This document shows positions 1-64,000 of a stretch of DNA of 64,000 nt, piece after piece. The position numbers were made by a program, and so were the translations under genes. The stretch comes from a virus. The notes under the pieces are model-generated. The model did not search any database. It was not told the origin of the DNA and saw only the letters and a program-made list of their open reading frames with translations. The DNA lies in the UHGV virus genome UHGV-1370141; one strand, written 5' to 3'. How positions within the stretch are numbered: the stretch's first letter is position 1; each line of letters opens with the position of its first letter.

Positions 1-167
1 GGTATGGGAGACGAACTCTTTTGAGTCTGGGGAGCTTCGGCTCCCCCTACGACCCCTTATGCGTCCCGAAAAGCAAAAAAAAAACAGAAGGCTTATTAAT
101 TATGAACGGAAGATAACTACTGAACTAAGTAGGGGGTGTCGCCGCACCCCCTTTATTAGTTAGTAAC

Positions 168-383
168 TTACCTCCTTACAGGCGGTTGGTGAACATTGTG
201 GTTGTTAACCGTTTTCGGTGCCGCAACGAGGCCGAGACGAACATATTCGTCCATGCGTTGGTTAAACTGAATTTGTTTTTCACGATTTCGCATCGCGGTA
301 TTGAACAGCTGTATTTGATAATCGTTCATTTTCATTACCTTTCGTAATGTTGTAAAAACGTCAACAACTTTATGTGTTGACAC
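168..383 (-). CDS. hypothetical protein (71 aa)
   Basis: ORF track; followed by GC hairpin ~132-151. Confidence 0.4.
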   Translation of the reverse strand: MSTHKVVDVFTTLRKVMKMNDYQIQLFNTAMRNREKQIQFNQRMDEYVRLGLVAAPKTVNNHNVHQPPVRR

Positions 384-685
384 CGTACAGTAGAGACTGG
401 CGAAACAGTCTCTACTGCTTTAACTTCTCTTTGGAAAAGTTAAAGCTATGATAAGGGGTGTGTCACCACCCCTTGTTTTTTATCAGTTACTTCTCCTTTC
501 AACTATCAACTGGGTGTTTCTTGGATAAGCAACTTTGGGCTGAGTTAACGTTGGTTGCGCTATTTCACTAACCCTTCGTTGAAATTCGAGCTGTTTTACG
601 GACAACTCGTTTAACCTTTGAAACAACTGTTCATGTTTCATGAACTTTTCTCCTATGTTGAAGTTGCGAAAATAAATAAAGTGTA

Positions 686-711
686 CCCCTAATCCTTTTC
701 GGGATTAGGGG
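686..711 (-). terminator. rho-independent-type terminator hairpin
   Basis: CCCCTAATCC-TTTTC-GGGATTAGGG stem-loop just downstream of the 718 stop; A-run on plus side (T-run on transcribed strand). Confidence 0.5.
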
Positions 712-717
712 TTGCTT

Positions 718-1533
718 TTATTTAGTCGCTACGTATTGAACATGACCACATCCCTTACATTGCACATTGGCTTGCGGGAATGTTAGGCCGGTTAAAGGAA
801 CACGGATTTGATACTGTGCTCCACATTCTTCACAAACAAAATCGTGTTCTGGATAAACACGACCTTTCAATTTCTCATCCTTCCTTAACGTTTCAGCCAG
901 GAAATGCATGGCTCCTAACGCTTCATTAATCTGCTGTTCCCATTCACCGTCTAACGGATATGCGAAAGCACGAATCAACGTTTCCACCATCTCTGGCTTA
1001 TTGCTCACGTAGACGTGTTTCAATTCAAACTCTACACGTTGTAGACCGAACAGCACACGTGCAGTTACCGTTACATTATCTAACGTTTGTGAGAACACAC
1101 CGGTGTTGTCGTCTGCCTGTAATACAAATTCGGAGGCACGCTCGTAGTCAATATCACTCCACTCCACCAACCGTACGTTTTGTATTGCTTCTGCGACTTT
1201 AGGGTTACCGTAAATAGGATGTAGCAGAAAACCCAGGATAACTTCATTCATTGCTTTTAATCGCTCTAAGCGTACTACTGGGTCAGTATTAACCACGAGC
1301 AAGCGTAAAAGCCTGGACTTCAGCCAGCTAAGGCCGCAAGAAACGTTTACAGCAACCGTACAGACACTTACTTCTTTAGGCTCGAGGAGAATGAAACTCG
1401 GTTTACCTCCTACATTAGTTAGGTAAATAACAAACTCACCGCTATTAGACTTACTGATGATTTCCATCGAATCCGCTGGTACGAAATGGTCACTACTGAT
1501 GCCGGTCGGAAAATAGTCTTTGATAGTTTTCAT
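718..1533 (-). CDS. hypothetical protein with C-terminal CxxC...CxxC zinc-ribbon
   Basis: 271-aa ORF; C-terminal CEECG...CKGCG. Confidence 0.6.
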   Translation of the reverse strand: MKTIKDYFPTGISSDHFVPADSMEIISKSNSGEFVIYLTNVGGKPSFILLEPKEVSVCTVAVNVSCGLSWLKSRLLRLLVVNTDPVVRLERLKAMNEVILGFLLHPIYGNPKVAEAIQNVRLVEWSDIDYERASEFVLQADDNTGVFSQTLDNVTVTARVLFGLQRVEFELKHVYVSNKPEMVETLIRAFAYPLDGEWEQQINEALGAMHFLAETLRKDEKLKGRVYPEHDFVCEECGAQYQIRVPLTGLTFPQANVQCKGCGHVQYVATK

Positions 1534-1550
1534 TTAAAAATACTCCGATA

Positions 1551-1582
1551 GATAAAAAATTAAGGGCACCCGAAGGTGCCTT
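1551..1582 (-). terminator. terminator hairpin after lipoprotein gene
   Basis: plus-strand A-run then AAGGCACC-CGAA-GGTGCCTT. Confidence 0.5.
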
Positions 1583-1587
1583 ATACA

Positions 1588-1731
1588 TTAACCACGACCA
1601 GTGCACTGCGCAACGGAGTTACCGTTGTCGATGCAAGTGTCGTAGCCTTTATCGATATCCAGGTACAGGCAACCCAGAACAACAGCGATAACAACAGCGA
1701 AGATAGCTTTTTTGTGTTTTACAGAAATCAT
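1588..1731 (-). CDS. small lipoprotein (47 aa), not in ORF track
   Basis: MISVKHKKAIFAVVIAVVLGC...: signal peptide ending in lipobox L-G-C, two further Cys; RBS TAGGAG 7 nt upstream of ATG. Confidence 0.5.
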   Translation of the reverse strand: MISVKHKKAIFAVVIAVVLGCLYLDIDKGYDTCIDNGNSVAQCTGRG

Positions 1732-1779
1732 GATATAGCTCCTAATTAGGTATTCGATAAATGAGTATTACGTAATTCT

Positions 1780-1803
1780 CTCACCTAAGTAATATATATC
1801 TGA
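1780..1803 (-). promoter_or_regulatory. AT-rich promoter-like motif (class 1)
   Basis: transcribed strand TCAGATATATATTACTTAGGTGAG ~50 nt upstream of lipoprotein ATG; near-identical copy at 9569-9593. Confidence 0.45.
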
Positions 1804-1967
1804 AAATATTTTAATTAAAACACCCTCTAAAACGCGCTGTATCGCATTCTGACGACCTTTTATTTTTTAAACACCATTAATCGTCTTAAGGTGTAAAACA
1901 GCGTCTAAGACGCGTTTACGAGTAAATAAAAGGACATCCCGTTACCCACGAAGGTAACGGGATAATT

Positions 1968-2774
1968 TTACATCACTTGCATTTTGTTCACGACCGCAAG
2001 TTCTTCATCAGCAATACCGCTTTTCGATGAGATCGTAAAACGTTTATCGTTGATGACTTCTACGGCGTCACGAATATGCAGACCTTTCTCTTCAGTAATC
2101 GGGAGGATAGAATCGTTATCCTGCGGGCCGATTAACTGACAAGTAAACGGTACGTACGCGTTAAACGTGATATACGGACCTAGTTGCATAACCGGGAACA
2201 CTTCGTTGAAGTTGCTTGCCATTCCGCTGTCAGACGAAATTACTGCGTAACGAACAACAGCACGTAACGCAATGGTGTTTTCAGGATCGCGTGCTTCGCC
2301 AATCATCGTGAAACGGAAAGCATTGAACTCATAGTCGTCAGACTCAGCAAAATGCGTCGGAAGCAAACGTTCGATATACTTCGGATACGTTTCTGGTTCT
2401 CCTGGAACTACCGCATTCGCCAACTTCTGTGCGTAGAAATAGCAATACGCGAAACCGTACTGCGCTTCCAGTGCTCCCGTCACTACCGCAGTCGTGATTG
2501 CGTGCAAGAACAACAAATTACCCAAAGAACCTTTTTCTTCAATCGGTAATAAGCGATGGCCCTGTACTCCGTCAACCGTGTAGATAACAGAGACCGTTTT
2601 GTCAGCAGAAGACGCCATGACGAAATCTAGCTGACAATGCTCGCCGCCTGGAATAACCTTTAAGCAACGTTCTAACAGTTTGGACGGTTTAGCGAAATGT
2701 TCTTTTTCGTACTCGTCAATCTGCATTAACGTTTGACCAGACATGCGGAAAGTAAGTAAATTGCTCATTAACAA
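1968..2774 (-). CDS. hypothetical protein (268 aa)
   Basis: ORF track; RBS context AACCTAAAGGA before ATG. Confidence 0.6.
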   Translation of the reverse strand: MLMSNLLTFRMSGQTLMQIDEYEKEHFAKPSKLLERCLKVIPGGEHCQLDFVMASSADKTVSVIYTVDGVQGHRLLPIEEKGSLGNLLFLHAITTAVVTGALEAQYGFAYCYFYAQKLANAVVPGEPETYPKYIERLLPTHFAESDDYEFNAFRFTMIGEARDPENTIALRAVVRYAVISSDSGMASNFNEVFPVMQLGPYITFNAYVPFTCQLIGPQDNDSILPITEEKGLHIRDAVEVINDKRFTISSKSGIADEELAVVNKMQVM

Positions 2775-2800
2775 ATCCTTTAGGTTGCTGTCGACATAAC

Positions 2801-4120
2801 TTACGTTGTGGATGTAAAATTTTCATTAGTCAGCCACAACGTCAACTGACTAATGGTATTAAACCGTGGTGATGCCGCTGAACCACCATCAATTGCACCT
2901 TGGAAAACTTCTGCAACTAATGTTCCGTAACGCGTGTATACACCATAGTTATTCGCATAAATGTATTTTACTGCCATCCCAGGACGGAGTAAGCCGTACG
3001 TTGATGCGTTCCAGGTTGTTGCTGTTAGCGTCCCTTTCGCCGCCGCCAACTTAGACCGTTGCGGTTTATCTGTGTCCGAGAAGTGTTGGTTCGGGTCTAT
3101 TGGTGCGTTAACTACCCCACCTGGATATTGCGTCGGATCAGCCGCTGACACGAACGAATCTGACGTTGTAGCAGAAACATCGCCTGACGAGAAAGAAGAC
3201 GCACGGCCATCCAACGCACGGATAGACCCCACACGATAACCGGTACCTTGGTTTAGTGCTAGGGAGTCTTTATCTTCGAAGGTGTGGACATCACCACCAC
3301 ATATCAGGTAAATCACGTCACCGTCAATGTGGCAGGTCTTATTCAGATACGCTGCTTTCTCTTTCGGTAGGTTTATAATCACCAGCTTATTCTTCGCTGA
3401 TGAAAACTTCTTAGAGTCCCAAGGTTGGAAAATATACCAACGGTGTTTGTAGAGGAACACCCCCAGCCCTTGGCTATAAACCCCGTAACGATTCTGAAGG
3501 TAATCGAACACAGACAGGAAACTTTCCGAGTCAGGAATCAAAATATCCCGATAGGGCTGTTGCTCCTCTTCCTCGTACTCCACACCCACCAACTGACCTT
3601 CTGGCGCATCACCAGTAGGTAACGTATCTGCCAACAGTGCACGAACAACACTAAGGCCATCTGTCTCGTGATAAATCCCACCGACTTGACGGCAACGTAA
3701 GAACCACATCGACTCGTCCATCAACTCCAGGGTGACGACCGCTAACGCTTTCTGGTCAGACTCACCTAAGAACATCGTGGGCGATTCCATATCGGGATCG
3801 TGGTTGTTCACGACGATACCCCGATAGTCGAGTTTCGCAACGGTTTTCTTGTTCATTGTCCGCATTAGAATTTTCACAGACAAATCCCCGTCTGCGGAAG
3901 ACGTTAACACACGCTGTTGGCTTAACGGTATCATCACGGTAAGATGGGTGATAGTCGTTAAGTCCTGTGCGAAGTTACTGGCATGGATTATCGACAACGT
4001 TTTAAATACGCTGATAACTGTCCCACGTACCGTAATGATAGGTACGTATTCGATGGCCGGTAATCCCGCCGCTTGTGCAATATGCACGTTTGCTATGTTC
4101 TGTAACCGACCAAACGACAT
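2801..4120 (-). CDS. hypothetical protein (439 aa)
   Basis: ORF track, tightly packed in operon. Confidence 0.6.
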   Translation of the reverse strand: MSFGRLQNIANVHIAQAAGLPAIEYVPIITVRGTVISVFKTLSIIHASNFAQDLTTITHLTVMIPLSQQRVLTSSADGDLSVKILMRTMNKKTVAKLDYRGIVVNNHDPDMESPTMFLGESDQKALAVVTLELMDESMWFLRCRQVGGIYHETDGLSVVRALLADTLPTGDAPEGQLVGVEYEEEEQQPYRDILIPDSESFLSVFDYLQNRYGVYSQGLGVFLYKHRWYIFQPWDSKKFSSAKNKLVIINLPKEKAAYLNKTCHIDGDVIYLICGGDVHTFEDKDSLALNQGTGYRVGSIRALDGRASSFSSGDVSATTSDSFVSAADPTQYPGGVVNAPIDPNQHFSDTDKPQRSKLAAAKGTLTATTWNASTYGLLRPGMAVKYIYANNYGVYTRYGTLVAEVFQGAIDGGSAASPRFNTISQLTLWLTNENFTSTT

Positions 4121-4659
4121 TACAGTATACCTCCCCTTTTACGATAAATCGCTTCTATACGTCGCATTATCGTATCGTTAAAACGGTGTTGCTGCGTTTC
4201 TAAACGCACCTCTCCAAATAACGCTTGTACCGACGTCGCCATCGTCACTTCCGGTTTCTTAAAATAACCGTATCGGTTAGCAACGGGAAAGAGTTTACAT
4301 GCTAAGGCGTTGAACTGTCGGAGTCCTTCTATCGGCACTTTACGCGTCGTCAGATGAGGCTCTTGCATGTAATGTAACCAATCTGCTAGGTGTTCCATGA
4401 TATACCCGTAAACGATAATACCATCTTTCGGATCGTGAACATCTAACGCAGCACCGGTCTCTGCATACACCGCCACTTCAAATGGCCGCATATACACCGT
4501 TTTCTTGTTCAACAAAATCGCTCGTGCTTTCTTTTCGTCATCCGGCAAGAACAATCCGTGTTCTTGCGACATATACTGGGTAATGGTTGTCCATTCAGGA
4601 ACCCGCCATGCTACCCACTTATGGAACAGCATAAATGCTGCACTACGTTTCACTGACAC
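4120..4659 (-). CDS. hypothetical protein (179 aa)
   Basis: ORF track; abuts neighbours. Confidence 0.55.
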   Translation of the reverse strand: MSVKRSAAFMLFHKWVAWRVPEWTTITQYMSQEHGLFLPDDEKKARAILLNKKTVYMRPFEVAVYAETGAALDVHDPKDGIIVYGYIMEHLADWLHYMQEPHLTTRKVPIEGLRQFNALACKLFPVANRYGYFKKPEVTMATSVQALFGEVRLETQQHRFNDTIMRRIEAIYRKRGGIL

Positions 4660-4660
4660 A

Positions 4661-6031
4661 TTAATCCCTCGAATATCTTAAAAGCAGATACACCATCGGA
4701 ATGTAATAGAACTGTGCGTCTTTCGGGAGCTTATAAACTTCCTCAAACAGTTTTAACGCAATTACCGACGGTAGCGGACGTTTATGCAGGTACAAGTACA
4801 AGCCGTATTCCAACAACGAACTGTAAGAACCGTCGTAGAACGTCTCGCTTAGCAAATACGGTTTAAAGGACAGCGGTAGGAAGGCCGGAATAGACTCCCC
4901 TTCGTTCCCACGATAGTTTTCAACTTCAACCGGTTCAAACGGTTTCCATTCTGGCCACTGACCGGGGAAACGTTGCGCCATCCCGTAACCTGGCTTTAAC
5001 TCTTCCGTAAAGAACCGGGTATCAGAGATCAACGACCACGTTACCGAGTTACGATGTTGCATCGTACGGAAAGTTTTCGTTTGCCACACCGTGCTGTCAC
5101 GTTTGTAATCTGCTAAGAACGTTGGCGACTGTTGCATCAGCGCTGTCCACACCGTTTCAATGTCTTCCACGTTCATCGGTGGATGCGGATAAATCTGAAT
5201 ATCCTTACCTACGGTACGTAACCCCAGCGCGCGCACAAACAGCGCTAAGAACACGTCGTAGTAAGCACGGCTACGCAAACCGTCGCTGTGACGATCGTGT
5301 GGGAACAACAGCGTGGCCGTTTCACCGTCGTAGAAACGTTTCACATACGTCTGTTCAATGTCTTCAATCGCGTCAACGACTTCCAGGAACGCACGGTACT
5401 CTTTCGGTGTGAGAAGTGTATCACCACCTGTCCAGGCACGCTCTGCAACGTAGTAGTATTCACGTACGGTACAACGACGAATCGTTTCTGCGGTTTCTGG
5501 GTCAACTTCGAAGAGTAACGTGTATTCGATGTTGTACGTCGCGACTTTGTTATTCGACATACGCACAACGTTGGTAACGTTAAACAACGCGAAACGACCG
5601 TCACCGATAGGGGCGATGAAAAAGCAACCCTCGTTAGGGATAATCGAATTTGCAATTGTTGCAGCGCCTGACATGCTGAACGTTTTGTTCGTGGTGTCTT
5701 GGCTTCGGTCGAGCGGTGTCGTTACACGCAGCTCCAACCCGATAATTTTCTCCACCTGTTGGTCAGGTGTAAGCACTTTCGAATCGAAAAACTTCTTGGC
5801 GTCGTTTCTTCCTTTCAGGAAGTTAAAGAAGTCCACCGTCCACGCTGACCCTTCCAGATACTTCATTAAGTATTGCTTTGGAATACGGTCTAAATCAGTA
5901 ACGGTTGTACGTGTGGGTTGCGTAACGATATTGGTGGTTTCTTTTACACCGTCCTGTGGTTTATTTAATTCGGGGATAGGCCGGTCTACGGGTTCAAATG
6001 TTGACGGCTTATCACGCTTCGCTTTGAGCAT
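4661..6031 (-). CDS. hypothetical protein (456 aa)
   Basis: ORF track. Confidence 0.6.
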   Translation of the reverse strand: MLKAKRDKPSTFEPVDRPIPELNKPQDGVKETTNIVTQPTRTTVTDLDRIPKQYLMKYLEGSAWTVDFFNFLKGRNDAKKFFDSKVLTPDQQVEKIIGLELRVTTPLDRSQDTTNKTFSMSGAATIANSIIPNEGCFFIAPIGDGRFALFNVTNVVRMSNNKVATYNIEYTLLFEVDPETAETIRRCTVREYYYVAERAWTGGDTLLTPKEYRAFLEVVDAIEDIEQTYVKRFYDGETATLLFPHDRHSDGLRSRAYYDVFLALFVRALGLRTVGKDIQIYPHPPMNVEDIETVWTALMQQSPTFLADYKRDSTVWQTKTFRTMQHRNSVTWSLISDTRFFTEELKPGYGMAQRFPGQWPEWKPFEPVEVENYRGNEGESIPAFLPLSFKPYLLSETFYDGSYSSLLEYGLYLYLHKRPLPSVIALKLFEEVYKLPKDAQFYYIPMVYLLLRYSRD

Positions 6032-7520
6032 TCTCTGTCCCTCGCATGGTAATCACAGTCGAGTTCAGCACCGTCAGCAAGACGCGGGCTTCTACGTTAG
6101 GAATCAGTTTATTAATGTCGTCGACAACACTGGGCGGTAATACGGGTTTATCCCACCACCAGTCCGGTACATCCCATTTCGGGAATAACCATTCTATCAA
6201 CACCTTCGCGGCTTTAGGATAAAGCTGAAGTGGCCACAGGTTCATCCCTCGCCAGTCGAACATCACCGATTCGGTTAGGTAGTAACTCTTGTTAACTTTT
6301 AAATCACGTCCTTTCAAAAAGAAGGTATTGTCTTCCCAATGATAGAAACGCGGTTCGATGATTTGGCCTTCTTCGAACAGCTCCACACGGAAGACGCCTG
6401 TCTGCCCGGTAGGGTCTATTGCACGACAGTGTTCGATATACGGCAACAAATCTGGATTCCACTCGTACGGTAAATCCTCCACAGATAACACTTTCGGTGA
6501 GCTCATGTTGTCTTCATCGAATACAACGTCTGTTCCGAAAACGTGTAAGAGTTTATCTTTTAACGGGGAATGTGTACGGTGGAACTGTTCTGTCGGTGAC
6601 AGTAGATACGGTAAACGAATATACTGACGGGTTTCGTTAATCCACCACGTCGAATCGAGATTCTTTTGTTGCGGATGACGATACACCAGTTCTTCGTTAG
6701 ACACCCACGGTGGATCTATCTCTGGCCAGTATTCATCAGGAAGCGGTGTCTGGTTGATGATATACGGATACGAAACCACAATCTCTTCGGGACGTTGATA
6801 AGAGAAACGCACGACGAATGTAGCTTCCCAGTGGTTCTCGTCTTTATCCCAGGCAGGTGTCTGTACGTCGTATACAGTCTCTAAGCGAGTAGGTGCATAG
6901 CGAACCGCAATAGATTCCTGTCCACCGGCAACGTTAGCAGCGCGAAACACGTCGGGTGTAAAGTACGCCTTGAGATAGGCTTTAAAATCATCAAACGTCG
7001 GTACACGAGTCCCTGCGGCGACATAACAGGCATTCAACAGTTTCAGTGCTGGCTTCGGAATATAATAAAACGCTTCTGACTCGGTCATTGTCGAATAGCG
7101 ACCCATGTCCACTAACGAGTCTAAACGGTTTGTCCAGCGCAATAACTCATCGCGAGAAGCACTGGTACGTCGTAACGTCACCGTTACGTTATACATCGTT
7201 CTAACGGGCCAGGCACGCACCTGATCGACGGAGTTTTCAAAAAAGTACGGTTCGGCTTGCTGACCAACCTGGCGATTGATTCTAGCCCACTCATCGCGTT
7301 CTTCTTCTACTTCAACATACACCTTTTCAGGCGAGCTGTACTCAACTTCTGTACCGTCGCCTAACGTGGAATCGGGTTGATGTGCGCTATTGAATTCATC
7401 AAGGAAAACAACCGCTGCTTTATCAATACCTGATTCATTAAGTACACGTTGTATAACGCCATCGATTATCGGTTTGCGAATGGTCGCGTCTAACGACGGA
7501 ATTTCAAAATACTGTTGCAT
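6012..7520 (-). CDS. hypothetical protein (502 aa)
   Basis: ORF track. Confidence 0.6.
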   Translation of the reverse strand: MQQYFEIPSLDATIRKPIIDGVIQRVLNESGIDKAAVVFLDEFNSAHQPDSTLGDGTEVEYSSPEKVYVEVEEERDEWARINRQVGQQAEPYFFENSVDQVRAWPVRTMYNVTVTLRRTSASRDELLRWTNRLDSLVDMGRYSTMTESEAFYYIPKPALKLLNACYVAAGTRVPTFDDFKAYLKAYFTPDVFRAANVAGGQESIAVRYAPTRLETVYDVQTPAWDKDENHWEATFVVRFSYQRPEEIVVSYPYIINQTPLPDEYWPEIDPPWVSNEELVYRHPQQKNLDSTWWINETRQYIRLPYLLSPTEQFHRTHSPLKDKLLHVFGTDVVFDEDNMSSPKVLSVEDLPYEWNPDLLPYIEHCRAIDPTGQTGVFRVELFEEGQIIEPRFYHWEDNTFFLKGRDLKVNKSYYLTESVMFDWRGMNLWPLQLYPKAAKVLIEWLFPKWDVPDWWWDKPVLPPSVVDDINKLIPNVEARVLLTVLNSTVITMRGTENAQSEA

Positions 7521-7609
7521 TGGCTTGTTCCTTCGTTATAGTCATATCACAGGCGCGAAATGAAAAAAAAATAAAAGGGAACCGAAGTCCCCTTTTATGT
7601 TTATCTGTG

Positions 7610-7945
7610 CTATAACAGATAAGGTATACCCTCAAAGATAACCTCATCGTTAGCAAAGCCAACAGACGCTTCTTCACCGCCAGATGTGGTCGCCCAGATC
7701 TCCGCCGCAAAACGATGATTATTAATCAACAATCCGCGTTTGTTTTCGAACAACACGACCAAGACCAGCTTGATGCTTTTCTCGTAGTGTAAACGACGTA
7801 GAAACGCGTATTTTACGGGAGTACGGTTCCAAGTGAAACTGGCTATCTTCCCTTTCGCGACGCTGCCTAAAAAGAGTTTTTCTAAGGTTACAAACTCAGT
7901 TCCCATCTCTTTTCCAAATCTGATAATGCCAACGCGGAATACCAC
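7610..7945 (-). CDS. hypothetical protein (start probably internal, ~7906)
   Basis: ORF track; 5' end overlaps the DHFR gene end, internal Met likely true start. Confidence 0.4.
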   Translation of the reverse strand: MVFRVGIIRFGKEMGTEFVTLEKLFLGSVAKGKIASFTWNRTPVKYAFLRRLHYEKSIKLVLVVLFENKRGLLINNHRFAAEIWATTSGGEEASVGFANDEVIFEGIPYLL

Positions 7946-8432
7946 TTTCGGGTTTCGAATAATGTGTCAGGTTGTAATTCAGTCTGAAGACATCGCGATC
8001 GATTTCAGGGAAGAACGCATCCGCACCCTCTACCTTAACCTCAACACGAGACAAGTAAATCTTATCCGCATAAGGCATCGCCTGTTGGTAAATCTCTGCG
8101 CCGCCAATAATAAAGATTTCTTTCGGGTAATCTTTCTCCACGACCTCTTTCTTGAGAAACTCAATAACCGACCCCATGTCACCTTTAAGGTTCAACACAC
8201 CGTCGATGTCAGGAACACCTCCTTGTTTTCGTGTTAAGATAACATGGTGACGGTTCGGTAAAGGTTTATACCCCAACGATTCCCACGTCTTACGTCCCAT
8301 CACGATAACCTTACCTGACGTAAGTGCTTTGAAGTTCTTCAAGTCATCGGGAATATGCCAAGGGAGTTTATTGTCTTTCCCTATTTCATTATTAAGTCCC
8401 GCTGCTGCAATCAACGATACAGTAACTGTCAT
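7896..8432 (-). CDS. folA: dihydrofolate reductase
   Basis: SLIAAAGLNNEIGKDNKLPWHIPDDL...VIVMGRKTWESLG matches the DHFR N-terminal signature (recalled E. coli FolA / T4 Frd pattern). Confidence 0.85.
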   Translation of the reverse strand: MTVTVSLIAAAGLNNEIGKDNKLPWHIPDDLKNFKALTSGKVIVMGRKTWESLGYKPLPNRHHVILTRKQGGVPDIDGVLNLKGDMGSVIEFLKKEVVEKDYPKEIFIIGGAEIYQQAMPYADKIYLSRVEVKVEGADAFFPEIDRDVFRLNYNLTHYSKPESGIPRWHYQIWKRDGN

Positions 8433-8734
8433 TTCACAACTCCCATCGACTCTCTTAATTTCCGAATAAATGCTTTACGTGTAAGCTGACTGGTTTTGTA
8501 ACCGTCAGCAAGATGCCAAACGGTTACTTTTCGTCCAGCCGCCTCTAAATGAAGATAATTAATCTCACCTGTCCCCGTTTTGATTGGTTCGGCAAGCGGT
8601 ACCATCAACTCACCGTTCCACTCAGGCTCGTTTAGCTTAGGGATAACTAAACGTAATTCGATACGTTTAACCTGGTACTCGGTTTCACACTCTTCAAAAC
8701 GTATCACGTCTATTCGGTCGGCTCTCGGATTCAT
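8429..8734 (-). CDS. hypothetical protein (101 aa)
   Basis: ORF track; overlaps neighbours by 4 nt. Confidence 0.5.
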   Translation of the reverse strand: MNPRADRIDVIRFEECETEYQVKRIELRLVIPKLNEPEWNGELMVPLAEPIKTGTGEINYLHLEAAGRKVTVWHLADGYKTSQLTRKAFIRKLRESMGVVK

Positions 8735-8735
8735 C

Positions 8736-9287
8736 TTAACCTTCCATGTATTGTCTTATTCCGTACTCTGGTTCAATGTTTGAAACAGTTGAAGAAGGCA
8801 CCACGGACAACTGGTTATAGATTTTCAGTAAGTCGTCACGCAGCAGTTTTTGTTCGATATCCAGTTTGTAGGAAGCCAATTCTTTCGTTAACGGCGCAGT
8901 TAACACAACACGGGTCTGGTATCCGTCGAACGGTTGCGGGACACGGAGACCACGAGCACGATAGAAAGATTCTAACTTCGAGTAGTCGCGAATATAAGTT
9001 TTGGTTAGAATCGAATACCCTGCATCAAGCATGAACTTATAGAACGGTTTAAGTTCAATAAAACGGTTATACTCGAGGTGTTCTGGAATATAGAACTGAT
9101 AGTTACCGTACTCAAGAACTGACAACGCCGAACCGTTGCAATGGCTGTTGTTAACGAATATCGCTAAGCCAATCATAACTGGACGCGGAATATTCAGAAC
9201 TTTCTCACCGAACTGAACACGAAAGATTTCTTGCTGAATAGAAGACTCGGATACAACTTTAGCGTCTAAGATATTAAATTTGTTCAT
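8736..9287 (-). CDS. hypothetical protein (183 aa)
   Basis: ORF track; RBS CCTTTAGGAGAATAGAA-ATG; no ThyA/ThyX motifs seen. Confidence 0.55.
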   Translation of the reverse strand: MNKFNILDAKVVSESSIQQEIFRVQFGEKVLNIPRPVMIGLAIFVNNSHCNGSALSVLEYGNYQFYIPEHLEYNRFIELKPFYKFMLDAGYSILTKTYIRDYSKLESFYRARGLRVPQPFDGYQTRVVLTAPLTKELASYKLDIEQKLLRDDLLKIYNQLSVVPSSTVSNIEPEYGIRQYMEG

Positions 9288-9341
9288 TTCTATTCTCCTA
9301 AAGGTCGAAAAAATAAACGCCCTCTAGAGAGGGCCAATCAG

Positions 9342-9545
9342 TTATAGCGCTTTAATAAAACGTTTTACTGCCTGAACCTCTGGGCACTGAGAAACTTCTT
9401 TTCGCTTGTGCGCTATGATGGGTGTCACTAAGCAAACGACATCAGCGGTTGGTGTTTCCACAGTGACCACCATATCTTCGGTTGTCTGGAATTCTTTCTT
9501 GGATTGGAAGCGGTTCATGATAATTCTCCTAAACGTAATAAACAT
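9342..9545 (-). CDS. hypothetical protein (67 aa)
   Basis: ORF track; 5' leader hairpin GAGATTAC-ACA-GTAATCTC directly upstream, no obvious SD. Confidence 0.45.
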   Translation of the reverse strand: MFITFRRIIMNRFQSKKEFQTTEDMVVTVETPTADVVCLVTPIIAHKRKEVSQCPEVQAVKRFIKAL

Positions 9546-9568
9546 GTCGTAAGAGATTACTGTGTAAT

Positions 9569-9593
9569 CTCACTAAGGTAATATATATCTGAG
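9569..9593 (-). promoter_or_regulatory. AT-rich promoter-like motif (class 1)
   Basis: CTCAGATATATATTACCTTAGTGAG on transcribed strand, ~25 nt upstream of 9545 start. Confidence 0.45.
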
Positions 9594-9606
9594 TTTATTT
9601 TTAATC

Positions 9607-9655
9607 GAAAAAAAAAAGAAAAGGGAGAACCACCCCATTACAGGGTGGTTCTCTT
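9607..9655 (-). terminator. terminator hairpin
   Basis: A-run then GAGAACCACC-loop-GGTGGTTCTC, downstream of 9672 stop. Confidence 0.55.
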
Positions 9656-9671
9656 ACTAAACAATCAGAGA

Positions 9672-10937
9672 TTATTTAGATTTTTCGTAAGCAGCGATAC
9701 CTGCGGAGATATAACCGTTCAGACCGCCAGCCAGGTGTTTCTGAGTAGAAGCAATAGCTTTCTCTTGCAGAGACAGAGCCTGGTTAATACTGGTGATGTA
9801 ACGACGCGCGGTACGCACGTTTTCGGTCAGTTCCGGTTTTTCATCGATCTTGACTTTGTCGATTTCTTTCAGCAGCTTATCGATGCTGTCTTCGAAAGAC
9901 TTACGTGCGCTTTCAACTTTACGATAATCCTGAACGTTCTTCTCAATCTGTTTACCCACTTCGTTGAAGAAGGCATTGATTTTAGCCAGTTCGCCAACAG
10001 ACGGAGTTTTCACGCTGGTTTCAACGCTGTTTTCAGATTCGACGAAAGTAGAGGAGAAACCGCCTTCGTTATCGTACTCGGTCTTCACAGCCATGTTGCC
10101 GAGTTTGAAGTTCTTAAGATTGTCTTGTTTAGCCAGTTCGCTGAAATCAGCTTTCAGGCTGTCAATCTTAGCACCGTTACCTTTAGTAACATCTTCAACC
10201 AGGCCAGCGGCTTTAGAGGCCATAGAAGGCACTTTAGAGCTGTAGAAAGAGGAAACTTGGCTCAGGATGCCTTTCAGTTTCGCGACGTCGTCACCAACGA
10301 ATTTACCGTCGATGGACAGAGATTTAATGAAACCGCCAGAGATTTCATCTTTCTTCTGTTTGCCCAGCTTACGGATGATCGCGTCGTTTTTCTTCGCACG
10401 TGCCTGGATAGATTTACCCTGGTTGTGGAATTTCAGCCAACGATCTTTGATCTTACGACCCTGTTCTTTCAGCCAATCAAGGATACGTTTCATGAAGGCT
10501 TTAATGTCTTCCCACAGGGATTCACGAGCAACCTGACGGCGGTTACGAGAACCGTAGGATTCGTGAGCAACGGAAGAACGGTGTTCGAAGTTCCAGCGAG
10601 AACGGATGGATTCCTGAGCAACGTCCAGCGCTTTAGCAGCGTCGTCCGGCATGTCTTCTTCAGCGTCCATCGGCTCTTCGCCGTCTTCACCGGCATCTTC
10701 GCCGTCAGCAGCAGCCTGAGCTTCGTCCAGGACTTCCAGCTGAGCATCGGTTTCGTCGCCGTCTTCGGCCAGCAGCTCTGCGTCTGCGTCCATCGCTTCG
10801 ATCGGTTTGGTGTCATGCTCGATATCGGCCAGAGTACCTTCTACAGATTCTGCTGGCAGTTCGATGCCGTCTGGAACTACAGTAGAAGTAGACTCCATAG
10901 ACTCACGAGCAATTTTGTTTTTGTAGAAATTCGCCAT
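9672..10937 (-). CDS. acidic protein, paralog A (421 aa)
   Basis: conserved termini shared with 11020..12291 (MANF.K...ARESME / GKQKKDEISGGFI / NGY..AGI.AYEKSK); D/E-rich N-terminal third. Confidence 0.7.
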   Translation of the reverse strand: MANFYKNKIARESMESTSTVVPDGIELPAESVEGTLADIEHDTKPIEAMDADAELLAEDGDETDAQLEVLDEAQAAADGEDAGEDGEEPMDAEEDMPDDAAKALDVAQESIRSRWNFEHRSSVAHESYGSRNRRQVARESLWEDIKAFMKRILDWLKEQGRKIKDRWLKFHNQGKSIQARAKKNDAIIRKLGKQKKDEISGGFIKSLSIDGKFVGDDVAKLKGILSQVSSFYSSKVPSMASKAAGLVEDVTKGNGAKIDSLKADFSELAKQDNLKNFKLGNMAVKTEYDNEGGFSSTFVESENSVETSVKTPSVGELAKINAFFNEVGKQIEKNVQDYRKVESARKSFEDSIDKLLKEIDKVKIDEKPELTENVRTARRYITSINQALSLQEKAIASTQKHLAGGLNGYISAGIAAYEKSK

Positions 10938-11019
10938 TTTAAGCTTTTCCTCTAAGGGGAACGCGTTGTTCCCCTGATGATTTATTTCAAGAACTGTACG
11001 GAACTACGAATCTAAATGA

Positions 11020-12291
11020 TTATTTAGATTTTTCGTAAGCACCGATACCAGCACCCAGGTAGCCGTTCAGACCGCTAATAACGGTGTTAGCAACGTAGCT
11101 AACGGCGCGGTTCAGGGTCTGGTAGTTCTTCACAGACCAATCAGCAGCTTGACGTGCATTACGCAGGCCATCCCACTTGCTCTGGTCTTTTTCGGTATTC
11201 AGTGCGGTAGCAGCTTTCTCAGCAGCCTGTTGCAGCTTCACGATTTCAGCGTCATAAGCACGGAAATCTTTCAGTACAGCTTCGAAGCCTTTACCGATTG
11301 CTTCCAGAGCAGAAGCAGCGCCAGCCATTTCAGAAACGGACGGAGTTTTCACGTCTTTATCTTCAGACGCGTCACCGGTGCTCATGAATGCAATTGCAGT
11401 GAACTTGTGGCCGCCAGCCAGTTCTTTAGTACCAGACTGAACGTATGCGTTGCCCGGCAGAGCCAGCAGTTTGGACGCATCACCTTTTTCAAAGTTCGGC
11501 AGAGTGTGCAGTTTAGAAGCCGCCTTACCAAACAGTTCTACCGGCTGATCGCCACGCATTGCTTTGAATGCGTCGTCGTCACCTTTGCTCACAGCGGTCA
11601 CAGCTTCACCAGCTTGTTTTTCCAGAACACTGATGGAACCTTTAGCTTTGCCAGCGGTAACTTCTTTCGCGATAGCGATAGAGCCAGCAGCATCGAATTT
11701 ACCTTCGATAGACAGCTTGGTGATAAAGCCACCAGAGATTTCATCTTTCTTCTGTTTGCCCAGCTTACGCAGCATTTCCTGATATTTCTTCGCACGTTTC
11801 TGTGCGGTCTTACCGACGTTGAAATATTTCAGTTTCAGGTCTTTGATCTTCGCAATCACTTCTTTACAGAACTGAATGAAACGATCGTAAAGATCTTTCA
11901 GGGTTTCTTTCCAGCCTTCCTGCGCAGCAGCAGTCATGCCACGGCCACGGCGATAGGATTCACGAGCCAGTTTGGTACGTTCCAGGCACCAACGACGTGC
12001 GATGGATTCCTGGGCCACTTCGTGCAGGGCAACCGCTTCTTCCGGCATTTCTTCACCGTTAGCAACGGCTTCTTCCGCCTGATCGATAGCGTCTTCAGTA
12101 CGCTCAGTATCGGCGGCCAGAGTTTCACCGTCAGTTTCCAGCTGATCCAGTTCGCCATCCATAGAGGCTACTTCTGCAAGCTGGACGTCCAGGTTCTCTT
12201 CTGCCGGTTCAACGTTGCTGATACCGTCGATTACTTCATCGGCCGCTTCCATTGATTCACGAGCGGCGCGAGTTTTTGCGAAATTTGCCAT
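11020..12291 (-). CDS. acidic protein, paralog B (423 aa)
   Basis: tandem paralog of 9672..10937. Confidence 0.7.
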   Translation of the reverse strand: MANFAKTRAARESMEAADEVIDGISNVEPAEENLDVQLAEVASMDGELDQLETDGETLAADTERTEDAIDQAEEAVANGEEMPEEAVALHEVAQESIARRWCLERTKLARESYRRGRGMTAAAQEGWKETLKDLYDRFIQFCKEVIAKIKDLKLKYFNVGKTAQKRAKKYQEMLRKLGKQKKDEISGGFITKLSIEGKFDAAGSIAIAKEVTAGKAKGSISVLEKQAGEAVTAVSKGDDDAFKAMRGDQPVELFGKAASKLHTLPNFEKGDASKLLALPGNAYVQSGTKELAGGHKFTAIAFMSTGDASEDKDVKTPSVSEMAGAASALEAIGKGFEAVLKDFRAYDAEIVKLQQAAEKAATALNTEKDQSKWDGLRNARQAADWSVKNYQTLNRAVSYVANTVISGLNGYLGAGIGAYEKSK

Positions 12292-12350
12292 TTCGTTTAT
12301 TTCCTTTGGTTATATAACCCAATTACACGCCCCTAGAATGAGGGGCCCCC

Positions 12351-12911
12351 TTAGGGACGTGCGATTTTCAAAAACACTGCTAACGACGAGATCATGTCGG
12401 ACAACCCGTTCGGGCGTGTCATCCAGCGTGCCAGCAGTTCATGGTCTGCATAAGATAAAAGACGTTTGCTACACTCAACAGACTGGTGAGCGGAACCCAT
12501 ATTACGTACAGTACCCCGGCGACCAAACGCAGCAGCAAGAAGACGTGCACCCAATGAGCCCGTCTGTTCAACGTTCTTCGTATTGCGAACATCATTCATG
12601 TACGACGACAGCAATACGGACCACTGTCCTAACGTCACGGTGCGTCGTTTACCATCAAGCAGGAAGGCTACGCTTTCGTTATAAAACGTATTAAAGGTAA
12701 ATCCGACCTGCGGATATTCGTCATATAATACCTGCTGCACAGAGTCAGCAGCTAACAGACGAAAGTACGGCAATACAACCGCACACGCTTCCAGCGTTTT
12801 GTGAATAAGCTCGTCATCGTGTGTGTCGATTGGGTTTTTTGATAAAATCGACATATAGGTTTTAATGCGCTCTACGGCCACATTAAAATCGGGACTATCG
12901 TGCTCAAACAT
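12351..12911 (-). CDS. hypothetical protein (186 aa)
   Basis: ORF track. Confidence 0.55.
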   Translation of the reverse strand: MFEHDSPDFNVAVERIKTYMSILSKNPIDTHDDELIHKTLEACAVVLPYFRLLAADSVQQVLYDEYPQVGFTFNTFYNESVAFLLDGKRRTVTLGQWSVLLSSYMNDVRNTKNVEQTGSLGARLLAAAFGRRGTVRNMGSAHQSVECSKRLLSYADHELLARWMTRPNGLSDMISSLAVFLKIARP

Positions 12912-12928
12912 GAGGCTCTCCTAACGGT

Positions 12929-13864
12929 TTACACTAAACCGTATTTCTTCTCAAGACGCTCACGCTTATGCTTGAGTTCCAACAGATGCTTTTCACTTAG
13001 CTCGATGAGTTTTTCGATGTGCGCATCTCCCTTACCTTCCGCTAATTGCTTTTTGTAAAGCAGGATACGCAACTCCGCAGCTTTCGCTGCTTCTACGCAC
13101 TCGTCGTATTTATCCATCTGCCTTTCAGCAATATTCAAACGAACGCGAAGTACCAGTGAGATTGGGAACGGTACACTGCTCATTCCCAGCGGGTCAGTCG
13201 AGCCCGAACCGAACTGCTGAACCAACTCACCGTAAGTTTCGTCATTGAAAATCGCTTCTGGGATTTCGGCATAATCCGCTTTCAGTTTATTTACCGGCGT
13301 TGCCAAAACACGGATGGCGATGCAGTAAGAGACCGAACGAGTATTGAGGTATTGAAGGTCATTCGGACCGATGCCCTTCACTTCAATATTCGAACCTTCG
13401 ACAGCGGCAATCTCTTCTGCGGTAACGTAGTTAAGTAAAGTAGCACTGTAACCTGTGAAGAAATCAATCAGGTCAAGCAGTCTGAGCACCGTTAATTTAT
13501 TAAACGTCATTGAAGACGTGACTAACGATTTACCAATGTCACGCGCAATACATTGGTCTAAGAAAGAACGCAACTGCAACACGTTTTCCATCGAGGAAAC
13601 GATGTACTCTAACATCGATGGATTGCGGAGACCTTTGGCTTCCAGACCGGAAGTCCGCAGGTAGTTAACCACTTCATCGGATATTTCTTGTACCGTTTTC
13701 GATTTAAACGGTTTGCCTTCTTTCGACGCTACCAGTTCTTGTAAAGACTGGAAACGTGGTAAAAGTTGTTCGCCAATTGCATCACAGTTGGACGAAAGCT
13801 GATTTTTCAAGTTTGTTGCTTCAAAGCTCGGCAACAACATAGCGAGCATATTCGGGAATGCCAT
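12929..13864 (-). CDS. hypothetical protein (311 aa)
   Basis: ORF track. Confidence 0.6.
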   Translation of the reverse strand: MAFPNMLAMLLPSFEATNLKNQLSSNCDAIGEQLLPRFQSLQELVASKEGKPFKSKTVQEISDEVVNYLRTSGLEAKGLRNPSMLEYIVSSMENVLQLRSFLDQCIARDIGKSLVTSSMTFNKLTVLRLLDLIDFFTGYSATLLNYVTAEEIAAVEGSNIEVKGIGPNDLQYLNTRSVSYCIAIRVLATPVNKLKADYAEIPEAIFNDETYGELVQQFGSGSTDPLGMSSVPFPISLVLRVRLNIAERQMDKYDECVEAAKAAELRILLYKKQLAEGKGDAHIEKLIELSEKHLLELKHKRERLEKKYGLV

Positions 13865-13874
13865 GCCTTACCCC

Positions 13875-14981
13875 TTAAAGAACTGGCTGTGCGCCAGAGC
13901 GATACGCTTCAATGATTTTGTTCACATCGGCGCTACCGGACTTCGCTTTGCTGAAATCGGATTTATCAAGTTCCTGAGAACCGTTCTGACCGCGAGTATA
14001 AATAGTAACGCGGTTCCACGCGGTGTCCACTACCACGTAATAGACGGTTAAGGTGTCTTTAAAGACACGCTGACGAATATTGAAATCGTCAAACTCACCG
14101 CCTAGCTGGGCAGTCAGGCCGTCGATAGTGTCTTGAGAAACCACCATAACAGAAGAAGCGTTATTAATAGACGGTGCCAGCGTCAGCAAACCAGACAGCC
14201 AGTTGCCGTTTTTCTTCTCCATCATCTTACGATAGTAACCTGACTTATCGCGATAACGGTTCTTACGGTATTCTTCTACCAGGTCGTTACAGAACGCAAT
14301 GTCTTTAACATAGCTCAGTGCACCTACACGCGCACGCAGCCAACGCTCCCAGAACGTTTTCGTCTGGTCGCTGAATGCAATCAGTGTTTCAATCTGGTCG
14401 GTCGGAAGAGACTTAACGTCCAAACGTAAACGCATTGGAAGTTCGACTTTATTACCGTCACGTTCAAACGTTACAGAGAACATTTTCCCGTTAGACAGCC
14501 CTTCCTGATCGAACAGTTGTTTAATCGGGTCTGCTTTACCACCAGTAACGGAACCTTTGGATTCCTGTGCGACACGGCGGGTGGATTCGCCCACAGCAAT
14601 GGCGATTTTATCGTATGATGGTAATCCTAGGCGGGAAGATTCGCCGACTGCCAGTGCTGCTAAGCGTGAGCCGCTACGCACTGCGTTATCGAGTGCGCTA
14701 CGACGGGTACTTACTTGATCCAGCGTACCGATAATATCAACGTCAGGCACACCCGTTAACAGGGAGATTGCGGTAAGTTGGTTTCCTGCCAGCAAAACTT
14801 GGATTTTCTCCAGAATTCCCGGAAGGTAATCTAAACCCAGCAGGCTTTGTTCGACTAAGGTAATGTGCTCGTTATAGAGCACTGAGTTAAATTCCTCCGT
14901 CGACTCCGCACGCGAACGAAACAGCATGGGAAGTCTGGAGAGGAAAGAGACAACGCTTGTCTCAAACGTTTTTTCTAACAT
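13875..14981 (-). CDS. hypothetical protein (368 aa)
   Basis: ORF track; GGAG RBS inside palindrome shared with divergent gene. Confidence 0.6.
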   Translation of the reverse strand: MLEKTFETSVVSFLSRLPMLFRSRAESTEEFNSVLYNEHITLVEQSLLGLDYLPGILEKIQVLLAGNQLTAISLLTGVPDVDIIGTLDQVSTRRSALDNAVRSGSRLAALAVGESSRLGLPSYDKIAIAVGESTRRVAQESKGSVTGGKADPIKQLFDQEGLSNGKMFSVTFERDGNKVELPMRLRLDVKSLPTDQIETLIAFSDQTKTFWERWLRARVGALSYVKDIAFCNDLVEEYRKNRYRDKSGYYRKMMEKKNGNWLSGLLTLAPSINNASSVMVVSQDTIDGLTAQLGGEFDDFNIRQRVFKDTLTVYYVVVDTAWNRVTIYTRGQNGSQELDKSDFSKAKSGSADVNKIIEAYRSGAQPVL

Positions 14982-15007
14982 TTTCCTAATGAACTCCGGA
15001 GTTAAAG

Positions 15008-16312
15008 ATGAGTGACGAGACAGATAAGAACGATCCGGGGTATGACCCGAATACTGATTACGACGATTCTCTCCACAATCCGAATAACGCAGATGCGGTG
15101 CCTTCTGTTGCCGGGTATTTTAATAACCGACTCAGCAACAACAATCCGGCAACACCTTACGATGCAAACACCGAACTTACGGCATGGAACGATCGTATCC
15201 GCCTTACTGTAGGTTTGGGTCTTGCTGCGCAGCGTTTGACCAACCCCTACATGGGGTTCAACCATATGATGGCGTCTAACCCCACGCCAATCAACCGAGA
15301 ATACGGTGGTCTAACATTTATTACCCGGCCCGATTTCAACCTGTGCTACGACAACATTGCCAAGTCGCGTAAAATGTCAAACATGGCATTGCAGCCGAAG
15401 GACTCTTTAGATTATTCGATACTTGCTGCTCTCGACCCTGATTTCGAATTAGGGTTTTCGGACTCACCTGTTGAGAGCAAAACGGGGATACGAAGAAACC
15501 GCTTAGGTACTCCGTTTATGCCGCAGGTAAGATTCGATAATCTACAAGCGTTCATACCAATACTCAGTACACAGCTGATCAGTTTAAGCGGAACACCCGA
15601 TCAGTCCGTCGATAACTGGATGGCCAGTGAAGGTTTGATGCGTGAACAATGGGGTATGGTTGATTCTACGCACGAAATCAACAACGCGTTCTCTGTGTCG
15701 ATGTCCTTAAACAACCCTTACGGTGACCCATTAATGAGAATGATGGGCGTGTGGTTGGAGTATATGGCGGGTGTTAAGATGGGTAAGTTCCGTCCGAAGA
15801 TGCGCAACTCCATCCAACGACGCATTGATTACCAGTCACGTATCTACGGTCTACGTTACGATGCGTTAGGGAATATCACCCGTTTCTGGACAATTTGTGT
15901 AGCCTGGCCGATGAACGATAACGCGGGTCAAATGGCGAACGTCGATAACTCAAAACCGCAGTTAAACGACGACGTGACGATTAACATCAACTGGCAAGCA
16001 ATCGGGGCACGGTTTAACGATCCACTTTACATGGAGATGTTCAATAAAACTGTTGGGATGTTTAACCCTGATATGCTCCCGCAGCCCGGCTCAGTCGCTT
16101 CGGGGAATTTTATCCCGATGGCCAGCAGCCAACTTGTTCCTATCGCGCCACAGTTATTGCCTTTATTTAACTATTACGGTTATCCACATATCGATTCCGT
16201 ACGGCGCAAGCTTACCTGGTATGTCTACCAAGCAGACTATCAATATATTCTCAAGAAAGCAGGATTACTTGACAGTGTCAATGGTCTTGTTACAGAGGCA
16301 GGTACTAACTGA
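15008..16312 (+). CDS. hypothetical protein (434 aa), D/N/P-rich N-terminus
   Basis: ORF track; RBS GGAG 8 nt upstream. Confidence 0.65.
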   Translation: MSDETDKNDPGYDPNTDYDDSLHNPNNADAVPSVAGYFNNRLSNNNPATPYDANTELTAWNDRIRLTVGLGLAAQRLTNPYMGFNHMMASNPTPINREYGGLTFITRPDFNLCYDNIAKSRKMSNMALQPKDSLDYSILAALDPDFELGFSDSPVESKTGIRRNRLGTPFMPQVRFDNLQAFIPILSTQLISLSGTPDQSVDNWMASEGLMREQWGMVDSTHEINNAFSVSMSLNNPYGDPLMRMMGVWLEYMAGVKMGKFRPKMRNSIQRRIDYQSRIYGLRYDALGNITRFWTICVAWPMNDNAGQMANVDNSKPQLNDDVTININWQAIGARFNDPLYMEMFNKTVGMFNPDMLPQPGSVASGNFIPMASSQLVPIAPQLLPLFNYYGYPHIDSVRRKLTWYVYQADYQYILKKAGLLDSVNGLVTEAGTN

Positions 16313-19266
16313 TGAGTTCAACAACTTACGATACTTTGGCAAAGAAACTTCTGCTGTTCGCACACAACCCTGCGGCGATGCAGACAATGCTGCTAAACCA
16401 GCTTCAAGATGTTGAAGATGCCGATGGTCAGATTTATCTCCGTGACCCTACCGACCCTGTCGTTTATTTGGCAGAAATGGGAACGATGATGGGACACGCG
16501 ACGTTGATGGGGCTCCAGGAATCTATTCCTAAAACGTTCCCGTCAATGGCGCAGACTTACGATGACCTGTTCCGACACATGTCAGACGTGGATTACGTTG
16601 ACGTCTTTGCGCAGCCTGCTACTACAGAACTGTTACTGTTAATTGACGTTGACAGCTTAATCTCGAAAGCGTATCCGTTGCAAATCGCGGGGGTTCGTAA
16701 AGTCGTTATCCCACGTGACACGGTCTTTACGGTTTCTGGTTACACGTTTGCTATTCAATATCCAATTGAAATCCGCGTGCTTCCATACGGAACGAACGAG
16801 AACCCGGCTTTCCAGGTACTGTGGATTACTGAAACACAATCACCGATTTCACCGGTTTCCACGAACGCACTGGAATGGGAACTAACGTCCACTAACACAA
16901 CGTCGTCACAGCTGCTGGCTATTCATATCCCGGTTATGCAGTATGCAGTGAAAGAAGAAAGTAACACCGTCGAAGGTAACAACACTTTCGTCATGACCCG
17001 TGCTTACACTAACAAGTTCTTCTACGTTCGTGTTTGGATGAAAGCAACGGGCAGCAACAAGTGGGTAGAGATTCAGCACACCCACAGTCGCGATGTTTAC
17101 GACCCGAACACACCAACGGCGTTGATTCAGGTGGGTAACGGTAACATCCGTTGTACGATTCCGTCTATTTACATGGCGAAGAATCTCGTCAGTGGGACTA
17201 TCAGGATGGACGTCTATACGACCTTAGGGCCGTTGGAGTTAGACATCTCTGCATACCCGTCTGATGAGTATAGCTTCAGTCTACGTGACTTAAACGAAGA
17301 GTACGACGCGAACTATATCAACCCGATTAAAGCATTCTCTATTAAACAGCTTGCAGCAAAAGCTGGGAAGATGCTGTCGGGTGGTCGCAGTCAGCTCTCG
17401 TTCAGTGACTTACGTACTCGCGTTGTTAATAACGCTGTGGGTGCACGTAAACTGCCTGTGACGGAAAAGCAGCTCGAAGCTACGGTTTCCGATTACGGTC
17501 TTACGCTGTCTAAACCTAATGACTACGTGACCAGTCGTACGTACTTCATGACAGCACCGATGTTGGAATCGACGATTGCTAACGTCAGCTCACCGATTGG
17601 TACGATTACTGCGCCGTTCTATTTCTCCTGGAACGAGCTGGTTAATCTCCCGACAGTGAAAGTCAACGGTAATCGCCTGACCATTCTTCCTGACACACTC
17701 TATCGTTTTACGGATACCAGTCTGACTGTGGATGCCGAAATGACGGTGTTAGCGAAGACCATGCGTAAGGAAGACCTGATTAACGCAGCAAACACCAACC
17801 GTTATTTGTTTACACCGTTCCATTACGTTGTTGACATTAACAACAAAGCGATTGACGTGCGTATTTACCAGTTGGATAAACCGCTATTAAACTCCAAACG
17901 CTTTATTGCGACCAACGTCTCGACGGAGCTCAGCGTCGTTACTGCTGACTACACTATCGAGAAAACGGAAGCAGGTTATGTGTTGCGTACGATTACGAAG
18001 TCAGAGGCACCTTACCAGGCACTGACTGATGATCAAGTTTTTGCGCAGCTGTCTTTCCGTCCTCGTAATTCCGATAACACCTTGGCGTACATTAACGGTA
18101 CGTTAGTCGGTAAGCAGGGCAGTGAACGTGTTTGGGAGTTCTTGCTGGAAACTAACCTGGACGTTGACCGTAACGACGAACTGGTACTGACCAACACCCG
18201 TATTAACGGAAGTAACCCAACGGAAACCCCTGTCGCACTGCTGACAGATTTTAACCTGTTCTACGGTTGCACGGGTTATTACCCTGGGAACTACGAACGT
18301 GTAGAGATGGATACGTTAATCACAGCGCCTTCACGTGACGCTATCGGTATTACCCACGAGATATTCAAAATCGAACTGGGTAAAGCGATGACGTACTATT
18401 GGCGTAAAGCTCGTGCTGTTACTGACAGCATCAATTACGAGTATTACGACAAAGACGTGTTAGCGACGTGGGAAATTGACGTGGTGAAACGTGATGAGAA
18501 TGGGGTTCCGGTTTACACGTACGACGCAGGCCGTACACCACCGCTACAAATCACTTACGAACACCGTAAAGGCGATCCTAAGCTTGACGAAACCGGCCAG
18601 CAGATTATCCTACACCGCGAAGGGGACTTAGTAAAAGACGAGTACGGTAATCCTAAGATTGCGAAATCTCGTTCTATTAAGTTCCGTAGTGAAATGGCGG
18701 TCTTCGACGCACGTTATAAATTCGCTACCACAGCGTCTGCGAAATCCTATCTGAACGCAGTTATTGAGAATATCGTTAACTACGTGACCGTGGTTCTACC
18801 GACGTTAAAACCGATGTTGTTAGAACGTACGGAAGGGTATTTCGTTCCTATCACCACGATGGGTTATATCGATGCACGTACCGAAGACGGGGTGGTTACG
18901 CCGATACCGGCTGAAAACCAGTTTACCGTTCGTTATTACCTGACTGCGGCTAACCGTAGCAACAGCGATCTGTTAACGCAGATTCGTAAGAAAACGTCCC
19001 AAGTTATCAACGACTACTTGGGTTCACATCTTACTATCTCGGCAACAGAGATTGGTAATAAGCTCAGCGAAACGCTTGACACGTCGATTATCGGCGTTGA
19101 GTTGGATGCGATGGGGCCAGACAAAGACATGCGTCTGTTTACTGTGGTATCCGAAGCTGCGCGTGCAACGATTGGTAAGAGACTGGATATTGAAGCCAGT
19201 GGTGACATCGGTCTGAAAGACGATGTTGTTATCGTTTACAACCGTCACGACACCACCGCAGACTAA
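16312..19266 (+). CDS. hypothetical large protein (984 aa), possibly structural
   Basis: ORF track; start overlaps upstream stop (TGATG). Confidence 0.7.
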   Translation: MSSTTYDTLAKKLLLFAHNPAAMQTMLLNQLQDVEDADGQIYLRDPTDPVVYLAEMGTMMGHATLMGLQESIPKTFPSMAQTYDDLFRHMSDVDYVDVFAQPATTELLLLIDVDSLISKAYPLQIAGVRKVVIPRDTVFTVSGYTFAIQYPIEIRVLPYGTNENPAFQVLWITETQSPISPVSTNALEWELTSTNTTSSQLLAIHIPVMQYAVKEESNTVEGNNTFVMTRAYTNKFFYVRVWMKATGSNKWVEIQHTHSRDVYDPNTPTALIQVGNGNIRCTIPSIYMAKNLVSGTIRMDVYTTLGPLELDISAYPSDEYSFSLRDLNEEYDANYINPIKAFSIKQLAAKAGKMLSGGRSQLSFSDLRTRVVNNAVGARKLPVTEKQLEATVSDYGLTLSKPNDYVTSRTYFMTAPMLESTIANVSSPIGTITAPFYFSWNELVNLPTVKVNGNRLTILPDTLYRFTDTSLTVDAEMTVLAKTMRKEDLINAANTNRYLFTPFHYVVDINNKAIDVRIYQLDKPLLNSKRFIATNVSTELSVVTADYTIEKTEAGYVLRTITKSEAPYQALTDDQVFAQLSFRPRNSDNTLAYINGTLVGKQGSERVWEFLLETNLDVDRNDELVLTNTRINGSNPTETPVALLTDFNLFYGCTGYYPGNYERVEMDTLITAPSRDAIGITHEIFKIELGKAMTYYWRKARAVTDSINYEYYDKDVLATWEIDVVKRDENGVPVYTYDAGRTPPLQITYEHRKGDPKLDETGQQIILHREGDLVKDEYGNPKIAKSRSIKFRSEMAVFDARYKFATTASAKSYLNAVIENIVNYVTVVLPTLKPMLLERTEGYFVPITTMGYIDARTEDGVVTPIPAENQFTVRYYLTAANRSNSDLLTQIRKKTSQVINDYLGSHLTISATEIGNKLSETLDTSIIGVELDAMGPDKDMRLFTVVSEAARATIGKRLDIEASGDIGLKDDVVIVYNRHDTTAD

Positions 19267-19318
19267 AAAAAAATAAAAGCTACCCTACTCCCGAAAAGGA
19301 GTAGGGTACTTCTTTTTT
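19265..19318. terminator. bidirectional terminator between convergent genes
   Basis: A-run, TACCCTACTCC-loop-GGAGTAGGGTA, T-run. Confidence 0.6.
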
Positions 19319-20990
19319 AGTCGACGAGTTTATTAAACTTCCCACCTTTTACCAGTGGGTTGTTCTTAGCCCGTTTCAGAATCGTCGCCAGCGCACCGGC
19401 GGCAGTTGTCCAGGACTTAATCAGTTCCGTCGTAAACGCAACAGAATCCCACACGTTTCGGTCTGGGTCCATCACGGTCATCGTCGTCAATTCACGACCG
19501 ATACCCAATTCGTACAGATCTGAACGTTGTGCTTCGTCACGGAACGCTTGTTCCATCATCTGCCAAGCTTTGCTGTTCATACCAGAACGCGATTGGCGAG
19601 ACATGTCTTTCAACTGGCTAACCACTTTCTCGATCTGTTTCTCTACCACTTTGAAACGGTCAAGAGACGTATCGGCTGGCCCTTTGGTAATACCGCTACG
19701 GACTAACGTAATCAGACACGCTAACAGTTCACGAGAATCACCGCTGGTAAAGCTCAGCTCCTGGCGCATAATTTCCATGTTAGCCGCAGAACCGAAATAC
19801 GAGTTAACCCCCGCAGAAGCGATAATGAAACCATTACCGAACTCACGAGATGAATAGCCGATTAAGTCACGATCGGATTTCACCATTATCGTCGGTAACG
19901 GTGCGCCACGGCACGATGCAAAATCAGTTAACGCTATTTCAATTTCACCGTTAAGTAACGCCAGTGCTTGAACAATGCCCGTTGCGCTAATACGGTTTTC
20001 TTGATCCGTACCCAGCGTGCGGTCACCCGAGAAGTAATAGGTCTTGAGGTCTTTTAACGACTGTTCTAAACGTTTTAACCCTGCGGAGAAGCTCTCCAGG
20101 TTTCTTCCCATCTGGCGGTAGAACGCTTCGTTAGGAATGTTGACACCTGCTTTACGAACGTCCGCCGGTAAACCTTTGTACACTTCGTCACAAACCTGCT
20201 GACTGAATACTGCACAACCGACATTAGTACGCAGCAACGTATCGAGGATATCGTGGATAACCTGCTGTTCATTCTGACGACGTTTCGTGTAGTCTTTAAA
20301 CATCCCTACGAACGGAGAACGTCCCAGAGCTGCGCTAAGCTTATTCAACAGGTCTTCTGCGTTCATGTTCGTCAGGACTTCATCGGCCATCAGAATAGCC
20401 AATTCCAGGTTATTCAGTTCACCGTCTTTCAGTCCCTTCGACGCGTCCATATACGCTTCTTTCAGCGCGGTGATTTTCAGACGTTCAATGAAAGGAACCG
20501 CATCGATCTTCTCTAAGAGTTTGTCACGATACTCGTCCCCATCTACGTCAGCAGCCCCTGCAAACGGTACAGCGTTACTGATAATCCAGTTCAGGATTTT
20601 CATAATCCCCATCATTACCATCACGATAAGACTGATCTTACCGAAGTTCGCGTAAGACTCTAGCGCGATGACGGTTTCTTTCTGATGAGTACGGCTGTAG
20701 TTCGACGTCAGGATGCTCTGCACCGCTTTCGGAATGGTACCTGGACGCAAAGATTCCGTCGCTACGGCAACGTCACGGTTTAGACCCGCTTTACGAACTT
20801 CACGAAGAATCGCTTCAATCTGCGCGATAATACGTGAACCGTAAATCAAATCGGCTTCGTTACGCTGCATGTAGAGGTTGAGCTGGCTGACAGAATCGAT
20901 ACGTTCTTCCATTCGCTGTTCGATAATAGTTGGAAGTTCGTCGAGTTTCCATTGCGGTTGTGCAATGTTTGCTGTCATTTCCATACTCAT
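19317..20990 (-). CDS. hypothetical protein (557 aa) with one hydrophobic segment
   Basis: ORF track; ISLIVMVMMGIMKILNWIISNAV looks transmembrane. Confidence 0.6.
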   Translation of the reverse strand: MSMEMTANIAQPQWKLDELPTIIEQRMEERIDSVSQLNLYMQRNEADLIYGSRIIAQIEAILREVRKAGLNRDVAVATESLRPGTIPKAVQSILTSNYSRTHQKETVIALESYANFGKISLIVMVMMGIMKILNWIISNAVPFAGAADVDGDEYRDKLLEKIDAVPFIERLKITALKEAYMDASKGLKDGELNNLELAILMADEVLTNMNAEDLLNKLSAALGRSPFVGMFKDYTKRRQNEQQVIHDILDTLLRTNVGCAVFSQQVCDEVYKGLPADVRKAGVNIPNEAFYRQMGRNLESFSAGLKRLEQSLKDLKTYYFSGDRTLGTDQENRISATGIVQALALLNGEIEIALTDFASCRGAPLPTIMVKSDRDLIGYSSREFGNGFIIASAGVNSYFGSAANMEIMRQELSFTSGDSRELLACLITLVRSGITKGPADTSLDRFKVVEKQIEKVVSQLKDMSRQSRSGMNSKAWQMMEQAFRDEAQRSDLYELGIGRELTTMTVMDPDRNVWDSVAFTTELIKSWTTAAGALATILKRAKNNPLVKGGKFNKLVD

Positions 20991-21430
20991 GATAATTTGC
21001 CTCGCGTTTCATCCATGTAGAATTTCACTGCGTCGACAAAACGTTCCAGCCACAAGTTGATAGTGTTCCAAACATCATCACCTAAGGCTTCGTTGAAAAT
21101 CTCACGTACGGAGAAGTTTTCAATTGCACGACGTCCGCCCCAGGCGCTGTCGTAACGATTACAGAACAACGCAACGGTCAGGTCTTCGACAGTGCCTAAG
21201 TCAACGCAGTAAAGTTCGTTAACGTCGGATACCACGTTTTTCATCAGTGGACGAAGTTTGATTTGTGAAACTTCGTTAGAACCATACGGTCCGTTGTCTG
21301 GCATATCAGCATTATACGCCAGCGAGAATGCAACCAGGCCAGTCAGGGCACGCTGCGCCTGAACACCTTTACCTTCGTTAGCGCGTTTAAAATCCAGAAC
21401 TAACGAATTCAGAGAAACTTTATGCGTCAT
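20987..21430 (-). CDS. hypothetical protein (147 aa)
   Basis: ORF track. Confidence 0.55.
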   Translation of the reverse strand: MTHKVSLNSLVLDFKRANEGKGVQAQRALTGLVAFSLAYNADMPDNGPYGSNEVSQIKLRPLMKNVVSDVNELYCVDLGTVEDLTVALFCNRYDSAWGGRRAIENFSVREIFNEALGDDVWNTINLWLERFVDAVKFYMDETRGKLS

Positions 21431-21444
21431 GGTTTTACCTTTAC

Positions 21445-22779
21445 TTAATCGACGTTAAACATGGCAGAAGCGATACGGAGGTCATTCGACATATACTTCC
21501 CGATAGCGCGCTGATAATCCACCGCAGCACGGTCACGACGCCCTTTCGGTGTCAGCGTCTTCCAGATAAACTGATACAGGTTATCTTTGTCTTTAACCGT
21601 AAGTAGAATTCGATCAATTACCGCGATACCATCCAGAATGCGTTTACGTTGCTCGTTAGCCGCTTTCGTGTTTTTGTCTTTGATGGTATTCAGTTCTTCT
21701 ACCAGCGTACGGCGCATCGCTTCAAAACGTTCCTGCGGCGGATCGTAGATGGTGTTATCTGGGTCGTTCAGAATCATGCCAAACGTAACAGAGATAACCG
21801 GAAGAATCGGAATGGCAGCTTGGGCAATCAGCGCAGTCACACGGAACAACTCAATCGTCAGGTGAACACCCATGTTCATATACGACGAGTTACGCAGCAG
21901 ATAGAACGGGCTGGTTTCCATTTTGTACAGCGCAGAAGCTAAGTACGGGGCCGCACCAAAGCGGGCAGCGAAGTCGTCAGCAGCACGTTCCCAGGTACGG
22001 TTTGCAAAGCCTTGACTACCGCTAATGAACGGACGGTCTAACAGCAAATCTGTTACCAGGTGCATGTAGACGTTTTCTTTCTTGTACTCAGTGCAGATGG
22101 TCTCTGGCTGATTCACTTTCGTGTTCAGCATTCGTTCAACGTCTTTAACCACACGTAAACGAACAGCTGGGTCTTCGCTTTCCATGATACGGTTAGCCGC
22201 AGCGTCTGCCAGTAAATCCGTTACCACGGTACGCATCAGCGTACGGAAGTAATAATAAATGTGACCGACTTCATGAAGGATTACCGCAGCAACCTCCAAA
22301 TCGGTGAGCTCCAGTTTCTCCAACAGCACCGGGGTCAGGTAAAGCGGGGAACTGACTTTGCTCAAGTCGCCGCTGATTTTCGCACTGGAATCGTCAATGG
22401 TGCTGTTCAGTTCGTTTTCTTTAATGAACTTACTGTACATGTCCAGGTCTTTATTACCTGCGTACAGTGCGCGCGCCATTGACGCAATTACCGGACTGTT
22501 CGCGTCCAGTTTAGGCGGTTCTACACCTGCAAAGGCAACGTCGAATAAACCGAGTTCGCTACCGTTCTTAAAGTTAATGCTAATACCGTTGGTTTTAAAT
22601 ACCCAATCAGAAACACCAGAACTCTCGTAACCGGCCGGACTAAAGTCTCCGGCTGCACGAAATTTAGCAATAATGTCTGCCAGTTCTGCGAGTTTCTTTT
22701 TATCTTGGAATTTAATCGATTCTGCGGCTACAACCTTTGCATCCGCAACTGATGCAATGTGATTTTGCCAGTATCCCAT
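21445..22779 (-). CDS. putative zinc metallopeptidase-like protein (HExxH)
   Basis: HEVGH motif; start moved to internal ATG with RBS AAGGAAA (track start 22812 is GTG without SD). Confidence 0.5.
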   Translation of the reverse strand: MGYWQNHIASVADAKVVAAESIKFQDKKKLAELADIIAKFRAAGDFSPAGYESSGVSDWVFKTNGISINFKNGSELGLFDVAFAGVEPPKLDANSPVIASMARALYAGNKDLDMYSKFIKENELNSTIDDSSAKISGDLSKVSSPLYLTPVLLEKLELTDLEVAAVILHEVGHIYYYFRTLMRTVVTDLLADAAANRIMESEDPAVRLRVVKDVERMLNTKVNQPETICTEYKKENVYMHLVTDLLLDRPFISGSQGFANRTWERAADDFAARFGAAPYLASALYKMETSPFYLLRNSSYMNMGVHLTIELFRVTALIAQAAIPILPVISVTFGMILNDPDNTIYDPPQERFEAMRRTLVEELNTIKDKNTKAANEQRKRILDGIAVIDRILLTVKDKDNLYQFIWKTLTPKGRRDRAAVDYQRAIGKYMSNDLRIASAMFNVD

Positions 22780-22850
22780 TTGTGTTTCCTTTTGAGAAAT
22801 TACATTACCCACAAATCAGTATAGCAGCCGCTAGATTTGAGAGTGAAAAC

Positions 22851-24632
22851 ATGAATAACTATTACGCACCGGAAGACGTTGTTGCCAAAGAGTGCAAATT
22901 TGTTTCGTACGCAACCGATCAGCAGAAAGAAAACGACTTCGTGCTCATAAAGGAGGTCGTCCATACTAAAGATGGCAGATTCATCCCGCGTATCGTCATG
23001 CGTGAAAATCTGAAACGGCCTATCTACATTACTTTACCGCAACACCGTAACCATCAAGAAAAGAAAGAATACGAAGAACGCAGTAAGTGTCAGGAATACA
23101 TGACCACGGATGTGATGATGTCGCAAACTATCCAGATGGGTCTAGGGGCAAGATTTCCTGACAAAAAACGTTCATTACGTCAAGTCTGTACCTCTCCGTA
23201 CGTTTACTGGGCTGACTTACCCATCACCAGCTGGATTAAAGAAAGATATATAAAGAAATGGCCTAACGCCGTTTCACCTAATCGTATTTGCGTATACGAC
23301 GTGGAAACTCGAGAAGAAGACAAATCTCGAGATCCTTGGATTATGAGTTTTGTTTTGGATGACGAAATTCATTTCTTCGCAACGAAAGACTACGTTACAC
23401 GTTGTGGTCGTGAGAACTTCGAAACGCGACTAATTAAACGTGCTCAGGAGTTACTTTCTAAAATTGCTTTTCGTGGCAAAGACAAAGAAGGCAATTCTAA
23501 GACCGAAATCAAGGACGTTATCGCTGGATATAAAATCTTCGTTTACGAATGCTTAAACTCTGGCTGCTGTATTCAACGCATGTTTGAAGAGATTCACCCT
23601 CGTCTACCTGACTTATTAGTTGCATGGAACCACGAGTTCGATATTTCACGCATGTTAGAAGCACTAGAAGCCGCAGGGATTCCACCGGAAGACGTCTTTT
23701 GTCATCCTGATGTACCGAAACAATACCGTCGTGTTTACTTCAAGAAAGACGAAGCATCGAAGAAAACGGAATCGAAATCACTGACCAAAGCGCCTTCACA
23801 ACAGTGGCACGTACTTTATTGTACCGCATCGTTCTACTGTGTGGATGCAATGTGTCTATTTCGTTCACTGCGGGTTCACGAAGGTCAACGTCCTTCTTAC
23901 AAACTTAACGCTATTCTGGAAACCGAACTGGGCTTAAACAAGTTAGACTTGCCAGAGCTGCCTTACGAGGAGAAACTGGAATGGCACTTAAAAGCACAGA
24001 AAGAATTCCCGCTCGAATACTGCGTTTATAACATCTTCGATAACCTGATGATTGTGTTGTTGGATAAAAAGACGAACGACCTGTCTTCGGCAATTTCCGT
24101 ACTGGCAGGTTATTCGATGTACGATATCTTCCCTTCGTTACCGAAACGTATTTGTATTGCTTACACCTATTACCTTTATGAACAAGGGTTGGTTATCGGT
24201 TGTGTAGGTAGTGCAATGCGTAATGATTTCGATGAAGAGGTTATCGGTACGGACGGTTGGATTGTTACGTTAACTGCGTGTATGAACGCGGAAAACGGTC
24301 TGCGAGGAATCATTAAAGAGTTTGATGATTTCTACACTGCATTCCGTGGGCAAACCGCAGATGCGGACTTAACCCAGGCGTATCCTTCTGCAACGAACAT
24401 GATGAACCAGTCTCGTGAAACAACGTTAATCGAGTTACTGAGCATTCACGGTGTTCCTGAAGAAGTACGACGTCGTGTAGGGATTAACCTTACCGCAGGG
24501 CGTGTTAATGCAATGGAAATCGCAACAGACTTCTTCTTACTGCCAGATAAGAACGTTGTTTTAGAAGCATTCTTACGCCGTCAAGGTGAGGCTATTACCG
24601 ATCCGTTTGAATACATCAAAACCACTCACTAA
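22851..24632 (+). CDS. DEDDy-type 3'-5' exonuclease domain protein (possible N-terminal part of a split family-B DNA polymerase)
   Basis: Exo I VYDVETRE, Exo II WNHEFDISRM, Exo III YNIFD in the correct order and spacing; start moved to ATG at 22851. Confidence 0.55.
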   Translation: MNNYYAPEDVVAKECKFVSYATDQQKENDFVLIKEVVHTKDGRFIPRIVMRENLKRPIYITLPQHRNHQEKKEYEERSKCQEYMTTDVMMSQTIQMGLGARFPDKKRSLRQVCTSPYVYWADLPITSWIKERYIKKWPNAVSPNRICVYDVETREEDKSRDPWIMSFVLDDEIHFFATKDYVTRCGRENFETRLIKRAQELLSKIAFRGKDKEGNSKTEIKDVIAGYKIFVYECLNSGCCIQRMFEEIHPRLPDLLVAWNHEFDISRMLEALEAAGIPPEDVFCHPDVPKQYRRVYFKKDEASKKTESKSLTKAPSQQWHVLYCTASFYCVDAMCLFRSLRVHEGQRPSYKLNAILETELGLNKLDLPELPYEEKLEWHLKAQKEFPLEYCVYNIFDNLMIVLLDKKTNDLSSAISVLAGYSMYDIFPSLPKRICIAYTYYLYEQGLVIGCVGSAMRNDFDEEVIGTDGWIVTLTACMNAENGLRGIIKEFDDFYTAFRGQTADADLTQAYPSATNMMNQSRETTLIELLSIHGVPEEVRRRVGINLTAGRVNAMEIATDFFLLPDKNVVLEAFLRRQGEAITDPFEYIKTTH

Positions 24633-24673
24633 GAAAAAATAAAAGCTACCCTACTCCTCTCGGGAGTAGGGTA
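24633..24673. terminator. terminator between convergent genes
   Basis: A-run, TACCCTACTCC-TCTCG-GGAGTAGGGTA; stem identical to the 19281 hairpin. Confidence 0.55.
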
Positions 24674-24680
24674 ATGCTTA

Positions 24681-25190
24681 TTAAGCCGCGTTGAAGCAGT
24701 ACGCCAGCAGCTGTTGTAGCTCTGGGTCAGCTACGCGTTGCAGCAGACGGTTAACGTTGTCACGTTGTGCGAAGTTTGCTTTATCTTGAGAGTTAGCAAA
24801 ACGTACCAGCATGTTGATAAACACCACGTAAGTTTCACGTTCAGCAGAATCGTGGAACCAATCCAGGTGGTAGTTCACATTCGGGTAATAGAAGATGCTA
24901 CGCTTGTGTTTAATCGCAGCAGCAACGAAAACGTTAAAAGCGTCGATAAACGCTTGACCACGCAGTTCAAACAGGCTACGGAAAGACTGATGCAGTTTAC
25001 GGAAAGCGTCGTCTGCTTCCGACGTGTTTTTCGGTTTGTTGGTACCGATGGTATTCCCTGCTTCGTCTAACTGCGCAGCAATAAGGTTTACCTGATAAGA
25101 GTCATCTTGGCTATAAGCTACTGCCGCTTCTGCGGAGCGCTTAACAGCAGCGGGACGAGCATCTTGGGTAGAAATGTCTTTGGTTGCCAT
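24681..25190 (-). CDS. hypothetical protein (169 aa)
   Basis: ORF track. Confidence 0.55.
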   Translation of the reverse strand: MATKDISTQDARPAAVKRSAEAAVAYSQDDSYQVNLIAAQLDEAGNTIGTNKPKNTSEADDAFRKLHQSFRSLFELRGQAFIDAFNVFVAAAIKHKRSIFYYPNVNYHLDWFHDSAERETYVVFINMLVRFANSQDKANFAQRDNVNRLLQRVADPELQQLLAYCFNAA

Positions 25191-25202
25191 TACTAATAAT
25201 CC

Positions 25203-26504
25203 TTAGGTGATATGGATCAACGGATCGTATTCTTGAACGACGGTTTCTTTACCGTGCATTGCGGCCATTGCCACGGACATAACGTTAGAGAACGCTGACG
25301 AAATATCCGCCGCGATAGCGCGAGGTTCTTCACCTTTCGCTTCGGAGGAGCACGCAGTACAGCAGTCGATGTGGCCGTATTGACATAAGATGGGTCGGCG
25401 TAGGCGCACAACTTTCCCTAGCTGACTATTCAAAAACTCTTCCGTCAGGGAGGTTAACTTCCCATTAACCATCGCATTCATCCCAACGTAACGTTTTACG
25501 TTGTCTTTCGTGATAACCACAGGGTGCGTGAGTTTCGTCCCACAGTCACCTGCAACGATTCGGTGGTTCTGGAAAATCATCTGGATGATACGTACCTGTT
25601 CCCCACCCTTCGCGGTTTCTGCACCACGCGAGAACGAACCTTCACGAATAGAGTTAAATTTCGCGACCAGGTTATCCATTCCCGCCTTATCAACTTCCAC
25701 CAGTGCGTTAGGAATTAACGTATAGTTACCCCCTTCCTGGAAAGACGATTCAATCCCGTACATCAGCATCAACTTTCGACGACGCATTCGTGATTTCGGC
25801 GAGTTATAGAACTCGATAGATTGGTCACCCGACAACCACTGTTTATCCAGTTCGTCCAGTGCTTTTTCTATCTTAACGATCACTGCTGGGTCGTCTAACT
25901 CGTCCTTATGCTTTAACAGCAACGCATCACGTATTTTATACGCATCAGGATGCACTGTAAGGCTTCTAAGTGTACCTGTTGGTGCAATACCAGCGGTTAA
26001 CGGTGCAAGTTCGTGTAAGCCGCTTACAAAGCGTTCTATCATGCTCGGACGAATAGCACCTTCGTTCTCAGGTTCATCGGTCTCGTGATCCAAACAACGG
26101 CGGTGCATCTCTTTTCGGTACTCTAATGGGTTTTGTGAAACGCCCATATACGGTAAACGTGTGCCAAACGCATACCAGATAACAACCCAGTTAAAGATAT
26201 AACGTCCTACGGTAGTAGGAATCGGTCCTTCTAATCCTGGGTAGTCATCGACTTTCAATTCGAACTGTTCTTCGGGAATAAACAGTTCTTGGTCTTTCAC
26301 GCCATCAGTAATGGGCTGCCAATCGCCTTTCCCATCTTCTACCGCGTAATAGTGCGGCATTCCGTCAATATACGTAATATCAAACGCTTCAGGTTCTTCA
26401 CGATTCGACGGGAACACTGACATGTTGAATATTGCAATACGCCACACTAAACGACGCCAGGCTTCAGCTTTACAAGCCGCCACCAGAAACTCAAATCTCG
26501 TCAT
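25203..26504 (-). CDS. hypothetical protein (433 aa), C-terminal Cys cluster
   Basis: ORF track; CQYGHIDCCTAC. Confidence 0.6.
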   Translation of the reverse strand: MTRFEFLVAACKAEAWRRLVWRIAIFNMSVFPSNREEPEAFDITYIDGMPHYYAVEDGKGDWQPITDGVKDQELFIPEEQFELKVDDYPGLEGPIPTTVGRYIFNWVVIWYAFGTRLPYMGVSQNPLEYRKEMHRRCLDHETDEPENEGAIRPSMIERFVSGLHELAPLTAGIAPTGTLRSLTVHPDAYKIRDALLLKHKDELDDPAVIVKIEKALDELDKQWLSGDQSIEFYNSPKSRMRRRKLMLMYGIESSFQEGGNYTLIPNALVEVDKAGMDNLVAKFNSIREGSFSRGAETAKGGEQVRIIQMIFQNHRIVAGDCGTKLTHPVVITKDNVKRYVGMNAMVNGKLTSLTEEFLNSQLGKVVRLRRPILCQYGHIDCCTACSSEAKGEEPRAIAADISSAFSNVMSVAMAAMHGKETVVQEYDPLIHIT

Positions 26505-27378
26505 TGTCTTCCTCCGCTACCTTATAAATCTCCTTCAAGCTTTCCAGAGCAGGTTGCAAGATAGGAATAGGTTTTAACCCTTCGTTGTTGAGCTTCTCCA
26601 AGTTCTCTGATAACGCAGCATACGCATCTTCGTAATCCTCGTTATCGATAATCGATAAGCCCACTGCATACATTTCCAACAGCTCGGCTTCCGTGTAGTC
26701 TTCAACATCGAAGACCAGCGACTGCTGAACCACGGTCAAATCAGGCAGGTCTGGTAAGTTAAGGAATACGAACGCTGATGGGTTTTGAGGATATAAACGA
26801 AGGTAATCAGCGATACGTGACAAACGTCTGTCGTTACCTGCCGCTAATTGTTCGTCTACGGTCACAGAAGACAGGTAATTCCTCATCACGGTCATTACAC
26901 GAGGTGACACCCGAACAACCAAATCTTCGAAATGGATATTGTCATCGCCGTAAACGTAACGACAGATACTTTCCAGAATGTATTCCGGCGTCTCGCCCGA
27001 CATCACAATACCATAAAGCGTATCGGTGTCTTCAAACTCTTCAAACTTGGAAGTAATACCGTCCAGAATACGTACGGTTTCTTTGGGTTTATGGTAAACT
27101 TCCTGGGGATTTAACGCTATCCCTAGACGGTTACCTAACGCTACCGCACACTTAACGATAATGCCTTCTAATCGAACCGTTTCGTCTGCCGGGTCAGAAG
27201 ACGGTTGCCAGTACACATCACTTAACGCAACGTCGTATCCGTAGTCCATGCAAAGCGTGACTAAATCCAGAAACGGTGCAGCACGTTCCTCCGAACGATT
27301 GACGGTAAGAACGGCGGCGTAATCTGTATAAATGTCAATCATAGCCTTTTCCAATACAAGGGGTTCATACCAAAGCAA
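26491..27378 (-). CDS. hypothetical protein (295 aa)
   Basis: ORF track. Confidence 0.6.
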   Translation of the reverse strand: MLWYEPLVLEKAMIDIYTDYAAVLTVNRSEERAAPFLDLVTLCMDYGYDVALSDVYWQPSSDPADETVRLEGIIVKCAVALGNRLGIALNPQEVYHKPKETVRILDGITSKFEEFEDTDTLYGIVMSGETPEYILESICRYVYGDDNIHFEDLVVRVSPRVMTVMRNYLSSVTVDEQLAAGNDRRLSRIADYLRLYPQNPSAFVFLNLPDLPDLTVVQQSLVFDVEDYTEAELLEMYAVGLSIIDNEDYEDAYAALSENLEKLNNEGLKPIPILQPALESLKEIYKVAEEDNDEI

Positions 27379-27420
27379 AAAAAAAGAAAAAGCTAAGGGA
27401 GTCTATTAAGACTCCCTTAA
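27377..27420 (-). terminator. terminator hairpin
   Basis: A-run then AAGGGAGTC-TATTAA-GACTCCCTT. Confidence 0.55.
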
Positions 27421-27422
27421 AT

Positions 27423-27731
27423 TCAACCTTTCAACTTAAGCTCTTTCTCAAGATTTTGCAGTTCTGGGTCACTGCCAGCAACATCGTTCATGATTTTCTT
27501 AATCGACGCTTTACGACGATTAAGCACACGTAACATCATCATAATCTCCCAACGAGGACGATTAAGCCACTCGTCAAATGAGAGTCGATAATGTTCATTT
27601 ATCTGCTCACGCAAATAAACTTCCATCCAGATTTCGTGTAAGCTCCCGTATTCCGGGTTTTCGAAATCTGACAAGCCGACGTGCTTTGAACCGGTGTCCA
27701 GCCCTATCGACAAATCGTAAGCACCTAACAA
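27423..27731 (-). CDS. hypothetical protein (102 aa)
   Basis: ORF track. Confidence 0.45.
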   Translation of the reverse strand: MLGAYDLSIGLDTGSKHVGLSDFENPEYGSLHEIWMEVYLREQINEHYRLSFDEWLNRPRWEIMMMLRVLNRRKASIKKIMNDVAGSDPELQNLEKELKLKG

Positions 27732-27844
27732 TTCGTCATGCGCTTCTTGATAAGTGATAGGGCGGGTGCTGCGTTGCTTGAATAAAGAGGTGGTGTCTAA
27801 CTTAAGCGTGTTAATGACGTGGTCTGAAGGAATCTCTCTCGGGT

Positions 27845-29803
27845 CTAGCCAGTAACGCCGAATTGATCCCTCATAAACCGCTGAATCTCGAACACCACTC
27901 GAGATAGCTCGAAAAAAACGCGGTCCGGGGAAATCGTTACGATACCACGATACACGCCTTCTTTCTCGCCTTCATCGGCTTTACCACACGCTGGGCAACG
28001 TTGACCCATATACCCGAACACCGCCAGACGGCTACGGTCGTTGTACGTCGCAATAGCGCCTTCGAAGTTAGCCACGTATTTACGATCGGACGACAGTTCT
28101 TCCAGCATCTGGACGATCTTATCGTAATCTTTCTCTACGATAGGTTCTTCGTGGGATTCTTCACCGTCGTAGATTTCTTCCATAACGGTGATAGATTCAA
28201 CCATGTGCGCATAACGGGTTAGACGACGAGCTTCGGCGGTTAAGCGTAAGTGGTCTTCACGCTCACGTTCTGTGCCCTTCTCTGCCAACGCAGAGGTCGT
28301 GGCAGCGTTAGTTTCTTCAATCCAACGTTCGGTGTTGTCGAAGAATTTACCCAAAGTAGAACGACCGAACTTAACGATAATACCGTCTTGTTCGAAAATC
28401 GCTGATGGGTCTTTGATGTGTTCTTCAACGAACTTACGCTGGTCAGCACGGGTGATCGTCGCGTCGTCTTTACCGCGTTGAAGTGCCCACAGATTACGCT
28501 GAATGTCCGTATACAGAGAAGTCCCCATACGGATACAGCGTGCCAGGTTCAGACGAACGTCTTCCTGATGACCGCAACCTTCGTGACCACAAATCAGCGT
28601 CCACGGTAAACCACCTGGGAACTTCGCTTGCATAACGCCGATTAACAGTAACCAGTAGTCAGCAATGTCGATGGTATCCATCAGTACGGTCTTCATGTCG
28701 TTACCTTCGCAGTCTAAGCTGCAATCGGTAACAAACCGTAAAGCGAATTCGATCATGTGACTTAAGTACACACCAGAAGAAGCAGAGAGCATCAGACCGT
28801 AAGTCTGCATCCCAATCTTCGCGGTTTCTAACGCCAGTTCAATATCGAAGTCACAAATCTCGCGCTCCAACGGTGCACGGAAGCCGACGAAGATGCCCGT
28901 GGCAGGCAACCATACCCAGTTAGGAATACCGGATTTACGACGACGGCGCAGGGCTGCAATTGCACCTGTCTGCTGATTGAGACGGGTACTGATCAGACCT
29001 ACCGGTTTATTCATCCCCGGCAACTGTACTCGCTGCTCCCACGCTGTGTCGTCACGCGACAGGGCCACATCGAACGCTTGCAGGTTATTCTGCAAACGCG
29101 GTGGGGACATGTTCAGGGCACGATACAGACGTTCGTACAAATCGCGCTGTTCTTCGGACTTGAACAACATGCGCCCGTCTTTGCTTTTCGGAATACTTGA
29201 GAAGAATTTCTTCAGATCGTTTCCAACCAGGTTCGGGTCCTGGCAAAGACCGATAAGCGTGCCGAAGCTTGCCATTACACTGGCTTCTGAATCCTCTTCC
29301 ATTTCCGAGAACTCTTCGTGAACGGGCTGATCGCCGAAGTTGATACGATCAGTAGAAGCTTTCTCTTTTACTGCGGGTGTCGCTTCTGGTTCGTGATCCG
29401 CCGCTGGTGCATGAGGCTCAGGAGCCGGTGGAACATATTCTTCCCGCGTTTTCTCCGCTACCAGGACAGGTTCCGGTTTACGTTCTTCAACGACCACTTC
29501 TTTACGCTCTACAACTTCAGCAATGACAGGTTGTCCTGTCAGTTCGGTCTGTAGAGATTCAGGAAGGGGTTCTTCTTCGAACGTAGGCGGTTGAAGAATA
29601 GGTTCTTCTTTCACCACGTTCAGTCCTTTGTACGCTTCTTCAGCTTCTGCAAAGGACAGTTGTGGGTTGGCACGTTTAATGGCCATAATCCCATCGTCCG
29701 CTGACATAGTGCTGTAGTCGAGCTCAGGGATGTGAACCTGTACAGGTTCCGTCTGTAGACGACGGCGTCCATTGCCAGGACGTTGGTCTAATGAATCAGA
29801 CAT
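27845..29803 (-). CDS. hypothetical protein (652 aa), E/P-rich low-complexity N-terminal third
   Basis: ORF track. Confidence 0.6.
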   Translation of the reverse strand: MSDSLDQRPGNGRRRLQTEPVQVHIPELDYSTMSADDGIMAIKRANPQLSFAEAEEAYKGLNVVKEEPILQPPTFEEEPLPESLQTELTGQPVIAEVVERKEVVVEERKPEPVLVAEKTREEYVPPAPEPHAPAADHEPEATPAVKEKASTDRINFGDQPVHEEFSEMEEDSEASVMASFGTLIGLCQDPNLVGNDLKKFFSSIPKSKDGRMLFKSEEQRDLYERLYRALNMSPPRLQNNLQAFDVALSRDDTAWEQRVQLPGMNKPVGLISTRLNQQTGAIAALRRRRKSGIPNWVWLPATGIFVGFRAPLEREICDFDIELALETAKIGMQTYGLMLSASSGVYLSHMIEFALRFVTDCSLDCEGNDMKTVLMDTIDIADYWLLLIGVMQAKFPGGLPWTLICGHEGCGHQEDVRLNLARCIRMGTSLYTDIQRNLWALQRGKDDATITRADQRKFVEEHIKDPSAIFEQDGIIVKFGRSTLGKFFDNTERWIEETNAATTSALAEKGTEREREDHLRLTAEARRLTRYAHMVESITVMEEIYDGEESHEEPIVEKDYDKIVQMLEELSSDRKYVANFEGAIATYNDRSRLAVFGYMGQRCPACGKADEGEKEGVYRGIVTISPDRVFFELSRVVFEIQRFMRDQFGVTG

Positions 29804-29805
29804 CT

Positions 29806-30378
29806 TTATACCTCGGTAACGACTTCAGTGTCGGGTTGTTTTACTGCGGCTTCAGCTTGTTGAAGCAGATCGTAGGCTTCTGCGAAGGTGTGGCCCTGGT
29901 GCATCGCACGTTTTACAAAATCAGCGCGGCCGTTATACAACGACAGGATTTCAATGGCAGCACCCTGGATATCTTTACCCAGCCACACAGCTTCGGTCTC
30001 TAACGTGGTTACGTTCATGCTTTCCACGCTAAACTCGTCTTTCACAGACGCCCAGCTGTTGTTTTCCAGCATGGTTTTTGCATTGGTCGCAACCTTATCG
30101 ATCTCAATAAGTTTTGCACCCAGTTTTTCTTTCCCTTCTGCCATCAGGCCAACAAACGCAGCTTTGGCTTCGTCCAACGCTTTAATAGCAAAGGCTTTGT
30201 ATTCTGGCTCCTCCAGAGCTTCCAAGACTTCACGTTCTTTGTCGATACGCTCCGCCAGAATCTTCATCTGTTCTTCAAAGATAACCAGTAGTTTATACAC
30301 TGATTTCACGCTATCGCGAAGTTCTTTTTTCGCCAGAGTACGCGGGTTATAAGCGGGTTTCTTCTTACGACGTGACAT
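29806..30378 (-). CDS. hypothetical protein (190 aa), basic N-terminus
   Basis: ORF track. Confidence 0.55.
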   Translation of the reverse strand: MSRRKKKPAYNPRTLAKKELRDSVKSVYKLLVIFEEQMKILAERIDKEREVLEALEEPEYKAFAIKALDEAKAAFVGLMAEGKEKLGAKLIEIDKVATNAKTMLENNSWASVKDEFSVESMNVTTLETEAVWLGKDIQGAAIEILSLYNGRADFVKRAMHQGHTFAEAYDLLQQAEAAVKQPDTEVVTEV

Positions 30379-30439
30379 TTTAATATTCCTTTAACAAAAA
30401 AAGAAAGGGTGTACACAATATACACCCGTTCTGTACTTT

Positions 30440-30823
30440 TTAATTGCTATCGTGAGGAACAGCTACCCAACTGTGCCATTTCTCAGAGTATAGTCGATAA
30501 GCCACCTTCGGGTTTTCATCAATATTGCCCGCAGGGTTTTCAGACCACAGCACCCAACTGTAAAGCTCGTAGGACGAGGTATTGCGGATACTGGAGTTAC
30601 GCGTAATGTAATAACATTTACCACGTTGGAAAATCTGCATACCGGCGAAGTGTTCCGTTACCATATAGTAGTGGAACGCTACGGACAATGTTGGATCGGT
30701 ACAGAGTTTATCGACGACGTTTTCGACGTCTGGGTATGCCTTTAAAACCTTTTCGAGAAAACTTGCTAAGTTCAGCCCGGCATACGGTGCTGTTGGCTCG
30801 GTCGGCTGCGGCGGTAGTAACAT
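30440..30823 (-). CDS. hypothetical protein (127 aa)
   Basis: ORF track; 5' part overlaps helicase gene end, true start uncertain. Confidence 0.4.
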   Translation of the reverse strand: MLLPPQPTEPTAPYAGLNLASFLEKVLKAYPDVENVVDKLCTDPTLSVAFHYYMVTEHFAGMQIFQRGKCYYITRNSSIRNTSSYELYSWVLWSENPAGNIDENPKVAYRLYSEKWHSWVAVPHDSN

Positions 30824-32417
30824 TGGTTTTCCTTACAACATACGGTGAAGAGGCTATCTTAAACGACAACACGGAATCACTCAGCGACTTCTGACGCGCA
30901 TTCAAGTAATTGCAGTGTTTCCCTATCGAGAGTGAATGGAATAACCACACAACGGGATCGAGTTCACCCCAATCGTTGTGAAGTATCTTACGCGGACGAC
31001 CGGCCATCTGACGGTTTAACTGCTGGTCTTCCACAGGGGTGGTAATGTACATGTGGACCAACCCCGGTTTGTCAACCGCAGTGCCTGCTTTCCCTGGTGT
31101 TGAAATCGAGAAATCCGCTTGAATAAAGTCGTCATACGAATCCCCCGCGTTGTATTTCGCAACCATCAGCGCGTGGAACTTATCAGACTGTGCCAGTTTC
31201 TCTCGCACGTACTCTGTAAAGAACTCACACATCGCAACGGTTGCAAACAGCACCAACACTTTCTGACCAGGCTGGTAACTCGCCAGATATGTTCGCTCGA
31301 TGACGTCCCACACCATATCCGCGTAAGATAAGTGCATGTTCTCACTTATTAACTTACCTTCGAATAGCTTGTGGTTATACGGCGTCATCTTATTCGCCCA
31401 CCACGCAAACCGTTTATTCTCAATGCTGTAGTACAACGCTTTAACGTGTACAGCAGGAATAATCGGAATGAATATACGTGACTCTTGTGGAAAACGCTCT
31501 CGATACCGTTCGGCTAAAAACGCTTTTGATTCACCCGGCTGTAACGTCGCAGACATCTCAACAGACGGTGGTGGGTTGAGCATTATCCCTGCCATGTATA
31601 CCAGATGAAAATGCACATGCACTTCATCCATTGACAAGAACCCAACGCCTAAAGTGTTGTAGAAATCGTCAATGTTCACTGGGTTAGTTGCGGCAGTGTT
31701 AATGTACTCTTTAAGGAATCGTTGCAACGTTACCGTCGAGATAATGATAACCTTAATCCCACGTTTGTCTAATTCGCCTGATTCCCCCATTTCTAACGCT
31801 TCGTAGATAGCCTGAACGCCTTGGATAACCAAAACGTCGTCTTTCGACTCACGTAAGCCCGTTGGGTCTTCAGTTAAATCAAACATCCATTTTGAGATGT
31901 ACGTCGGACGGTGAATCAGTAGCGTCCTGACACCCTTACGTACCATTACTTTCATGTTCGTTTTCGACTTACCCATCCCTGTACCAATTTCAAAGATGGT
32001 TTGAAAACGATTTGGTTCGCAAGCCGTTTCAACCACAGCGTTCTGGTAAAAGAAACGTGATTTCTCATCGTCCTCTACCATCTTAAAGCCGTAGTTTTCA
32101 AACTTACACCGATAAGGTGTTCCCTGCGTTAAGTAATGCTCGTAAAGCTTATACTCAATGCCAAATTCGGTGGCCGTACGATTAATAATAATGCGTAAAC
32201 GCTCAGAAAAGTTCCTGTGGAAGATAAACGAGCGGAGAGAAGGTATATGCGCGTAATACGGATCGCCACGTTCAGTGAATATACGACCGTAATGCTTGCC
32301 CATCTTAGGAGCGTGCATATGTTCTTCTGCCCACTTAAGTATCGCCGACTCTATCTGTCGGCACGGGACTTCAACCCTCACCCCCATGCTGGTAAAGGTC
32401 ATGTGGAATTCGTACAT
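30708..32417 (-). CDS. SF2 (DEAD/DEAH-box-type) helicase
   Basis: Walker A GTGMGKS, motif II DEVH, motif III SAT, in canonical order. Confidence 0.7.
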   Translation of the reverse strand: MYEFHMTFTSMGVRVEVPCRQIESAILKWAEEHMHAPKMGKHYGRIFTERGDPYYAHIPSLRSFIFHRNFSERLRIIINRTATEFGIEYKLYEHYLTQGTPYRCKFENYGFKMVEDDEKSRFFYQNAVVETACEPNRFQTIFEIGTGMGKSKTNMKVMVRKGVRTLLIHRPTYISKWMFDLTEDPTGLRESKDDVLVIQGVQAIYEALEMGESGELDKRGIKVIIISTVTLQRFLKEYINTAATNPVNIDDFYNTLGVGFLSMDEVHVHFHLVYMAGIMLNPPPSVEMSATLQPGESKAFLAERYRERFPQESRIFIPIIPAVHVKALYYSIENKRFAWWANKMTPYNHKLFEGKLISENMHLSYADMVWDVIERTYLASYQPGQKVLVLFATVAMCEFFTEYVREKLAQSDKFHALMVAKYNAGDSYDDFIQADFSISTPGKAGTAVDKPGLVHMYITTPVEDQQLNRQMAGRPRKILHNDWGELDPVVWLFHSLSIGKHCNYLNARQKSLSDSVLSFKIASSPYVVRKTNVTTAAADRANSTVCRAELSKFSRKGFKGIPRRRKRRR

Positions 32418-32459
32418 GCTCCCCTCTTACAAAAAAAGAGGGGCGCAGGCCCCTCTCGT

Positions 32460-34559
32460 TTACTCAATAATCGTTGCTGCGACAGAATTGTCGTACAACG
32501 AAGCAGGACGTTTACGTGACGTATAGAAACGTACGTTGTCCAAGTTCTTCTGCTGTCCCTCAAACAACAACATCGGGATTGCAGAACGCATCGCAATCAG
32601 TGTATTGTGATCTTCGAAGCGTTTTCCTTCTGCGGCATCGGCATCCTCACTGTCAAACCCTACTGCCGGGAATGGGTTAGTAGGTGACTCAACACGAGAG
32701 ATTGCCAACATAATCGCGATGTGCGTCATCGGAATCCCTTTGAGCTTACGTTGGATATATTTGAACACGTAGAACAACGCATGAGTACATTGTTTTTCCG
32801 TGGCACCACGCATCTGAACGAGGGTAATCGGTTTAACCTTACCACTCTTCTTGCTCAAACGCATTGACTCGTCCGAGAACTGTTCGAAGTTATCTGACTT
32901 GTCCGATGCTACCGAACGTAAAATCAATTCCAACCCTGCTACAAACTCCGCCATAGATTCAGACCGATTCGTATAAATTAGGATCGGCCAGGACGGTTTC
33001 CATCCTTTTAGCGGAACACGCACCGTTTTCTTGCTGGGGAATACGAGCTTATCACGATTCTTCAAGAAGAAGCGAAGGAACGACTTAGAGAAGTTACCGC
33101 AGACGCCCATTCGAACGTCAATCGGATCTTCTGCCAGGATGTTCCCTTCTGCATCTAAACGAACAAACGTAAGGTCATTAATTTCCGGGAGTGCCGTTTC
33201 ATCAATATCGTCCAGGTCTTCATGATACGCAATCTGGCTAATCTCTGAATAGACTTCATCCGAAATTACCAGTTGGTATTCATCCCAGGTACCGTATTGC
33301 GGCTTCTCCAGTAAACTAATCCCTTTAACGGAGTTGTGCTTATACTCCGTGAGATAATCACGCATTCTTGGCGACAAGACCAAGTTCAGCAGATAACGCA
33401 GGAAGTCAAGGTGTTTCGTCGACAGAATACCTTGAGTGCCCTTTTCTGAAATTGCGGTTGACGCAAGGTGACCCGGTGATGTGCCAGGTGACAGGTTATA
33501 AATCAAGTCACCCATACACGTTGCACAGATAGTCTGTCGTGACATCCCTTTGCAACACATCGCGGTACGGAACTCGATAGGTTTGTTCAAGACTTTCTCA
33601 AACTCACCGTCTTCGAATCGTAACCACGGACCACCAGTACCTTCGAAGCGATAACGCATTCCTTTCATCGCTTTGAATTTCGCTTCTTCCAACGGCGAAT
33701 TCGTAAAGGTGTGTCTGTGTACGTGATGTGTACCACAGTCTTCGTAATCGAAGAACATCAGCACGTTAGCCGCTAACTGCAACTTACGCGATGCGTACTC
33801 TGCGTCTGCAATCTTGTCGGTATTATACAGGTGAGAACGCGATGTCGCACCTGCTTCTTTCAGTCGACTGATAACAGAATGCAAGCCGGTGAAGAAACCT
33901 TCCCATACCTGGTTAGAGTACACACGGGAGTCAATCTCTGAAGTCTTACCACGAATGTAAGCCTGGAGAATCTGATCCATTTTCAGTGTGCGGTCTAACA
34001 CAGACATGACAACTGGGTTGTTTGAGAGTCTCGGATCTTTAAAGATTTTCTCAATGAGTTGATAGGCTTCTTCTACCTTATCGTTACCTTCCTCATCGTA
34101 ACCCGTCGGATAGAGTTTAGACCATTCGATAATCAGCTTGAAGTTTTCATGCTGATAAATCTCCATCATCGTATCGTAGTCAATGGTAACACAATACGAC
34201 AACAGGTTTTTCACCGTCAGGTTAAACGCGTTTGCATAAACGTGCTGCGATAACAGGTAACGGGTATCGGCCAGATCCACTCCGGCCTTACGTGCTGCTA
34301 CAGCTGCCAACGACATAAAGCGCAGATGCGCATCGTCAGTTGCCGTGTCGCCATGCTTATACGCCATGTTCGACGAGATTGGCACTTGGGGATAAAACTG
34401 GGTTAATCCCCAATACGGCCAGCTCAACTTAATGTGTCGACCAGACATTCTCAACGTGACCCCATCGTCGAAGGACACGTCGTAAACGCCCCGAAGTAGC
34501 CACACCTGATCCGAATTCAACTTGCACAAGTCTCTTACGTGAACCGGAGTCGCCTTCAT
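32460..34559 (-). CDS. RNA polymerase beta'-like subunit, C-terminal module
   Basis: CATCMGDL ... ASTAISEKGTQGILSTKH resembles bacterial RpoC CAHCYGRDL ... AAQSIGEPGTQLTMRTFH (recalled). Confidence 0.7.
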   Translation of the reverse strand: MKATPVHVRDLCKLNSDQVWLLRGVYDVSFDDGVTLRMSGRHIKLSWPYWGLTQFYPQVPISSNMAYKHGDTATDDAHLRFMSLAAVAARKAGVDLADTRYLLSQHVYANAFNLTVKNLLSYCVTIDYDTMMEIYQHENFKLIIEWSKLYPTGYDEEGNDKVEEAYQLIEKIFKDPRLSNNPVVMSVLDRTLKMDQILQAYIRGKTSEIDSRVYSNQVWEGFFTGLHSVISRLKEAGATSRSHLYNTDKIADAEYASRKLQLAANVLMFFDYEDCGTHHVHRHTFTNSPLEEAKFKAMKGMRYRFEGTGGPWLRFEDGEFEKVLNKPIEFRTAMCCKGMSRQTICATCMGDLIYNLSPGTSPGHLASTAISEKGTQGILSTKHLDFLRYLLNLVLSPRMRDYLTEYKHNSVKGISLLEKPQYGTWDEYQLVISDEVYSEISQIAYHEDLDDIDETALPEINDLTFVRLDAEGNILAEDPIDVRMGVCGNFSKSFLRFFLKNRDKLVFPSKKTVRVPLKGWKPSWPILIYTNRSESMAEFVAGLELILRSVASDKSDNFEQFSDESMRLSKKSGKVKPITLVQMRGATEKQCTHALFYVFKYIQRKLKGIPMTHIAIMLAISRVESPTNPFPAVGFDSEDADAAEGKRFEDHNTLIAMRSAIPMLLFEGQQKNLDNVRFYTSRKRPASLYDNSVAATIIE

Positions 34560-36799
34560 TATTCTTCGCCCCTTTTCATTTTCACCAATTCAAACCCTTC
34601 ACAGCTGTGAATGTTTTTCATCATTCTGTCAATCTGCGAATCTCCTAATGGGAGCTTATTCCGGTCTACCAGTACGCCCGGATTGGAAGGAGTTTGAGAT
34701 CGGTACAGCCCTACTAAAATCTCTCGATGCACAGCAGGGTTATTTGCCCTATCGTGAACCTCTTCGTAGTTACCTGGACCATAACCCGCTAATAGTCGTT
34801 CTTCCGAAGGACCAGCCCATTTCAGCGTTTTATAGTTTACCGGATACGAACCACGTCCTTGGTTAGACGCATCAATCGTGCCCAGGTAGTTCAGGTACAT
34901 CGACGAAATACTTGAGAATTCACGTCCCGTTTTATCAAGCCGTAATGTTTCTACACCACCCACGTAAAACTCGTCTTTTGTCCATTCCTGTTTACCATCG
35001 TAATTGGTAATAAGCAGTTTCGACTTACGGGGTTTAAACTCACCTAAACGTTCACTGATTTCCACCGGAGTGTCATCAAGTTCGTGAGGTAAGTAAATGC
35101 GGATGGTGAAATCGTAAATCTCTTTAAAGAGTTCTCGCTGCAAATCCTCCGTAGGATGCGTAGCCTGTAACGTGTTCGCCCATTCTGGATTATAGCGTGA
35201 AAGGTAGTCCATCAGGATTTCCCAACACTCGCCAATACGCCCTTCATCCAGCATCGGTTTAAGACGCATCTTCAGTTGTTCAGATGCTGCTGACCAATAC
35301 ATGTGGAACAGCGCGGCGTAAGTAGAACGACGAATTACGGCGTTCATTGAACGTAGTACGTGAACACGTTCGCCGAACTCGTTAATTGGCATCTGTTCAA
35401 CTGGCAGTACACGACCCACAATCCCTTTCGTACCCGAACGGTCGGTAATCTTAGAAGACACCGTCACCGGGATCGGATAACGTACCGCGATACGAATTGT
35501 GTACGTGTTGATAGGATCGCTTAATCCACGCTGAACAGGTGAAGTCAGTTTAGAGATAATCTGTTGACTTACGTTCTCTTTACCGTATTCGCCGCGACGA
35601 ATTGCATCTTCAATCACTCCGCGAATTTCTTCACGAAACTCTGCGTAGACTTCGTACGTTTCAGATGCGAAAGCTTTCTCCAGCAACACACACGCTTTGG
35701 GAGACCAGATAACGTTTTTATCTCTCGACACGGAGAAATAGAAGCGAACAATCGCATTGTAGTAGTCCTTTAACGCCAATGCGTATTTGTCAAGCTCACG
35801 TTTGTTCTCTTCAGTACAGTTAATGTTATTCGTTCCATTACCGCATGACGTTTCATCACGCCAAACCTGAATATCAACAATGCGTGTTCCGCTACGTTCC
35901 ATCAGTTCGTGGTTGTTTTCCAAACGTGCTTTATAGTGTATCGGATCGGCATCCACGTAATCACAGTTATCGAAGAACGGAGAAACGTGTTGGGTTTCTC
36001 CTAAGGTTGCATCGATCGCTGCGTACAGGTCATCGAAACGACGAGAAGCGATAACTAACCCGTCATCACGAATCGCTTCACCCACGTCTGGGAAATAGCG
36101 CGGTACACGATTCCCCTCGGGATCGTTATAGCCGTAGGTATCCAGCAAGAATTCATCTTCACGTAAGGTTTTCTCAATAACTTTCAACCCATACCCGTGA
36201 AGCTTCTGTGCCGCTTCTTCGGAAATCGTGTAGGAATCTTCGATAATGTCTGGATGTGAAATGGTAACCGTTGGCAGCACCGCACTGTCTGCGAATTCAC
36301 CATCCACCATGCACGGCATTGTCGTCAGGATTTCATCCTTTTCTAACTGGTCGGTTTCACCACGTAACAAACTGCGCAGTTTTGGCGATTCCCATTTCTC
36401 GGAAGAGAACACGTTATCGTGATTAGTATAAAAGTTAATCTCGATAACATCTATCATTGTTTTGCCCGGAATACGGCATTCTGCACGACGGAAGAATATC
36501 GCGTGTTCCAGCGCACGGGAATCCCCACGACGGCCATAACGGGTAAACGTTGCGCGACGTTGTCTACCTTCCTTAGTTGTGTAATGACAGATGCTCCCAC
36601 TGTCTTCCACAATATCGTTAAACAGAAAATCGTGGTAATTGGTATCTGCTCCCGTAAAGTGAGGTGACGGCTCAGGATGATCAATCGGCACCGAGGACTT
36701 CATATGGTTACCTACCATCGATGCCCTTGCACCTGACACCTGTGCGATATTAACTTCACGGTCAGCGACGCTGCTCAATAGCTCAACTGGCGTTTTCAT
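34559..36799 (-). CDS. RNA polymerase beta-like subunit, C-terminal module
   Basis: SKITDRSGTKGIVGRVLPVEQMP resembles RpoB [24 protein letters not shown] (recalled); RBS AACCTAAAGGAG. Confidence 0.7.
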   Translation of the reverse strand: MKTPVELLSSVADREVNIAQVSGARASMVGNHMKSSVPIDHPEPSPHFTGADTNYHDFLFNDIVEDSGSICHYTTKEGRQRRATFTRYGRRGDSRALEHAIFFRRAECRIPGKTMIDVIEINFYTNHDNVFSSEKWESPKLRSLLRGETDQLEKDEILTTMPCMVDGEFADSAVLPTVTISHPDIIEDSYTISEEAAQKLHGYGLKVIEKTLREDEFLLDTYGYNDPEGNRVPRYFPDVGEAIRDDGLVIASRRFDDLYAAIDATLGETQHVSPFFDNCDYVDADPIHYKARLENNHELMERSGTRIVDIQVWRDETSCGNGTNNINCTEENKRELDKYALALKDYYNAIVRFYFSVSRDKNVIWSPKACVLLEKAFASETYEVYAEFREEIRGVIEDAIRRGEYGKENVSQQIISKLTSPVQRGLSDPINTYTIRIAVRYPIPVTVSSKITDRSGTKGIVGRVLPVEQMPINEFGERVHVLRSMNAVIRRSTYAALFHMYWSAASEQLKMRLKPMLDEGRIGECWEILMDYLSRYNPEWANTLQATHPTEDLQRELFKEIYDFTIRIYLPHELDDTPVEISERLGEFKPRKSKLLITNYDGKQEWTKDEFYVGGVETLRLDKTGREFSSISSMYLNYLGTIDASNQGRGSYPVNYKTLKWAGPSEERLLAGYGPGNYEEVHDRANNPAVHREILVGLYRSQTPSNPGVLVDRNKLPLGDSQIDRMMKNIHSCEGFELVKMKRGEE

Positions 36800-36828
36800 T
36801 TTAATGCTCCTTTAGGTTGATTCGGTAG

Positions 36829-36844
36829 GATAATATCTATCTCA
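36829..36844 (-). promoter_or_regulatory. AT-rich promoter-like motif (class 2)
   Basis: plus-strand ATAATATCTATCTC ~30 nt upstream of the 36799 start; same core at 58186, 60572, 50513. Confidence 0.4.
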
Positions 36845-36862
36845 CTTAATTTAGGAACAACT

Positions 36863-37186
36863 ATGCTTGAAGATTTTATTACCCTAAAAGAAATCATACC
36901 TGCGCCCTATACCAGCACCTGGAAAGTGCTGCACGATTACACAGATTTTCTGCGTAAACACCCACAAACTAAAGTAGAAACTGTAGACCCACGATTCAGT
37001 TATCCTGAGATTCACAATTTCTACGCTTATTGCAAACTGAAAGGTTATGCCGAAAACATCATCTACCCGATGATGCTACTCAATAACTTGGAAGACCCTA
37101 TGAACTTCACCCCTGAGATTACAGAGCTGATAGTTCCAGATGCCGGGGTCGTCGCCAGTATTCTTAGCACCATCGTAGACGATTAA
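36863..37186 (+). CDS. hypothetical protein (107 aa)
   Basis: ORF track; followed by bidirectional terminator. Confidence 0.5.
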   Translation: MLEDFITLKEIIPAPYTSTWKVLHDYTDFLRKHPQTKVETVDPRFSYPEIHNFYAYCKLKGYAENIIYPMMLLNNLEDPMNFTPEITELIVPDAGVVASILSTIVDD

Positions 37187-37215
37187 AAAAAGAAGGGACA
37201 CTGTCCCTTCTTTTT
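37184..37215. terminator. bidirectional terminator
   Basis: A-run, GAAGGGAC-ACT-GTCCCTTC, T-run. Confidence 0.6.
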
Positions 37216-37221
37216 ACTACC

Positions 37222-38601
37222 CTAGTACGAGCTCTTAAACGGACTCGTAGAAGCACTAGCAAATGGGTTGCTTGTACTACTACCAAATCCGCTAGACGAA
37301 CCAAACTGAGGCTGGCTGCCGAAAGAGCTGCCTCCGAATGATGAACCCCCGCCAAAAGAGTGCCCGCCACCAAACGTATTCGACAGCGAGTTCGGTTGAC
37401 CGAATCCACCTACGTCACCAAAACCGCTGTTCTTACGCTCGCCACCGAAAGCATCTACTACAGAAATCCGTCCTACCATTCCTGTACCAGCCAGGTTAGT
37501 TGTGTTGTGTTCTTCCACAAAACGCTGCATTGCTGGAGAAAGATTACCGAAGCTGTTCGTTGGAGTCATCCGTTGCTTACGCGCACGGAAGAACTCTACC
37601 GGATCGTCCAGGTTCGGCTTATCCGCATCAGACGCCTTCTTCGTCGGGATCTGTTCCGTTGCCGACGATCTGTCAATTCTGAACTCACGGGCACTGGTAT
37701 CACGCTCAGGATTGTCTGAACGTGGACCGGTGTTATACGGTAAGGTCTGGATGACATTATCGTAAATCTCCATGTTGTCCAGCTGTGAAATCCATTCATC
37801 GTCCAACGGGCGCAGTGGTGTGTGGTCACGTAGCCCTTTCACTACGTTATTGTAGTTTACCACGTACTGTGCCCAACCGCGTGCTAACGACCCGAAGTAC
37901 GGACGGGAATCGTTAGAACCGGTGACACTTGGATACCAACCGAACACAGTAGTCAGCAGGCGATGAATAATCACCTTATCCTGTTTACGTTGAAGCTTCA
38001 CCGAGAAGTACATTGCAGTACCGTCTAAGGATTCTTCTTCGAACATATGGCGATAATTAGCCACACGGTTAAACTTCACACCGTCGATAACTAAATCAGA
38101 TGCAATAAAGAGCTGGGTAACTTTGTGCTTTTTATCGCGCTCCAATAAGCCATAAACGTATTGTTTAACTGCTTCCCAGGATTTTACCAAACGATCGTCA
38201 AACGTCGGATCTTTCATCCCTTCACAAATCTGTTCCGTTAAGAACTTCTTGTACGCCGCAGAACGAATTGCTTTACCACTGGCAGCCGTTTCCAGAATAG
38301 CGTCAATCAACGCAAAGGAACGAATGAACAAATTCGCATTGATAGATTTCTTCAAGAAACGGATGGTGCCCGATTCACCGGCCAGCACAGATTCACAGAG
38401 AGGATGGAATGCCTGACATTCACGTCCATCGTCATCTTCCATTCCTTTCTTAATCATTGCCGACGTTGGAAGCGCCAGGCGGCGCTTCACTTTGTTGTAG
38501 GTAAATTCTGCTGGCTCACCGTCATCACGGGTAAGCAAATCGTTCTCGAAATCGAATCCTTGTGATTTAAGAAACGATTTATAGAATTCAATAATTTTCA
38601 T
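37222..38601 (-). CDS. hypothetical protein with ~90-aa C-terminal FG/SFG-repeat tail
   Basis: C-terminus GFGDVGGFGQ...FGGGHSFGGGSSFGGSSFGSQPQFGSSSGFGSS. Confidence 0.65.
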   Translation of the reverse strand: MKIIEFYKSFLKSQGFDFENDLLTRDDGEPAEFTYNKVKRRLALPTSAMIKKGMEDDDGRECQAFHPLCESVLAGESGTIRFLKKSINANLFIRSFALIDAILETAASGKAIRSAAYKKFLTEQICEGMKDPTFDDRLVKSWEAVKQYVYGLLERDKKHKVTQLFIASDLVIDGVKFNRVANYRHMFEEESLDGTAMYFSVKLQRKQDKVIIHRLLTTVFGWYPSVTGSNDSRPYFGSLARGWAQYVVNYNNVVKGLRDHTPLRPLDDEWISQLDNMEIYDNVIQTLPYNTGPRSDNPERDTSAREFRIDRSSATEQIPTKKASDADKPNLDDPVEFFRARKQRMTPTNSFGNLSPAMQRFVEEHNTTNLAGTGMVGRISVVDAFGGERKNSGFGDVGGFGQPNSLSNTFGGGHSFGGGSSFGGSSFGSQPQFGSSSGFGSSTSNPFASASTSPFKSSY

Positions 38602-38622
38602 TTATTAATCCTTGATATTTTT

Positions 38623-40326
38623 TTACTCGCCGAAAGCGCCGAATACACCGCCTGCGGTGGAAATGTTGTCAGGAGCACCAAAGCTACCGAAAGAACCGAA
38701 GCTATTGGTAGGCGCAGCCGCTGCCGTAGGAATGTTGGACAGGATATTAGTCCGGTTTTGTCCACGGTTGAATTCCTGATAACCTTCTTCTACTTTGTTC
38801 ATCAGCTGTGCCGTTTCAACAGCCAACTGATTGGTGTAGTTAAGGTCAGTTGTCACCCCACTGTGGATACGCGCTTTCATGAACGATGCGAAAGTGTAAT
38901 ACTCAGGCATCTCACCATCGAGTTCAATCTCAATGCGCGTTACCACACCAACGATACAAGTTACTGTCATGCAGCAACGGATACGGTTGTGTTTGGTCAC
39001 TTGTAGCATCAAACCTTGGAGATCGCTCATGAAACGACGTGCTAATACATCCGGCAAACCTTCGTCTGTTAATGCACCGAGAGTGTGGTGAGCAACTTGC
39101 AGCATCGGTTGTGTGGAAATATCCGCCATGCGGTTATCGTAGAAGAAGGTAATCTCACCAATCAAGTTACGGGACACGATTGGGCCGAGTACCATCGCCA
39201 AATCAAACGCAACCAGAGAACCTTGGGTAGAATAGTTATTACGTCCTACCCAATCGTCGGTACGTTCAATCTCACCGAAACCACGGCGGTCAGCTACCGC
39301 TAGAGATTGCGAAATCGCAATATCCAAATCTTGCGGGTTCATGATTGCGTTACGCAAATCAGCTAACTTAAACGCTGCGCGGTTGACTGCGTTCCAACCA
39401 CCAGACACATCCGACGTCGCGTTCGTTAACGCGGCACGGAAAGCACGGATCAGTTCGTAGTTATTGAAATTGCGCATTACCCCGATTTGGTTCAGCTCAG
39501 ATTCCACGCCAAGAGAATGGTCACCTGCAAAGAAGCTGTCTACCGTGCTCAGCTCTGTTTCAATCCCCATCGTGTTGATGAAAGAATTCGCAATCGCTGT
39601 AACAAAAGACTCAGGACGAGTCAGTTGACCAGACATCAGCTGCGGCGCGGATTGACAGTTCGCAGAGATAACCGTTTGGTCATCGTAAGTGAACTTCTCA
39701 CCTGCGTTAATCAGATTACGAATCGTGGATGCTGCTTTTGCAGTAGAGATTGCATCGATGGTGTGTTCACTGTAGCTATCTACTGTCAGAGTTTTAGACA
39801 GCACGTAGTTATCAACCAGACGGAAAGAATCTGGGTTGATACGACGTCCCCCGAACGCATCGGTAATGTACGTACACTGCAAGCCGTAGATTTCATTGAT
39901 GTATAACACCATGTCATCTGGCAGGTGGTTAAATACGGAACGCTCTGCCTGGGAGGTATAACCCGAGACGACATAACGGGTTTCCTGCGTACGACTTTCG
40001 TTAATCACGTTACCTACGATAATCGCAACGAAGTTATACACGCCAGTGTCACGGGAATTATACTGGAATTGTACCGGACGAGATTCATCATCGCTTACGT
40101 TAATCAGCGGAGTTTCAACGCCGGTCGGAGTATTATCAAACCCTACAATCTGCCCTAACGCTTCTTGATAATCTCGAGTCTTGGTCGCATTCTCGCCGTG
40201 TTGCGCCACAACGTTTACGAGTTCATCTAAAGCGTACTTAGATTCAAAGAACCCAATACGACGACGAATCTGTTTAGGAATTTCGTACACTGGGTTGATT
40301 TGAAGCTTTAGAAGTTTCATTGCCAT
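38623..40326 (-). CDS. hypothetical protein with C-terminal SFG-repeat tail
   Basis: C-terminus SFGSFGSFGAPDNISTAGGVFGAFGE; RBS CTAAAGGAGTATTTA. Confidence 0.65.
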   Translation of the reverse strand: MAMKLLKLQINPVYEIPKQIRRRIGFFESKYALDELVNVVAQHGENATKTRDYQEALGQIVGFDNTPTGVETPLINVSDDESRPVQFQYNSRDTGVYNFVAIIVGNVINESRTQETRYVVSGYTSQAERSVFNHLPDDMVLYINEIYGLQCTYITDAFGGRRINPDSFRLVDNYVLSKTLTVDSYSEHTIDAISTAKAASTIRNLINAGEKFTYDDQTVISANCQSAPQLMSGQLTRPESFVTAIANSFINTMGIETELSTVDSFFAGDHSLGVESELNQIGVMRNFNNYELIRAFRAALTNATSDVSGGWNAVNRAAFKLADLRNAIMNPQDLDIAISQSLAVADRRGFGEIERTDDWVGRNNYSTQGSLVAFDLAMVLGPIVSRNLIGEITFFYDNRMADISTQPMLQVAHHTLGALTDEGLPDVLARRFMSDLQGLMLQVTKHNRIRCCMTVTCIVGVVTRIEIELDGEMPEYYTFASFMKARIHSGVTTDLNYTNQLAVETAQLMNKVEEGYQEFNRGQNRTNILSNIPTAAAAPTNSFGSFGSFGAPDNISTAGGVFGAFGE

Positions 40327-40359
40327 TTTGTAAATACTCCTTTAGGTTATGCCGATAAA

Positions 40360-42021
40360 TTACTGATTAAACCACGCCACTTCTTCACATTTCTTCCTGT
40401 TCTGAATTAACAGGAATTCTGCTAACATGTTCTGAAGTCGTGGGTGTGGTGTGTAGCCTAACATCACTTCTCCACTCCGAAGCATTCTTGCTGCTTCAGG
40501 TGTTGCCCTGAGATTGAAGTTAAACGGCGCAATATGTTCACGTACCAACAACGTCAAAGACGTCTTCAATGTTGACTGTTCGTAGATATTGCGATTGGTA
40601 CGGTATGCCTGAGGATAAAATCTATCCGATTTTATTTTGATCTCATTATCAATAGGTTCGATTGGATAACCCCCATTGTTGGGATCTAAAACCATTTCAC
40701 AGCTTAGCAACTGTGCAATCTCATGCATTCCGTAGTAGATATAAATCGCTTGTGCGATCCCCATTGCATTCTTAAACGCAGCAGCGTCAATGTCCTTATA
40801 GGTTCTGCGGTCAGCAAAGCGATGCAGTGCGGCTGCAACCAACCACTCGTACAGTTCGTAGAACGGATATTGATGATTCAGGTGAATAGAATCAATCAGT
40901 ACCTTAGCATCCGCAGGAGCGATATCGATCCCTAAGGAACGAACCACACGACGATAATCGTTGAAAAACTCTTGGGTACGAACAAACTCTTTCATCGGCG
41001 CTTTAGAGCGCGCTTGAACCAAGTCTATCGCACAAGTTTTCCCTTTCTCACCGTTAAACATAATCTTTTCAGGATGCGCTTTTAAGATGACGTTCTGTGA
41101 CGAAATCTTTCCTGCAAATCCTGTTTCGATTTCCTGCTTGATATTAAAGTACATCCCTGCAACGATGTTGTTCTCCACCATCGTACCTGGAGGTAACTCT
41201 GCGCCGATGAGTTTCATGGCGATTAAGCGAATCACCGCGAATGCCATGATGTACTCTTCCACCATATCCGTACCGTAACCACAGATAGAGGCCAGCACCG
41301 TTAAGTTCGCACTGTTCGGTCCTTTATTGCCACCGTCCTGTACTTTCGAAATCACCGACACTAAGAAGTCCCGCAATTTACTGATTGCAGGTAGTTGTGC
41401 TATCTCGGTGTCGTAAAGCAATTCCATGCAATGGGTTAAGTTATAAACGCTTTTCCGCTTGGAGTCCACAGCGGCGCGTGTTGTTGGGAAAGCATCCATG
41501 ACCAAGAATACCGGAATGAACGGTTTTACCATCAACGACAGTATGACCAGTTCGTAGTAGTCTTGTACGATATACGTCATCTCTTTCGGATAGTTAGATG
41601 ACATTTCTTCGTAAGTTTCGTGGACGTTTTGAGGAATCCACACGGAGCTTTGTGGATAGAGTTGGCGGAATCTGTCCGCGTGGTGGAATTTGGCAATTTG
41701 TGCAACAATCTCTGGCGCATGTTTACGAATCGTTTCGGGTTCTTCATTACCCAGCATTTCTAACTCTTCGTACGCCGAGAATAATTCTTCCTTTTCCTCC
41801 GACGTTAACGTTGACCAATAACGTTCGATTTCCATGAACATAATTTTGTCATGGGTAACCACTTTGCCGGAGCTATCGCGTACGTCTGGCACATTCGCAT
41901 CTTTGCGTCCATTACGGAATCCGTTAAACCCTACTTCCTTATCACCGTAACTAATAATGAGACGGTCGCGATTTTTCTCAATACGCATTTTAAAATCTCC
42001 AGGGATAACATAGTCGACCAC
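40360..42021 (-). CDS. hypothetical protein (553 aa)
   Basis: ORF track; GTG start. Confidence 0.6.
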   Translation of the reverse strand: MVDYVIPGDFKMRIEKNRDRLIISYGDKEVGFNGFRNGRKDANVPDVRDSSGKVVTHDKIMFMEIERYWSTLTSEEKEELFSAYEELEMLGNEEPETIRKHAPEIVAQIAKFHHADRFRQLYPQSSVWIPQNVHETYEEMSSNYPKEMTYIVQDYYELVILSLMVKPFIPVFLVMDAFPTTRAAVDSKRKSVYNLTHCMELLYDTEIAQLPAISKLRDFLVSVISKVQDGGNKGPNSANLTVLASICGYGTDMVEEYIMAFAVIRLIAMKLIGAELPPGTMVENNIVAGMYFNIKQEIETGFAGKISSQNVILKAHPEKIMFNGEKGKTCAIDLVQARSKAPMKEFVRTQEFFNDYRRVVRSLGIDIAPADAKVLIDSIHLNHQYPFYELYEWLVAAALHRFADRRTYKDIDAAAFKNAMGIAQAIYIYYGMHEIAQLLSCEMVLDPNNGGYPIEPIDNEIKIKSDRFYPQAYRTNRNIYEQSTLKTSLTLLVREHIAPFNFNLRATPEAARMLRSGEVMLGYTPHPRLQNMLAEFLLIQNRKKCEEVAWFNQ

Positions 42022-42121
42022 AAAGATAAAATCTATCTAAGATAACTTCGACTGTGTTCTGCACACATACACGATAAGAAGCCCCAGGATTCCCTGGGGC
42101 TGAATTATTGTTTTACGTTAA

Positions 42122-42763
42122 TTAGATAATGTCGTCAAAACTGCTGTCTGGTGCGGGTGCTTTTGTTGCCTGTTGGTTGTAACCACCGCCGTTATTGTTG
42201 CTATTATAGCCGCCACGACCGTAGCTACCGCCACCAGTGTTGTTGAACTCGCGAGGTTTATAGTTGTCACGGAAATCTTCCAGGAAGATATCAGCATTCT
42301 TAATAAACGCACGCAGAGTACGTTCTGCCAGTTCTAAATCAGAAACCTGTTGGCCATTACGGAAAACACGATAACCTTTCGGATAGGTGAAGTAGAATTT
42401 CTTCTGGCGTGCGCCAGCTCCTGGGATCTCACCACTGATAGCCATGAACGGCGTCAGGTTTTCATCGCGGCCTACGTGCAAGCTAACTGGCGATTTCTTC
42501 CCTTTAGCATCTTCCCATTTGTGAACGATTTTCTCTGCCTTAACCAACACGGTGCGCAGCGTTTCGAAAATGTCCACACAAACGGTATAGCCAGCAGTAA
42601 AATACAAACCTTCGCCTTTACCGAAAGAATAGCTGAACTTCATCAGCTCAACGTCACCGTTGAATTCGTTAAGCTCGATACCCAGTTTACGGGTACGTCC
42701 CTGCTGATCTGGTTCGGTTTGCGGGTAAAGATATTTTTCTTTAAAGAAGTTTTTGTTAACCAT
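42122..42763 (-). CDS. SSB-like protein candidate
   Basis: Gly/Asn-rich linker followed by acidic C-terminal tip ...PAPDSSFDDII, reminiscent of the SSB C-terminal tail; N-terminal fold not verified. Confidence 0.4.
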   Translation of the reverse strand: MVNKNFFKEKYLYPQTEPDQQGRTRKLGIELNEFNGDVELMKFSYSFGKGEGLYFTAGYTVCVDIFETLRTVLVKAEKIVHKWEDAKGKKSPVSLHVGRDENLTPFMAISGEIPGAGARQKKFYFTYPKGYRVFRNGQQVSDLELAERTLRAFIKNADIFLEDFRDNYKPREFNNTGGGSYGRGGYNSNNNGGGYNQQATKAPAPDSSFDDII

Positions 42764-42821
42764 TTACTTTATCCTATTCTACATTTTCGGAGTGCTCAAA
42801 CTAACAAAACGTTCTGTAAAA

Positions 42822-43658
42822 TTAGCGAGCCAGTCTGTGAAGGAACTCAATTACGAAAGGTTCGTTTACCAACTTCAAGCAACTGTAGATACGATCCATC
42901 GTCGTGTCTTGTCGCCAGTGATATTTTTCAGCGGTCTTTAACACCACTTTACGAACTTTTCTGTCCAGGGGAGCGAACATATACCCGTCGCCAAATAACG
43001 TCAGGAACGCTTTGTTAAACGGGATCTGTTCGGGTTTACCGTTAAGTTTCGTGTACCATTCTAATCGACCTTTAATCTTACCCGTGTGTGACTCTAAGAG
43101 ATTCAGTAACGGGAAATCTTTGTAGGCCAATAAGTCGGCAGGGTAATGGGTTAAAATCAGCGTATCGTGCTGCCCTTTCGGGTATACATCAAAGCTTTCG
43201 AACTTCTCAGCATATTTTTCACCGTACAACTTTAACGTGTCATGTTCTAACGCGTTATAGTGTAACTGGTTGGGCGTCATCTTTTCCTGCCCACCTGCGA
43301 TAGTACGGAACGACGCTTCGGGAAAGATTCTGTTCGCACTTTTGTACGTACAGAGATAAGGGACACATAGCACCGAAGGCGCTACCGCTTTCGCGGTAGC
43401 GTAGATAGTATTGATATCTTCTTCAATCGATGCCAGCATCACTTCAGGCGTTAATCTTTCACGATTTGTCTCAAACGCGTAAAACGCGTTACGGAACAGC
43501 GTCCGTACATTCAGGTAAATTTCCTGATACTTGTGGATAGGGATCGGTCCCTTCCAGTCGGCATACTCTCCTTCATGGAGGAGCCCTTCAAAAGCCAACG
43601 ATGTGGCAATTGACATCTGATAAAACCCAAACGTGCGATCAACACTGATTGGGGTCAT
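42822..43658 (-). CDS. hypothetical protein (278 aa)
   Basis: ORF track. Confidence 0.55.
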   Translation of the reverse strand: MTPISVDRTFGFYQMSIATSLAFEGLLHEGEYADWKGPIPIHKYQEIYLNVRTLFRNAFYAFETNRERLTPEVMLASIEEDINTIYATAKAVAPSVLCVPYLCTYKSANRIFPEASFRTIAGGQEKMTPNQLHYNALEHDTLKLYGEKYAEKFESFDVYPKGQHDTLILTHYPADLLAYKDFPLLNLLESHTGKIKGRLEWYTKLNGKPEQIPFNKAFLTLFGDGYMFAPLDRKVRKVVLKTAEKYHWRQDTTMDRIYSCLKLVNEPFVIEFLHRLAR

Positions 43659-44803
43659 TTAATACTCCTGATAATGTCAGTAACAATTTGTGTATCGTAT
43701 TTAAACGGCACAAGTGCTTCTAACATAATCGACTCAACATTCTCTTCAGAGATAGTTTCTTCGACTTCAGCGTCGAGAGCGAAACCTGCTGCGAGAACTT
43801 GCTCTTCTTCAGGCGTACGAATACGCGTGCCTGAAATATGGAAAGAATATTGCGACTTCCATTTAGTAATGGCCTCGGCCAATGGAGAATCAGGATAATA
43901 TTCAATTTCCAACCGCCCTATCTCGTAGGACGGATGAGTATCAATATACTCTAACGCCTTGAGACACTTCGCATACTGCGATTCGTAGTCTTCTTCTGCC
44001 GCAATTTTTATTTGCGGGCAAGCGCGTTCGTTAACCAGGAAATAATCCCTGGCCAACTCAGGAGTGAAATCGACAATAGCAAAGCCTTTGTCCTCTTCTT
44101 CACCCATTACCAGACGATCGGGACTGCCTGGTACACGAATCTTACCCAACTGTTTTCGACGATGATCGTGGTGAATGATAATCAAATGCTTGACTAACGG
44201 TTCCCAAAAATCAGTGTGGAAAAAACGGGTAGACTCAACAGGAACTTGAAACTGAAAACAGCCATGCATAAAGCAGAAGTCCATCTGCTCTATACCGCGC
44301 GTGGCTAAAAGCTCAGCCATTTCCTTTTCCGTTGCGGTGGCGTCAATTGTCTCCGACCCTAGGGCTTTATACTCGTCCTGAACCCACCCAATCGTGGCAT
44401 CAAGTGCCTCGTCGTAGAAAACACCAATCTTATCCAGATACAAACAATCTGCGCCAACGGCTGAATTCAGCTCCTCGACAATTTTTGACTGTTTATGATC
44501 GTGGGACGGTGTTCCCTCCAGGACACGGATTGCCGTATTGGTGCTTTTAGCCCAGAACAACAACCAAGTTAAAAACCCTATGGCTTCTTGAGAATCTTCC
44601 TGCCGCAAGTGCCGGGAATCATCAAATAGATCACCAGCTATATAAATAGCGTCAATCGTGTTTTCAAACTTCACCAACGTCTCTTTCAACACATTAACAA
44701 TGTGCCACGTCGGTACACGGCGATGCAAGAGATGTACATCGCCTGTTGAAAAGATACGTTTAACGCCCGCAGGTTTCGGCGGAGGATTAGTAATCGTAAT
44801 CAT
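43655..44803 (-). CDS. calcineurin-like metallophosphoesterase (SbcD/Mre11-type nuclease candidate)
   Basis: ordered motifs GDVH, GDLFDD, GTPSHD, HHDH. Confidence 0.55.
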   Translation of the reverse strand: MITITNPPPKPAGVKRIFSTGDVHLLHRRVPTWHIVNVLKETLVKFENTIDAIYIAGDLFDDSRHLRQEDSQEAIGFLTWLLFWAKSTNTAIRVLEGTPSHDHKQSKIVEELNSAVGADCLYLDKIGVFYDEALDATIGWVQDEYKALGSETIDATATEKEMAELLATRGIEQMDFCFMHGCFQFQVPVESTRFFHTDFWEPLVKHLIIIHHDHRRKQLGKIRVPGSPDRLVMGEEEDKGFAIVDFTPELARDYFLVNERACPQIKIAAEEDYESQYAKCLKALEYIDTHPSYEIGRLEIEYYPDSPLAEAITKWKSQYSFHISGTRIRTPEEEQVLAAGFALDAEVEETISEENVESIMLEALVPFKYDTQIVTDIIRSIK

Positions 44804-45449
44804 CGAAACGTCTTGTTTTAACGGGTTCGGGTTTCTTCTCTACAACCTGGGCGGGTTTACTTTTACCTTCAATCTGATTGCAAAGTTCTTCCAACCCTTC
44901 TGGATAAGGAAGTTGACCGTTAACTTGATAGCGACGGAAAATCCAGTTTAAGAGATCGATGACTTTTTTTGCCCGCAGTGCATTTTCTTCGTACGACAGT
45001 CTCTCGATACCGTCTAACGTGTAATCGATCATCTGGTGCAACTGCTGCTCACCCACTTCGGAGATAATATCAGCAGTCTGCCGAATAGCTTCCGTCTCCT
45101 CCGTTAATGAGGGTTGACCTTCAACGTGTTGAAGAGAACGACCGGTATTCAGCAACGGTGGGATAGTGAATAACAGTTTAGAATGGTCAGCATCCGAAAC
45201 AATCTGTAACGGAACAAACGCGCTACCGACGTAATCTACCCAAGTGTCTTCGTTAAACGTACCGTCTAACATCCCTGACAACAAAGGTAAGCCCTGACGA
45301 CGGAACATCGATTCTGTAAAAACACTGCACACATTCTGGCCTTGCTGGAGTACGCTCTCCATTTCCAGAAGTTTATCGTATTCGAATTTAGCGCGGCCAG
45401 AAAGTTCATTAATAGGAACCCCATTAAATTTTCCTGGTTCTTGACTCAT
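44787..45449 (-). CDS. hypothetical protein (220 aa)
   Basis: ORF track. Confidence 0.5.
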   Translation of the reverse strand: MSQEPGKFNGVPINELSGRAKFEYDKLLEMESVLQQGQNVCSVFTESMFRRQGLPLLSGMLDGTFNEDTWVDYVGSAFVPLQIVSDADHSKLLFTIPPLLNTGRSLQHVEGQPSLTEETEAIRQTADIISEVGEQQLHQMIDYTLDGIERLSYEENALRAKKVIDLLNWIFRRYQVNGQLPYPEGLEELCNQIEGKSKPAQVVEKKPEPVKTRRFDDYDY

Positions 45450-45451
45450 CT

Positions 45452-45835
45452 TTATTCGTCCTCAATACGTGAAGTTTCAGTTTCGACATACCGTTCAACA
45501 TCGTACCAAATCCCGCCCGATTTCGCACGAGCTTGAATAATGATACGATAACGAACATCAGTATCGGGGAGATACTCCCATTTCGTTTCGACCTCAACGC
45601 CCTCAGGGAAGATATTCCCGTAAATAGCAGTCAGGTCAGATTTGACTTTGGAAGCAAGACCGTCGGGATCTTGTGCATACATTTGCTGTGCTTTTGCTAA
45701 TGAACGCACATTCCCTTGATAAATCTGCGATTGGCTATACCCTGCTTCTGTATAGTGATTCATTGCCTCACGAATACGTTCGCGGGGAGTTCTGGCCCAA
45801 CCGCGAGTAGAAACTGTTCCTACTGCAATAGCCAT
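45452..45835 (-). CDS. hypothetical protein (127 aa)
   Basis: ORF track. Confidence 0.5.
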   Translation of the reverse strand: MAIAVGTVSTRGWARTPRERIREAMNHYTEAGYSQSQIYQGNVRSLAKAQQMYAQDPDGLASKVKSDLTAIYGNIFPEGVEVETKWEYLPDTDVRYRIIIQARAKSGGIWYDVERYVETETSRIEDE

Positions 45836-45904
45836 CTTACTCTCCTATCACATTGATAGCTCGAGCTGTAATTAAGAAAAAATAAGGGGCCGAAGCCCCT
45901 CACT

Positions 45905-46492
45905 TTAGCAGGACGCACCAAGTTCTGAACAGGGATCTTCATCTTCCCAGTCAAAACTTCGCATACGTGCCCAGTTAATCTGCATGTCAACTTGCTGAAC
46001 GCGAGTAAGTCGATTGGAGCGATCTTCGTTGGATACCCAGTTCCAGATACGATCCTCGTCGTACTCCGTTGACATACCTGACGTAACTTCACGATAGTTA
46101 TCGTCAGTGTGCATGTACGCCGAGCCTCGGAATCGGTCTACCTTAGAGTAACCGTTCTCAAAGCCCGTCGCCATGTTATTGTTGTAGAGCTGTCGGTATT
46201 CCGGCATTGCAATTAAGAACGGTTGTAACGCCTCATTCGCAAACTGGAATTGCCCGATAGTTTCAAGTTGTCTTACTACATTCGTTGCATCGCTATTTTG
46301 AACCTTACGCGCAGCTGCGTACATTTCGCGGAAACGTTGCAATGAGATCAGTTCATTACACTTCTGCTTCACGCGCTCAACCATATCCGGTGCGAAACTA
46401 GACAGGTTAAAGTTCTCTTTGAAATAACGATACATACCGCTATTTTCGTCTTGACGCTGCCAAATAGACCCGCCTAGATTCCACATGCCCAT
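45905..46492 (-). CDS. hypothetical protein (195 aa)
   Basis: ORF track; terminator hairpin GGGGC-CGAA-GCCCC downstream. Confidence 0.55.
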   Translation of the reverse strand: MGMWNLGGSIWQRQDENSGMYRYFKENFNLSSFAPDMVERVKQKCNELISLQRFREMYAAARKVQNSDATNVVRQLETIGQFQFANEALQPFLIAMPEYRQLYNNNMATGFENGYSKVDRFRGSAYMHTDDNYREVTSGMSTEYDEDRIWNWVSNEDRSNRLTRVQQVDMQINWARMRSFDWEDEDPCSELGASC

Positions 46493-46498
46493 GTTTTA

Positions 46499-48456
46499 CT
46501 ACCCCGCCATTAAGATTAATTCTGAGTCGATGGCGATACCCGCCTCCAGATCTTCTTCGGTATCGCGTAAGAAACGGTTTTCCATGCTGATAAGCTCATT
46601 GTGTAACACCATGCTGCTAGACACTTCGTCTACGTTTGTGCTGGACATAAATCCGTTATCTGGGCGATAAGCCAGCGCCAAATCCATCTCCGTGGTATCG
46701 ACTAAAAGTCTAACCTGTAATTGGTCGCCGTCGAAATCCTGTTTGTCCACTCCATTCCTTTTGGAGCAGGTGTGCAATGACACCCTCCCATGTTTTCACA
46801 TGGGCACAGACTATATCATAACCGTAGGTATTGCTACCCGTAGGTCTCCCCCACTTCGCCGCTAAACTAAGCAGCTACTCTACTCGGTTTTACCCTTTCG
46901 ATAGTCGTTGAACGATTTTCATCGCTGCTGGTTATCCATTATCACAACCCTTAGCATTATTGGTTAGCATAGGCTATCTTACGAATTGTTTCTGACTTTC
47001 GCCACCCTGTCGGGATCGTAAGCTTTAGGAGTTTCCAGCAATTCGAGGGATACGCACTAGAGGTTTCCCGTCTAGTGGGCCAAATTTTAGCATTCGGAGC
47101 TTTGATGACGCGATCGGAGATACGTAACGAACACTGTGTAACATCAGGGTTAACAGCTGAGATAAATAATGTCTGAATAGACAACTGTACAAGCGTCGGG
47201 TTTCGTAGCGCTGATATCATCAGGCCGTAACCGCCACGAGACTCCTTAATAAGTTCGTTGATAATTTCATGAACCAACGGTACGTACTGCATTGATGCAA
47301 ATGCAATAACACGTTCACACTGCCGTGGTGTGAAGTTCCGTCGACCGAGTTTGTTTTCAATAGCTACAGATTCTAACGTCACTAGCCAACGCCAAGGTGC
47401 AATAACCTTCATAGCGTCATGCGGTTCTGAGATTGGAGAGATTGTTACACGACCACCCCACGGGATGTGTGTTGAACCTAACTTGGCACGATAGAATCCA
47501 GGTTTACCTTCCATCACCTCCTGACGATGGTCAATATAGAAGTACGCTAACTGGCGATTTGCTTTTAATGCGCGACTAATAATGAAATGGGTTGGGATGC
47601 GTCGTGCATTAGTATAAAGTAACGCGATGTTCTTAACCGCGTCTATTGCACCGGTATAAACAGGATCGATAAAGATACCCTGACGTCGTTCCTCCGTAAC
47701 GATCAGTTTGGGTGAAATGATTGGAAGATGAACCGGAAAGAAAGTGTGTGATTGTTCTTCGAAGAACTTTTTCCACTCTAAGCGAGTACGTTCGCTCTCA
47801 TATCGGTTATTTTTCGTTGGTGGATAAATTTCTTTCCAGACTTCAGGAGAAGTTAAGATATTGAATATTGTTCGATGGTGGTCAATAAAATTCCTAATGC
47901 CGCGTGGAACTTGATACTCGCTAAAGATACGTTTGATTATTCGGGATCGAGTACCTTCGTCTTTATCAGGTTTATAGCACGGATCTAACATCCACATCAA
48001 TAAATCAGAACCACGTTCTACGGTCACTTTGTTTCGGTTAAACTTCTTAAGTTTAGAACCGAAGAAAGCGTTAAACATCGACCAGAATCGTGGGTTAATA
48101 AAGTTGCCTATTTCCTCCGGGGCACGAATCCAGACTTCTGAAACAATACGATGTTCTGTCACTACATAGCCGCAGGTAGGACATCGCATACCGAGATTAT
48201 ATCGATGAACGATAGGTGCTTCACAATCAATACTACAAATGGGTGCCGAATTTAGCGTCTCGTCGACTGTCCGGTTCTGTAAGATTCGGTTAATCAACTC
48301 TGACGTCTCAATGGTGTCTTTATATTTCGCAACATCATTGATAATCATCGGCGGTTTATAGCCCTTTTCCTCCGCCTCTTTGAAAGCGTCACGTAACATT
48401 TTATCGTGACTGATTAATCGCCCTGATACACCGAAGTATTGTAATCTGTCTTTCAC
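46499..48456 (-). CDS. RNA polymerase beta'-like subunit, N-terminal module; intron-interrupted (exon 1 ~47150..48456, exon 2 46499..~46783)
   Basis: exon 1: Zn finger CSIDC...CPTCG, GKPGFYRAKLG...GGRVTISP, ISALRNPTLVQLSIQTLF; exon 2: HTCSKRNGVDKQDFDGDQ ... FMSSTNV. Confidence 0.65.
46784..47150 (-). other. group I self-splicing intron (no internal ORF)
   Basis: minus-strand GTTCAACGACTA (R-like) and GATATAGTCTG (S-like) P7 elements, P9-like hairpin before exon 2, frame change between exons, no RBS; boundaries approximate. Confidence 0.65.
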
Positions 48457-48470
48457 GCCAAATCCTCAAC

Positions 48471-48512
48471 AAAAAAAGAGAGGGAAGGGACAGGGGGTTT
48501 TTCCCCTGTCCC
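48471..48512 (-). terminator. intercistronic terminator/attenuator hairpin
   Basis: A-run then GGGACAGGGG-loop-CCCCTGTCCC between the 612-aa gene and the RNAP gene. Confidence 0.55.
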
Positions 48513-48544
48513 TAATTACTACCAATTACGCACTACTACATCTG

Positions 48545-50383
48545 TCAGACAGGGCTGTAGTTACCGGAAGCGAATGACATGTTGTAGTCACTGCCGAAGG
48601 AGTTCGGGCCGTTACCAGACAGAGTGAAGTTTTCACCGCCGTTGTTGAAGAACAACGTATTAGCCAGGCTATTGACTGCGGTAACACCATTCACTTGGAA
48701 GATGCAGTTATCACGCACGTAGTCCAGCAGCGCTTTGGCGAATTTCGGGTTGATTGCCAAATCGGTGGACTCGCCAGTTACGACCGGCTGTTTGCTGCCG
48801 AACAGGGAAGCGGCCAGCTTCAGCAGGTACAAACGCTGTTCAGTCGCGTTGAACTGACGGTGTGAGTAAGATTGCGCGTACAGGTAAGTGTAGGCATCGT
48901 GTTGGTTATCACCAACTTTGCTCAGAACAGACACCAGGTCCTGATCCTGGAAGCTACGTTTCTGGCTGTTGCTGAAATACTGACCGGAAACAGTCGGTAC
49001 GCCAGCGATAACAACGTGGTTGCAGGTGATGGTATTAACTTTCAGCATTTCAGCGAAACGCTGCGTGAACACCGTAGCACCTTTCGGAGCCATGTTGTCC
49101 AGGATGGTCAGGATGTTAGACAGTGTACCAGTGTTACCCTGGGAAACTTCACTGAACATCGTGGAGAGACCACCGATACCGTTACCAGCACGATGGTTCA
49201 CAACCAGCGCAGCTTCTGGGTAGGCGAACATGTTCAGGCACTCTTCGATAGCTTCGCGGTTGCCATCGATTTTGCTCAGGTCCGGACGTTTGTCACCCCA
49301 CTCTACGTATTCCATAACGCGGGAGAAACGACGATCGGTTTTGTTGAGAGAGTGCATGAAGCGTTCACGCCAGCCACCGATAGCGGCGATTTCTGCAAAG
49401 GCGGCCAGTTCAATCAGCTGACGTTCGATTGGTACCATAGCCCCGGAAGACTGAGAGTCCATCAGAGAAACAACAACTTCTGCTTGCAGCTGTTTGTAAT
49501 CCTGTACGCCATTTTCAGGTGCACGGCGGCCAGTGTAACGCAGGTTGATGTAACCCACACCCGCAACGCTCGGATAACCCTGAACACGTTCAGAGGACAT
49601 CAGCGTCGGGTTAGTATCGAAGCTACCGGTCTGAGTGTGTTCAACCTGAACCATCAGGTCAGCACGTTGTGCAGAGCCGTTAACGTCAGTCAGAGAACCT
49701 TCGTCTACCGCAGTTACCTGTGCAACGAAGCGATCGCCACGAGTCAGTTTCAGCTGACCCAGGTAGCCCGGAATACGGCCAAAGATACCCAGAGTCAGCT
49801 GACCCATCAGCTGGATAGCCCACTCTTCGGTCAGCGTTTTACCCAGGTCTGGAATGCAGTTCATTACCATGAATTGCACAGACGACAGGTTCTGCTGTTC
49901 GCAGATTTGTTTGGTGATGGAATCCATTACGCCAGCCTGACCGAACAGAGATGCCAGGGTGTAATAAGTTTCTTTACCGTTGATTTCACGGAAGCGTACA
50001 GACTGACCGTGTTCGAAGAACAGGATACCGTACATCCAGTGGCTGCCGTTTTCATCTGCTGGCGCAGCAACGTATGCCGCAGAACCCATTTCTGGATTCA
50101 CACCATCGATAACACCGCAGCGGAATTTGCTCAGGTACGGGTTACGTTCAACCATCTTCGCAATCAGCGCGGTGAAATGTGAAGCGGCAGAAACGTAGGA
50201 CATATAGCCGAACGCTTTATCGAAAGTGGAGATATTCTTAGACATACCACCGAAAGCATTTGCTGCGTGGGTGTTATCCACACTGCCTGCACCAGCACCT
50301 ACACCACCAAAAGACGGAGCCGGGTCTACACCAGCAGCGCCAGCATTTACGTTGTTAGGAATTTCGTTAAACTCTTTAGCCAT
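48545..50383 (-). CDS. chmA: 612-aa protein with Gly/Ala/Ser-rich terminal extensions; chimallin-like nuclear-shell candidate (alternative: structural protein)
   Basis: flexible N- and C-terminal segments, strong RBS, own terminator, immediately upstream of the RNAP beta' gene; identity inferred from context only. Confidence 0.45.
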   Translation of the reverse strand: MAKEFNEIPNNVNAGAAGVDPAPSFGGVGAGAGSVDNTHAANAFGGMSKNISTFDKAFGYMSYVSAASHFTALIAKMVERNPYLSKFRCGVIDGVNPEMGSAAYVAAPADENGSHWMYGILFFEHGQSVRFREINGKETYYTLASLFGQAGVMDSITKQICEQQNLSSVQFMVMNCIPDLGKTLTEEWAIQLMGQLTLGIFGRIPGYLGQLKLTRGDRFVAQVTAVDEGSLTDVNGSAQRADLMVQVEHTQTGSFDTNPTLMSSERVQGYPSVAGVGYINLRYTGRRAPENGVQDYKQLQAEVVVSLMDSQSSGAMVPIERQLIELAAFAEIAAIGGWRERFMHSLNKTDRRFSRVMEYVEWGDKRPDLSKIDGNREAIEECLNMFAYPEAALVVNHRAGNGIGGLSTMFSEVSQGNTGTLSNILTILDNMAPKGATVFTQRFAEMLKVNTITCNHVVIAGVPTVSGQYFSNSQKRSFQDQDLVSVLSKVGDNQHDAYTYLYAQSYSHRQFNATEQRLYLLKLAASLFGSKQPVVTGESTDLAINPKFAKALLDYVRDNCIFQVNGVTAVNSLANTLFFNNGGENFTLSGNGPNSFGSDYNMSFASGNYSPV

Positions 50384-50430
50384 TTTATTTATCCTTTAAA
50401 GGTTTAATACAATTGTAGTGTTGGTTCACG

Positions 50431-50546
50431 TAGATAACATATACCTGAGATATTTTAGAATGCGTCTAGAACACACATAACTCAAAATAGTTAACCACCG
50501 AACCATCACATAGATAATATCATTCTCAGATATTTTTCAATGTGAG
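50431..50546 (+). promoter_or_regulatory. two tandem ~35-bp promoter-like direct repeats in a divergent intergenic region
   Basis: TAGATAACATATACCTGAGATATTTTAGAATGCG and TAGATAATATCATTCTCAGATATTTTTCAATGTGAG. Confidence 0.4.
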
Positions 50547-50589
50547 TAGAATGTGACCGTTTCCTATGTGTAACCCCAAGGAGTCAGTC

Positions 50590-51651
50590 ATGTTCAGTCA
50601 AGCCGAGTTAAACCAAGCAGTCATAAAGGGGCGCTACGAAGACCCTTCTGCTATACAATTGGTCAATGCCGTAAAAAATAATAACCAGCGCATTCGCAAC
50701 TATTTAGAATCGATTCAAACCAGCGTTGGTTCTGGTCATCTCGTCCTAAAAATCTTAGCAGCTATCGGCTATGCCGGTGAACCCACGTACGAAGAAATCG
50801 AATGGGCTTGTCGTCGAAAGCTGTCAGATATCGGCAACGCTCTACGCTTAACTTCTGTGGGGGAGTATGGTCAAGTTTTTAACGGCGCTTTTATAGAAGG
50901 TCAGGATGAAATCATCTCGTTAGTTGCGAGACCTGTCGATCCTAATCTTTCTTTCCGTGACTACACACCGGCGGTTTACCTTTATCACGAATACACGAAT
51001 CTTAACTGGACGCTCGGTAACGGAAAACCCCGAGGGATCAGCATTATCGAGATAAATCTGGTTGCACTACTGTGGCAATATGTTCTTGCTGAACAATACT
51101 ACCGAACACAACCAGAACCCATCACGCGCTTGGTATACGCGCAGCGACACATCATTTACAGGATGTTACCCAGTTACATGGATATCGCTTTATTAAATAT
51201 TCATCGTGCGATTGCCTTCGGTAAAGAGATAGAAGAAGAAAACCCGTTACGAGTTATTCCGACTCCGCCTCTACGCGATTTAGCAATCCGTCACGCGAAA
51301 GCGATTTCAAAATCGTTACGTGCTGGTAAACCTCTACCTGCGGTTGTCATGGCTCACATACCTCAGATTTTCGAAGACCCGAATAAACCGTCCACGGCGT
51401 TGGATCGAATTCTGTTTAAAGAACCCGGTTCGACAATTCAAGGCAGTTGGCATCGAAATATCGTCAACTGGTATTGGGCATTGTTCTGCCTGCAATACGA
51501 CAACACGAGCATGGGTAAATACAAATCTAATCTGATGGTAAGGATTGCCCGTTTCGAGGATGCAAAGATTCTGGAGAAACTTACACGTTCGGCAAGAAAC
51601 TACTACCGACACGAGTTAATTCTGCCATTATACAGTGCGCTCGAAAAATAA
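50590..51651 (+). CDS. hypothetical protein (~353 aa)
   Basis: start moved to second ATG, which has RBS AAGGAG 6 nt upstream. Confidence 0.6.
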   Translation: MFSQAELNQAVIKGRYEDPSAIQLVNAVKNNNQRIRNYLESIQTSVGSGHLVLKILAAIGYAGEPTYEEIEWACRRKLSDIGNALRLTSVGEYGQVFNGAFIEGQDEIISLVARPVDPNLSFRDYTPAVYLYHEYTNLNWTLGNGKPRGISIIEINLVALLWQYVLAEQYYRTQPEPITRLVYAQRHIIYRMLPSYMDIALLNIHRAIAFGKEIEEENPLRVIPTPPLRDLAIRHAKAISKSLRAGKPLPAVVMAHIPQIFEDPNKPSTALDRILFKEPGSTIQGSWHRNIVNWYWALFCLQYDNTSMGKYKSNLMVRIARFEDAKILEKLTRSARNYYRHELILPLYSALEK

Positions 51652-51773
51652 GACTTACTCTCCCCCGCTGAGGACTCTTTCGAATCCTCATATAATAGAG
51701 TAATAACGTTGCACAAGTGTGCAACGTTACCTCTTTATTTTATCGCAAAACGTTAGGGGCTAACGTTGAACGG

Positions 51774-54071
51774 TTACTCCTCATCGAATGTTTCTTCTTC
51801 ATCTTCCTCCTCATCATCCTCACCTGCCCTTTCTGATTTCTTGACATACTGTACTTCCGCAAGCTCTTTATACAATCCTTCGTCTTCAGCGGTTTTATCG
51901 TAGAAATCCGACAGTAAACGCATACGGTTTTTATCCATCATGAACACACCTAAGCATTCAAGGATGTGATAGTACGGTTCTACGGTGGAGAACGCCGTGC
52001 GACGAATGTCCGCAATTTCGATCAATTCTTTAGGAATACCGTAGTTCTCTACTAAGTGCTCTGGCAGAATCAACGTTTTGTATTTACGGAAATTGTTTTC
52101 CTCAAACCACGCGGTTGCACCGTTTCGGATAATCGGATCTTCGATGCTGTCCAACCACTCTTTAATCTTGGTTTTGTTTTCTAAAACCACCGGTAGTTTT
52201 ACAGCGTCGTAAGGCGGTTCTTCCAAATGGCCAAACTTCGGACCAAAGATGGCGTTGTACATTCGATGATAGTGATAGTTTTTCTCGTCCTTCTCGTTAT
52301 AAGCGCTACGTTCCTTAATGTTCGTTGTTTTCAGATAGCCCGGATTACCCGAACGAATGGAATCCATAATGGTGTGTTCAATCTGCGCAACCTTTTCCAG
52401 TAACGGAATGATTTCAATCTGGTCACCACGTGCGACGACTTCACACAGTCCTTTAATAGTATTCTTAAACTCCTTCATGATAATCGGTGGAATGTTCGAG
52501 GTACGTAAAGACACCCCTTTTACTTCCAGCTCGGGATCTTTTTTCAACTGACCTTCCTGACCGGTAATCAGTGAGAAGTAGTGTTTTGCTTTAGTCGTTA
52601 ATGCAAACGAATCGAACTTAAATTCGTTCTTCATCGCGTACAAGAACAGACGTTCTTTCGCTACACCGATATTCGCAGACATACTCGCCATCAGGTGACG
52701 GAGGTGTTGCGTTGCAATATAAATCATTGCATTGGATACACGAGTTGCTTCTTCACCGTAATGCTTACCAGTATACCAAACCGCCCACCATTGTGCAGTC
52801 ATCATTGTAGAGTCGGTATCTGAAACCACACCTACCCGACGAACCACATCCGGCATTCTTGCGATATTAATCGGTAAGTTTTTAGTGGTCAGGATATTGC
52901 GAATTAAAAGTGCGTACTTACCGATGGTTTTCTGTAAGAACAGTGCGGAACGAATCAGCTCCTTATAGTCGTCCTGCTGATCCCACGGTAATGGCTTTTT
53001 CTTATCGTCGAGTTTCTTAACGTGGCTGAACGCTTTGCCCATCGGCACCACGTCAGTACGGAACTGGGAGATGATGATCTGCATGTCACCATCAATGGTT
53101 TTTTCCGCAGCATCCCAGTCTTCGACTTCGTCAATCATCTCACGAGAAATCAACGCGGTAATAAAACCACGCATGAACTGATCGTTGTACTTCGCAAGAT
53201 GATAAAAATCACCCATGTAAACAAATGCCGCGCGAGTGAGCGGAGAAACATTTGATACATAGTGCTCAACAAACTCCATCCCCTCTTCGTTCTTGAAATA
53301 AAAGTCCGCAGAGTAATGAATCACGTCCATCACTTCTTCTACGGTCGGATAATGAAGCTCGTACGTATCCATACATTTCTTGAAGCTATTCCAATCGGTT
53401 AACGTGCCGATGGACAAGAAATGATCGATGATACGTGACGGTGTGTCGTAATGACGATTACCGCCTAATAAACGTTCGTTACCTGCGTTACCGAATGAGG
53501 TTGCAGTACGGCAGGTTGATGTTAAAACAGAGTGTGAAGACTGGTTAAAGATGATCGTGTACGGAGAAGAGAATGCGCCCGACATCCCGTTGTTCAGAGT
53601 CTTGACTGCGTTCTGTTCATTCTTTTTGTTAATCTGTAAAACTCTATTACCTGCTGCTTCGGCAGCAAACATCTCTTTTTTCACCGCTGCACGTTTAGCT
53701 ACGTTAGCGGCAGTGAATTCTGATAGCTTGGAACGTTTGATGTGTTCTGGGATATAAAACGTTAACGACGGTGCGGAGATAATCTGTTTATCGATTACGG
53801 TTTTAAACAGTTTATCAACAGTTGTGTATTTCTCTTCACGGTCTCCTGTTTTCTGATTACGCACCCACATCTTACACAGCGGTGATTCGGTTGATAACTC
53901 ACCGCCAGGTGCCAACATCTCGTCAACTTCTTTACGACATAATTCCAAAGGGTATTTTTGTGCGGTTACGTTGTGAATGTATAGCGCAACCTGTTCACGA
54001 TAAGCATCGTTAATATCGATATCACGATGGTACTCGTCTACCGATAAACGAAAAGGAGAATTGTATTCCAC
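51774..54071 (-). CDS. hypothetical large protein (765 aa) with DTDS motif and acidic C-terminus; polymerase-like?
   Basis: VVSDTDSTMM resembles family-B polymerase motif C and a K-H-Y lies ~60 aa later, but motifs A and B were not found. Confidence 0.6.
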   Translation of the reverse strand: MEYNSPFRLSVDEYHRDIDINDAYREQVALYIHNVTAQKYPLELCRKEVDEMLAPGGELSTESPLCKMWVRNQKTGDREEKYTTVDKLFKTVIDKQIISAPSLTFYIPEHIKRSKLSEFTAANVAKRAAVKKEMFAAEAAGNRVLQINKKNEQNAVKTLNNGMSGAFSSPYTIIFNQSSHSVLTSTCRTATSFGNAGNERLLGGNRHYDTPSRIIDHFLSIGTLTDWNSFKKCMDTYELHYPTVEEVMDVIHYSADFYFKNEEGMEFVEHYVSNVSPLTRAAFVYMGDFYHLAKYNDQFMRGFITALISREMIDEVEDWDAAEKTIDGDMQIIISQFRTDVVPMGKAFSHVKKLDDKKKPLPWDQQDDYKELIRSALFLQKTIGKYALLIRNILTTKNLPINIARMPDVVRRVGVVSDTDSTMMTAQWWAVWYTGKHYGEEATRVSNAMIYIATQHLRHLMASMSANIGVAKERLFLYAMKNEFKFDSFALTTKAKHYFSLITGQEGQLKKDPELEVKGVSLRTSNIPPIIMKEFKNTIKGLCEVVARGDQIEIIPLLEKVAQIEHTIMDSIRSGNPGYLKTTNIKERSAYNEKDEKNYHYHRMYNAIFGPKFGHLEEPPYDAVKLPVVLENKTKIKEWLDSIEDPIIRNGATAWFEENNFRKYKTLILPEHLVENYGIPKELIEIADIRRTAFSTVEPYYHILECLGVFMMDKNRMRLLSDFYDKTAEDEGLYKELAEVQYVKKSERAGEDDEEEDEEETFDEE

Positions 54072-54125
54072 GGCTGTCCCCGAAAAAGGCAGTTTAACTC
54101 GGCTATAAGGATGGCAGGTAACGTG

Positions 54126-54165
54126 AAAAAAGAAAAAAAAAATAAACCCTCTCCGAAGAGAGGGT
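54126..54165 (-). terminator. terminator hairpin
   Basis: long A-run then ACCCTCTC-CGAA-GAGAGGGT. Confidence 0.55.
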
Positions 54166-54172
54166 CTTAACT

Positions 54173-54586
54173 TTAACCGGCTTCGTTTTCAATGATTTCG
54201 ATTTCGACGTCATTGAATCCGCGTGCGTTGAGCGCTGCTACCAGATCGTCTTTTTCTTGTTTGTTGTCCAACTGAACCACAAACCGTGCAGTGAGGCTTT
54301 TCACCACACGAACTTCACGTACCCACGCATCCGCAGTGACGCCGATGCGGTTACTGGAGTCCTTAAACAACATGTAGTTGTACGCGGTCAAATCGTTAAC
54401 CGGTTGTCCAACCAAAGACGAGTAAATGTTTTTCTGGATAGCGGCTAAATCTTCACCTGAGTTTTTAGCGAGCTCATAACCCACCTTTGACGCGAGTACA
54501 CGGACTCGCGTTTCGTTACCACGTAACGGGGTATCGTAAACGATGTTTACAATTGAACCCGGTTCGATGTTACTGAAGTCGTACAT
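54173..54586 (-). CDS. hypothetical small protein (137 aa), operon member
   Basis: ORF track; last gene of nine-gene cluster. Confidence 0.55.
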   Translation of the reverse strand: MYDFSNIEPGSIVNIVYDTPLRGNETRVRVLASKVGYELAKNSGEDLAAIQKNIYSSLVGQPVNDLTAYNYMLFKDSSNRIGVTADAWVREVRVVKSLTARFVVQLDNKQEKDDLVAALNARGFNDVEIEIIENEAG

Positions 54587-54589
54587 TTT

Positions 54590-55192
54590 TCACCCTTTCA
54601 TTTTAATCAAGAATGTAAATGACAAGAACAAACTACCCTGACCATAACCCGGATTATAGACTTTAATAGCAAGTTCCAGTCCAGAGACTTTTCCCTTATG
54701 CGCTGTACGAAACAGTTCTAAAGCAGGTCGACATTTCTCGTCAAACATTCTGACCAGCTCCTCACGAAACGTCTCAACAGCGTGCTCACGAAGAACATCC
54801 CAAGAGGAATCGCCTTGCAATTTACAGAACTCGTAAATTTCCAAAAGTGGTTTCATGTCATCGAGAACTGCGTCTGTATAACAGGTCTCCATCATTGACA
54901 TGAAATTCCACTGTCGATATTCCTTATTCAACCCTTTTAGGTATTTATCGAGTTTGGCTAACTCATTCTTGTTACCAGGAAACTTAATCGTACCGGAACG
55001 CTCGTTCAAGCATTTGTTGAAAATGCGCGTGACGTCATCGGGATTTTCAATATCCGTAGGTAATGAAATCGTTAGCTGGTCAAACAAATTCATCGATTTT
55101 ATCAGTAACTCTTTATAGAAGTCACCGCCGGAAACATATTCCAGTAAACCTAAATTCGGCTGAACAAAGTGATCGCCACGCACTTTATACAT
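54590..55192 (-). CDS. hypothetical small protein (200 aa), operon member
   Basis: ORF track. Confidence 0.55.
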   Translation of the reverse strand: MYKVRGDHFVQPNLGLLEYVSGGDFYKELLIKSMNLFDQLTISLPTDIENPDDVTRIFNKCLNERSGTIKFPGNKNELAKLDKYLKGLNKEYRQWNFMSMMETCYTDAVLDDMKPLLEIYEFCKLQGDSSWDVLREHAVETFREELVRMFDEKCRPALELFRTAHKGKVSGLELAIKVYNPGYGQGSLFLSFTFLIKMKG

Positions 55193-55624
55193 TCAAACCT
55201 CTACTCGAATAAAACCTTTTCCCATCTCTTTCATAAACAAAGAGACTCTCGACCTTTTTGATCCTTCCTCTGCGGTATAGCCGCTTTCTCGCCACAAACT
55301 CTCCACCAACAAACGTATACGATGGTAGTCGATGCCTTTATCAATCTCTTCCCACATTAAAGAATGCGAAAAGATAATAACCTCATCTTCAGGATACATT
55401 TGTGACAACTGGGTGAGAATAAAATAGCGGTTGGGCGGGATGAACGTCAAAAACGTTTCACCCTCGCCCATCCGTTTAACGATAGAGCGTACCGATTCCT
55501 CAGCATACTTCGCCAGAAACAGATACGCCAAATCAGGTTTCACTTTACATTGATCCGCCATTTTAACTCGCGAAAGCAGTTGGTCCCGAAAGAACACTTC
55601 CGAAACTTCCATATAGAGTATCAT
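55193..55624 (-). CDS. hypothetical small protein (143 aa), operon member
   Basis: ORF track. Confidence 0.5.
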   Translation of the reverse strand: MILYMEVSEVFFRDQLLSRVKMADQCKVKPDLAYLFLAKYAEESVRSIVKRMGEGETFLTFIPPNRYFILTQLSQMYPEDEVIIFSHSLMWEEIDKGIDYHRIRLLVESLWRESGYTAEEGSKRSRVSLFMKEMGKGFIRVEV

Positions 55625-56069
55625 AACAGATAATCACCAATTCGCTAAAAGACTCACCTGACCAGTTTTCTAACTGACCTGGGAACATAGAGTTAATAAG
55701 TCCGGCTAACCCTGTTTGTGTTTCCAATTCACGAATGAGAATATCGGCAGCGGTTCCGATTGCGAGAATATGTTGGTCCTCAGTACCCTGCGTGGAAAGG
55801 AAGCTAATACTTTCTACCGTAGTACCTGGGATGGTATTCTCATCATACGCAACGGACATCACCATTTCTTTAAACAGTTCAGGATTACGGCTTTTCACAC
55901 CGATAATGTACGCAGTTGCAAAGTCCTCATAGAGTCGACGTATATCGTACTCTGATACGGACAACCTGCTTGTTTCGAGAACCTGCACTAAAACTTCGCG
56001 CACGGCGTCGTAGAACTTCAACCTGCCGTAATCAAGTACATGTTGTGCTACGTGAAAGTAGTATCTCAT
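55563..56069 (-). CDS. hypothetical small protein (168 aa), operon member
   Basis: ORF track. Confidence 0.5.
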   Translation of the reverse strand: MRYYFHVAQHVLDYGRLKFYDAVREVLVQVLETSRLSVSEYDIRRLYEDFATAYIIGVKSRNPELFKEMVMSVAYDENTIPGTTVESISFLSTQGTEDQHILAIGTAADILIRELETQTGLAGLINSMFPGQLENWSGESFSELVIICYDTLYGSFGSVLSGPTAFAS

Positions 56070-56578
56070 TAGAGCATCTTCCCTGCCAAGTTACCGAGCA
56101 ATAACTCAACAACGCTGAGGAGTCCAACCGACATCGTTTGAATAGCCTCAGGGTTCTCGAATTCGGGGTATTTTACCTGTTCGTAACGAACCAGAAACTC
56201 CACAGCACCAGGCTTATTGGTACAATAACGCGCACCTACCCATGTACCAAAACGGGTGAACCAATGCGGGTGACTAGAGACCGCGAGTAAGTACGCTTTG
56301 GCCACATCTTGAACGGCTTTCACATAAGTGAGCGCTCTTTCACCCTCAATGATATACCCCTGGGCATTTAACTCGCGAGAGATAAATTCAATGGTACCCT
56401 GTATCGCAAAACGATCCAGCTTAGGAAACTCCCCAGTTATTCCATACTGAATCGCATAGTTTAACACTTCGTTAAGATCGGTATTGATTTCTCGCAATAT
56501 CGAGTTGGGATCGAATTCGGTTAATGGACCACAAATGAATTGATAGTCCGGGATAATAAAGTAGCTCTCACGCACCAT
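56069..56578 (-). CDS. hypothetical small protein (169 aa), operon member
   Basis: ORF track. Confidence 0.5.
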   Translation of the reverse strand: MVRESYFIIPDYQFICGPLTEFDPNSILREINTDLNEVLNYAIQYGITGEFPKLDRFAIQGTIEFISRELNAQGYIIEGERALTYVKAVQDVAKAYLLAVSSHPHWFTRFGTWVGARYCTNKPGAVEFLVRYEQVKYPEFENPEAIQTMSVGLLSVVELLLGNLAGKML

Positions 56579-56972
56579 AAATCACTCCTGTAGTATACAT
56601 TCGCCATACACCACCACCTACATGAAACAGAAGAAAATCTGATTTCGGTAAGAATGGGACTTCTTCCTCTAAGCGTGCCCATAACGACTTAGAGGCTAAC
56701 AGCTCGGTTTCAATAACATGATTAAGGCAGTAACTGTTCGGTTTCTCCAACTCAACGATGGGATACCGCTTCATTATATCTAAGAACAACTCTTGAACTG
56801 TCCGCTTATCGATTTGGAACTTCCGTCGCATCACTTCCAGTCTTACTAACTGTTCGACATAATAGTCCACAGTATCCGCCACATCGAGGTACTGAAGAAA
56901 CGCTGTCCGTTTAACTACTTTTAGAATCTCTGCGGTTGTCCACGGAAACTCAATAAAGATCGTCATAGGCAT
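56568..56972 (-). CDS. hypothetical small protein (134 aa), operon member
   Basis: ORF track. Confidence 0.5.
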   Translation of the reverse strand: MPMTIFIEFPWTTAEILKVVKRTAFLQYLDVADTVDYYVEQLVRLEVMRRKFQIDKRTVQELFLDIMKRYPIVELEKPNSYCLNHVIETELLASKSLWARLEEEVPFLPKSDFLLFHVGGGVWRMYTTGVIYGA

Positions 56973-57384
56973 CAGTTACCTTCTTTGGAATAAATCGGAG
57001 GAAGTGTCCGTCTAAACGAAAGTAGAAACGCCAGCCGCGTGGAGGAATGCCCATTTCCTCGCACAACGCGTTTCGTACATAACTCGTTATCAAACGAACA
57101 TCTTCTTCCGTTGATTTCGGTCTAAACGACCTGACTATCGTGGTCACACAATGAGTATCCCATAAACCGGTCTCTGTAAAGTTCGGTATGAGATACTCAA
57201 GTAATGACAGAATCACGTACTTCAGTTGTTCCGCATCTGTACCAGAATACGACGACAACCTATCGTCCGCGAGTATGCGTTGGTACGCTTTATACGTCAC
57301 GTGTTCGAGTAGGGTGATTCGGATCGTATCTTTTTTCTGGGAAACAGTTGCGGTAGTGGACAAATCGGATATCTTCTCCAACAC
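56950..57384 (-). CDS. hypothetical small protein (144 aa), operon member
   Basis: ORF track; 5' end overlaps upstream gene, true start may be internal. Confidence 0.45.
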   Translation of the reverse strand: MLEKISDLSTTATVSQKKDTIRITLLEHVTYKAYQRILADDRLSSYSGTDAEQLKYVILSLLEYLIPNFTETGLWDTHCVTTIVRSFRPKSTEEDVRLITSYVRNALCEEMGIPPRGWRFYFRLDGHFLRFIPKKVTDAYDDLY

Positions 57385-57919
57385 GAAGCTCCATCATTGC
57401 AATCTGGCCACGTGGTGTTAAGTGGGGTTCTATCTCAACCGTAAGGTAAGGATTAAACGGTTGGTTTACCGCCTCGAACCCTTGCTTTACTAATTGCTCA
57501 ACCTCACACAACAACACATCGTAACAATCATCAAAAGCCAATCCCAATAGATACGACTTTGGACGTAAAACACAAACTTCACGCTGTTCAAACCCTACGG
57601 GTGTTTCGCCAAACACGGTCTGTTCAATACGTAACCGACGCGTTTGGATCGTTTTCGGTGGGCTCATTTTGCCACTGTTCACCAGAAGGTTCGTCAATAC
57701 AAAAGAATCTGTGTAGTCTTCTAAAAAGTCCGGTAATCGTGTATTAGGCATTCGCGGAATAGAATAAAAAATGTCCTCCAATGCAGTGTGTATCAGTTGT
57801 ACAGTAACGGCCTGTTTCTCCTTTACGGTCATCCGCAAAGCGGGAGCGTAGGTTGTTTCTTCCACCGCTGCCCAGAAGTTATGATAAACTGTAGCTGGAT
57901 TGAAGTGTATTTTGACCAC
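57290..57919 (-). CDS. hypothetical small protein, operon member
   Basis: ORF track; probable internal start near 57832 overlapping upstream stop. Confidence 0.45.
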   Translation of the reverse strand: MVKIHFNPATVYHNFWAAVEETTYAPALRMTVKEKQAVTVQLIHTALEDIFYSIPRMPNTRLPDFLEDYTDSFVLTNLLVNSGKMSPPKTIQTRRLRIEQTVFGETPVGFEQREVCVLRPKSYLLGLAFDDCYDVLLCEVEQLVKQGFEAVNQPFNPYLTVEIEPHLTPRGQIAMMELRVGEDIRFVHYRNCFPEKRYDPNHPTRTRDV

Positions 57920-58152
57920 GTTTGCACAACTCCGTTTTTGTAAGAAAATGGACTGGAATGGTCACGACCTAAAGCACCAATCATAAACCAAGCGTCCGAA
58001 CCAAAATATCTTTCTGCAATCTTTAAGCAATCGCTGGGTAGGTTGTGTATCCCAGGATAAATCAGTTCCTGCATCGCTGTTAGAATTTCCTCAGGACGAT
58101 AGCGAACTGAATGGCTAGAGTCTGGCAGAAAACCAAAAAGTACGCGCGACAT
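57829..58152 (-). CDS. hypothetical small protein (107 aa), first gene of operon
   Basis: start moved to MSRVLF ATG preceded by AAAGGAGTATTTAAAGTTA; the track's longer N-terminus would cover the promoter-like motif. Confidence 0.5.
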   Translation of the reverse strand: MSRVLFGFLPDSSHSVRYRPEEILTAMQELIYPGIHNLPSDCLKIAERYFGSDAWFMIGALGRDHSSPFSYKNGVVQTWSKYTSIQLQFIITSGQRWKKQPTLPLCG

Positions 58153-58185
58153 TAACTTTAAATACTCCTTTAAGGGAACATCACA

Positions 58186-58200
58186 GAGATAATATCTATA
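58186..58200 (-). promoter_or_regulatory. AT-rich promoter-like motif (class 2 variant)
   Basis: plus-strand GAGATAATATCTATA ~35 nt upstream of the corrected start. Confidence 0.4.
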
Positions 58201-58318
58201 CGAAAAAAGTTCGAGTATAGTGCGCACAGGAAGGGCATAGAGTGTATTTTTTAGTAGTGGTGTAGTTACCCATTACCCGATCCTATGAACCGTTTTACAG
58301 AGCTAACAGGAGCACACA

Positions 58319-59131
58319 ATGAGTGTCATCGACTACTGTCTACGGAGAATACGTCGAGAGATTCCAGAACCGATTCTTCGCGCTGCGTTTGTACCCAAAA
58401 ATCTTCGCTATTACGGTGTTGCGTCTTCCTTAGATAACGAGATTACTGAAAAGGTATTTAAAGAATACCTTATCCCAGAAGTTTCCCGTCTAGGTCAATA
58501 CACCGAAATCGACCTCCAAGGTTTACCTTTTGAGAACGACACCCAGGATTACTACTCACGTATCTATTACCTGGATGACATTAAGACCGGGGGTAGACCG
58601 ATACTGGACGTCCACATTGCCGTAACGCCGGTGGCAGGGCAAGCGTACACCTTACCCCCAGCAGGATCTTATTTAGACGGGGCAACTTCAGGGGTGCTGG
58701 CCTCCACGCAACAAGTAGTGGATAGTCAATCTGCAATGCCGCGTATCTCCTCACCCGAAGTTAAGAAACTTGGGCCGAACACCATCAAAATCAAAGACCC
58801 AGGAATGTTCGTCTACGCAACTAAGCTTCAAGTTAAGTTTGCAATGTCTGATGACTTAAACGAAATCAAACCGGCCTTCTATCCGGTAGTTGCAGATATG
58901 GCACTGTACGCCACTAAGCAGGTCATCTACAACAAAATGATTTTCGATATGGATTCAGGTCATCTTGAAAACGGTATGGAGTTCGGGGCGTTTAAAAACG
59001 TTATCGAAGGCTATTCCGACGCCGGGGAAATGTTCAACGACAACCTACCACGCCTACAGCGTGCGATGGTTCACAACGACGACGCAGGCAACCGTTACAA
59101 CTACATGTCTGGCGGTCGTTTCAAATCTTAA
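58319..59131 (+). CDS. hypothetical protein (270 aa)
   Basis: ORF track; RBS AGGAG. Confidence 0.6.
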   Translation: MSVIDYCLRRIRREIPEPILRAAFVPKNLRYYGVASSLDNEITEKVFKEYLIPEVSRLGQYTEIDLQGLPFENDTQDYYSRIYYLDDIKTGGRPILDVHIAVTPVAGQAYTLPPAGSYLDGATSGVLASTQQVVDSQSAMPRISSPEVKKLGPNTIKIKDPGMFVYATKLQVKFAMSDDLNEIKPAFYPVVADMALYATKQVIYNKMIFDMDSGHLENGMEFGAFKNVIEGYSDAGEMFNDNLPRLQRAMVHNDDAGNRYNYMSGGRFKS

Positions 59132-59174
59132 CAAAAAAAGAAAACCTACCCACTACTCCGTTCGAGTAGTGGGT
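59132..59174. terminator. bidirectional terminator
   Basis: A-run then ACCCACTACTC-CGTTC-GAGTAGTGGGT. Confidence 0.55.
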
Positions 59175-59184
59175 CTTATCGTTT

Positions 59185-59565
59185 TCACTGCAACATATTT
59201 TTTAAATGACATGCGGTTCCTGTTGTCCATGCCACACCGTTGCGAATGTTTTCAGGTTGGGCATTCACAAGTCGACGTAAAGAAATGATATTCTCCGCAG
59301 GGCCAGCAATCGGTAAGCTGTACGGAACCGTCATCTCTGCCATATATTGCACGACATCATCGTAACCCTCAGGTACACCCCAGTCGATGACTGAACCTTC
59401 AGCAATATCGCTGTAGCGTGTATTTTTGTATTCGTCAGGATGTAATACAAACCCCCACTCTAAAGACGAGATAAGTTTTTTGTCTAACTCGCACCGTAGA
59501 GTAATTTTACTCAATGCGTCCGGGTGCACCAAAATCACGTCCAGCGGACGCAGTGTAGTATTCAT
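59185..59565 (-). CDS. hypothetical protein (126 aa)
   Basis: ORF track. Confidence 0.5.
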   Translation of the reverse strand: MNTTLRPLDVILVHPDALSKITLRCELDKKLISSLEWGFVLHPDEYKNTRYSDIAEGSVIDWGVPEGYDDVVQYMAEMTVPYSLPIAGPAENIISLRRLVNAQPENIRNGVAWTTGTACHLKNMLQ

Positions 59566-59584
59566 TTTTCTCTCCCACTATAAC

Positions 59585-59986
59585 TCAATGGACATTAGAC
59601 AGCTTATTGGTTGCCTGGTACTGGAAACTACAGATTGCATCCAATAACACAGAGAAAGCTTCCATAACGGTAATCTGTTGGTTTATAACAGCATGACTGA
59701 TTTCAACCATAAACGACTGTACAAACTTTGATGTTGTAGCACAGACTTCGTTTCGGGTAATGTGATAATTCGTCCTGATAACAGGGACATCTTCATGCAT
59801 TAAAACAGAAGACACATCTTCAGACTCCATGCTATCAAACCATTCTTTAAAAGCAGGGTATTCAGTAATAATCGGCATTAGCATGTAGATAACATGAAAC
59901 CCCAATCGACTACGAATTGCAACTTCGTTCGGAAAACGCTTTTGTTCTAGTAAACTATAAAAATCGTATTGTGGTTGTTCGTTCAC
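59585..59986 (-). CDS. hypothetical protein (133 aa)
   Basis: ORF track. Confidence 0.5.
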   Translation of the reverse strand: MNEQPQYDFYSLLEQKRFPNEVAIRSRLGFHVIYMLMPIITEYPAFKEWFDSMESEDVSSVLMHEDVPVIRTNYHITRNEVCATTSKFVQSFMVEISHAVINQQITVMEAFSVLLDAICSFQYQATNKLSNVH

Positions 59987-60079
59987 GGTACCACCTCCTA
60001 TAAATACATACCAGTACCGTAAAAATCAAAAAAAATGGGGACACGCAGTCCCCAAACACCCTCTATAGCTGATTTATAG

Positions 60080-60520
60080 TTATACTAATTCGGCAACGTG
60101 TCGTTCGTGGTAGAGCTCTGCTAACTGCTTCGTTTTAATACGTAACTCACCTCTGTCGTAAACTAATACCCGACCTGCCCCGTTTGTTCCTAACTCGGTA
60201 TAAATCGCTAAACCGTACCGTCTTACAAATTCAATTGCCGGGAACGTAAATTCTTCACCGTCACAACGAAACACCAACATACACCACGGATTAGGGTTTA
60301 GGTGCTTACGCTCTTTCCCGTCCGCCCACCGTAAACTAAATTCATTCCGATTACGATTCAACACACGTTCAACGAATCGCTCTACTAACTTACCGGTTGG
60401 CCCATCTTCAGGTAACGCTTGCCACACGGAGAAATGTCGTGACAGAAACGGACGAATAACCGCCGCTTCTTCGAATGAATAACCCATACCCATTAATCCT
60501 TCAATCGCATCTAATTTCAT
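60080..60520 (-). CDS. hypothetical protein (146 aa)
   Basis: ORF track. Confidence 0.55.
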   Translation of the reverse strand: MKLDAIEGLMGMGYSFEEAAVIRPFLSRHFSVWQALPEDGPTGKLVERFVERVLNRNRNEFSLRWADGKERKHLNPNPWCMLVFRCDGEEFTFPAIEFVRRYGLAIYTELGTNGAGRVLVYDRGELRIKTKQLAELYHERHVAELV

Positions 60521-60563
60521 TTTATCAGTTCCTAAAAAGTCGAAGTAAACGTTTCACGCGAAC

Positions 60564-60588
60564 ACTCACTAAAATAATATCTATCTCT
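60564..60588 (-). promoter_or_regulatory. AT-rich promoter-like motif (class 2)
   Basis: plus-strand ACTCACTAAAATAATATCTATCTCT ~45 nt upstream of 60520 start. Confidence 0.4.
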
Positions 60589-60601
60589 AAAATTTTGCGA
60601 T

Positions 60602-60638
60602 AAAAAAGAATATACCTACCTCCTTTCGGAGGTAGGTA
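60602..60638 (-). terminator. terminator hairpin
   Basis: A-run then TACCTACCTCC-TTTC-GGAGGTAGGTA. Confidence 0.55.
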
Positions 60639-60740
60639 CGTTCCCTGGCATCGGCATGAAACTACAGGATTAAACCCTTCAGGGCATGAGAATGGGCATT
60701 CTCGAAGGGCGGGCTTTAGCTTTCGGCAGAGCTAAACTGG

Positions 60741-61388
60741 TTATCTCAGGTTATCGATGGTTTTACCTTCACTGTTCATGATGTAAACCGCATCACCTGG
60801 ATAGAAAAATTCGTAAGCATCGTCGACATGTAACACGCCGATAGCCTCGTCAACAGAGTGCTTACCGCTACGGAGCTGATTCTGATAGAAAGTATCACCG
60901 TCTTCGTTGATCAACTCGCGGACTAATTCGACTTCTTGAGATGGAATTGCAAAAGACATCTCTTCTAGGGTAAACCCTACAAAACGGCACACAAAGTCGA
61001 CTGTTACCCCAGGAACATAAATTTCATCGACGGACGTTTCTCCGGTATCCGGATTAAACGGTCGAATAAAAACGACACGTCCAGATGGTGAGGTAGCTTT
61101 CTGTCCTGGAAATGCCCAGGCCCAACCGTCGGTGTTTTTCAGAAATGGGTAAATGGCAGTCAACGTTGACGCTATAAGCAGAGGATCTAACCCTATCAGG
61201 GTCTCATACTCAATCCGAGTGGGTTTTCTCGGCAAATCGATGGCGCTGTTAAAACATAATTCGTTATTTTCGCCGTTAACGACTTTAAGTGCTTCTTTGT
61301 AAACACGGGACATTTTGTCACCTAAACGTACACGTTCGTGTACAGTGATGACTCGATCACCGTTAATGATACGTTTAACTGTAAGCAT
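60741..61388 (-). CDS. hypothetical protein (215 aa)
   Basis: ORF track. Confidence 0.55.
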   Translation of the reverse strand: MLTVKRIINGDRVITVHERVRLGDKMSRVYKEALKVVNGENNELCFNSAIDLPRKPTRIEYETLIGLDPLLIASTLTAIYPFLKNTDGWAWAFPGQKATSPSGRVVFIRPFNPDTGETSVDEIYVPGVTVDFVCRFVGFTLEEMSFAIPSQEVELVRELINEDGDTFYQNQLRSGKHSVDEAIGVLHVDDAYEFFYPGDAVYIMNSEGKTIDNLR

Positions 61389-62041
61389 TTCTGTTACCTC
61401 GTTCTGTTACTACTACTCGTTCTGTTGTACGTCGCTATACCCCGACGTGTGGGTTAATGGGACGCGTTGAACGTCTGTTGAGGCGCAGCAGGCAGTGGCA
61501 GCAATGACAGCAAGGGCAGCAATGGTACAAACGCCAACGCGAATAAAAAACGCTACTGTCACTGAACACAGCTTCAGAATACTGACAATAACGCAAAAAG
61601 GGTGTCGCTAACGGGTGTCGAGCCCCAGCCTCGGTGTGTAGCCACGTCACCAGGCATAGCGACAAAGTTCGGTACTGGTCAAACACAGCATGACATGGGA
61701 CGATGAAGGTTTACAGGTGATCATCGACCAGTACCGTCGAGTTAACACGTAACTCTCAATTCACATTACAGGGTATTCACGTTACACTTAGGGGAAATAC
61801 CCAATAATTAAATTCTTGGTGGGTGCAGGTGGGAGGTTTTATCCTCCCACCGTACAACCGTTTAGGTGGTCTAACCACCAGGGTCTCACGACCCTAACGT
61901 AAGTCCGAACTTAATCGGTAGGTGTTTACACGTTTTTAAGGAGCTTTCTACCCGTGAGCAAGAGCAGAAGTTATCAGAACAACCGACGCTCAGTTGAAGG
62001 CTGACGAGTTTGTAACTCTTGTTCGATTGCTCTAATCTGGG

Positions 62042-62114
62042 CGACCAATGGCAGGATTCGAACCTGCGAAATAACCGATTATTAGTCGGGTGTTAATTCC
62101 TCTAACTTCAATGG
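62042..62114 (-). tRNA. tRNA-like gene, possibly degenerate (anticodon loop reads as AAU)
   Basis: hand-folded cloverleaf: T-arm GCAGG-TTCGAAT-CCTGC, D-arm GTTA/TAAC with GG loop; but A at position 8, a U-U acceptor mismatch and a C-U anticodon-stem mismatch. Confidence 0.4.
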
Positions 62115-62124
62115 TCTAAATCCA

Positions 62125-62625
62125 TCAAAACAGCTTAAGTGATTGCGTTTGTCCGCCGCTGTACAGGTCGTAACGTTTCGCCACTTCCACCGCAGTGGGG
62201 GCGTCAACGCCAGCGCCTAATGCACCCAGGGCATAGTGAGCACCTGAGCCTATCGCATACGGTGGCTCTACAAACACGTAACTGGCGTATTTGTTGTCTT
62301 TGCACTTCGAGGCATCAATAACACGCCCGTCTGTCAAAACAGCAAGTACGATAAATTCAATCTGTTCGGGATACGTCGTTTCAAAACGAACCCCACCCCG
62401 TTCGATACCGCCGAAACGTTCAAGCGTGAGTTCTTGACGCACGGATTGCAATGCGGCGACATCACCTGCCAAACCAATCGCTTTCACGTCCTCACCCAAA
62501 AGCTTCCACGTCGTACCCTCAGGCGGCGTGTGAATCTTACGGTATTGCGTAGCAGCGCTTCGCTCTTCCACGGTGACTTGGCCATCGCAAGCTAACGTCT
62601 TTCCGTCAAAAACAATCGTGGTCAT
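62125..62625 (-). CDS. hslV: HslV-like Ntn-hydrolase peptidase (proteasome beta-type)
   Basis: MTTIVFDG...ACDGQVT...GLAGDVAA...AIGSGAHYALGA matches HslV MTTIV...AGDGQ...GFAGG...AIGSGG pattern (recalled); start overlaps upstream stop (TAATG). Confidence 0.65.
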   Translation of the reverse strand: MTTIVFDGKTLACDGQVTVEERSAATQYRKIHTPPEGTTWKLLGEDVKAIGLAGDVAALQSVRQELTLERFGGIERGGVRFETTYPEQIEFIVLAVLTDGRVIDASKCKDNKYASYVFVEPPYAIGSGAHYALGALGAGVDAPTAVEVAKRYDLYSGGQTQSLKLF

Positions 62626-62969
62626 TATGGCGAACCCCAATCCATGATGAACGTAGCCATGCACTGCTCGGCGTGTTTCATGATAGCTTTGTGCAAGCAT
62701 CTCTGAACCGCTGAGAACAGGTAAGGCCGATAACACACATGCGACTCCTTGGGAGACGGGGTGTGAGTAACCAACTGACCATCGGTGAGTTTAACACAAA
62801 CCGTAACAAGCTCTGTGTTTCGCCAATGGTTCACTGACACTGTCTCGATGCAGTTTAGCAGCGACGAATCATAACAACCCCAATTCTCGGGCGCTTTTAG
62901 CAGCCTGCCCAATTCATCGAGTCGGTACGGGACATTCGAACCGATGTTCGGAACGTCTTTGGAATCCAT
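62625..62969 (-). CDS. hypothetical protein, translationally coupled to hslV-like gene
   Basis: start moved to MDSKDV ATG preceded by GGAG; track start 63065 lies in ORF-poor sequence. Confidence 0.4.
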   Translation of the reverse strand: MDSKDVPNIGSNVPYRLDELGRLLKAPENWGCYDSSLLNCIETVSVNHWRNTELVTVCVKLTDGQLVTHTPSPKESHVCYRPYLFSAVQRCLHKAIMKHAEQCMATFIMDWGSP

Positions 62970-63649
62970 ATTAAAATCTCCTGCCGTGGTTTGTGTCACA
63001 CCAACAGGAAACTCTGTAAAAAATAATTCAGCTGCGTACCGGCGTTTCTCAACGGGAGTACGCACCCCTCTCGTCTTTGCGAGCCGTCAAGCTAGAGGAC
63101 ATCACACTGCCAGCGCTACCTGGAGCAGGGTTGTTTCGACGCAACGTCGTAATTCGGATTCTGGCCGCACCTCTGGGAGCGCATCCCACCGTCGGCTGCC
63201 CGCAGGTAAGTTCTACGGACCTCTCGCCAACGTCGCCCCCAGAGGCTGCCACGGTTCACTCGGATTTTCTCATGTCGGCCACGCGTCGCTGATAGCGCGG
63301 CTTCCCCCAAACTTCGTAAGTCGCGGGAACGGTACCGAGCACCTGAATTCGTGGGGTTTACCAACCCCTGAGGTTTTTATCCGAAGTCACGGAAACCCCA
63401 TAGTAAAACAAACCGCCAGTGTTAGGCCGAACGTTTTGTTTTTCCCAGCACACGGTGAACTAAAATCCATGCACTTGAAAAAACACCCCTGGCCAATAAC
63501 CAACCAGGGGGTTCGAGCTCTGCTGAATCATCGCAGACAGTAATCGTGTTGAGCTGTGAGCAGTAATACCTGAACTCCGAAAAATCTTCGTGGTTGTAAA
63601 TCAACCCCACGCAAATCCTCCGAACATACCATAGGGTTTTAACGTTCGG

Positions 63650-63858
63650 AAAAGGGGAATGGGGGTTTACCCCTTGGGTCAGGTGTTCAGGATCTCCCCG
63701 GAAGGGTAACCCCTACCCGATCCCCCAGGTGGGGATTTTACCCTGGCGAATTACCCCGGGTACGATTTTCGGTTTTTCCGGAAAATACCGCTCACCGATC
63801 CCCACCCCCTCACCGGGGGTCAGAGCGAGATCAGATCTCATAATAAGGATCGCGCGCG
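63650..63858. repeat. GC-rich cluster of short palindromes and G/C tracts
   Basis: GGGGAATGGGGG, CCCCAGGTGGGG, TTTTCCGGAAAA (perfect 12-bp palindrome), CCCCACCCCCTCACCGGGGG, GATCGCGCGCG; no credible ORF. Confidence 0.45.
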
Positions 63859-63977
63859 TTTTATATATATTTATATATAATATATATTATATATAATAAT
63901 TATATTATTAATATATTTATTTAATATATTTATATTTATTAAAATAAATATATATTAAAATATATAATTAAATAATA
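63859..63977. repeat. 119-bp tract of pure A+T
   Basis: no G or C between ~63859 and ~63977; TATATA/ATTAT-type low complexity. Confidence 0.7.
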
Positions 63978-64000
63978 CCAAAAGGTATTATTATTTTGAT

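Follow-up and report, generated by a model that had tools for sequence, protein, structure and literature searches.

A 47-codon gene behind an early-type promoter of SPN3US-like jumbo phages and the candidate envelope peptide that it encodes

INTRODUCTION

Several lytic and temperate coliphages encode early superinfection-exclusion lipoproteins, among them Llp of T5 and Cor of phi80 and N15. Other phages block the entry of DNA with membrane-anchored exclusion proteins: examples are Imm and Sp of T4 and lactococcal Sie2009 (transmembrane-anchored) and, tethered as a lipoprotein, Ltp of the Streptococcus thermophilus phage TP-J34.

In phiKZ-like phages, conserved AT-rich motifs centered near −10 sit upstream of early operons; such motifs have been confirmed as early promoters where transcription was profiled, and the virion RNA polymerase is presumed to read them (PMC7598289). 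Predicted early promoters have been published for phiKZ (TATATTAC) and 201phi2-1 (TTTRARR-BTATATTACDWHDGTG), and also for OBP and N1M2 (PMC7058600, Table 2). SPN3US and Asesino are counted among the nucleus-forming Chimalliviridae (PMC13282480), and gp64 of SPN3US is a head/neck protein (PMC5105663).

Here we analyze a 47-codon gene in a 64,000-nucleotide stretch of the virus genome UHGV-1370141, referred to below as the window. Its homologue in SPN3US, a flagellotropic phage of Salmonella, is gp66 (SPN3US_0066); our search of the literature on this protein and on exclusion lipoproteins of jumbo phages found nothing specific. The reading that we favor, and to which we give an even chance, is that a nucleus-forming jumbo phage of the phiKZ/SPN3US-like kind carries the gene as an early transcription unit complete in itself, the product of which is a 47-residue pre-peptide targeted to the cell envelope.

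RESULTS

A short transcription unit on the minus strand

An earlier note on this DNA had described a 47-amino-acid gene with its own ribosome-binding site, promoter-like motif, and terminator, and gave no strand. All of these elements are present in the sequence, on the minus strand (Table 1). The reading frame starts with ATG, ends with a TAA codon at positions 1590 to 1588, and encodes MISVKHKKAIFAVVIAVVLGCLYLDIDKGYDTCIDNGNSVAQCTGRG. The position of the Shine-Dalgarno sequence is kept in phages SEGD1 and ChrisDB, where it reads AAGGAG or AAGGAA. Eight nucleotides past the stop codon, the DNA contains the hairpin GGCACC-TTCG-GGTGCC (1565 to 1580), followed by CTTAATTTTTT. The fold energy of this hairpin (−14.1 kcal/mol, z-score only −1.8) is unremarkable by itself; the homologous operon in ChrisDB and SEGD1 ends with an equivalent CACC-TNCG-GGTG hairpin and a T-run. 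At the other end of the unit, an alignment of five or six intergenic regions revealed a candidate upstream element in which the columns GCG...GCGTT..AGAGGG are conserved and the flanks are not.

Table 1. Positions of the 47-codon gene, its parts, and the signals around it
Feature	Position	Strand	Basis
Coding sequence, 47 amino acids plus stop, member of PHROG 8574	1588..1731	minus	List of open reading frames, phrog_8574 match, syntenic homologues, pN<pS
Residues 1 to 20, n-region and h-region: signal peptide or membrane anchor	1672..1731	minus	Sequence, tally of hydrophobicity and charge
Cys21 codon (TGC), candidate lipidation site in V-L-G-C-L	1669..1671	minus	PROSITE PS51257
Residues 29 to 47 (G-Y-D-T-C-I-D-N-G-N-S-V-A-Q-C-T-G-R-G), conserved module	1591..1647	minus	Invariant residues, pN/pS, AlphaFold2
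Shine-Dalgarno sequence AGGAG, 7 nt 5' of ATG	1739..1743	minus	Sequence
Intrinsic terminator, GGCACC-UUCG-GGUGCC then CUUAAUUUUUU	1552..1582	minus	Terminator scan, relatives
Early-type promoter motif, AT-rich tract then TTTCAGATATATATTACTTAGGTGAGA	1779..1820	minus	Copies in window, relatives, published motifs
Candidate conserved upstream element (...GTCAGAATGCGATACAGCGCGTTTTAGAGGG), directly 5' of promoter; membership in the unit uncertain	1821..1858	minus	Intergenic alignment

The promoter is of a predicted early type

The motif TCAGATATATATTACTTAGGTGAGA lies at positions 1779 to 1803 on the minus strand and is preceded by an AT-rich tract; the full motif in the window reads aAAAtATTTTCAGATATATATTACTTAGGTGAGA. 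It occurs twice in the window, with the second copy at 9568 to 9592 on the same strand, compared with no occurrence in 100 shuffles, and it agrees with the early promoters that have been predicted for phiKZ, 201phi2-1, OBP, and N1M2 (PMC7058600, Table 2). The promoter-like element pointed out for the gene is borne out and takes on a likely identity, that of an early promoter of phiKZ-like phages. In 15 related loci the motif precedes the homologous operon almost unchanged while the flanking sequence has diverged. It is found several times per genome, with six copies in a contig of the window lineage and five in SPN3US, and nearly all of its 49 exact matches in IMG/VR fall in contigs of 200 to 246 kb or in fragments. 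A sigma-70 scan detected no host-type promoter in front of the gene. By analogy with the phiKZ-like phages, the predicted early expression of the 47-amino-acid protein is well supported.

The gene belongs to a narrow, syntenic family

Open reading frames of the window match PHROGs from SPN3US/phiEaH2-type jumbo phages, and the window has genes for a divergent DNA polymerase of family B and for an RNA-polymerase beta-like protein. At the nucleotide level its first 6 kb match Erwinia phage phiEaH2 merely in patches. The 47-amino-acid protein matches phrog_8574, a family of unknown function, over its whole length (residues 1 to 47 on profile positions 1 to 47 of 47; E-value of 3.4e−23, 82 bits). 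Besides SPN3US gp66, orthologues include gp82 of Erwinia phage ChrisDB, gp81 of Kwan, and gp84 of Asesino. Identity to the named relatives is only 43 to 56%, and identical copies of the protein are carried by IMG/VR contigs of 150 to 225 kb. Judged by these comparisons, the protein is a fairly divergent new member of a catalogued but uncharacterized phage family, PHROG 8574.

A tblastn search with the peptide found matches in 61 GenBank phage records, the hosts of which are Salmonella, Erwinia, Escherichia, and Proteus; the records that were fetched represent four ICTV genera (Seoulvirus, Machinavirus, Erskinevirus, and Wellingtonvirus). Most homologues are labeled "hypothetical protein" in GenBank, the feature is absent from a few records, and the Kwan homologue carries the automatic, purely rule-based name "Lipoprotein" in UniRef. 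Homologues in SPFM7 and SPFM9 that look scrambled are corrupted database records and not biology.

Synteny of the gene extends over jumbo phages of the SPN3US, phiEaH2, Machina, and Wellington types. Among the 61 matching records, all 16 that were fetched and are intact have it downstream of homologues of SPN3US gp64 and gp65, and the order is the same in the window, ChrisDB, SEGD1, SPN3US, Huxley, and Asesino. The upstream neighbors in the window are phrog_8163 (1968 to 2774), which is 57.5% identical to SPN3US gp65 by tblastn, and phrog_3245 (2801 to 4120). The relatives differ from the window in what the promoter drives, namely, two to four small genes, whereas in the window the 47-codon gene stands alone between promoter and terminator. 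None of the co-operonic small genes of the relatives was found in the window by tblastn with SPN3US gp67 to gp69, ChrisDB gp80, gp81, and gp83, and Huxley gp80, gp82, and gp83 as queries. Because it is the only small gene of the operon retained here, it appears to be the conserved core of that operon.

Our family set comprised 43 distinct sequences of 45 to 51 amino acids from GenBank phages and metagenomes. The family is narrow: when 1.84 billion representatives were searched exhaustively with an HMM, only 12 proteins reached an E-value of ≤1e−3. Three of these are more distant small homologues (P0035 to P0037), one of which, P0036, is syntenic in a more divergent jumbo-phage contig and has the same promoter motif; another match, P0033, is a 381-amino-acid protein with four weak repeat matches. 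A eukaryotic match (P0034) was discarded as spurious and of low complexity. No host protein mimicked by the peptide emerged from the same search, and scans of the peptide and its relatives against Pfam, NCBIfam, and PADLOC gave nothing.

Across 17 coding sequences (Nei-Gojobori method), mean pS was 0.61, which is near saturation, compared with a pN of 0.28, and pN was lower than pS in all 136 pairs, a sign of purifying selection. The constraint is strongest in the last 23 codons (pN/pS of 0.28 versus 0.65 in the N-terminal half), with a pN of 0.18 for the C-terminal module. Length, frame, and the position of the stop codon are conserved across at least four genera. That this is a genuine small gene, as had been proposed, is therefore confirmed by its conservation (the full-length PHROG match, the syntenic homologues, and the excess of pS over pN) and not by the lipobox pattern discussed below.

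A conserved C-terminal module is predicted to face the periplasm

Seven residues (C33, G37, S39, C43, T44, G45, and R46) are invariant in 33 sequences of the family, and Y30, N36, and G47 are nearly so. They define a module, Y-x2-C-x3-G-x-S-x3-C-T-G-R-(G/S), which ends at the stop codon and all invariant columns of which are present in the window protein; nearly all members stop at the same residue. From the alignment, AlphaFold2 produced a model with a pLDDT of 85.6 that consists of a helix from residue 4 to 35, an N-G-N-S turn, and a second helix from 40 to 44. We read this model as a helical hairpin in which the two invariant Cys residues would face each other, and we predict that a C33-C43 disulfide (C-x9-C) staples it in the periplasm. 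When BFVD and PDB were searched with the model (Foldseek), all significant matches were to family members; the remaining ones were helical or thionin-like, with E-values above 0.1. A profile search of the PDB gave chance-level matches to CRF receptors only (E-value of 0.1 or worse).

The N-terminal half varies more but keeps its character. All family members have two to four Lys or Arg residues followed by an uncharged run of 13 to 22 residues, which has 16 in the window protein. The basic N-terminus, read by the positive-inside rule, and the conserved Cys pair place the N-terminus inside and the C-terminus outside, with the module in the oxidizing periplasm; this orientation is the most economical reading of the family sequences, from which it is inferred.

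Lipid or helix: how the peptide may be tethered

The window protein begins with M-I-S-V-K-H-K-K, in which K5, H6, K7, and K8 form a basic n-region, and continues through 12 hydrophobic residues (AIFAVVIAVVLG) to Cys21 in the sequence V-L-G-C. It had been called a lipoprotein with a signal peptide. The N-terminus does look like one made for export or anchoring, and Cys21 passes a re-implementation of the PROSITE rule PS51257 (charged n-region, h-region of 7 to 22 residues, Cys within residues 15 to 35), but the strict lipobox is not matched and only 19 of the 43 distinct members have a Cys at this column, so the label holds for the N-terminus and is weakened for the lipid. The strict pattern [LVI][ASTVI][GAS]C is matched by none of 41 members (the window protein has Leu at −2), PS51257 is passed by 17 of the 41, and the window protein fails the G+LPPv2 pattern. 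In a six-frame scan of the window, PS51257 matched once, in the 47-amino-acid frame, compared with 1.7 ± 1.5 matches in shuffled sequence; a count at chance level means that the bare lipobox pattern carries no weight.

More can be learned from the column itself. In place of Cys, 24 of the 43 members have V, S, A, T, L, I, or W; they include SPN3US gp66 (Val) and the homologues in phiEaH2, Asesino, and Huxley. Two genera are polymorphic: in Machinavirus, ChrisDB and Caitlin have the Cys and Huxley and SNUABM_6 do not, and in Wellingtonvirus it is present in Wellington and Kwan and missing in SNUABM_11. A rough neighbor-joining/Fitch reconstruction requires at least five changes of state. Since more than half of the homologues have no Cys, lipidation does not define the family, the function of which clearly does not depend on it. 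Yet Cys recurs at this one column only of the hydrophobic segment, and its flanks covary with it in counts that are not corrected for phylogeny: position −1 is A or G in 18 of 19 Cys-bearing members versus 13 of 24 Cys-less ones (Fisher P = 0.005); position −2 is L, V, A, or T in 18 of the 19, with Phe in one, and Phe in 14 of the 24; and position +2 is S, A, or G in 16 of the 19 and Leu in 14 of the 24. Recurrence at one column together with covarying flanks makes the Cys hard to dismiss as incidental. We also note that V-L-G-C-L-Y-L of the window protein looks like the type A-F-G-S/V-L-Y-L after replacement of F by L and of S/V by C.

Weighing these sequence features, we lean slightly toward lipidation of the window protein at Cys21. 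In Enterobacterales, lipoproteins without Asp at +2 are transferred to the outer membrane in a Lol-dependent manner, by the established +2 rule. With Leu and not Asp at this position, the window protein, if lipidated, is predicted to reach the outer membrane.

The hydrophobic run extends past Cys21 (its 16 uncharged residues are of borderline transmembrane length) and the AlphaFold2 helix is continuous, which makes an uncleaved membrane anchor a serious alternative. According to this alternative, the product is a bitopic inner-membrane mini-protein (N-in, C-out), Cys21 is merely tolerated and never lipidated, and the whole family resides in the inner membrane; we regard it as a credible minority view. 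It would account for the 24 homologues without Cys, for uncharged runs of transmembrane length (15 to 22 residues in nearly all relatives), for the single helix from residue 4 to 35, and for the failure of every member to match the strict lipobox, and it would give the conserved module one location in every member. It does not readily explain why Cys is confined to a single column of the hydrophobic segment, or why it is accompanied by A or G at −1 and by small residues at +2, with Phe lost from −2; the PS51257 rule, too, is passed. A free third Cys at the periplasmic interface would, moreover, risk mispairing with C33-C43 unless it was modified or buried.

In Cys-less members the Cys column is directly preceded by A-F-A, A-F-G, or A-L-S, a context that would suit signal peptidase I as well, so that these members may be uncleaved anchors or released peptides. 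This raises the further alternative of a Sec-exported soluble periplasmic peptide, cleaved by signal peptidase I, as the ancestral mode, of which the window version would be a lipidated derivative or which it would share by being released likewise. The tripeptides show the classic pattern of small residues at −3 and −1 with a bulky −2, and cleavage would fall at the very position where the lipobox variants are processed. However, neither a polar c-region nor a helix breaker precedes the putative site, hydrophobic residues follow it, and Cys at +1 in the window protein would favor signal peptidase II, if the protein is processed at all. We consider this mode unlikely.

Of these possibilities, a lipidated window protein in a family with exchangeable tethers is the one that we carry forward. 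By the measures of constraint given above, the C-terminal module is the only strongly constrained part of the protein, and the tether is interchangeable.

The gene is not part of a lysis cassette

Small phage lipoproteins include outer-membrane spanins, a class to which the earlier note had pointed and which acts with an inner-membrane partner in the last step of lysis. We rejected this reading, which we hold to be very improbable even though the frame is small, its product has a signal peptide, and Cys21 passes PS51257. A search for a partner next to the gene, as the note had proposed, found no adjacent, overlapping, or embedded frame with an N-terminal transmembrane segment; the neighbors are the 268-amino-acid gp65 homologue and a 271-amino-acid zinc-ribbon protein. 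No i-spanin-like frame lies within several kilobases of the gene, the intergenic gaps of the 64-kb window contain no other credible small membrane frame, and the gene adjoins a head/neck structural module, with no endolysin or holin gene next to it. The unit is monocistronic and lies behind an early-type promoter, and its partners in the operons of the relatives are small soluble proteins. The mature part of 27 residues has no proline and is predicted to be a compact disulfide hairpin, and in over half of the orthologues the Cys that would be lipidated is missing.

Finally, the reading of the frame as a chance occurrence between promoter and terminator, or as part of a noncoding RNA leader, for which one might cite its shortness, the chance frequency of the lipobox pattern, and the lack of a Pfam or NCBIfam match, is excluded by the excess of pS (0.61, near saturation) over pN (0.28, and 0.18 in the C-terminal module) and by the conservation of length, frame, and stop position across at least four genera, to which the conserved Shine-Dalgarno sequence and the lack of any relevant Rfam match in positions 1 to 3000 of the window add.

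DISCUSSION

Our analysis leads to a model for the expression and fate of the peptide in which each step is conditional. The phage RNA polymerase delivered with the virion would start at the early-type promoter (1779 to 1803), as the identity of the motif suggests, and a monocistronic mRNA of about 230 nucleotides would stop at the hairpin terminator. The basic n-region and the hydrophobic segment would then insert into the inner membrane in a Sec- or YidC-dependent manner, leaving the C-terminus in the periplasm. Cys21 may next be modified with diacylglyceryl by Lgt and the precursor cut by signal peptidase II (LspA), steps that we judge a little more probable than their absence; for the resulting 27-residue lipopeptide, with Leu at +2, the default destination would be the inner leaflet of the outer membrane. 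The Cys-less relatives would be held by a transmembrane helix instead or undergo cleavage at A-F-A/G by signal peptidase I. DsbA probably closes the C33-C43 disulfide, and the hairpin with its N-G-N-S turn and fixed T-G-R-G carboxy terminus could bind a target in the periplasm or envelope.

What might such a peptide do? For a predicted early envelope product of a lytic phage, without a known virion role and outside the context of lysis genes, the best precedents are in superinfection exclusion or envelope protection, as with T5 Llp, T4 Imm and Sp, and TP-J34 Ltp. Our best guess, offered as a conjecture, is that the peptide binds an envelope or periplasmic target early in infection and so protects the infected cell, either by excluding superinfecting phages or by blocking damage that phages arriving later would do to the envelope. 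One aspect is awkward for a single target: Cys variants in the outer membrane and Cys-less variants in the inner membrane would face the periplasm from opposite sides. This leaves three options: a target that fills or spans the periplasmic space, retention of the Cys variants in the inner membrane, or no processing of these variants at all. More speculative still, and in our view improbable, is the idea that the gp66-like peptides are the first envelope-level exclusion or protection factor of Chimalliviridae, a 19-residue disulfide-stapled hairpin with a fixed T-G-R-G end that is repeatedly re-tethered by one-codon switching between a lipobox Cys (signal peptidase II and a lipid anchor) and Val or Ser (a transmembrane anchor or release by signal peptidase I).

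Under the favored model, no gene of one early operon in SPN3US/phiEaH2-like jumbo phages is better conserved than this one of 47 codons, and its product would be among the few that are made early and directed to the cell envelope, as opposed to the cytoplasm or the nucleus of the phage. The gene would offer a compact way into the question of how such phages treat the envelope at the start of infection, be it the exclusion of rivals or protection from lysis-from-without, and a natural case of one peptide family that alternates between lipid and helix tethering. The finding is a modest one, of interest chiefly because the tether has switched repeatedly while the mini-domain that it carries is invariant. 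It also illustrates that small frames below the common size cutoffs are real in such genomes, and that a rule-based "lipoprotein" label should not spread across PHROG 8574.

The closest relative is SPN3US gp66 with the other members of PHROG 8574, which share with the window protein its length, the slot after gp64-gp65, the promoter motif, and the C-x9-C-T-G-R-G carboxy terminus. They differ in the two to four small genes between promoter and terminator, where the window has one, and gp66 has Val at the lipobox column, where the window protein has Cys. The early promoters of phiKZ-like phages resemble that of the window in the AT-rich tract, TTTCAGAT, ATATATTAC, and YTAGGTGA, in their multiple copies, and in their location before operons of small genes; the assignment made here comes from motif identity and position. 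Like o-spanins of the lambda Rz1 type, the gene is a small phage frame whose product has a signal peptide and a potentially lipidated Cys; the i-spanin partner, the proline-rich periplasmic segment, the late promoter, and the lysis cassette of those systems are absent here.

Sequence and fold searches found no similarity of the window peptide to Llp, Cor, defense models, or solved structures; the comparison with the exclusion proteins is one of design. T5 Llp and Cor of phi80 and N15 are likewise small envelope proteins with a lipoprotein-type signal, face the periplasm, and are made early, as is predicted for the window protein; their mature part is about 60 amino acids, compared with 27 in the window protein, and the lipobox is not conserved in the window family. 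T4 Imm and Sp, Sie2009, and Ltp are larger (about 80 to 160 amino acids) and not homologous to the window peptide, but they too are small extracytoplasmic effectors on a membrane tether, and both types of tether occur among them. What sets the window family apart from these proteins is that both tether types appear within one orthologous family.

Results and discussion

The small gene encoding the 47-aa gp66 homologue is expected to be transcribed from a predicted early promoter, and the sequence next to that promoter is itself conserved. A conserved element, some 35 nt in length (consensus ...GCGCTCAGAACGCGTTTGAGAGCGTTTTAGAGGG), occupies the equivalent position in the related phage loci L001, L002, L011, L017 and L021, and its SEGD1 version (CTCTCAAAACGCGTTTGAGAG) is a near-perfect palindrome. 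The element is absent at the second copy of the promoter motif in the window. It might serve the small-gene operon in particular, either as an operator or by forming an RNA/DNA hairpin. The second promoter copy and the three ORFs following it, a unit that reaches to about 8429, probably constitute another early operon.

Features of the window and of two related database records
Feature	Position	Strand	Remarks
Conserved element, ~35 nt	1821-1858	-	Immediately 5' of the early promoter of the small-gene operon
Second exact copy of early-type promoter motif	9568-9592	-	Directly after a terminator hairpin
67-aa ORF	9342-9545		Preceded by the second promoter copy
183-aa ORF	8736-9287		phrog_12369; after the second promoter copy
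101-aa ORF	8429-8734		After the second promoter copy
271-aa ORF	718-1533	-	Match to phrog_10180
71-aa ORF	168-383	-	Hairpin on each side
52-aa ORF	483-641	-	Hairpin on each side
Extremely AT-rich self-complementary stretch (…TATATATATTTATATATAATATATATTATATATAATAATTATATTATTAATATAT…)	about 63870-63960		GCGCGC flanks
Salmonella phage SPFM7 (L022), LR535904	Whole locus		Block order reversed vs SPN3US
Salmonella phage SPFM9 (L023), LR535907	Whole locus		Block order reversed vs SPN3US

How is the neighbouring 271-aa ORF expressed? The terminator of the small gene ends in a T-run, and the ORF starts only ~20 nt beyond it, with the ribosome-binding site GGAG but no recognisable promoter. Transcription may depend on terminator read-through or on a consensus-poor middle/late promoter. 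The C-terminal end of its product carries a zinc-ribbon-like CxxC...CxxC arrangement with weak Pfam matches. Terminator-like hairpins are abundant in window 1-3000 (13 observed, 3.1 expected), several of them bidirectional (e.g., 685-712 and 1935-1964), and the two hairpin-flanked tiny ORFs may be additional unlisted mini-genes. For the AT-rich stretch near the window end, possible roles are in replication (as an origin), packaging or recombination.

Collinearity of the SPFM7 and SPFM9 GenBank records with SPN3US is limited to blocks of 60 nt, each block retaining its orientation while the blocks follow one another back to front, which looks like a FASTA file with its line order reversed. The reversed order accounts both for the truncated tblastn matches of 20 residues and for the seemingly "scrambled" gp66 ORFs in SPFM1, 5, 6, 7, 9, 10, 14, 15 and 20. 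The annotations of the affected SPFM records are likely unreliable.

The metagenomic protein P0033 (381 aa) matches the gp66 family profile weakly (E-value of 1e-5), and Pfam returns Thionin alone, below threshold. Behind an N-terminal multi-transmembrane region, P0033 carries four tandem repeats, AY[ND/S]xCIG[NS]G[NA][ST]xxQC, similar to the C-terminal module of gp66, and this sequence likeness suggests that the predicted C-x9-C hairpin may represent a mini-domain that is autonomous and employed elsewhere too.

Follow-up and report, generated by a model that had tools for sequence, protein, structure and literature searches.

Two near-identical, AT-rich elements lie upstream of two small genes in a 64,000-nucleotide stretch of the virus genome UHGV-1370141 (the whole of this stretch is called the window here), and the question they raise is what kind of signal they are. 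A first reading, made from the sequence alone, likened them to the early promoters of the phiKZ-like phages, read by the RNA polymerase (RNAP) of the virion, and pointed to an inverted repeat in the leader behind each. At issue are whether this description is right, which polymerase would read the elements, and what the repeat and the small genes have to do with them.

The two elements and their setting

The 15-mer TCAGATATATATTAC occurs exactly twice in the window, both times on the minus strand (1789-1803 and 9578-9592) and both times between a terminator and a small gene, which confirms the pair of elements described in the sequence-only reading. The 24-mers that contain it are TCAGATATATATTACTTAGGTGAG at site 1 (1780-1803) and TCAGATATATATTACCTTAGTGAG at site 2 (9569-9592), and compared without gaps they are identical at 21 of 24 positions, with three substitutions and no indels. 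The coordinates first given for site 1 are correct, while those for site 2 (9569-9593) ran one base too far, the true end being 9592. Indels between the 24-mers, which had been written as a bracketed C and G, were rejected, since the ungapped comparison accounts for both sequences. The inverted repeats are present in both leaders, as ATTACGTAAT at 1767-1776 and as GAGATTAC-ACA-GTAATCTC at 9553-9571.

Both sites have the same layout. A GC-rich terminator hairpin with a T-run is followed by an A/T tract, the 15-mer, six variable bases and GAG, and then by the inverted repeat; the leader, 51 or 53 nt long, ends in AGGAG-N7-ATG, and behind it come one small ORF and a terminator. We distinguish two classes of motif, class 1 (TATATATTAC) and class 2 (TAGATATTAT), both with N6-G; the two elements belong to class 1, of which the 64-kb window holds only these two copies. 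The features of the two places, referred to as slot 1 and slot 2, are as follows.

Slot 1
1935..1964, minus strand: intrinsic-terminator-like hairpin with T-run, ending the upstream 268-aa gene (13-bp stem, then TCCTTTTATT)
1901..1913, minus strand: small second terminator-like hairpin, GCGTCTTAGACGC, with TGTTTTA
1804..1816, minus strand: A/T-rich upstream element AATTAAAATATTT, at about -34 to -22, fitting the family consensus GATTAAAAATAATT
1789..1803, minus strand: putative class-1 promoter core TCAGATATATATTAC, its TATATTAC part at about -14 to -7
1782, minus strand: predicted transcription start, a G, the seventh base past the core, from the N6-G rule of AR9 and phiKZ (PMC5312081)
1763..1782, minus strand: leader inverted repeat, a weak and imperfect 5' hairpin holding ATTACGTAAT, kept in the contigs L092 and L098
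1732..1782, minus strand: predicted 51-nt 5' UTR, with SD AGGAG at 1739-1743 (family median UTR 51 nt)
1588..1731, minus strand: 47-aa small membrane or secreted protein, phrog_8574, with a C-terminal CIDNGNSVAQCTGRG kept in Erwinia and Salmonella jumbo phages
1565..1580, minus strand: terminator-like hairpin closing the one-gene unit

Slot 2
9625..9653, minus strand: intrinsic-terminator-like hairpin with long T-run, ending the upstream internal-head-protein gene
9593..9606, minus strand: A/T-rich upstream element GATTAAAAATAAAC
9578..9592, minus strand: putative class-1 promoter core TCAGATATATATTAC
9571, minus strand: predicted transcription start, a G, from the N6-G rule; the hairpin begins exactly here
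9553..9571, minus strand: 5'-terminal hairpin GAGAUUAC-ACA-GUAAUCUC, 8 bp from the predicted +1
9519..9571, minus strand: predicted 53-nt 5' UTR, with SD AGGAG at 9526-9530
9342..9518, minus strand: 58-aa cargo ORF
9319..9334, minus strand: terminator-like hairpin closing the unit, and also the right-hand breakpoint of the cargo swap described below

A degenerate direct copy of the 1901..1913 hairpin is found at 1816-1836, so that vestigial terminator copies lie 5' of site 1.

The two small genes said to lie downstream are both there. The start at 9545 given for the second does not hold, because the SD would then fall within the coding region; likelier is the ATG at 9518, which has an SD before it and yields a protein of 58 aa. 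The label of lipoprotein for the 47-aa product is doubtful, its V-L-G-C not being conserved and its SPN3US homologue, which lacks the lipobox cysteine, being a plain hydrophobic helix. More likely it is a small peptide anchored in the membrane, with a Cys-X9-Cys tail in the periplasm.

A repeated exact 15-mer is weak evidence when taken alone, because the window holds nine exact direct-repeat pairs of 15 nt or more, compared with about two in shuffles; TATATTAC alone is not enriched within the window. The significance of the two sites derives instead from their shared position and layout, from the rank of their flanks under a matrix built on other phages, and from the strand and intergenic bias of the family to which they belong.

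Conservation and relation to known early promoters

The window is collinear, in reverse, with about 166-236 kb of phiEaH2, with protein identities typically of 55-80%, and three RNAP beta/beta'-like genes lie in it. This places the phage among the phiKZ-related jumbo phages, in the SPN3US/phiEaH2 group; by RNAP beta, the described phages nearest to it are the Erwinia phages Asesino and Stratton (about 76% amino acid identity). In phiEaH2, the promoter at 233325 is syntenic with site 1 and the one at 223773 with site 2.

An exact scan of viral contigs for the 15-mer returned at least 116 stretches. At least 42 sites outside the window have the same flanks as well as the same 15-mer, and these are in SPN3US-, phiEaH2- and CR5/Phobos-like contigs, nearly all of them longer than 100 kb and most of about 205-246 kb. 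The context shared by the listed sites is a terminator with T-run, GATTAAAAATAATT, the core, YTAGGT, GA, an inverted repeat of variable sequence, and an SD and start about 50 nt further on. The RNAP beta proteins of the phages bearing class-1 sites are 54-76% identical to that of the window. [quoted passage not shown] The G and A at the predicted start are invariant in the listed set, but since the set was selected on the adjacent [GA]TGA, their invariance is not independent.

A log-odds matrix was made from the flanks of the foreign sites only, using 22 nt upstream and 10 nt downstream and excluding the core. With it the two window sites reach 32.0 and 31.5, where the mean over the window is -34.4 (sd 10.3), and they rank 1 and 2 of 127,906 positions; ranks 3-5 are class-2 sites, which have the core AGATAGATATTAT.

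The sequence-only reading had made its case depend on enrichment upstream of genes across the genome, and such enrichment is what we observe, the family being strand-biased and intergenic both in phiEaH2 and in the window. In phiEaH2, the 15-mer with up to three mismatches has 15 matches on the plus strand and one on the minus. The pattern AGATAKATATTAY-N6-G with up to two mismatches has 26, of which 25 are on the gene (plus) strand and 21 lie between annotated CDS; the enrichment of this family pattern, assessed with a deliberately crude ORF map, has P = 4e-9. The minus strand of the window holds 52 of its 63 ORFs; all ten matches to the pattern are on that strand and nine are intergenic (P ~7e-9). 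It is worth adding that a CGAC(C/T)AT block is found between hairpin and SD: in phiEaH2, 18 of its 50 plus-strand matches precede an SD and start, and in the window it occurs once in that context and was therefore left out of the explanation proposed below.

How close the motif is to known promoters can be seen in the first 50 kb of phiKZ, where TATATTAC occurs seven times on the coding (plus) strand and never on the other. All seven copies are intergenic, stand 42-80 nt 5' of a gene start and are followed by N6-G. One of the genes is PHIKZ054, whose early promoter has been published (PMC8244752). The phiKZ early consensus invoked in the sequence-only reading is thus confirmed in phiKZ DNA, and its core, spacing and conserved G are all shared with the window motif. 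The mapped early consensus of AR9 is AAATATATATTAT-(6N)-G+1, and the start sites of phiKZ and phiR1-37 likewise lie 6 nt past their elements (PMC5312081). The N6-G purine is present at both window sites and at seven of seven phiKZ sites, the listed family set being one selected on [GA]TGA. According to a review, all jumbo phages that encode an RNAP have a highly conserved AT-rich motif in front of their early operons, about 10 nt long and centred near -10, which the virion RNAP reads (PMC7598289); TATATTAC, spanning -14 to -7 relative to the predicted start, fits this description. To judge from these likenesses, the two elements are most likely members of the phiKZ-like jumbo-phage early promoter type, which is a known kind of signal.

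A literature search with the TATATTAC string returned unrelated papers only, and for SPN3US- and phiEaH2-like phages no transcript 5'-end, time-course or rifampicin/chloramphenicol data were found in the literature searched. Ceyssens et al. in 2014 reportedly found the phiKZ early promoters to be dependent on the virion RNAP (summarised in PMC7598289 and PMC8244752), and Lavysh in 2016 is said to have predicted motifs for all phiKZ-like phages.

The identity of the polymerase is suggested by the class-2 sites of the window, which are these.

36823..36842, minus strand: putative class-2 promoter AGATAGATATTAT-CCTACC-G, directly 5' of the non-virion RNAP beta/beta' genes, with no hairpin
36830-36842, minus strand: class-2 site (the motif within the promoter above)
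42026-42038, minus strand: class-2 site
50434-50446, minus strand: class-2 site
50514-50526, minus strand: class-2 site
58189-58201, minus strand: class-2 site
60574-60586, minus strand: class-2 site

SPN3US gp34 has its orthologue in the 746-aa RNAP beta of the window, and gp35 (beta') in the gene that follows. The RNAP subunits of the SPN3US virion are gp42, 218, 240, 241 and 244 (PMC5694885); gp34 and gp35 are absent from this set and so belong to the non-virion enzyme. The virion RNAP subunit set was not located in the 64-kb window. A class-2 motif stands 5' of the non-virion RNAP genes in the window, in phiEaH2 and in SPN3US, which represent three genera, and the flanks are common to class 1 and class 2. 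In phiKZ and AR9 it is the virion enzyme that transcribes the non-virion RNAP genes (PMC7598289). Since the non-virion enzyme has to be made before it can transcribe anything, its own genes included, and since class 2 precedes those genes, the family, class 1 included, would be read by the virion RNAP. We infer that the whole motif family is most likely read by the injected virion polymerase, and its early timing likewise. The virion-RNAP early-promoter proposal of the sequence-only reading is in this way supported by the same core, spacing and G, by the split RNAP genes and by the genome-wide bias.

Leader hairpins and cargo genes

The segment from +1 to +32 was folded for 44 class-1 sites, two from the window and 42 listed elsewhere. 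The MFE hairpin begins at the predicted +1 in 32 of the 44, and the mean MFE is -5.9 kcal/mol, compared with -2.0 kcal/mol for shuffled sequences. Among the 42 listed elsewhere, the stem starts at +1 in 31 and within +3 in 35; site 2 fits this register, and site 1 does so weakly. Such a hairpin at the predicted +1 is found in only 13 of 66 unrelated matches to the same 15-mer (mean MFE -2.7 kcal/mol, against -5.9). In phiEaH2 all eight class-1 sites have it (mean -6.6 versus -2.1 shuffled), and four of these are near-consensus sites that fall outside the exact-search selection, whereas only one of the twelve class-2 sites has a hairpin from +1 (mean -2.35 versus -2.94 shuffled). In class 2 the leaders are short, their SD lying some 10-25 nt from +1.

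The two window sites differ in this respect. The hairpin of site 2 has -8.2 kcal/mol (z = -6.1), and none of 200 shuffles folds as well; that of site 1 has -1.5 kcal/mol (z = -1) and is not significant by itself, so that the hairpin is not obligatory. Only two of seven phiKZ early leaders have such a hairpin, which therefore lies outside the known definition of the family.

Among the stems of 6 bp or more, 14 distinct 5' arms occur, with several pair types at ranks 3-8. When arms are swapped between promoters, 25% still pair over at least 6 bp, against 55% of the arms paired with their own 3' arm; the swapped arms pair fairly well because most stems start with GAGA. RNAalifold gave no consensus structure for a MAFFT alignment of 35 leaders, as the loop lengths and stem sequences differ, and the evidence for the hairpin comes instead from per-sequence folding, the register histogram and the arm-swap test. 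Neither leader of the window matches any Rfam family, and no description of a +1 hairpin was found in the jumbo-phage transcription literature searched.

RppH and RNase E prefer or depend on a single-stranded 5' end (PMC3997798), so that a stem starting at +1 would most simply be a stabiliser of mRNA. The hairpin may thus protect the mRNAs against RppH/RNase E 5'-end-dependent decay, with the start base itself predicted from the N6-G rule.

The genes behind the elements vary. In slot 1, SPN3US has the same 47-aa family right behind the promoter, and in phiEaH2 three further genes stand between promoter and 47-aa homologue. In slot 2, the window agrees with the contig L026, a close relative, at 87.6% identity over a stretch that runs from the upstream gene to 9510 and takes in the terminator, promoter, hairpin, SD and ATG; similarity returns at the downstream terminator (9333), at 72% identity. 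Between these points the cargoes, of 58 aa in the window and 213 aa in L026, have no similarity; the breakpoint evidence comes from this one slot, in the comparison of these two sequences. The idea that the 58-aa cargo is a truncated form of the 213-218 aa slot-2 homologue was rejected, since BLASTP finds no similarity (E = 2.9), and tblastn of the 58-aa protein against 50,697 phage records gave no match. Over the 44 class-1 promoters (window and listed sites together), the first ORFs fall into 32 protein clusters, mostly hypothetical, of 47-250 aa.

Proposed explanation, alternatives and known systems

The best explanation of the whole, and one that we consider probable, is that each element is a phage-specific early promoter of the phiKZ-like type. 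The multisubunit RNAP injected from the virion, entering together with the DNA, would be recruited by recognition of the A/T tract at about -35 to -22 and of the core TCAGATATATATTAC at -21 to -7, and would start seven bases past the core, at the conserved G of position 1782 (site 1) or 9571 (site 2), on the minus strand. The transcript would begin GA(G/A), and the class-1 hairpin would fold at once, with its first pair involving +1, while the rest of the leader of about 51 nt would carry a strong SD. The base-paired 5' end may then shield the mRNA from RppH/RNase E decay. Each copy in the window would drive a single small terminator-bounded gene, for the 47-aa membrane peptide and the 58-aa orphan, and the terminator, promoter and leader together with the distal terminator may act as homology arms for the exchange of cargo among relatives.

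The setting of the two sites could be taken to mean something else, namely that they are promoters of the non-virion RNAP or of a factor-modified phage polymerase, and middle or late rather than early. Both lie in a block dominated by virion genes (internal head protein, structural proteins), and virion genes are normally late; moreover, two sequence classes with different leaders could mean two enzymes or two times. We nevertheless regard this as unlikely, because the class-1 core agrees with the early core that experiments have defined in phiKZ and AR9, class 2 precedes the non-virion RNAP genes and has its flanks in common with class 1, and the known non-virion promoters are quite different, being TATG in phiKZ and AACA-N6-T(A/G) in AR9 (PMC7598289). 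A host sigma-70 promoter, by which the bacterial polymerase would express moron-like genes, is suggested by the AT-rich TATATT, which agrees with the -10 hexamer TATAAT at five of six positions, by the A/T-rich, UP-like tract upstream of it, and by the moron-like make-up of the units (promoter, one gene, terminator). However, the family consensus has no TTGACA-like hexamer at the correct spacing, and its invariant positions, N6-G included, reach far past the -10 hexamer. A sigma-70 consensus scan of positions 1-12000 (at least 9/12, spacer of 16-18 nt) finds no site at 1780-1830 or 9570-9620, and there is no excess of them over the first 12 kb (11 found, 15.6 expected). The motif is also common to phiKZ and AR9, whose development is independent of the host RNAP (PMC7598289), and a sigma-70 origin thus appears highly improbable.

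The variable cargo and the leader repeat each invite a reading of their own. The element could be a repeat that marks recombination or cassette boundaries, similar to the PeSLs (promoter-early stem-loops) of T4-like phages, with promoter activity secondary or absent: the cargo breakpoints fall at the ATG and at the terminator, 32 cargo families stand behind one cassette, vestigial terminator copies lie 5' of site 1, and PeSLs are composite terminator/promoter motifs that mediate just such swaps (PMC4122927). PeSLs are themselves functional early promoters, though, so that this idea is less a rival of the promoter reading than an addition to it. Against a mere repeat, the strand bias follows gene direction, and the invariant 15-mer and N6-G spacing persist across genera whose polymerases are as little as 54% identical, which argues for recognition by a protein rather than simple homology; there is very little chance, in our view, that a repeat is all that it is. 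The leader repeat, for its part, could be a DNA operator for a dimeric regulator, or a premature terminator or attenuator, in place of an RNA stabiliser. It spans +1 to +20, a classic operator position, behind many of the stems comes a run of 3-5 T, and premature termination in 5' UTRs has been reported in phiKZ (PMC10914365). But the arms have 14 different sequences with pairing kept, which speaks against a single protein that binds one sequence; beside the real terminators of the genome the stems are weak and rich in A/T, and a terminator scan does not call them; and for an operator there is no evident reason why the stem should start where the RNA is predicted to begin. We consider an operator or attenuator quite unlikely.

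Returning to the virion-RNAP early promoter, a wider proposal can be made tentatively, and with more doubt than confidence: that the class-1 sites are portable modules of terminator, virion-RNAP promoter, +1 hairpin and SD, serving as homology arms by which small early accessory genes are traded, with the +1 hairpin as a tag of the earliest mRNAs. If so, the SPN3US, phiEaH2 and CR5 groups would hold a phage-polymerase counterpart of the T4 PeSLs. The tag would shield the earliest mRNAs from 5'-end-dependent decay or from RNA-targeting defences, or would mark them for handling in, or export from, the early infection compartment, and it would set class-1 mRNAs apart from the hairpin-less class-2 transcripts for core functions such as the non-virion polymerase.

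The motif provides a sequence handle on the earliest transcription of SPN3US/phiEaH2-like phages, including therapy candidates against Salmonella and Erwinia. Together with the N6-G rule it predicts starts to the base, and it points to small unknown genes that are probably expressed first and are candidates for host take-over, superinfection exclusion and anti-defence. The division into hairpin and hairpin-less classes is a testable hypothesis on differential mRNA fate, and the clean cargo swap between regulatory arms suggests how accessory genes may move among jumbo phages. The module of promoter and leader, of about 75 nt, may also serve in the engineering of SPN3US/phiEaH2-like phages.

Among known systems, the early promoters of phiKZ are similar in having the same core TATATTAC, the G at the seventh base and the A/T tract upstream, and in being intergenic and co-oriented with genes; phiKZ also encodes two split multisubunit RNAPs, and split RNAP genes are likewise present in the window phage. 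The core of the window phage is longer, however, as TCAGATATATATTAC, and invariant across several genera, and the hairpin from the predicted +1, which is present in two of seven phiKZ leaders, is the rule in class 1. The AR9 early promoter shares 11 of 13 core positions with the window motif, as well as the 6-nt spacer and the G start; AR9 has uracil DNA and a core ending in T, and is nearer to class 2 of the window (ATATTAT) than to class 1.

In the 5'-terminal stabiliser hairpins of E. coli ompA and papA and of T7 gene 10 leaders, the stem lies at, or within 1-2 nt of, the RNA 5' end, as most class-1 stems would from the predicted start. Such a geometry blocks attack by RppH and by 5'-end-dependent RNase E (PMC3997798). 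In T7 the conserved initial transcribed sequence of the phage-RNAP promoter likewise forms the 5' arm. Unlike these, the class-1 stems are short, AT-rich and of -4 to -10 kcal/mol. Phage N4 also has an injected virion polymerase and an inverted repeat at its promoters, but the likeness is superficial only: the N4 enzyme is a single-subunit polymerase that recognises a DNA hairpin upstream of +1, whereas the class-1 repeat is downstream of the predicted +1, is variable in sequence and stands alongside a conserved linear motif.

The PeSLs of T4-like phages are composites of terminator and early promoter that mediate modular gene shuffling (PMC2839356, PMC4122927). The class-1 sites resemble them in that a terminator hairpin and early-promoter repeats flank small variable ORFs and are apparent exchange points for unrelated cargo; a terminator with T-run lies directly 5' of the motif at both sites and at most listed relatives, as in PeSLs. 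The stem-loop of a PeSL is, however, the upstream terminator, and class 1 has an additional hairpin downstream of the predicted start. PeSL promoters are host sigma-70 promoters of T4-like phages, whereas the class-1 promoter is predicted to be of a phage-polymerase type and is found in another lineage; because promoter type and phage lineage differ, class 1 is an analogue of the PeSLs and not a member. Beside these systems, the kind of promoter is already known, and the class-specific +1 hairpin and the cassette-like exchange of cargo are modestly novel additions to it.

A second class of promoter-like sites

The window also holds a second promoter-like class (class 2), related to the AT-rich class-1 15-mer and sharing its conserved G at the seventh base after the core, with the form AGATAGATATTAT-N6-G.

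Class-2 sites:
36830-36842, minus strand
42026-42038, minus strand
50434-50446, minus strand
50508-50520, plus strand
50514-50526, minus strand
58189-58201, minus strand
60574-60586, minus strand

The sites in the window lie between genes and in the same orientation as the genes downstream, and are followed by short leaders without structure. The genes for the non-virion RNAP β/β' subunits have one class-2 copy immediately upstream, its position being retained in the related jumbo phages SPN3US and phiEaH2. Three class-2-like sites occur in one divergent intergenic region:

50384-50565, both strands, divergent intergenic region

Here the minus strand carries two sites in tandem and the plus strand one, which overlaps the distal minus-strand site, giving a near-palindromic layout.

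The leader block and the surroundings of site 1

Many promoter-proximal leaders, in phiEaH2 (stretches L117-L121) and related loci, contain a conserved block, (T)CGAC(C/T)AT, located 10-20 nt 5' of the SD. Upstream positions relative to an SD and start codon account for 18 of the 50 plus-strand matches in phiEaH2, and for a single case in the window (42010-42016).

Site 1, the class-1 site at 1789-1803 on the minus strand, is flanked by a short gene and a repeat:

1588-1731, minus strand, 47-aa protein of family phrog_8574
1816-1836 and 1894-1914, 21-nt direct repeat (86% identity, copies 78 nt apart)

Within phrog_8574, members from Erwinia and Salmonella jumbo phages are conserved only in the C-terminal CIDNGNSVA(Q/M)CTGRG; the N-terminal hydrophobic segment is variable, and the SPN3US member has no lipobox-like VLGC. 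The direct repeat sits within the 130-nt spacer 5' of site 1. In one of its copies, GCGTCTTAGACGC and the TGTTTTA after it make up a small hairpin of terminator-like form; the other copy is degenerate and is kept at the same locus in SPN3US- and phiEaH2-like relatives. The copies may be vestiges of former insertions of the cassette, the terminator, promoter and leader unit that brackets apparently exchangeable cargo genes.

Other features of the window

63600-63965, compositionally biased stretch, C/G runs and then A/T
62040-62116, minus strand, tRNA-Ile gene, anticodon AAT
46787-47099, minus strand, group I catalytic intron

The biased stretch has many C and G runs over 63600-63850, followed by about 130 nt of nearly pure A/T with numerous overlapping TATATA-type repeats. 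The stretch may mark an origin or a terminus, or be hypervariable; its phiEaH2 counterpart, at about 165-171 kb, is gap-rich and poorly annotated. ARAGORN and Rfam agree on the tRNA gene. The intron, which matches the full-length Rfam model RF00028 at 63.7 bits, splits an RNAP β-like gene into two parts (46957-48456 and 46499-46783), both of which correspond to one phiEaH2 gene, at 184412-186013.

Follow-up and report, generated by a model that had tools for sequence, protein, structure and literature searches.

The closest described relatives of the gene pair considered here are gp53 and gp54 of Salmonella phage SPN3US, the high-abundance ejection proteins of "Paralog family A." Each is present in >600 copies, and both are lost in a gp243 mutant (PMC5694885). 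The prohead protease gp245 removes their N-terminal propeptides at AXE motifs whose positions were determined by mass spectrometry (PMC10052503, Table 2); the "mottled" capsids of protease-deficient SPN3US have, beneath the T=27 coat, an ordered T=1 inner shell built of gp53/gp54, whose production profile is that of the major capsid protein (PMC7552025). Ali et al. (2017) reported that the N-terminal 15 residues of the two proteins are identical and likened them to the capsid-targeting sequences of phage T4 (PMC5694885). The same Pfam family, PF12699 (phiKZ-like phage internal head proteins), includes gp93, gp94, gp95, gp97, gp162, and gp163 of phiKZ and gp53-gp58 of Goslar: high-copy proteins of the capsid interior that are cut near the N-terminus by the prohead protease (phiKZ gp93 at SLE-13; PMC5694885). 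The phiKZ proteins are ejected with the DNA (bioRxiv 10.1101/2022.09.17.508391; 10.1101/2024.03.24.586471). The virions of nucleus-forming jumbo phages contain few components as abundant as the PF12699 proteins, whose role was called "a key unsolved mystery" in the 2026 Goslar structure paper. Their maturation, high copy number, and ejection have been established in three phages only, SPN3US, phiKZ, and Goslar (PMC5694885, PMC10052503, bioRxiv 10.64898/2026.04.21.720040), and their function after ejection is explicitly termed unknown (bioRxiv 10.64898/2026.04.21.720040).

The original prediction described a tandem pair of acidic paralogs in the window (the whole stretch of 64,000 nucleotides of viral DNA that was analysed) and guessed that they were capsid-targeted internal proteins. 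The two ORFs are real, lie exactly where they had been placed, and are read from the minus strand (Table 1); the core of the guess was correct, since both proteins are members of PF12699 and orthologs of SPN3US gp53/gp54. The upstream, gp53-like protein scored 245.5 bits and the downstream, gp54-like protein 196.3 bits against a PF12699 cut-off (gathering score) of 27 bits, covering positions 3-387 and 2-387, respectively, of the 387 in the model, and both matched the "internal head protein" family phrog_2497 (E 1e-147 and E 2.7e-118, respectively). Identity of the gp53-like protein is 69% with SPN3US gp53 and 74% with Asesino gp70, which occupy the same gene position, and the gp54-like protein aligns with the downstream paralogs of these two phages. 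The order DHFR ... gp54-like, gp53-like, gp91-like, structural proteins is that of SPN3US and Asesino, and the order of the head-gene neighborhood gp50-gp51-gp52-gp53-gp54 agrees with these two and with eight other phages. Judged by similarity and gene position, then, the two proteins are syntenic orthologs of SPN3US gp53/gp54, and the pair is of an already well-known kind, the internal head/ejection proteins of SPN3US-like giant phages; as such it is an ordinary finding. The phage itself is of a different lineage from SPN3US, and the nearest named phages have 77% DNA identity across the region of the pair. In relatives a 213-aa gene follows gp54; in the window a 67-aa ORF stands there. It was considered as a remnant of that gene and rejected, with a resemblance of only 10 C-terminal residues (E 0.02), and was treated as a replaced cassette.

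Table 1. Features of the gp53-like/gp54-like locus (positions in the window)
Feature	Coordinates	Strand	Details
gp53-like gene, upstream gene of the pair	11020..12291	minus	423-aa ORF; PF12699 internal head/ejection protein
Propeptide (predicted), gp53-like	11917..12291	minus	residues 1-125; leader ARE-12, acidic stretch, AXE at 95/111/125
Mature gp53-like protein (predicted)	11023..11916	minus	residues 126-423; 32.1 kDa, pI 9.37
38-nt tract, gp53-like gene	11732..11769	minus	encodes RKLGKQKKDEISG; identical to 10336-10373; probable gene-conversion tract
gp54-like gene, downstream gene of the pair	9672..10937	minus	421-aa ORF; PF12699 paralog, internal head/ejection protein
Propeptide (predicted), gp54-like	10521..10937	minus	residues 1-139; leader ARE-12, AQE-109, AHE-126, ARE-139
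Mature gp54-like protein (predicted)	9675..10520	minus	residues 140-421; 31.4 kDa, pI 9.48
Partner copy of the 38-nt tract, gp54-like gene	10336..10373	minus	identical to 11732-11769
Element immediately before the gp53-like gene	12308..12349	minus	invariant or nearly so; hairpin GGGGCCCCT..AGGGGC, GCGTGTA, GGTTATA(TA)ACC
Intercistronic GC-rich hairpin	10955..10975	minus	stem AGGGGAAC/GTTCCCCT, 8 bp, 5-nt loop, -13.4 kcal/mol
Shine-Dalgarno AGAGGA, gp54-like gene	10948..10953	minus	invariant in 13 phages; 10 nt before ATG 10935-10937
Classical intrinsic terminator after the two-gene unit	9612..9653	minus	11-13 bp stem, then CCTTTTCTTTTTTTTTT

With a probability of about 0.88, we read the pair as the two major PF12699 internal head/ejection proteins of an SPN3US-like (phiKZ-related) jumbo phage, made as precursors, cut by the prohead protease, and ejected with the DNA. 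Each ~46-kDa precursor would have three parts: a leader of 12 residues (MANFxKxxxARE), the last three of which are the prohead-protease motif A-x-E; a propeptide, acidic and for the most part helical, that extends to residue 125 or 139 and has further A-x-E sites; and a basic mature domain of ~31-32 kDa, whose predicted fold is a long helical bundle interrupted by a beta-rich insertion. On the model of the SPN3US homologs, the precursors would co-assemble inside the prohead in very high copy and supply the greater part of a T=1 inner shell; the prohead protease (gp245/phiKZ gp175 family, MEROPS S80) would then cut after each A-x-E, so that the acidic fragments exit, while the basic mature proteins would remain with the packaged DNA and enter the host along with it. 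It is from the experiments on SPN3US and phiKZ that we infer the cleavage, the copy number, the ejection, and a role of leader or propeptide in prohead incorporation. For annotation, the result is that two "hypothetical" acidic paralogs are settled as major internal head/ejection proteins of an SPN3US-like jumbo phage.

The two proteins align over their full length with 35% identity (BLASTP, E 2e-56), and the SPN3US paralogs are likewise ~34-35% identical to each other. Shared motifs quoted in the original prediction were all found: MANFAKTRAARESME/MANFYKNKIARESME at the N-terminus, RKLGKQKKDEISGGFI..LSI.GKF internally, and GLNGY..AGI.AYEKSK at the C-terminus. In the numbering of the upstream protein, identity between the paralogs is 73% over residues 1-15, 25% over 16-90, 47% over 91-125, 54% over 126-200, 25% over 201-315, 22% over 316-405, and 78% over 406-423; the likeness therefore extends outside low-complexity acidic stretches, and the refuting outcome named with the original prediction did not occur. 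The picture of a diverged, acidic middle did not survive: D/E residues are concentrated in the N-terminal third (21-23 D/E vs. 1 K/R within 31-90), and the most diverged "middle" (~200-315) is not acidic. A search of the window with an HMM from 24 family members found only these two genes and no third paralog. As to copy number in related phages, nearly all of the ~60 SPN3US-like phage records listed carry homologs in two places and two Vibrio records in one, and the tblastn matches among those listed came from SPN3US-like phages and the two Vibrio phages only. The phiKZ and Goslar families differ in this respect, with five to eight paralogs of unequal copy number against exactly two in the present clade, and their sequence identity to the pair is below BLAST-level matching; they share the PF12699 domain and the predicted helical-bundle fold, and likeness in copy number, capsid location, and processing would follow by homology.

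The conserved termini had been taken, speculatively, for targeting or processing signals; published work on the orthologs supports this for the N-terminus (cleavage sites mapped in SPN3US, PMC10052503; likeness to T4 capsid-targeting sequences, PMC5694885), and for the C-terminus no support was found. All of the mapped SPN3US cleavage motifs are kept by position: ARE-12, AQE-95, and AQE-125 in the gp53-like protein, all three of them invariant alignment columns, and AHE-126 and ARE-139 in the gp54-like protein, where AHE-126 aligns with (and replaces) the mapped AQE-124 of SPN3US gp54 (PMC10052503, Table 2). The sequence AQE|GWKETLKDL of the gp53-like protein corresponds to the published SPN3US semi-tryptic peptide (E)GWKETLKDLFER, and ARE|SLWEDIK of the gp54-like protein to (E)SLWDDIK, the maturation peptide published for SPN3US gp54 (site ARE-137); the predicted mature N-termini are G126 and S140. 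The mapped site of the neighboring gp50 homolog is likewise kept as AQE. Since A-x-E is not significantly enriched in the propeptides over composition (7 vs. 4.2 expected, p 0.09, and 6 vs. 3.3, p 0.085), the assignment of these sites rests on positional homology rather than on motif counting; the motif in SPN3US sites is A-x-E, as against S/A/G-x-E for the phiKZ protease. No prohead protease gene was found within the 64-kb window, and the place expected for it from SPN3US synteny is far outside. The putative cleavage sites divide each precursor by charge: the propeptides have pI values of 4.21 (gp53-like; 32 D/E vs. 12 K/R) and 4.10 (gp54-like; 39 D/E vs. 12 K/R), against 9.4-9.5 for the basic mature parts. 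With the two joined, the whole precursors come out only mildly acidic (pI 5.1-5.3).

The word "scaffold" in the original prediction proved only partly apt, and the stronger form of that idea, true scaffolding/core proteins that organise prohead assembly and are then wholly degraded and expelled with no later role, is in our view quite unlikely. It would account for the ordered T=1 inner shell and the capsid-protein-like production profile in SPN3US (PMC7552025), as well as for the many protease motifs in the precursors. The mature parts of SPN3US gp53/gp54, however, persist in virions at >600 copies each (PMC5694885; PMC10052503) and are then ejected (PMC5694885, PMC7552025), and the phiKZ homologs gp93, gp95, and gp97 have been observed to enter the cell together with the DNA (bioRxiv 10.1101/2022.09.17.508391). 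Also against it, the mature gp54-like part has one A-x-E only, at the extreme C-terminus, a near-absence that would be expected of a mature domain shielded from the protease. Service first as a kind of scaffold and, after cleavage, as cargo would be compatible with the reading of the pair as ejected internal head proteins.

T4 IPI, IPII, and IPIII are small, high-copy proteins packaged inside the head via a ~10-residue N-terminal leader (CTS), which the prohead protease removes after x-x-E, and they are ejected with the DNA; the comparison, drawn by Ali et al. 2017 (PMC5694885), serves as a working analogy. We found no relationship to IPI-IPIII, the Pfam/PHROG matches being limited to phiKZ-type internal head protein families, and in the present family, unlike T4, an acidic propeptide of >110 residues is predicted to be removed besides the leader. 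By this analogy the 12-residue leader may be a head-targeting signal. The SPN3US pair has the same leader type, together with the same tandem layout, and differs in that its N-terminal 15-mers are identical (11/15 here). Among family representatives (135 at 50% identity), 123 (91%) have an [AGS]xE ending at residues 8-17, compared with 41% in shuffles; on this count such an [AGS]xE-terminated leader is a feature of the whole family, which is an addition of the present work.

A different origin for the shared blocks has to be weighed here, namely that the terminal and internal segments are alike mainly through recurrent gene conversion, not selection for a signal, so that the termini carry no targeting information. 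The longest identical run between the paralogs is 38 nt, a length reached in 0 of 5000 codon-column shuffles (mean longest run 13.9, 99.9th percentile 27); the upstream gene of one close relative (L003) differs from the window tract at 8 of 38 nt, and its paralog has the window version. In three relatives (L003-L005) the downstream gene begins with 47 nt that are near-identical to the upstream gene (46-47/47), which is not so in the window or in three others (L006-L008), and 16 of the 215 differences between the downstream genes of the window and L003 fall within these 47 nt. The longest identical run between the SPN3US paralogs (23 nt) is at the N-terminus. From these patterns it is probable that short-tract gene conversion links the two paralogs; as the main cause of their conserved blocks it is a most improbable account, for two reasons. 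The short basic/hydrophobic leader ending in [AGS]xE, at residues 10-13, is present in the 91% of distant representatives given above, many of them with other paralog sets, so within-genome conversion cannot explain it, and invariant C-terminal residues (G407, G410, G415, A418, and Y419) hold across orthologs of different genera. Conversion probably helps to homogenise the blocks, acting on segments that are already constrained.

At the C-terminus, AYE|KSK was considered as a conserved protease site and rejected: it fits A-x-E in the window, but its E is replaced in orthologs (AYKKSK, AYAKQK, AYGKK, and AYGNSK). The AlphaFold2 model places the motif at the end of a long bundle helix (pLDDT >90), and phiKZ gp93 with C-terminal FLAG or mNeonGreen is still packaged (bioRxiv 10.1101/2024.03.24.586471; 10.1101/2022.09.17.508391). 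The simplest view, from the model, is that the Gly/Ala-rich motif is structural and finishes the last bundle helix.

The model of the gp53-like protein as a whole (AlphaFold2; pLDDT 76.9, pTM 0.73) has long helices at 119-175, 319-366, and 371-417 and a beta-rich insert at 177-315. Against viral models (BFVD), Foldseek gave 98 matches at E<=1e-3, all of them jumbo-phage internal head or virion proteins (TM up to 0.73), and the predicted extended helical-bundle fold is common to other phiKZ-like internal head proteins. No solved structure of the PF12699 family was found; the best Foldseek matches in the PDB, which were not significant, were mainly ClyA, MakA/B/E, SmhA/B, and IpaD. These names raise the idea that the basic mature domains are membrane-active proteins built like ClyA, MakA, and T3SS tips (a long helical bundle plus an inserted beta "head"). 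Once ejected, they would draw on lipid of the host inner membrane to form the early phage infection (EPI) vesicle in which the incoming genome is sheltered, and the acidic propeptide would be an intramolecular safety catch, holding them in a soluble, inert state up to the cut in the prohead. In line with the idea, phiKZ gp93 co-localises with puncta of membrane dye where the phage infects (bioRxiv 10.1101/2024.03.24.586471); we nonetheless hold the idea to be very improbable and count against it that neither protein has a hydrophobic segment, since maximum 19-residue Kyte-Doolittle means of 0.99 and 0.56 leave both without a transmembrane segment. A transmembrane role for the Gly/Ala-rich C-terminus was rejected on the same values.

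The genes of the pair, read as internal head proteins, would form a two-gene late unit: an upstream element, the gp53-like gene, a hairpin and Shine-Dalgarno sequence, the gp54-like gene, and a classical terminator (identical in the relatives L003 and L006). The hairpin noticed between the genes is real, and the remark that it is not a classical terminator was right. It resembles an intrinsic terminator in being a GC-rich, intergenic stem-loop 3' of a stop codon; it differs in having no U-tract, and the unit's real terminator follows the gp54-like gene. A terminator function was rejected for it: its tail on the gene strand, TAGAGGAAAAGCTT, has 1 T in 10, and the terminator scan listed it on the opposite strand only. 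Most of the other hairpins found in the window, read in one orientation or in both, show 5-9 T, and the genuine terminators mostly have long perfect stems (typically 11 bp) and T-rich tails.

On the gene strand the hairpin is followed by T-AGAGGA-AAAGCTTAAA-ATG, the stem thus ending 1 nt before the Shine-Dalgarno sequence. A hairpin is found at the same place in 13 of 13 related phages (7-10 bp, -12.6 to -19.1 kcal/mol, z -3.2 to -6.5), always 0-1 nt from the Shine-Dalgarno sequence, and its stem sequences vary among the 13 with compensatory pair changes. Pairs were counted with the hairpins anchored on the Shine-Dalgarno sequence; this replaced RNAalifold on a MAFFT alignment, which gave only 4 pairs because the stems were out of register. 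The hairpin is thus an RNA structure conserved next to the ribosome-binding site, and its most likely role is in mRNA stability/processing or in insulating translation initiation of the gp54-like gene. Its covariation and constant contact with the downstream Shine-Dalgarno sequence, as read from the aligned phages, are a small addition of the present work. The [AGS]xE leader, the covarying hairpin, and the signs of ongoing short-tract conversion leave the identity of the proteins unchanged; they could be of use in planning tests of packaging signals and of the pair's stoichiometric expression.

Neither the GGGGCCCCT..AGGGGCGTGTA element in front of the gp53-like gene nor GGTTATATAACC recurs elsewhere in the window beyond chance. 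The columns of the element are invariant or nearly so in 12 phages of several genera, and on this conservation it is a candidate for a promoter or other regulatory site that serves the two genes.

Pfam places the products of both genes in PF12699 ("phiKZ-like phage internal head proteins"; scores of 196 and 245 bits, cut-off 27); they also match PHROG 2497 ("internal head protein"; E 1e-118 and 1e-147), and the pair is a further example of the well-described jumbo-phage internal head proteins. DNA matches of the region came from SPN3US-like jumbo phages only, the best being Erwinia phage Asesino (77% identity). In both the Salmonella phage SPN3US and Asesino the two genes are present with order and neighborhood unchanged: a phiKZ gp91-like gene and virion structural genes adjoin them upstream, and a dihydrofolate reductase gene lies a few genes downstream. 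With the upstream protein, SPN3US gp53 shares 69% identity and Asesino gp70 74%; the downstream protein clusters with SPN3US gp54. By tblastn, nearly all of the ~60 listed SPN3US-like phage records carry two copies and two Vibrio phages carry one; a family HMM run over the 64-kb window detected no further copy. The 186-aa protein encoded upstream of the pair (12351-12911, minus strand) matches PF25618 (phiKZ vertex-binding protein gp91; 29 bits, cut-off 27), so that a capsid-vertex protein gene adjoins the internal head protein genes.

Features of the gene pair and its surroundings
Feature	Position	Strand	Description
Upstream gene (transcribed first)	11020..12291	-	ORF, 423 aa
Downstream gene	9672..10937	-	ORF, 421 aa
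Intergenic hairpin AGGGGAAC-aacgc-GTTCCCCT (gene strand)	10955-10975	-	Folds at -13.4 kcal/mol
Near-invariant element TAA-GGGGGCCCCT..(T)CTAGGGGCGTGTA..GGTTATA(TA)ACC	12308-12349	-	Directly after the gp52-like gene stop
Classical terminator after second gene	9653-9625		11-13 bp + T-run

Very close relatives lie on ~220-227-kb contigs (best cluster 99% identity, next 87%); the nearest match to the region in the phage genome collection has just 77% DNA identity. Near-identical phages make up single contigs in dozens of assemblies labelled Salmonella enterica, Shigella flexneri/sonnei or E. coli, and also occur in gut or environmental metagenomes. This suggests that a jumbo phage of enterobacteria is widespread and is carried over in cultures of isolates.

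As originally noted, these are tandem paralogs with conserved ends: all 3 of the 3 motifs quoted were found, and BLASTP aligns the two proteins over their full length at 35% identity (E 2e-56). The similarity reaches beyond acidic low-complexity sequence, so the result named beforehand as refuting the observation did not appear. Identity is strongly unequal along the length (upstream-protein numbering): 73% over residues 1-15, 25% over 16-90, 47% over 91-125, 54% over 126-200, 25% over 201-315, 22% over 316-405 and 78% over the last 18 residues. The acidic stretch, which had been assigned to the middle, is in fact in the N-terminal third (residues 31-90, with 21-23 D/E versus 1 K/R); the most diverged part does lie centrally (approximately residues 200-315), but it is not acidic.

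The proposal that the ends are targeting or processing signals holds in substance for the N-terminus. SPN3US gp53 and gp54 ("Paralog family A") are present at >600 copies each per head and are identical in their 15 N-terminal residues, MANFVKSKLARESVE, which Ali et al. likened to T4 capsid-targeting sequences (PMC5694885). Mass spectrometry showed that the prohead protease gp245 cuts gp53 after ARE-12, AQE-95 and AQE-125 and gp54 after AQE-124 and ARE-137, giving mature N-terminal peptides (E)GWKETLKDLFER and (E)SLWDDIK, respectively (PMC10052503, Table 2, Figure 3 legend), and the T=1 inner shell of protease-deficient capsids consists mostly of uncleaved gp53/gp54 (PMC7552025). In our upstream protein ARE-12, AQE-95 and AQE-125 keep the residue numbering of gp53, with GWKETLKDL directly after AQE-125; the downstream protein has ARE-12, AQE-109, AHE-126 and ARE-139, the last followed by SLWEDIK, and the sites mapped in gp54 are shifted by +2 because the acidic stretch has two additional residues. 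The predicted propeptides (125 residues, pI 4.2, upstream; 139 residues, pI 4.1, downstream) would leave basic mature parts of 32.1 kDa (pI 9.4) and 31.4 kDa (pI 9.5), and the neighboring SPN3US gp50 homolog retains its mapped site as AQE. The A-x-E motif is not significantly in excess over composition (p ~0.09), so the sites were assigned from their conserved positions. In a profile search covering 1.84 billion representatives, 661 relatives were found at E<=0.001; among 135 near-full-length representatives, 123 (91%) carry an [AGS]xE whose last residue falls at 8-17 (mode 10-13), versus 41% of shuffles. The family as a whole thus shares a short leader that ends in a protease motif. phiKZ and Goslar package hundreds to thousands of copies of their PF12699 proteins, and several of these proteins leave with the DNA on ejection (bioRxiv 10.1101/2022.09.17.508391; 10.1101/2024.03.24.586471; 10.64898/2026.04.21.720040).

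For the C-terminus a signal was not supported. G407, G410, G415, A418 and Y419 are invariant among orthologs; E420 varies, which rules out the C-terminal A-Y-E as a conserved cleavage motif. In the AlphaFold2 model (pLDDT 76.9, pTM 0.73) a short helix (4-14) and an unstructured low-confidence linker precede long helices (34-77, 84-100, 119-175, 319-366 and 371-417), with a beta-rich insert at 177-315. We read the C-terminal block as structural because it forms the end of the last helix (pLDDT >90), no transmembrane character was found in it, and phiKZ gp93 is still packaged with C-terminal tags (bioRxiv 10.1101/2022.09.17.508391; 10.1101/2024.03.24.586471). Fold comparison gave 98 matches to predicted internal head or virion proteins of jumbo phages and no specific match to a solved structure.

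In related phages (loci L003-L005) the downstream gene opens with 47 nt that match the upstream gene at 46-47/47, a match lacking in the window and in L006-L008; 16 of the window-versus-L003 differences in this gene sit there. The window genes in turn share an identical 38-nt run (11732-11769 and 10336-10373), a length reached in 0/5000 codon-column shuffles; L003 agrees with the window across this run in its downstream gene and departs from it at 8/38 nt in its upstream gene. Short stretches thus convert in either direction, which helps the conserved blocks stay similar, but conversion alone cannot explain block conservation across genera. Between close relatives the gp54-like gene (window 9672-10937 against L003/L006 3001-4266) diverges ~2x faster than the gp53-like gene (83-87% versus 91-95% nucleotide identity), with differences clustered in the part coding for the beta-rich insert (up to 28 per 60 nt). 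This divergence might be a response to pressure on an ejected protein to diversify, e.g., from Juk-like defence systems that sense ejected factors.

The hairpin between the genes was correctly described as not a classical terminator. On the gene strand it is followed by T, AGAGGA, 10 nt and ATG, and no other perfect GC-rich hairpin of the window both abuts a Shine-Dalgarno sequence and has no T-rich tail; the classical terminator lies after the second gene. Hairpins of 7-10 bp occupy this site in 13 phages of several genera (-12.6 to -19.1 kcal/mol, z -3.2 to -6.5), ending 0-1 nt upstream of the invariant AGAGGA, with lineage-specific stems (GGGGAAC/GTTCCCC, GGCGGTAC/GTACCGCC, GTGGGGC/GCCCCAC and GAGGGGCC/GGCCCC); pairs -4, -7 and -8 (numbered from the Shine-Dalgarno) each show three to five pair types, some with fully compensatory changes. 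What is conserved here is thus an RNA (or DNA) structure rather than an intrinsic terminator. We favour a role in mRNA stability or processing, or in insulating translation initiation. Factor-independent terminators accounted for just 52 of the 132 3' ends mapped in the related phage 201phi2-1 (PMC11512511), and the hairpin may thus have a non-canonical 3'-end role.

Unlike this covarying hairpin, the element after the gp52-like gene is conserved in sequence: it hardly varies among 12 SPN3US-like phages from several genera, in contrast to the diverged coding DNA on either side. The window has a single copy, which may be the promoter or a regulatory site of this very highly expressed pair. A variable cassette directly follows the pair (window 9288-9671; L003:4264-5113, L006:4267-5116), holding a 213-aa ORF in relatives, strongly diverged already between L003 and L006, and an unrelated 67-aa ORF (9342..9545) in the window. 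Its flanks are conserved: a terminator downstream and, upstream, GATATATATTACC, which resembles the phiKZ early-promoter consensus TATATTAC. Elsewhere, the terminator hairpins at 19281-19308 and 24647-24673 have an identical 11-bp stem (TACCCTACTCC/GGAGTAGGGTA) and nearly alike T-rich minus-strand tails, and look like a repeated terminator module.

What the first reader, a model, noticed from the sequence alone, without database searches (positions are those of the whole stretch)
19281..19308. Terminator hairpins reuse the same stem sequence
The hairpins at 19281-19308 and 24647-24673 have identical 11-bp stems (TACCCTACTCC/GGAGTAGGGTA) with different loops. Those at 59148-59174 (ACCCACTACTC) and 60613-60638 (TACCTACCTCC) are close relatives. 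Sequence conservation beyond what base pairing requires suggests recognition by a protein or by the phage RNAP, or a small repeat family.
Basis: seen in the sequence. Interest (0 to 1): 0.4.

Follow-up and report, generated by a model that had tools for sequence, protein, structure and literature searches.

The report
Jumbo-phage terminator hairpins sharing one stem
Two transcription-stop hairpins between convergent genes of a giant SPN3US-like phage have exactly the same 11-bp stem; they belong to a stereotyped terminator family of this phage group whose copies appear to be kept alike, a local variation on something already described for phage phiKZ.

Summary
19281-19308 and 24647-24673 are perfect hairpins with the same stem, TACCCTACTCC/GGAGTAGGGTA, and different loops. 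They also share a 13-nt flank, which reads GCTTTTATTTTTT on the minus strand. Both fill the gap between convergent genes, so they are bidirectional intrinsic terminators.

The window comes from a jumbo phage about 73% identical to Erwinia phage Asesino and Salmonella phage SPN3US. In SPN3US, 26 of 41 intergenic T-tract hairpins have a C-rich 5' arm, against 4 with the opposite polarity. Many have UUCG loops and TTAT tails. This matches the design of the published phiKZ and 201phi2-1 terminator motif.

The exact stem occurs at 17 loci in IMG/VR, and every contig I checked for homology is a relative of this phage group. It occurs once in 596 Gb of bacterial genomes. Two matched control stems gave no IMG/VR hits.

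Five sites carry this exact stem in two relatives. In Asesino and SPN3US the same five sites carry stems that differ from one another. That points to homogenisation (concerted evolution) in the window's clade.

Between the window and a 97%-identical relative, three loops are exactly inverted while stems and flanks stay unchanged. This fits template switching.

Recognition by a protein or by the phage RNA polymerase is not shown. The hairpin at 59148 resembles the others only in composition.

The parts
19281..19308 (.). Bidirectional intrinsic terminator hairpin ('site C'): TACCCTACTCC cgaaaa GGAGTAGGGTA. It lies between the convergent genes 16312..19266 (+) and 19317..20990 (-).
   Evidence: -24.2 kcal/mol on the minus strand, -21.8 on the plus strand. 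Orthologous hairpins in 10 relatives are shown.
19267..19280 (-). A-rich tract on the + strand, which is the T-tract GCTTTTATTTTTTT following the hairpin on the minus strand. It includes a TTAT.
   Evidence: It is identical to the tract at 24633-24646.
19309..19318 (+). T-tract CTTCTTTTTT following the hairpin on the + strand. It overlaps the stop codon of the minus-strand gene.
24647..24673 (.). Terminator hairpin ('site B') with the same 11-bp stem and the loop tctcg. It lies between the DNA polymerase gene 22737..24632 (+) and 24681..25190 (-).
24633..24646 (-). A-rich tract on the + strand, which is the T-tract GCTTTTATTTTTTC on the minus strand. The + strand tail (atgcttatta) is a weak T-tract.
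685..712 (.). Family member ACCCCTAATCC ttttcg GGATTAGGGGT. On the + strand its loop and tail (tgcttttattt) match those of the minus strand of 19281-19308.
   Evidence: It is identical in three relatives.
59148..59174 (.). Terminator hairpin ACCCACTACTC cgttc GAGTAGTGGGT between the convergent genes 58319..59131 (+) and 59185..59565 (-). It shares the polarity and composition of the family, not the sequence.
60613..60638 (-). Unidirectional terminator TACCTACCTCC tttc GGAGGTAGGTA between co-directional minus-strand genes. Three relatives carry C.A on the + strand, which is G.U on the minus (coding) strand.
54146..54165 (-). Short family member ACCCTCTC cgaa GAGAGGGT. On the minus strand it has a UUCG loop and a long T-tract. 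Relatives show compensated stem changes.
27394..27419 (-). Terminator of opposite arm polarity ('site A'): TAAGGGAGTCT atta AGACTCCCTTA. This stem is conserved at the site in distant relatives. The loop is exactly inverted in the 97%-identical relative.
37187..37215 (.). 13-bp palindromic hairpin at a convergent junction: AAAAAGAAGGGAC act GTCCCTTCTTTTT. The loop difference to the close relative (act versus agt) could be an inversion or a point change.
1936..1963 (.). 11-bp hairpin ATCCCGTTACC cacgaa GGTAACGGGAT with TTAT tails. It is a looser family member.

Best explanation
Both hairpins are Rho-independent terminators. They stop transcription from both directions at convergent gene junctions of an SPN3US/Asesino-like jumbo phage.

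They belong to a lineage-wide, stereotyped terminator family with these features:
- A C-rich, nearly G-free 5' arm built from C-runs and (C)TAC units.
- A purine-rich 3' arm.
- A C-G closing pair.
- A free loop, often UUCG.
- A tail of the type N(0-3)-TTTTATTTT.

This is the same design as the published conserved terminator motif of phiKZ and 201phi2-1.

The exact identity of the two stems is neither chance nor plain descent. Within the window's clade, several terminators that were originally different have been homogenised to TACCCTACTCC. The most likely route is occasional copying between similar hairpins, by ectopic template switching or short-tract gene conversion during replication and recombination.

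The same DNA-level process acting within one hairpin keeps the stems perfectly Watson-Crick and flips the loops.

Shown here: the anatomy, gene context, covariation, lineage restriction, polarity bias, the homogenisation pattern and the loop inversions. Inferred: that 3' ends form at these sites, which polymerase terminates there, and the copying mechanism.
For: Anatomy and context:
- Perfect 11-bp stems, T-tracts and very stable folds.
- Both hairpins sit 8-14 nt from the stops of convergent genes.
- 6 of 7 convergent junctions in the window carry such a palindrome.

RNA-level structure:
- At orthologous sites in 10 relatives the stems change only by compensated pairs. At site C the four loop-proximal pairs CTCC/GGAG are invariant.
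- Relatives of 60613, and SPN3US at site e, carry G.U on the coding strand only.

Family:
- SPN3US has 41 intergenic T-tract hairpins: 26 with a C-rich 5' arm versus 4 with the reverse polarity (p = 6e-5), and 17 G-free arms versus 0 C-free arms.
- 17 of them have UUCG loops.
- TTAT tails are enriched (p about 0.0015).
- Stems share long substrings beyond what composition gives (0 of 500 shuffles).
- The closing pair is C-G in 34 of 34, and the TA dinucleotide is 2.5-fold enriched.
- phiKZ motif: 5'-BCCYCCCCHWWDGGGRRGGBYTTATKYYGT-3' at 61 terminators with mapped 3' ends (PMC10914365). 201phi2-1 motif A at 59 terminators; eight 201phi2-1 terminators, chosen to cover its motifs, terminated in vivo (PMC11512511).

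Lineage restriction:
- 17 IMG/VR loci carry the exact stem, and all are intergenic just after a stop codon. Every contig checked for homology is an SPN3US relative.
- Only 1 hit in 596 Gb of bacterial genomes.
- The arm-swapped and reversed-arm control stems gave 0 hits.

Homogenisation:
- Contigs 113438 and 029126 carry TACCCTACTCC at five sites (B, C, c, d, e).
- SPN3US has at those sites CCTCTCTACC, CTACCCTCTCC, CTTACCCACTCCC, CTACCTACTCC and CCCTCTCC.
- Asesino has TACCCACTCC, CTACCTACTCC, CTACCCACTCC, CTACCTACTCC and CCCTCTCC.
- The two outgroups agree with each other at sites c, d and e, so those ancestral sites differed from one another.

Loop flips:
- Window versus contig 095954 (97% identical): cgaaaa/ttttcg, tctcg/cgaga and atta/taat are exact inversions with identical stems and flanks.
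- Contig 113438 versus 029126 shows tccg/cgga at site C.
- Template switching is a documented cause of loop inversion and of perfect stems (PMC8794818).
Against: - No transcript 3' ends are available for this phage or any SPN3US-like phage, so termination is inferred.
- The + strand tails at 24647 and 59148 are weak T-tracts, so termination of the + strand genes may be inefficient or may depend on polymerase collisions.
- Copying between loci is inferred from the pattern alone. No conversion tract beyond the stem is visible, and directional selection for one sequence would give the same pattern.
- In the window itself the polarity bias is weak (8 versus 6).
- Only two exact copies are visible for the window's own lineage. 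The 151-kb contig of its closest relative also has only two.
Confidence: 0.6

Rival explanations
1. Sequence-specific recognition. The stem sequence is read by a phage-encoded factor. Candidates are the phage multisubunit RNAPs during termination, an RNA-binding or export factor such as ChmC, or a 3'-end-protecting protein. Directional selection then drives many terminators towards the factor's preferred sequence, and that sequence drifts between clades.
For: - Clade-specific identical stems at five sites.
- Top-of-stem CTCC/GGAG invariant at site C across relatives whose neighbouring protein is only 31-44% identical.
- The same stem is present in relatives at 24-30% protein identity and 30-34% GC.
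- Matched control stems are absent from IMG/VR.
- A strong arm-polarity bias shared with phiKZ.
- ChmC is reported to bind phage mRNA with high affinity (PMC13282480).
Against: - Loops, the usual protein-contact surface, vary freely in sequence and length (3-8 nt) and even in orientation.
- Other terminators in the same genomes keep different stems that are stable over the same period: 685, 9625, 27394 (opposite polarity) and 48486.
- Tested 201phi2-1 terminators also work with a host RNAP in vivo, so no special factor is needed for termination.
Confidence: 0.2
2. Nothing beyond ordinary terminator evolution. The stems descend from old duplications or similar ancestral sequences, they evolve slowly because every change needs compensation, and they are drawn from a narrow functional 'grammar'. 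Identity at two sites is then a coincidence within that small sequence space.
For: - Stems evolve much more slowly than loops or flanks. Few pair changes are seen between window and 113438 orthologues at about 82% overall identity.
- Sites B and C are already nearly identical in phiEaH2 (TACCCACTCC at both).
- The grammar is restrictive.
Against: - Only 3 of 20,000 composition-matched shuffles give identity.
- The excess of shared long substrings persists after controlling for composition.
- Sites d and e are conserved between Asesino and SPN3US, yet both were replaced by TACCCTACTCC in the window clade. At site e this included a change from an 8-bp to an 11-bp stem and a new loop.
- The T/A pair that distinguishes TACCCTACTCC from TACCCACTCC is present at both B and C in the same lineage.
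Confidence: 0.13
3. A DNA-level element rather than an RNA terminator. Candidates are a small mobile repeat (MITE- or REP-like), a palindromic operator for a dimeric DNA-binding protein, or a recognition word (like USS/DUS uptake sequences or Chi) that happens to be placed as inverted pairs in intergenic DNA.
For: - Multi-copy and lineage-restricted.
- There is precedent for function-bearing words forming terminator stems in Haemophilus and Neisseria (the title and abstract of PMC1852404 link terminators to DNA uptake; the USS/DUS specifics are from my own knowledge).
Against: - There are no single copies of the word outside the hairpins. Matches with up to 2 mismatches are at chance level (19 versus 10.8 +/- 3.8, including the 4 arms).
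- The sites are positionally stable across genera, with no presence/absence polymorphism.
- There is no homology beyond the stem plus T-tract and no target-site duplication.
- The variable arm spacing (3-8 nt) is incompatible with a fixed dimer operator.
- G.U pairs on the coding strand only point to RNA pairing.
Confidence: 0.04

Closest known systems
Conserved intrinsic terminator motif of Pseudomonas jumbo phages phiKZ (5'-BCCYCCCCHWWDGGGRRGGBYTTATKYYGT-3', 61 sites) and 201phi2-1 (motif A, 59 sites); PMC10914365, PMC11512511
   Same: - Dozens of near-stereotyped hairpin terminators per jumbo-phage genome.
- A pyrimidine/C-rich 5' arm, a purine-rich 3' arm and a short free loop.
- A T-tract containing TTAT a few nt after the stem.
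- Both kinds of phage carry their own multisubunit RNAP genes.
   Different: - The stem here is 10-13 bp and built from C-runs interrupted by TAC (TACCCTACTCC), not the 7-bp CCYCCCC.
- The phiKZ consensus does not match.
- The two focal sites lie between convergent genes and are perfectly palindromic.
- No 3'-end mapping exists for this clade.
- I did not find homogenisation between sites or loop flipping in the passages of the phiKZ and 201phi2-1 papers that I read.
Bidirectional Rho-independent terminators at convergent genes in bacteria
   Same: A symmetric hairpin flanked by an A-tract and a T-tract, shared by two convergent genes, occupying almost the whole intergenic gap.
   Different: - The stems here are longer, always perfect, and drawn from a lineage-specific vocabulary.
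- By the same crude filter, such hairpins are far denser here: 42 in the 240-kb SPN3US genome, against 3 in 100 kb of E. coli K-12 and 1 in the first 50 kb of T4.
Terminator stems made of repeated functional words (USS/DUS uptake sequences as inverted pairs in Haemophilus and Neisseria; PMC1852404 for the terminator-DNA uptake link, details from my own knowledge)
   Same: Many terminators in one genome reuse the same stem sequence.
   Different: In those cases the word is also abundant as single copies and has a known DNA-level function. Here the word occurs only inside hairpins.
Template-switch mutations that create, repair and invert hairpins (PMC8794818), and minute hairpin-loop inversions in chloroplast DNA (the latter from my own knowledge)
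   Same: Exact loop inversions between unchanged perfect arms, one-step compensated stem changes, and stems kept perfectly paired.
   Different: - Here this is seen in phage terminators, at high frequency: 3 unambiguous flips among 9 hairpins with stems of at least 11 bp, at about 3% divergence.
- Copying between different loci is proposed in addition, which that model does not cover.

Membership tests
Rho-independent (intrinsic) terminator | Stable G+C-containing RNA hairpin | tested here: met
   11 perfect pairs (6 G-C). The minimum free energy is -21.8 to -24.2 kcal/mol, with z-scores of -3.9 to -5.0 against shuffles.
Rho-independent (intrinsic) terminator | U-tract immediately 3' of the stem | tested here: met
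   On the minus strand both sites have GCTTTTATTTTTT. On the + strand 19281 has CTTCTTTTTT, and 24647 has only the weak tail atgcttatta.
Rho-independent (intrinsic) terminator | Located just downstream of a gene's stop codon | tested here: met
   The hairpins are 14 and 8 nt (site C) and 14 and 7 nt (site B) from the stops of the flanking genes. All 18 copies found elsewhere lie 4-22 nt after a stop.
Rho-independent (intrinsic) terminator | Pairing conserved through compensated changes in relatives (structure, not sequence, is essential) | tested here: met
   Every orthologous stem in 10 relatives is perfectly paired although pairs 5-10 vary. G.U occurs on the coding strand only.
Rho-independent (intrinsic) terminator | Transcript 3' ends map to the U-tract | not testable with these tools
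   No RNA data are available for this phage. This was shown only for the analogous phiKZ and 201phi2-1 motifs.
Bidirectional terminator | Lies between convergent genes, with an A-tract upstream and a T-tract downstream | tested here: met
   19281, 24647 and 59148 lie between + and - genes. The tract symmetry is good at 19281 and weaker at the other two.
phiKZ-type conserved jumbo-phage terminator motif | Pyrimidine-rich 5' arm, purine-rich 3' arm, many copies per genome | tested here: met
   SPN3US has 26 versus 4 by polarity and 17 G-free arms versus 0 C-free arms. The window has 8 versus 6.
phiKZ-type conserved jumbo-phage terminator motif | Match to the consensus BCCYCCCC-HWWD-GGGRRGG (7-bp C-run stem) | tested here: not met
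   The stem is TACCCTACTCC (11 bp, with TAC interruptions). The sequences read do not fit the consensus quoted.
phiKZ-type conserved jumbo-phage terminator motif | TTAT a few nt after the stem | tested here: met
   Both focal sites have GC-TTTTATTTT. TTAT is enriched in tails (10 of 17 in the window, 23 of 41 in SPN3US; p about 0.015 and 0.0015) and mostly starts 4-6 nt after the stem.
Mobile miniature repeat (MITE/REP-like) | Extended homology between copies, target-site duplication, presence/absence among relatives | tested here: not met
   Only the stem and T-tract are shared. The sites are positionally fixed across genera.
Functional DNA word embedded in terminators (USS/DUS-like) | The word is over-represented as single copies outside hairpins | tested here: not met
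   There are no exact copies outside the four arms. Near-matches are at chance level.
Palindromic operator for a dimeric DNA-binding protein | Fixed spacing between half-sites | tested here: not met
   Among copies with the identical stem, the spacing between arms is 4 to 8 nt and the loops invert.

The most novel reading that the evidence does not exclude
The stem is a lineage-specific recognition tag on the 3' ends of phage mRNAs. It would be read by the phage's own machinery, either as a termination specificity of the non-virion or virion RNAP or as a mark for ChmC-type binding and export from the phage nucleus. The tag would co-evolve with that factor, which would explain why whole sets of terminators switch to the same new sequence within a clade.
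Probability: 0.12. Interest if true: 0.7.

Novelty: new member of a known kind. Interest (0 to 1): 0.38.

Why it matters
- It extends the conserved-terminator phenomenon from the Pseudomonas phages phiKZ and 201phi2-1 to the enterobacterial SPN3US/Asesino group. This points to a shared constraint across phages that carry their own multisubunit RNA polymerases.
- It gives a compact set of predicted strong bidirectional terminators that could be used as genetic parts.
- It documents two evolutionary processes in phage regulatory DNA that are rarely shown: frequent loop flipping within perfect palindromes, and apparent homogenisation of different terminators to one sequence.
- If the sequence preference turned out to be read by the phage polymerase or an mRNA-handling factor, it would offer a way into how nucleus-forming phages mark or finish their transcripts.

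Tried and rejected
I replaced it with a loop-anchored pair count.
- A control for arm polarity in host-RNAP-dependent genomes failed for lack of data. The same filter finds only 3 hairpins in 100 kb of E. coli K-12 and 1 in the first 50 kb of T4. Whether the C-rich-first polarity is specific to these phages therefore remains untested.
- A single-protein search for related loci found only close relatives. An alignment query was needed.
- Literature searches found no description of terminators in SPN3US-like phages.
- Rfam has no family covering these hairpins.
- I considered and rejected an assembly artefact as the cause of the loop inversions. Switching strands inside an 11-nt arm would need k-mers of 12 or less.
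- I considered SbcCD-type palindrome cleavage as the trigger for conversion. The phages encode SbcD-like proteins, but from my own knowledge 28-bp hairpins are far shorter than known SbcCD substrates.
- The fourth 'inversion' (37187, act versus agt) was downgraded, because a single central substitution gives the same result.

Full report
**What is there.** The four hairpins are at the stated coordinates.
- 19281-19308 is TACCCTACTCC cgaaaa GGAGTAGGGTA.
- 24647-24673 is TACCCTACTCC tctcg GGAGTAGGGTA.
- The 11-mer occurs nowhere else in the window. About 0.03 exact hits would be expected for a random 11-mer.
- Only 3 of 20,000 shuffles of the arm that keep its composition reproduce it.
Both sites are preceded on the + strand by aaaaaataaaagc, so on the minus strand both read hairpin + GCTTTTATTTTTT.
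- A further hairpin, 685-712 (ACCCCTAATCC ttttcg GGATTAGGGGT tgcttttattt), has the same loop and tail as the minus strand of 19281-19308, with a covarying stem.
- Of the two 'close relatives', 60613 is 2 edits away (p about 0.017 given composition). 59148 is 4 edits away (p about 0.25), so it resembles the others only in composition and polarity.

**Context.** The window is a jumbo phage about 73% identical in DNA to Erwinia phage Asesino and phiEaH2 and to Salmonella phage SPN3US. It is not in the phage collection itself.
- 19281-19308 fills the 50-nt gap between a virion structural gene (16312..19266, +) and 19317..20990 (-).
- 24647-24673 fills the gap between a DNA polymerase gene (22737..24632, +) and 24681..25190 (-).
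- 59148 is also at a convergent junction. 60613 lies between co-directional minus-strand genes.
- On a crude ORF map, six of the seven convergent junctions in the window carry a long perfect palindrome.
- The RNAs fold at -22 to -31 kcal/mol, far below shuffles.
- With T-tracts on one or both sides, these have the anatomy of intrinsic terminators. Those at convergent junctions look bidirectional.

**Evidence that the RNA structure is the selected unit.**
- At three orthologous sites (A = 27394, B = 24647, C = 19281) in ten related genomes, every stem is perfectly paired while the sequence changes by compensated pairs.
- In three relatives, 60613 has C.A on the + strand, which is G.U on the minus strand. 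That is the strand of the flanking genes.
- SPN3US site e likewise has a G.U pair on the coding strand.

**A lineage-wide family.** In the complete SPN3US genome I found 41 intergenic hairpins with T-tracts.
- 26 have a C-rich 5' arm and 4 the reverse polarity (p = 6e-5).
- 17 arms are G-free and none is C-free.
- 17 loops are UUCG.
- TTAT is enriched in the tails, mostly 4-6 nt after the stem.
- The arms share long substrings far more often than composition-preserving shuffles do (0 of 500). SPN3US itself reuses CCCTCTTACC-UUCG three times and TACCCACTCCC twice.
- The arms follow a grammar: the closing pair is C-G in 34 of 34, and C-runs are interrupted by (C)TAC, with the TA dinucleotide 2.5-fold enriched.
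- This matches the published conserved terminator motif of phiKZ, 5'-BCCYCCCCHWWDGGGRRGGBYTTATKYYGT-3', found at 61 terminators with mapped 3' ends (PMC10914365). It also matches 201phi2-1 motif A at 59 terminators; eight 201phi2-1 terminators chosen to cover its motifs terminated in vivo (PMC11512511).
- The phiKZ consensus itself does not match here.

**The exact stem is lineage-restricted.**
- TACCCTACTCC-N(3-8)-GGAGTAGGGTA occurs at 17 loci in IMG/VR. There are five copies in each of two 220-225-kb contigs.
- Every copy is intergenic, 4-22 nt after a stop codon, and most are at convergent junctions.
- Every contig I checked for homology is an SPN3US relative. This includes AT-rich contigs (30-34% GC) whose proteins are only 24-37% identical.
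- The same pattern occurs once in 596 Gb of bacterial genomes, in a small MAG contig.
- The arm-swapped version and a reversed-order arm of the same composition gave no IMG/VR hits.

**Homogenisation.** In contigs 113438 and 029126 (about 82% identical to the window), five sites carry the identical stem: B, C and three more (c, d, e).

| Site | Window clade (113438, 029126) | SPN3US | Asesino |
|---|---|---|---|
| B | TACCCTACTCC | CCTCTCTACC | TACCCACTCC |
| C | TACCCTACTCC | CTACCCTCTCC | CTACCTACTCC |
| c | TACCCTACTCC | CTTACCCACTCCC | CTACCCACTCC |
| d | TACCCTACTCC | CTACCTACTCC | CTACCTACTCC |
| e | TACCCTACTCC | CCCTCTCC-ttcg | CCCTCTCC-ttcg |

- The two outgroup genera agree with each other at sites c, d and e, so those ancestral sites differed from one another. 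The window clade replaced all five with one sequence. At site e this also changed the stem length and the loop.
- Other terminators in the same genomes (685, 9625, 27394, 48486) kept their own stems.
- This pattern is concerted evolution of a subset of similar terminators. I attribute it to occasional copying between hairpins. Directional selection by a co-evolving factor would give the same pattern and cannot be excluded.

**Loop flipping.**
- Against contig 095954 (97-98% identical over most of the window, 94.6% at its left end), three loops are exact inversions with unchanged stems and flanks: 19281 (cgaaaa/ttttcg), 24647 (tctcg/cgaga) and 27394 (atta/taat).
- A fourth, 37187 (act/agt), is ambiguous.
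- None of the hairpins with 8-9-bp stems flipped.
- Contigs 113438 and 029126 (95-97% identical to each other) differ by tccg/cgga at site C.
- One-step compensated stem changes are also seen at 388 and 54146.
- These are the signatures of intra-palindrome template switching, which also explains why the stems stay perfect (PMC8794818).

**Alternatives.**
- A mobile repeat, a DNA recognition word or a dimer operator are each contradicted. The sites are positionally fixed, there are no single copies of the word, the arm spacing varies, and G.U pairs occur on one strand only.
- A trans-acting reader of the stem remains possible. It is disfavoured by the free loops and by the coexistence of stable, different stems in the same genomes.

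**Verdict.** The feature is an ordinary kind of element (an intrinsic, often bidirectional terminator) belonging to a conserved jumbo-phage terminator class already described in phiKZ-like phages. Two secondary findings are specific to this analysis: homogenisation between sites and loop flipping.

Noticed in passing
window 19281-19308, 24647-24673, 27394-27419 (and possibly 37187-37215), compared with L025/L047 (IMGVR_UViG_3300045988_095954): The loops of long-stem hairpins are exactly inverted between two genomes that are about 97% identical, while stems and flanks are unchanged. No hairpin with an 8-9-bp stem flipped. This suggests a very high flip rate and possibly mixed orientations within a population.
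   Followed up: partly
window 46787-47099 (-): Rfam group I intron (RF00028, 63.7 bits, full-length model match) lying between ORFs 46499..46783 and 46957..48456 on the same strand. This is probably an intron-split gene.
   Followed up: no
window 62040-62116 (-): A tRNA gene. ARAGORN calls it tRNA-Ile with anticodon AAT, and Rfam scores it at 40 bits as tRNA. Asesino annotates a tRNA-Ile(aat) too.
   Followed up: no
window 32421-32456: Two overlapping, mutually exclusive hairpins (CCCCTCTT acaaaaa AAGAGGGG and AGAGGGGC gcag GCCCCTCT) share the middle segment. The whole arrangement is 100% conserved in three relatives. It could be a terminator with an alternative pairing partner.
   Followed up: no
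window 63860-63992: An extremely AT-rich stretch of overlapping TATATA-type palindromes and sigma-70-like hexamers at the window's end. It could be a promoter cluster or an origin-like region.
   Followed up: no
SPN3US (L021-L023): record positions 67345, 94154, 180981: SPN3US reuses a different stem with the same loop, CCCTCTTACC ttcg GGTAAGAGGG, at three co-directional junctions with unrelated flanks. Stem reuse is therefore general in this phage group, with different favourite stems in different genomes.
   Followed up: partly
L003 3860-3898 and 7341-7376; L016 12385-12424 (AT-rich distant relatives): 16-17-bp palindromes CATAATACC(C)TACTC.. are preceded by a conserved aaaaaatatat(a/g)tgt flank in three copies. 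In these low-GC relatives the family stem is embedded in a larger repeated intergenic element.
   Followed up: no
SPN3US whole genome versus E. coli K-12 (L051, L052) and T4 (L053): By one crude filter (perfect stem of at least 6 bp, at least 4 G/C, T-tract, intergenic in SPN3US and E. coli; the T4 scan was not restricted to intergenic regions), SPN3US has 42 hairpins in 240 kb. E. coli has 3 in 100 kb and T4 has 1 in its first 50 kb. Perfect-stem terminators are unusually dense in this phage group.
   Followed up: partly
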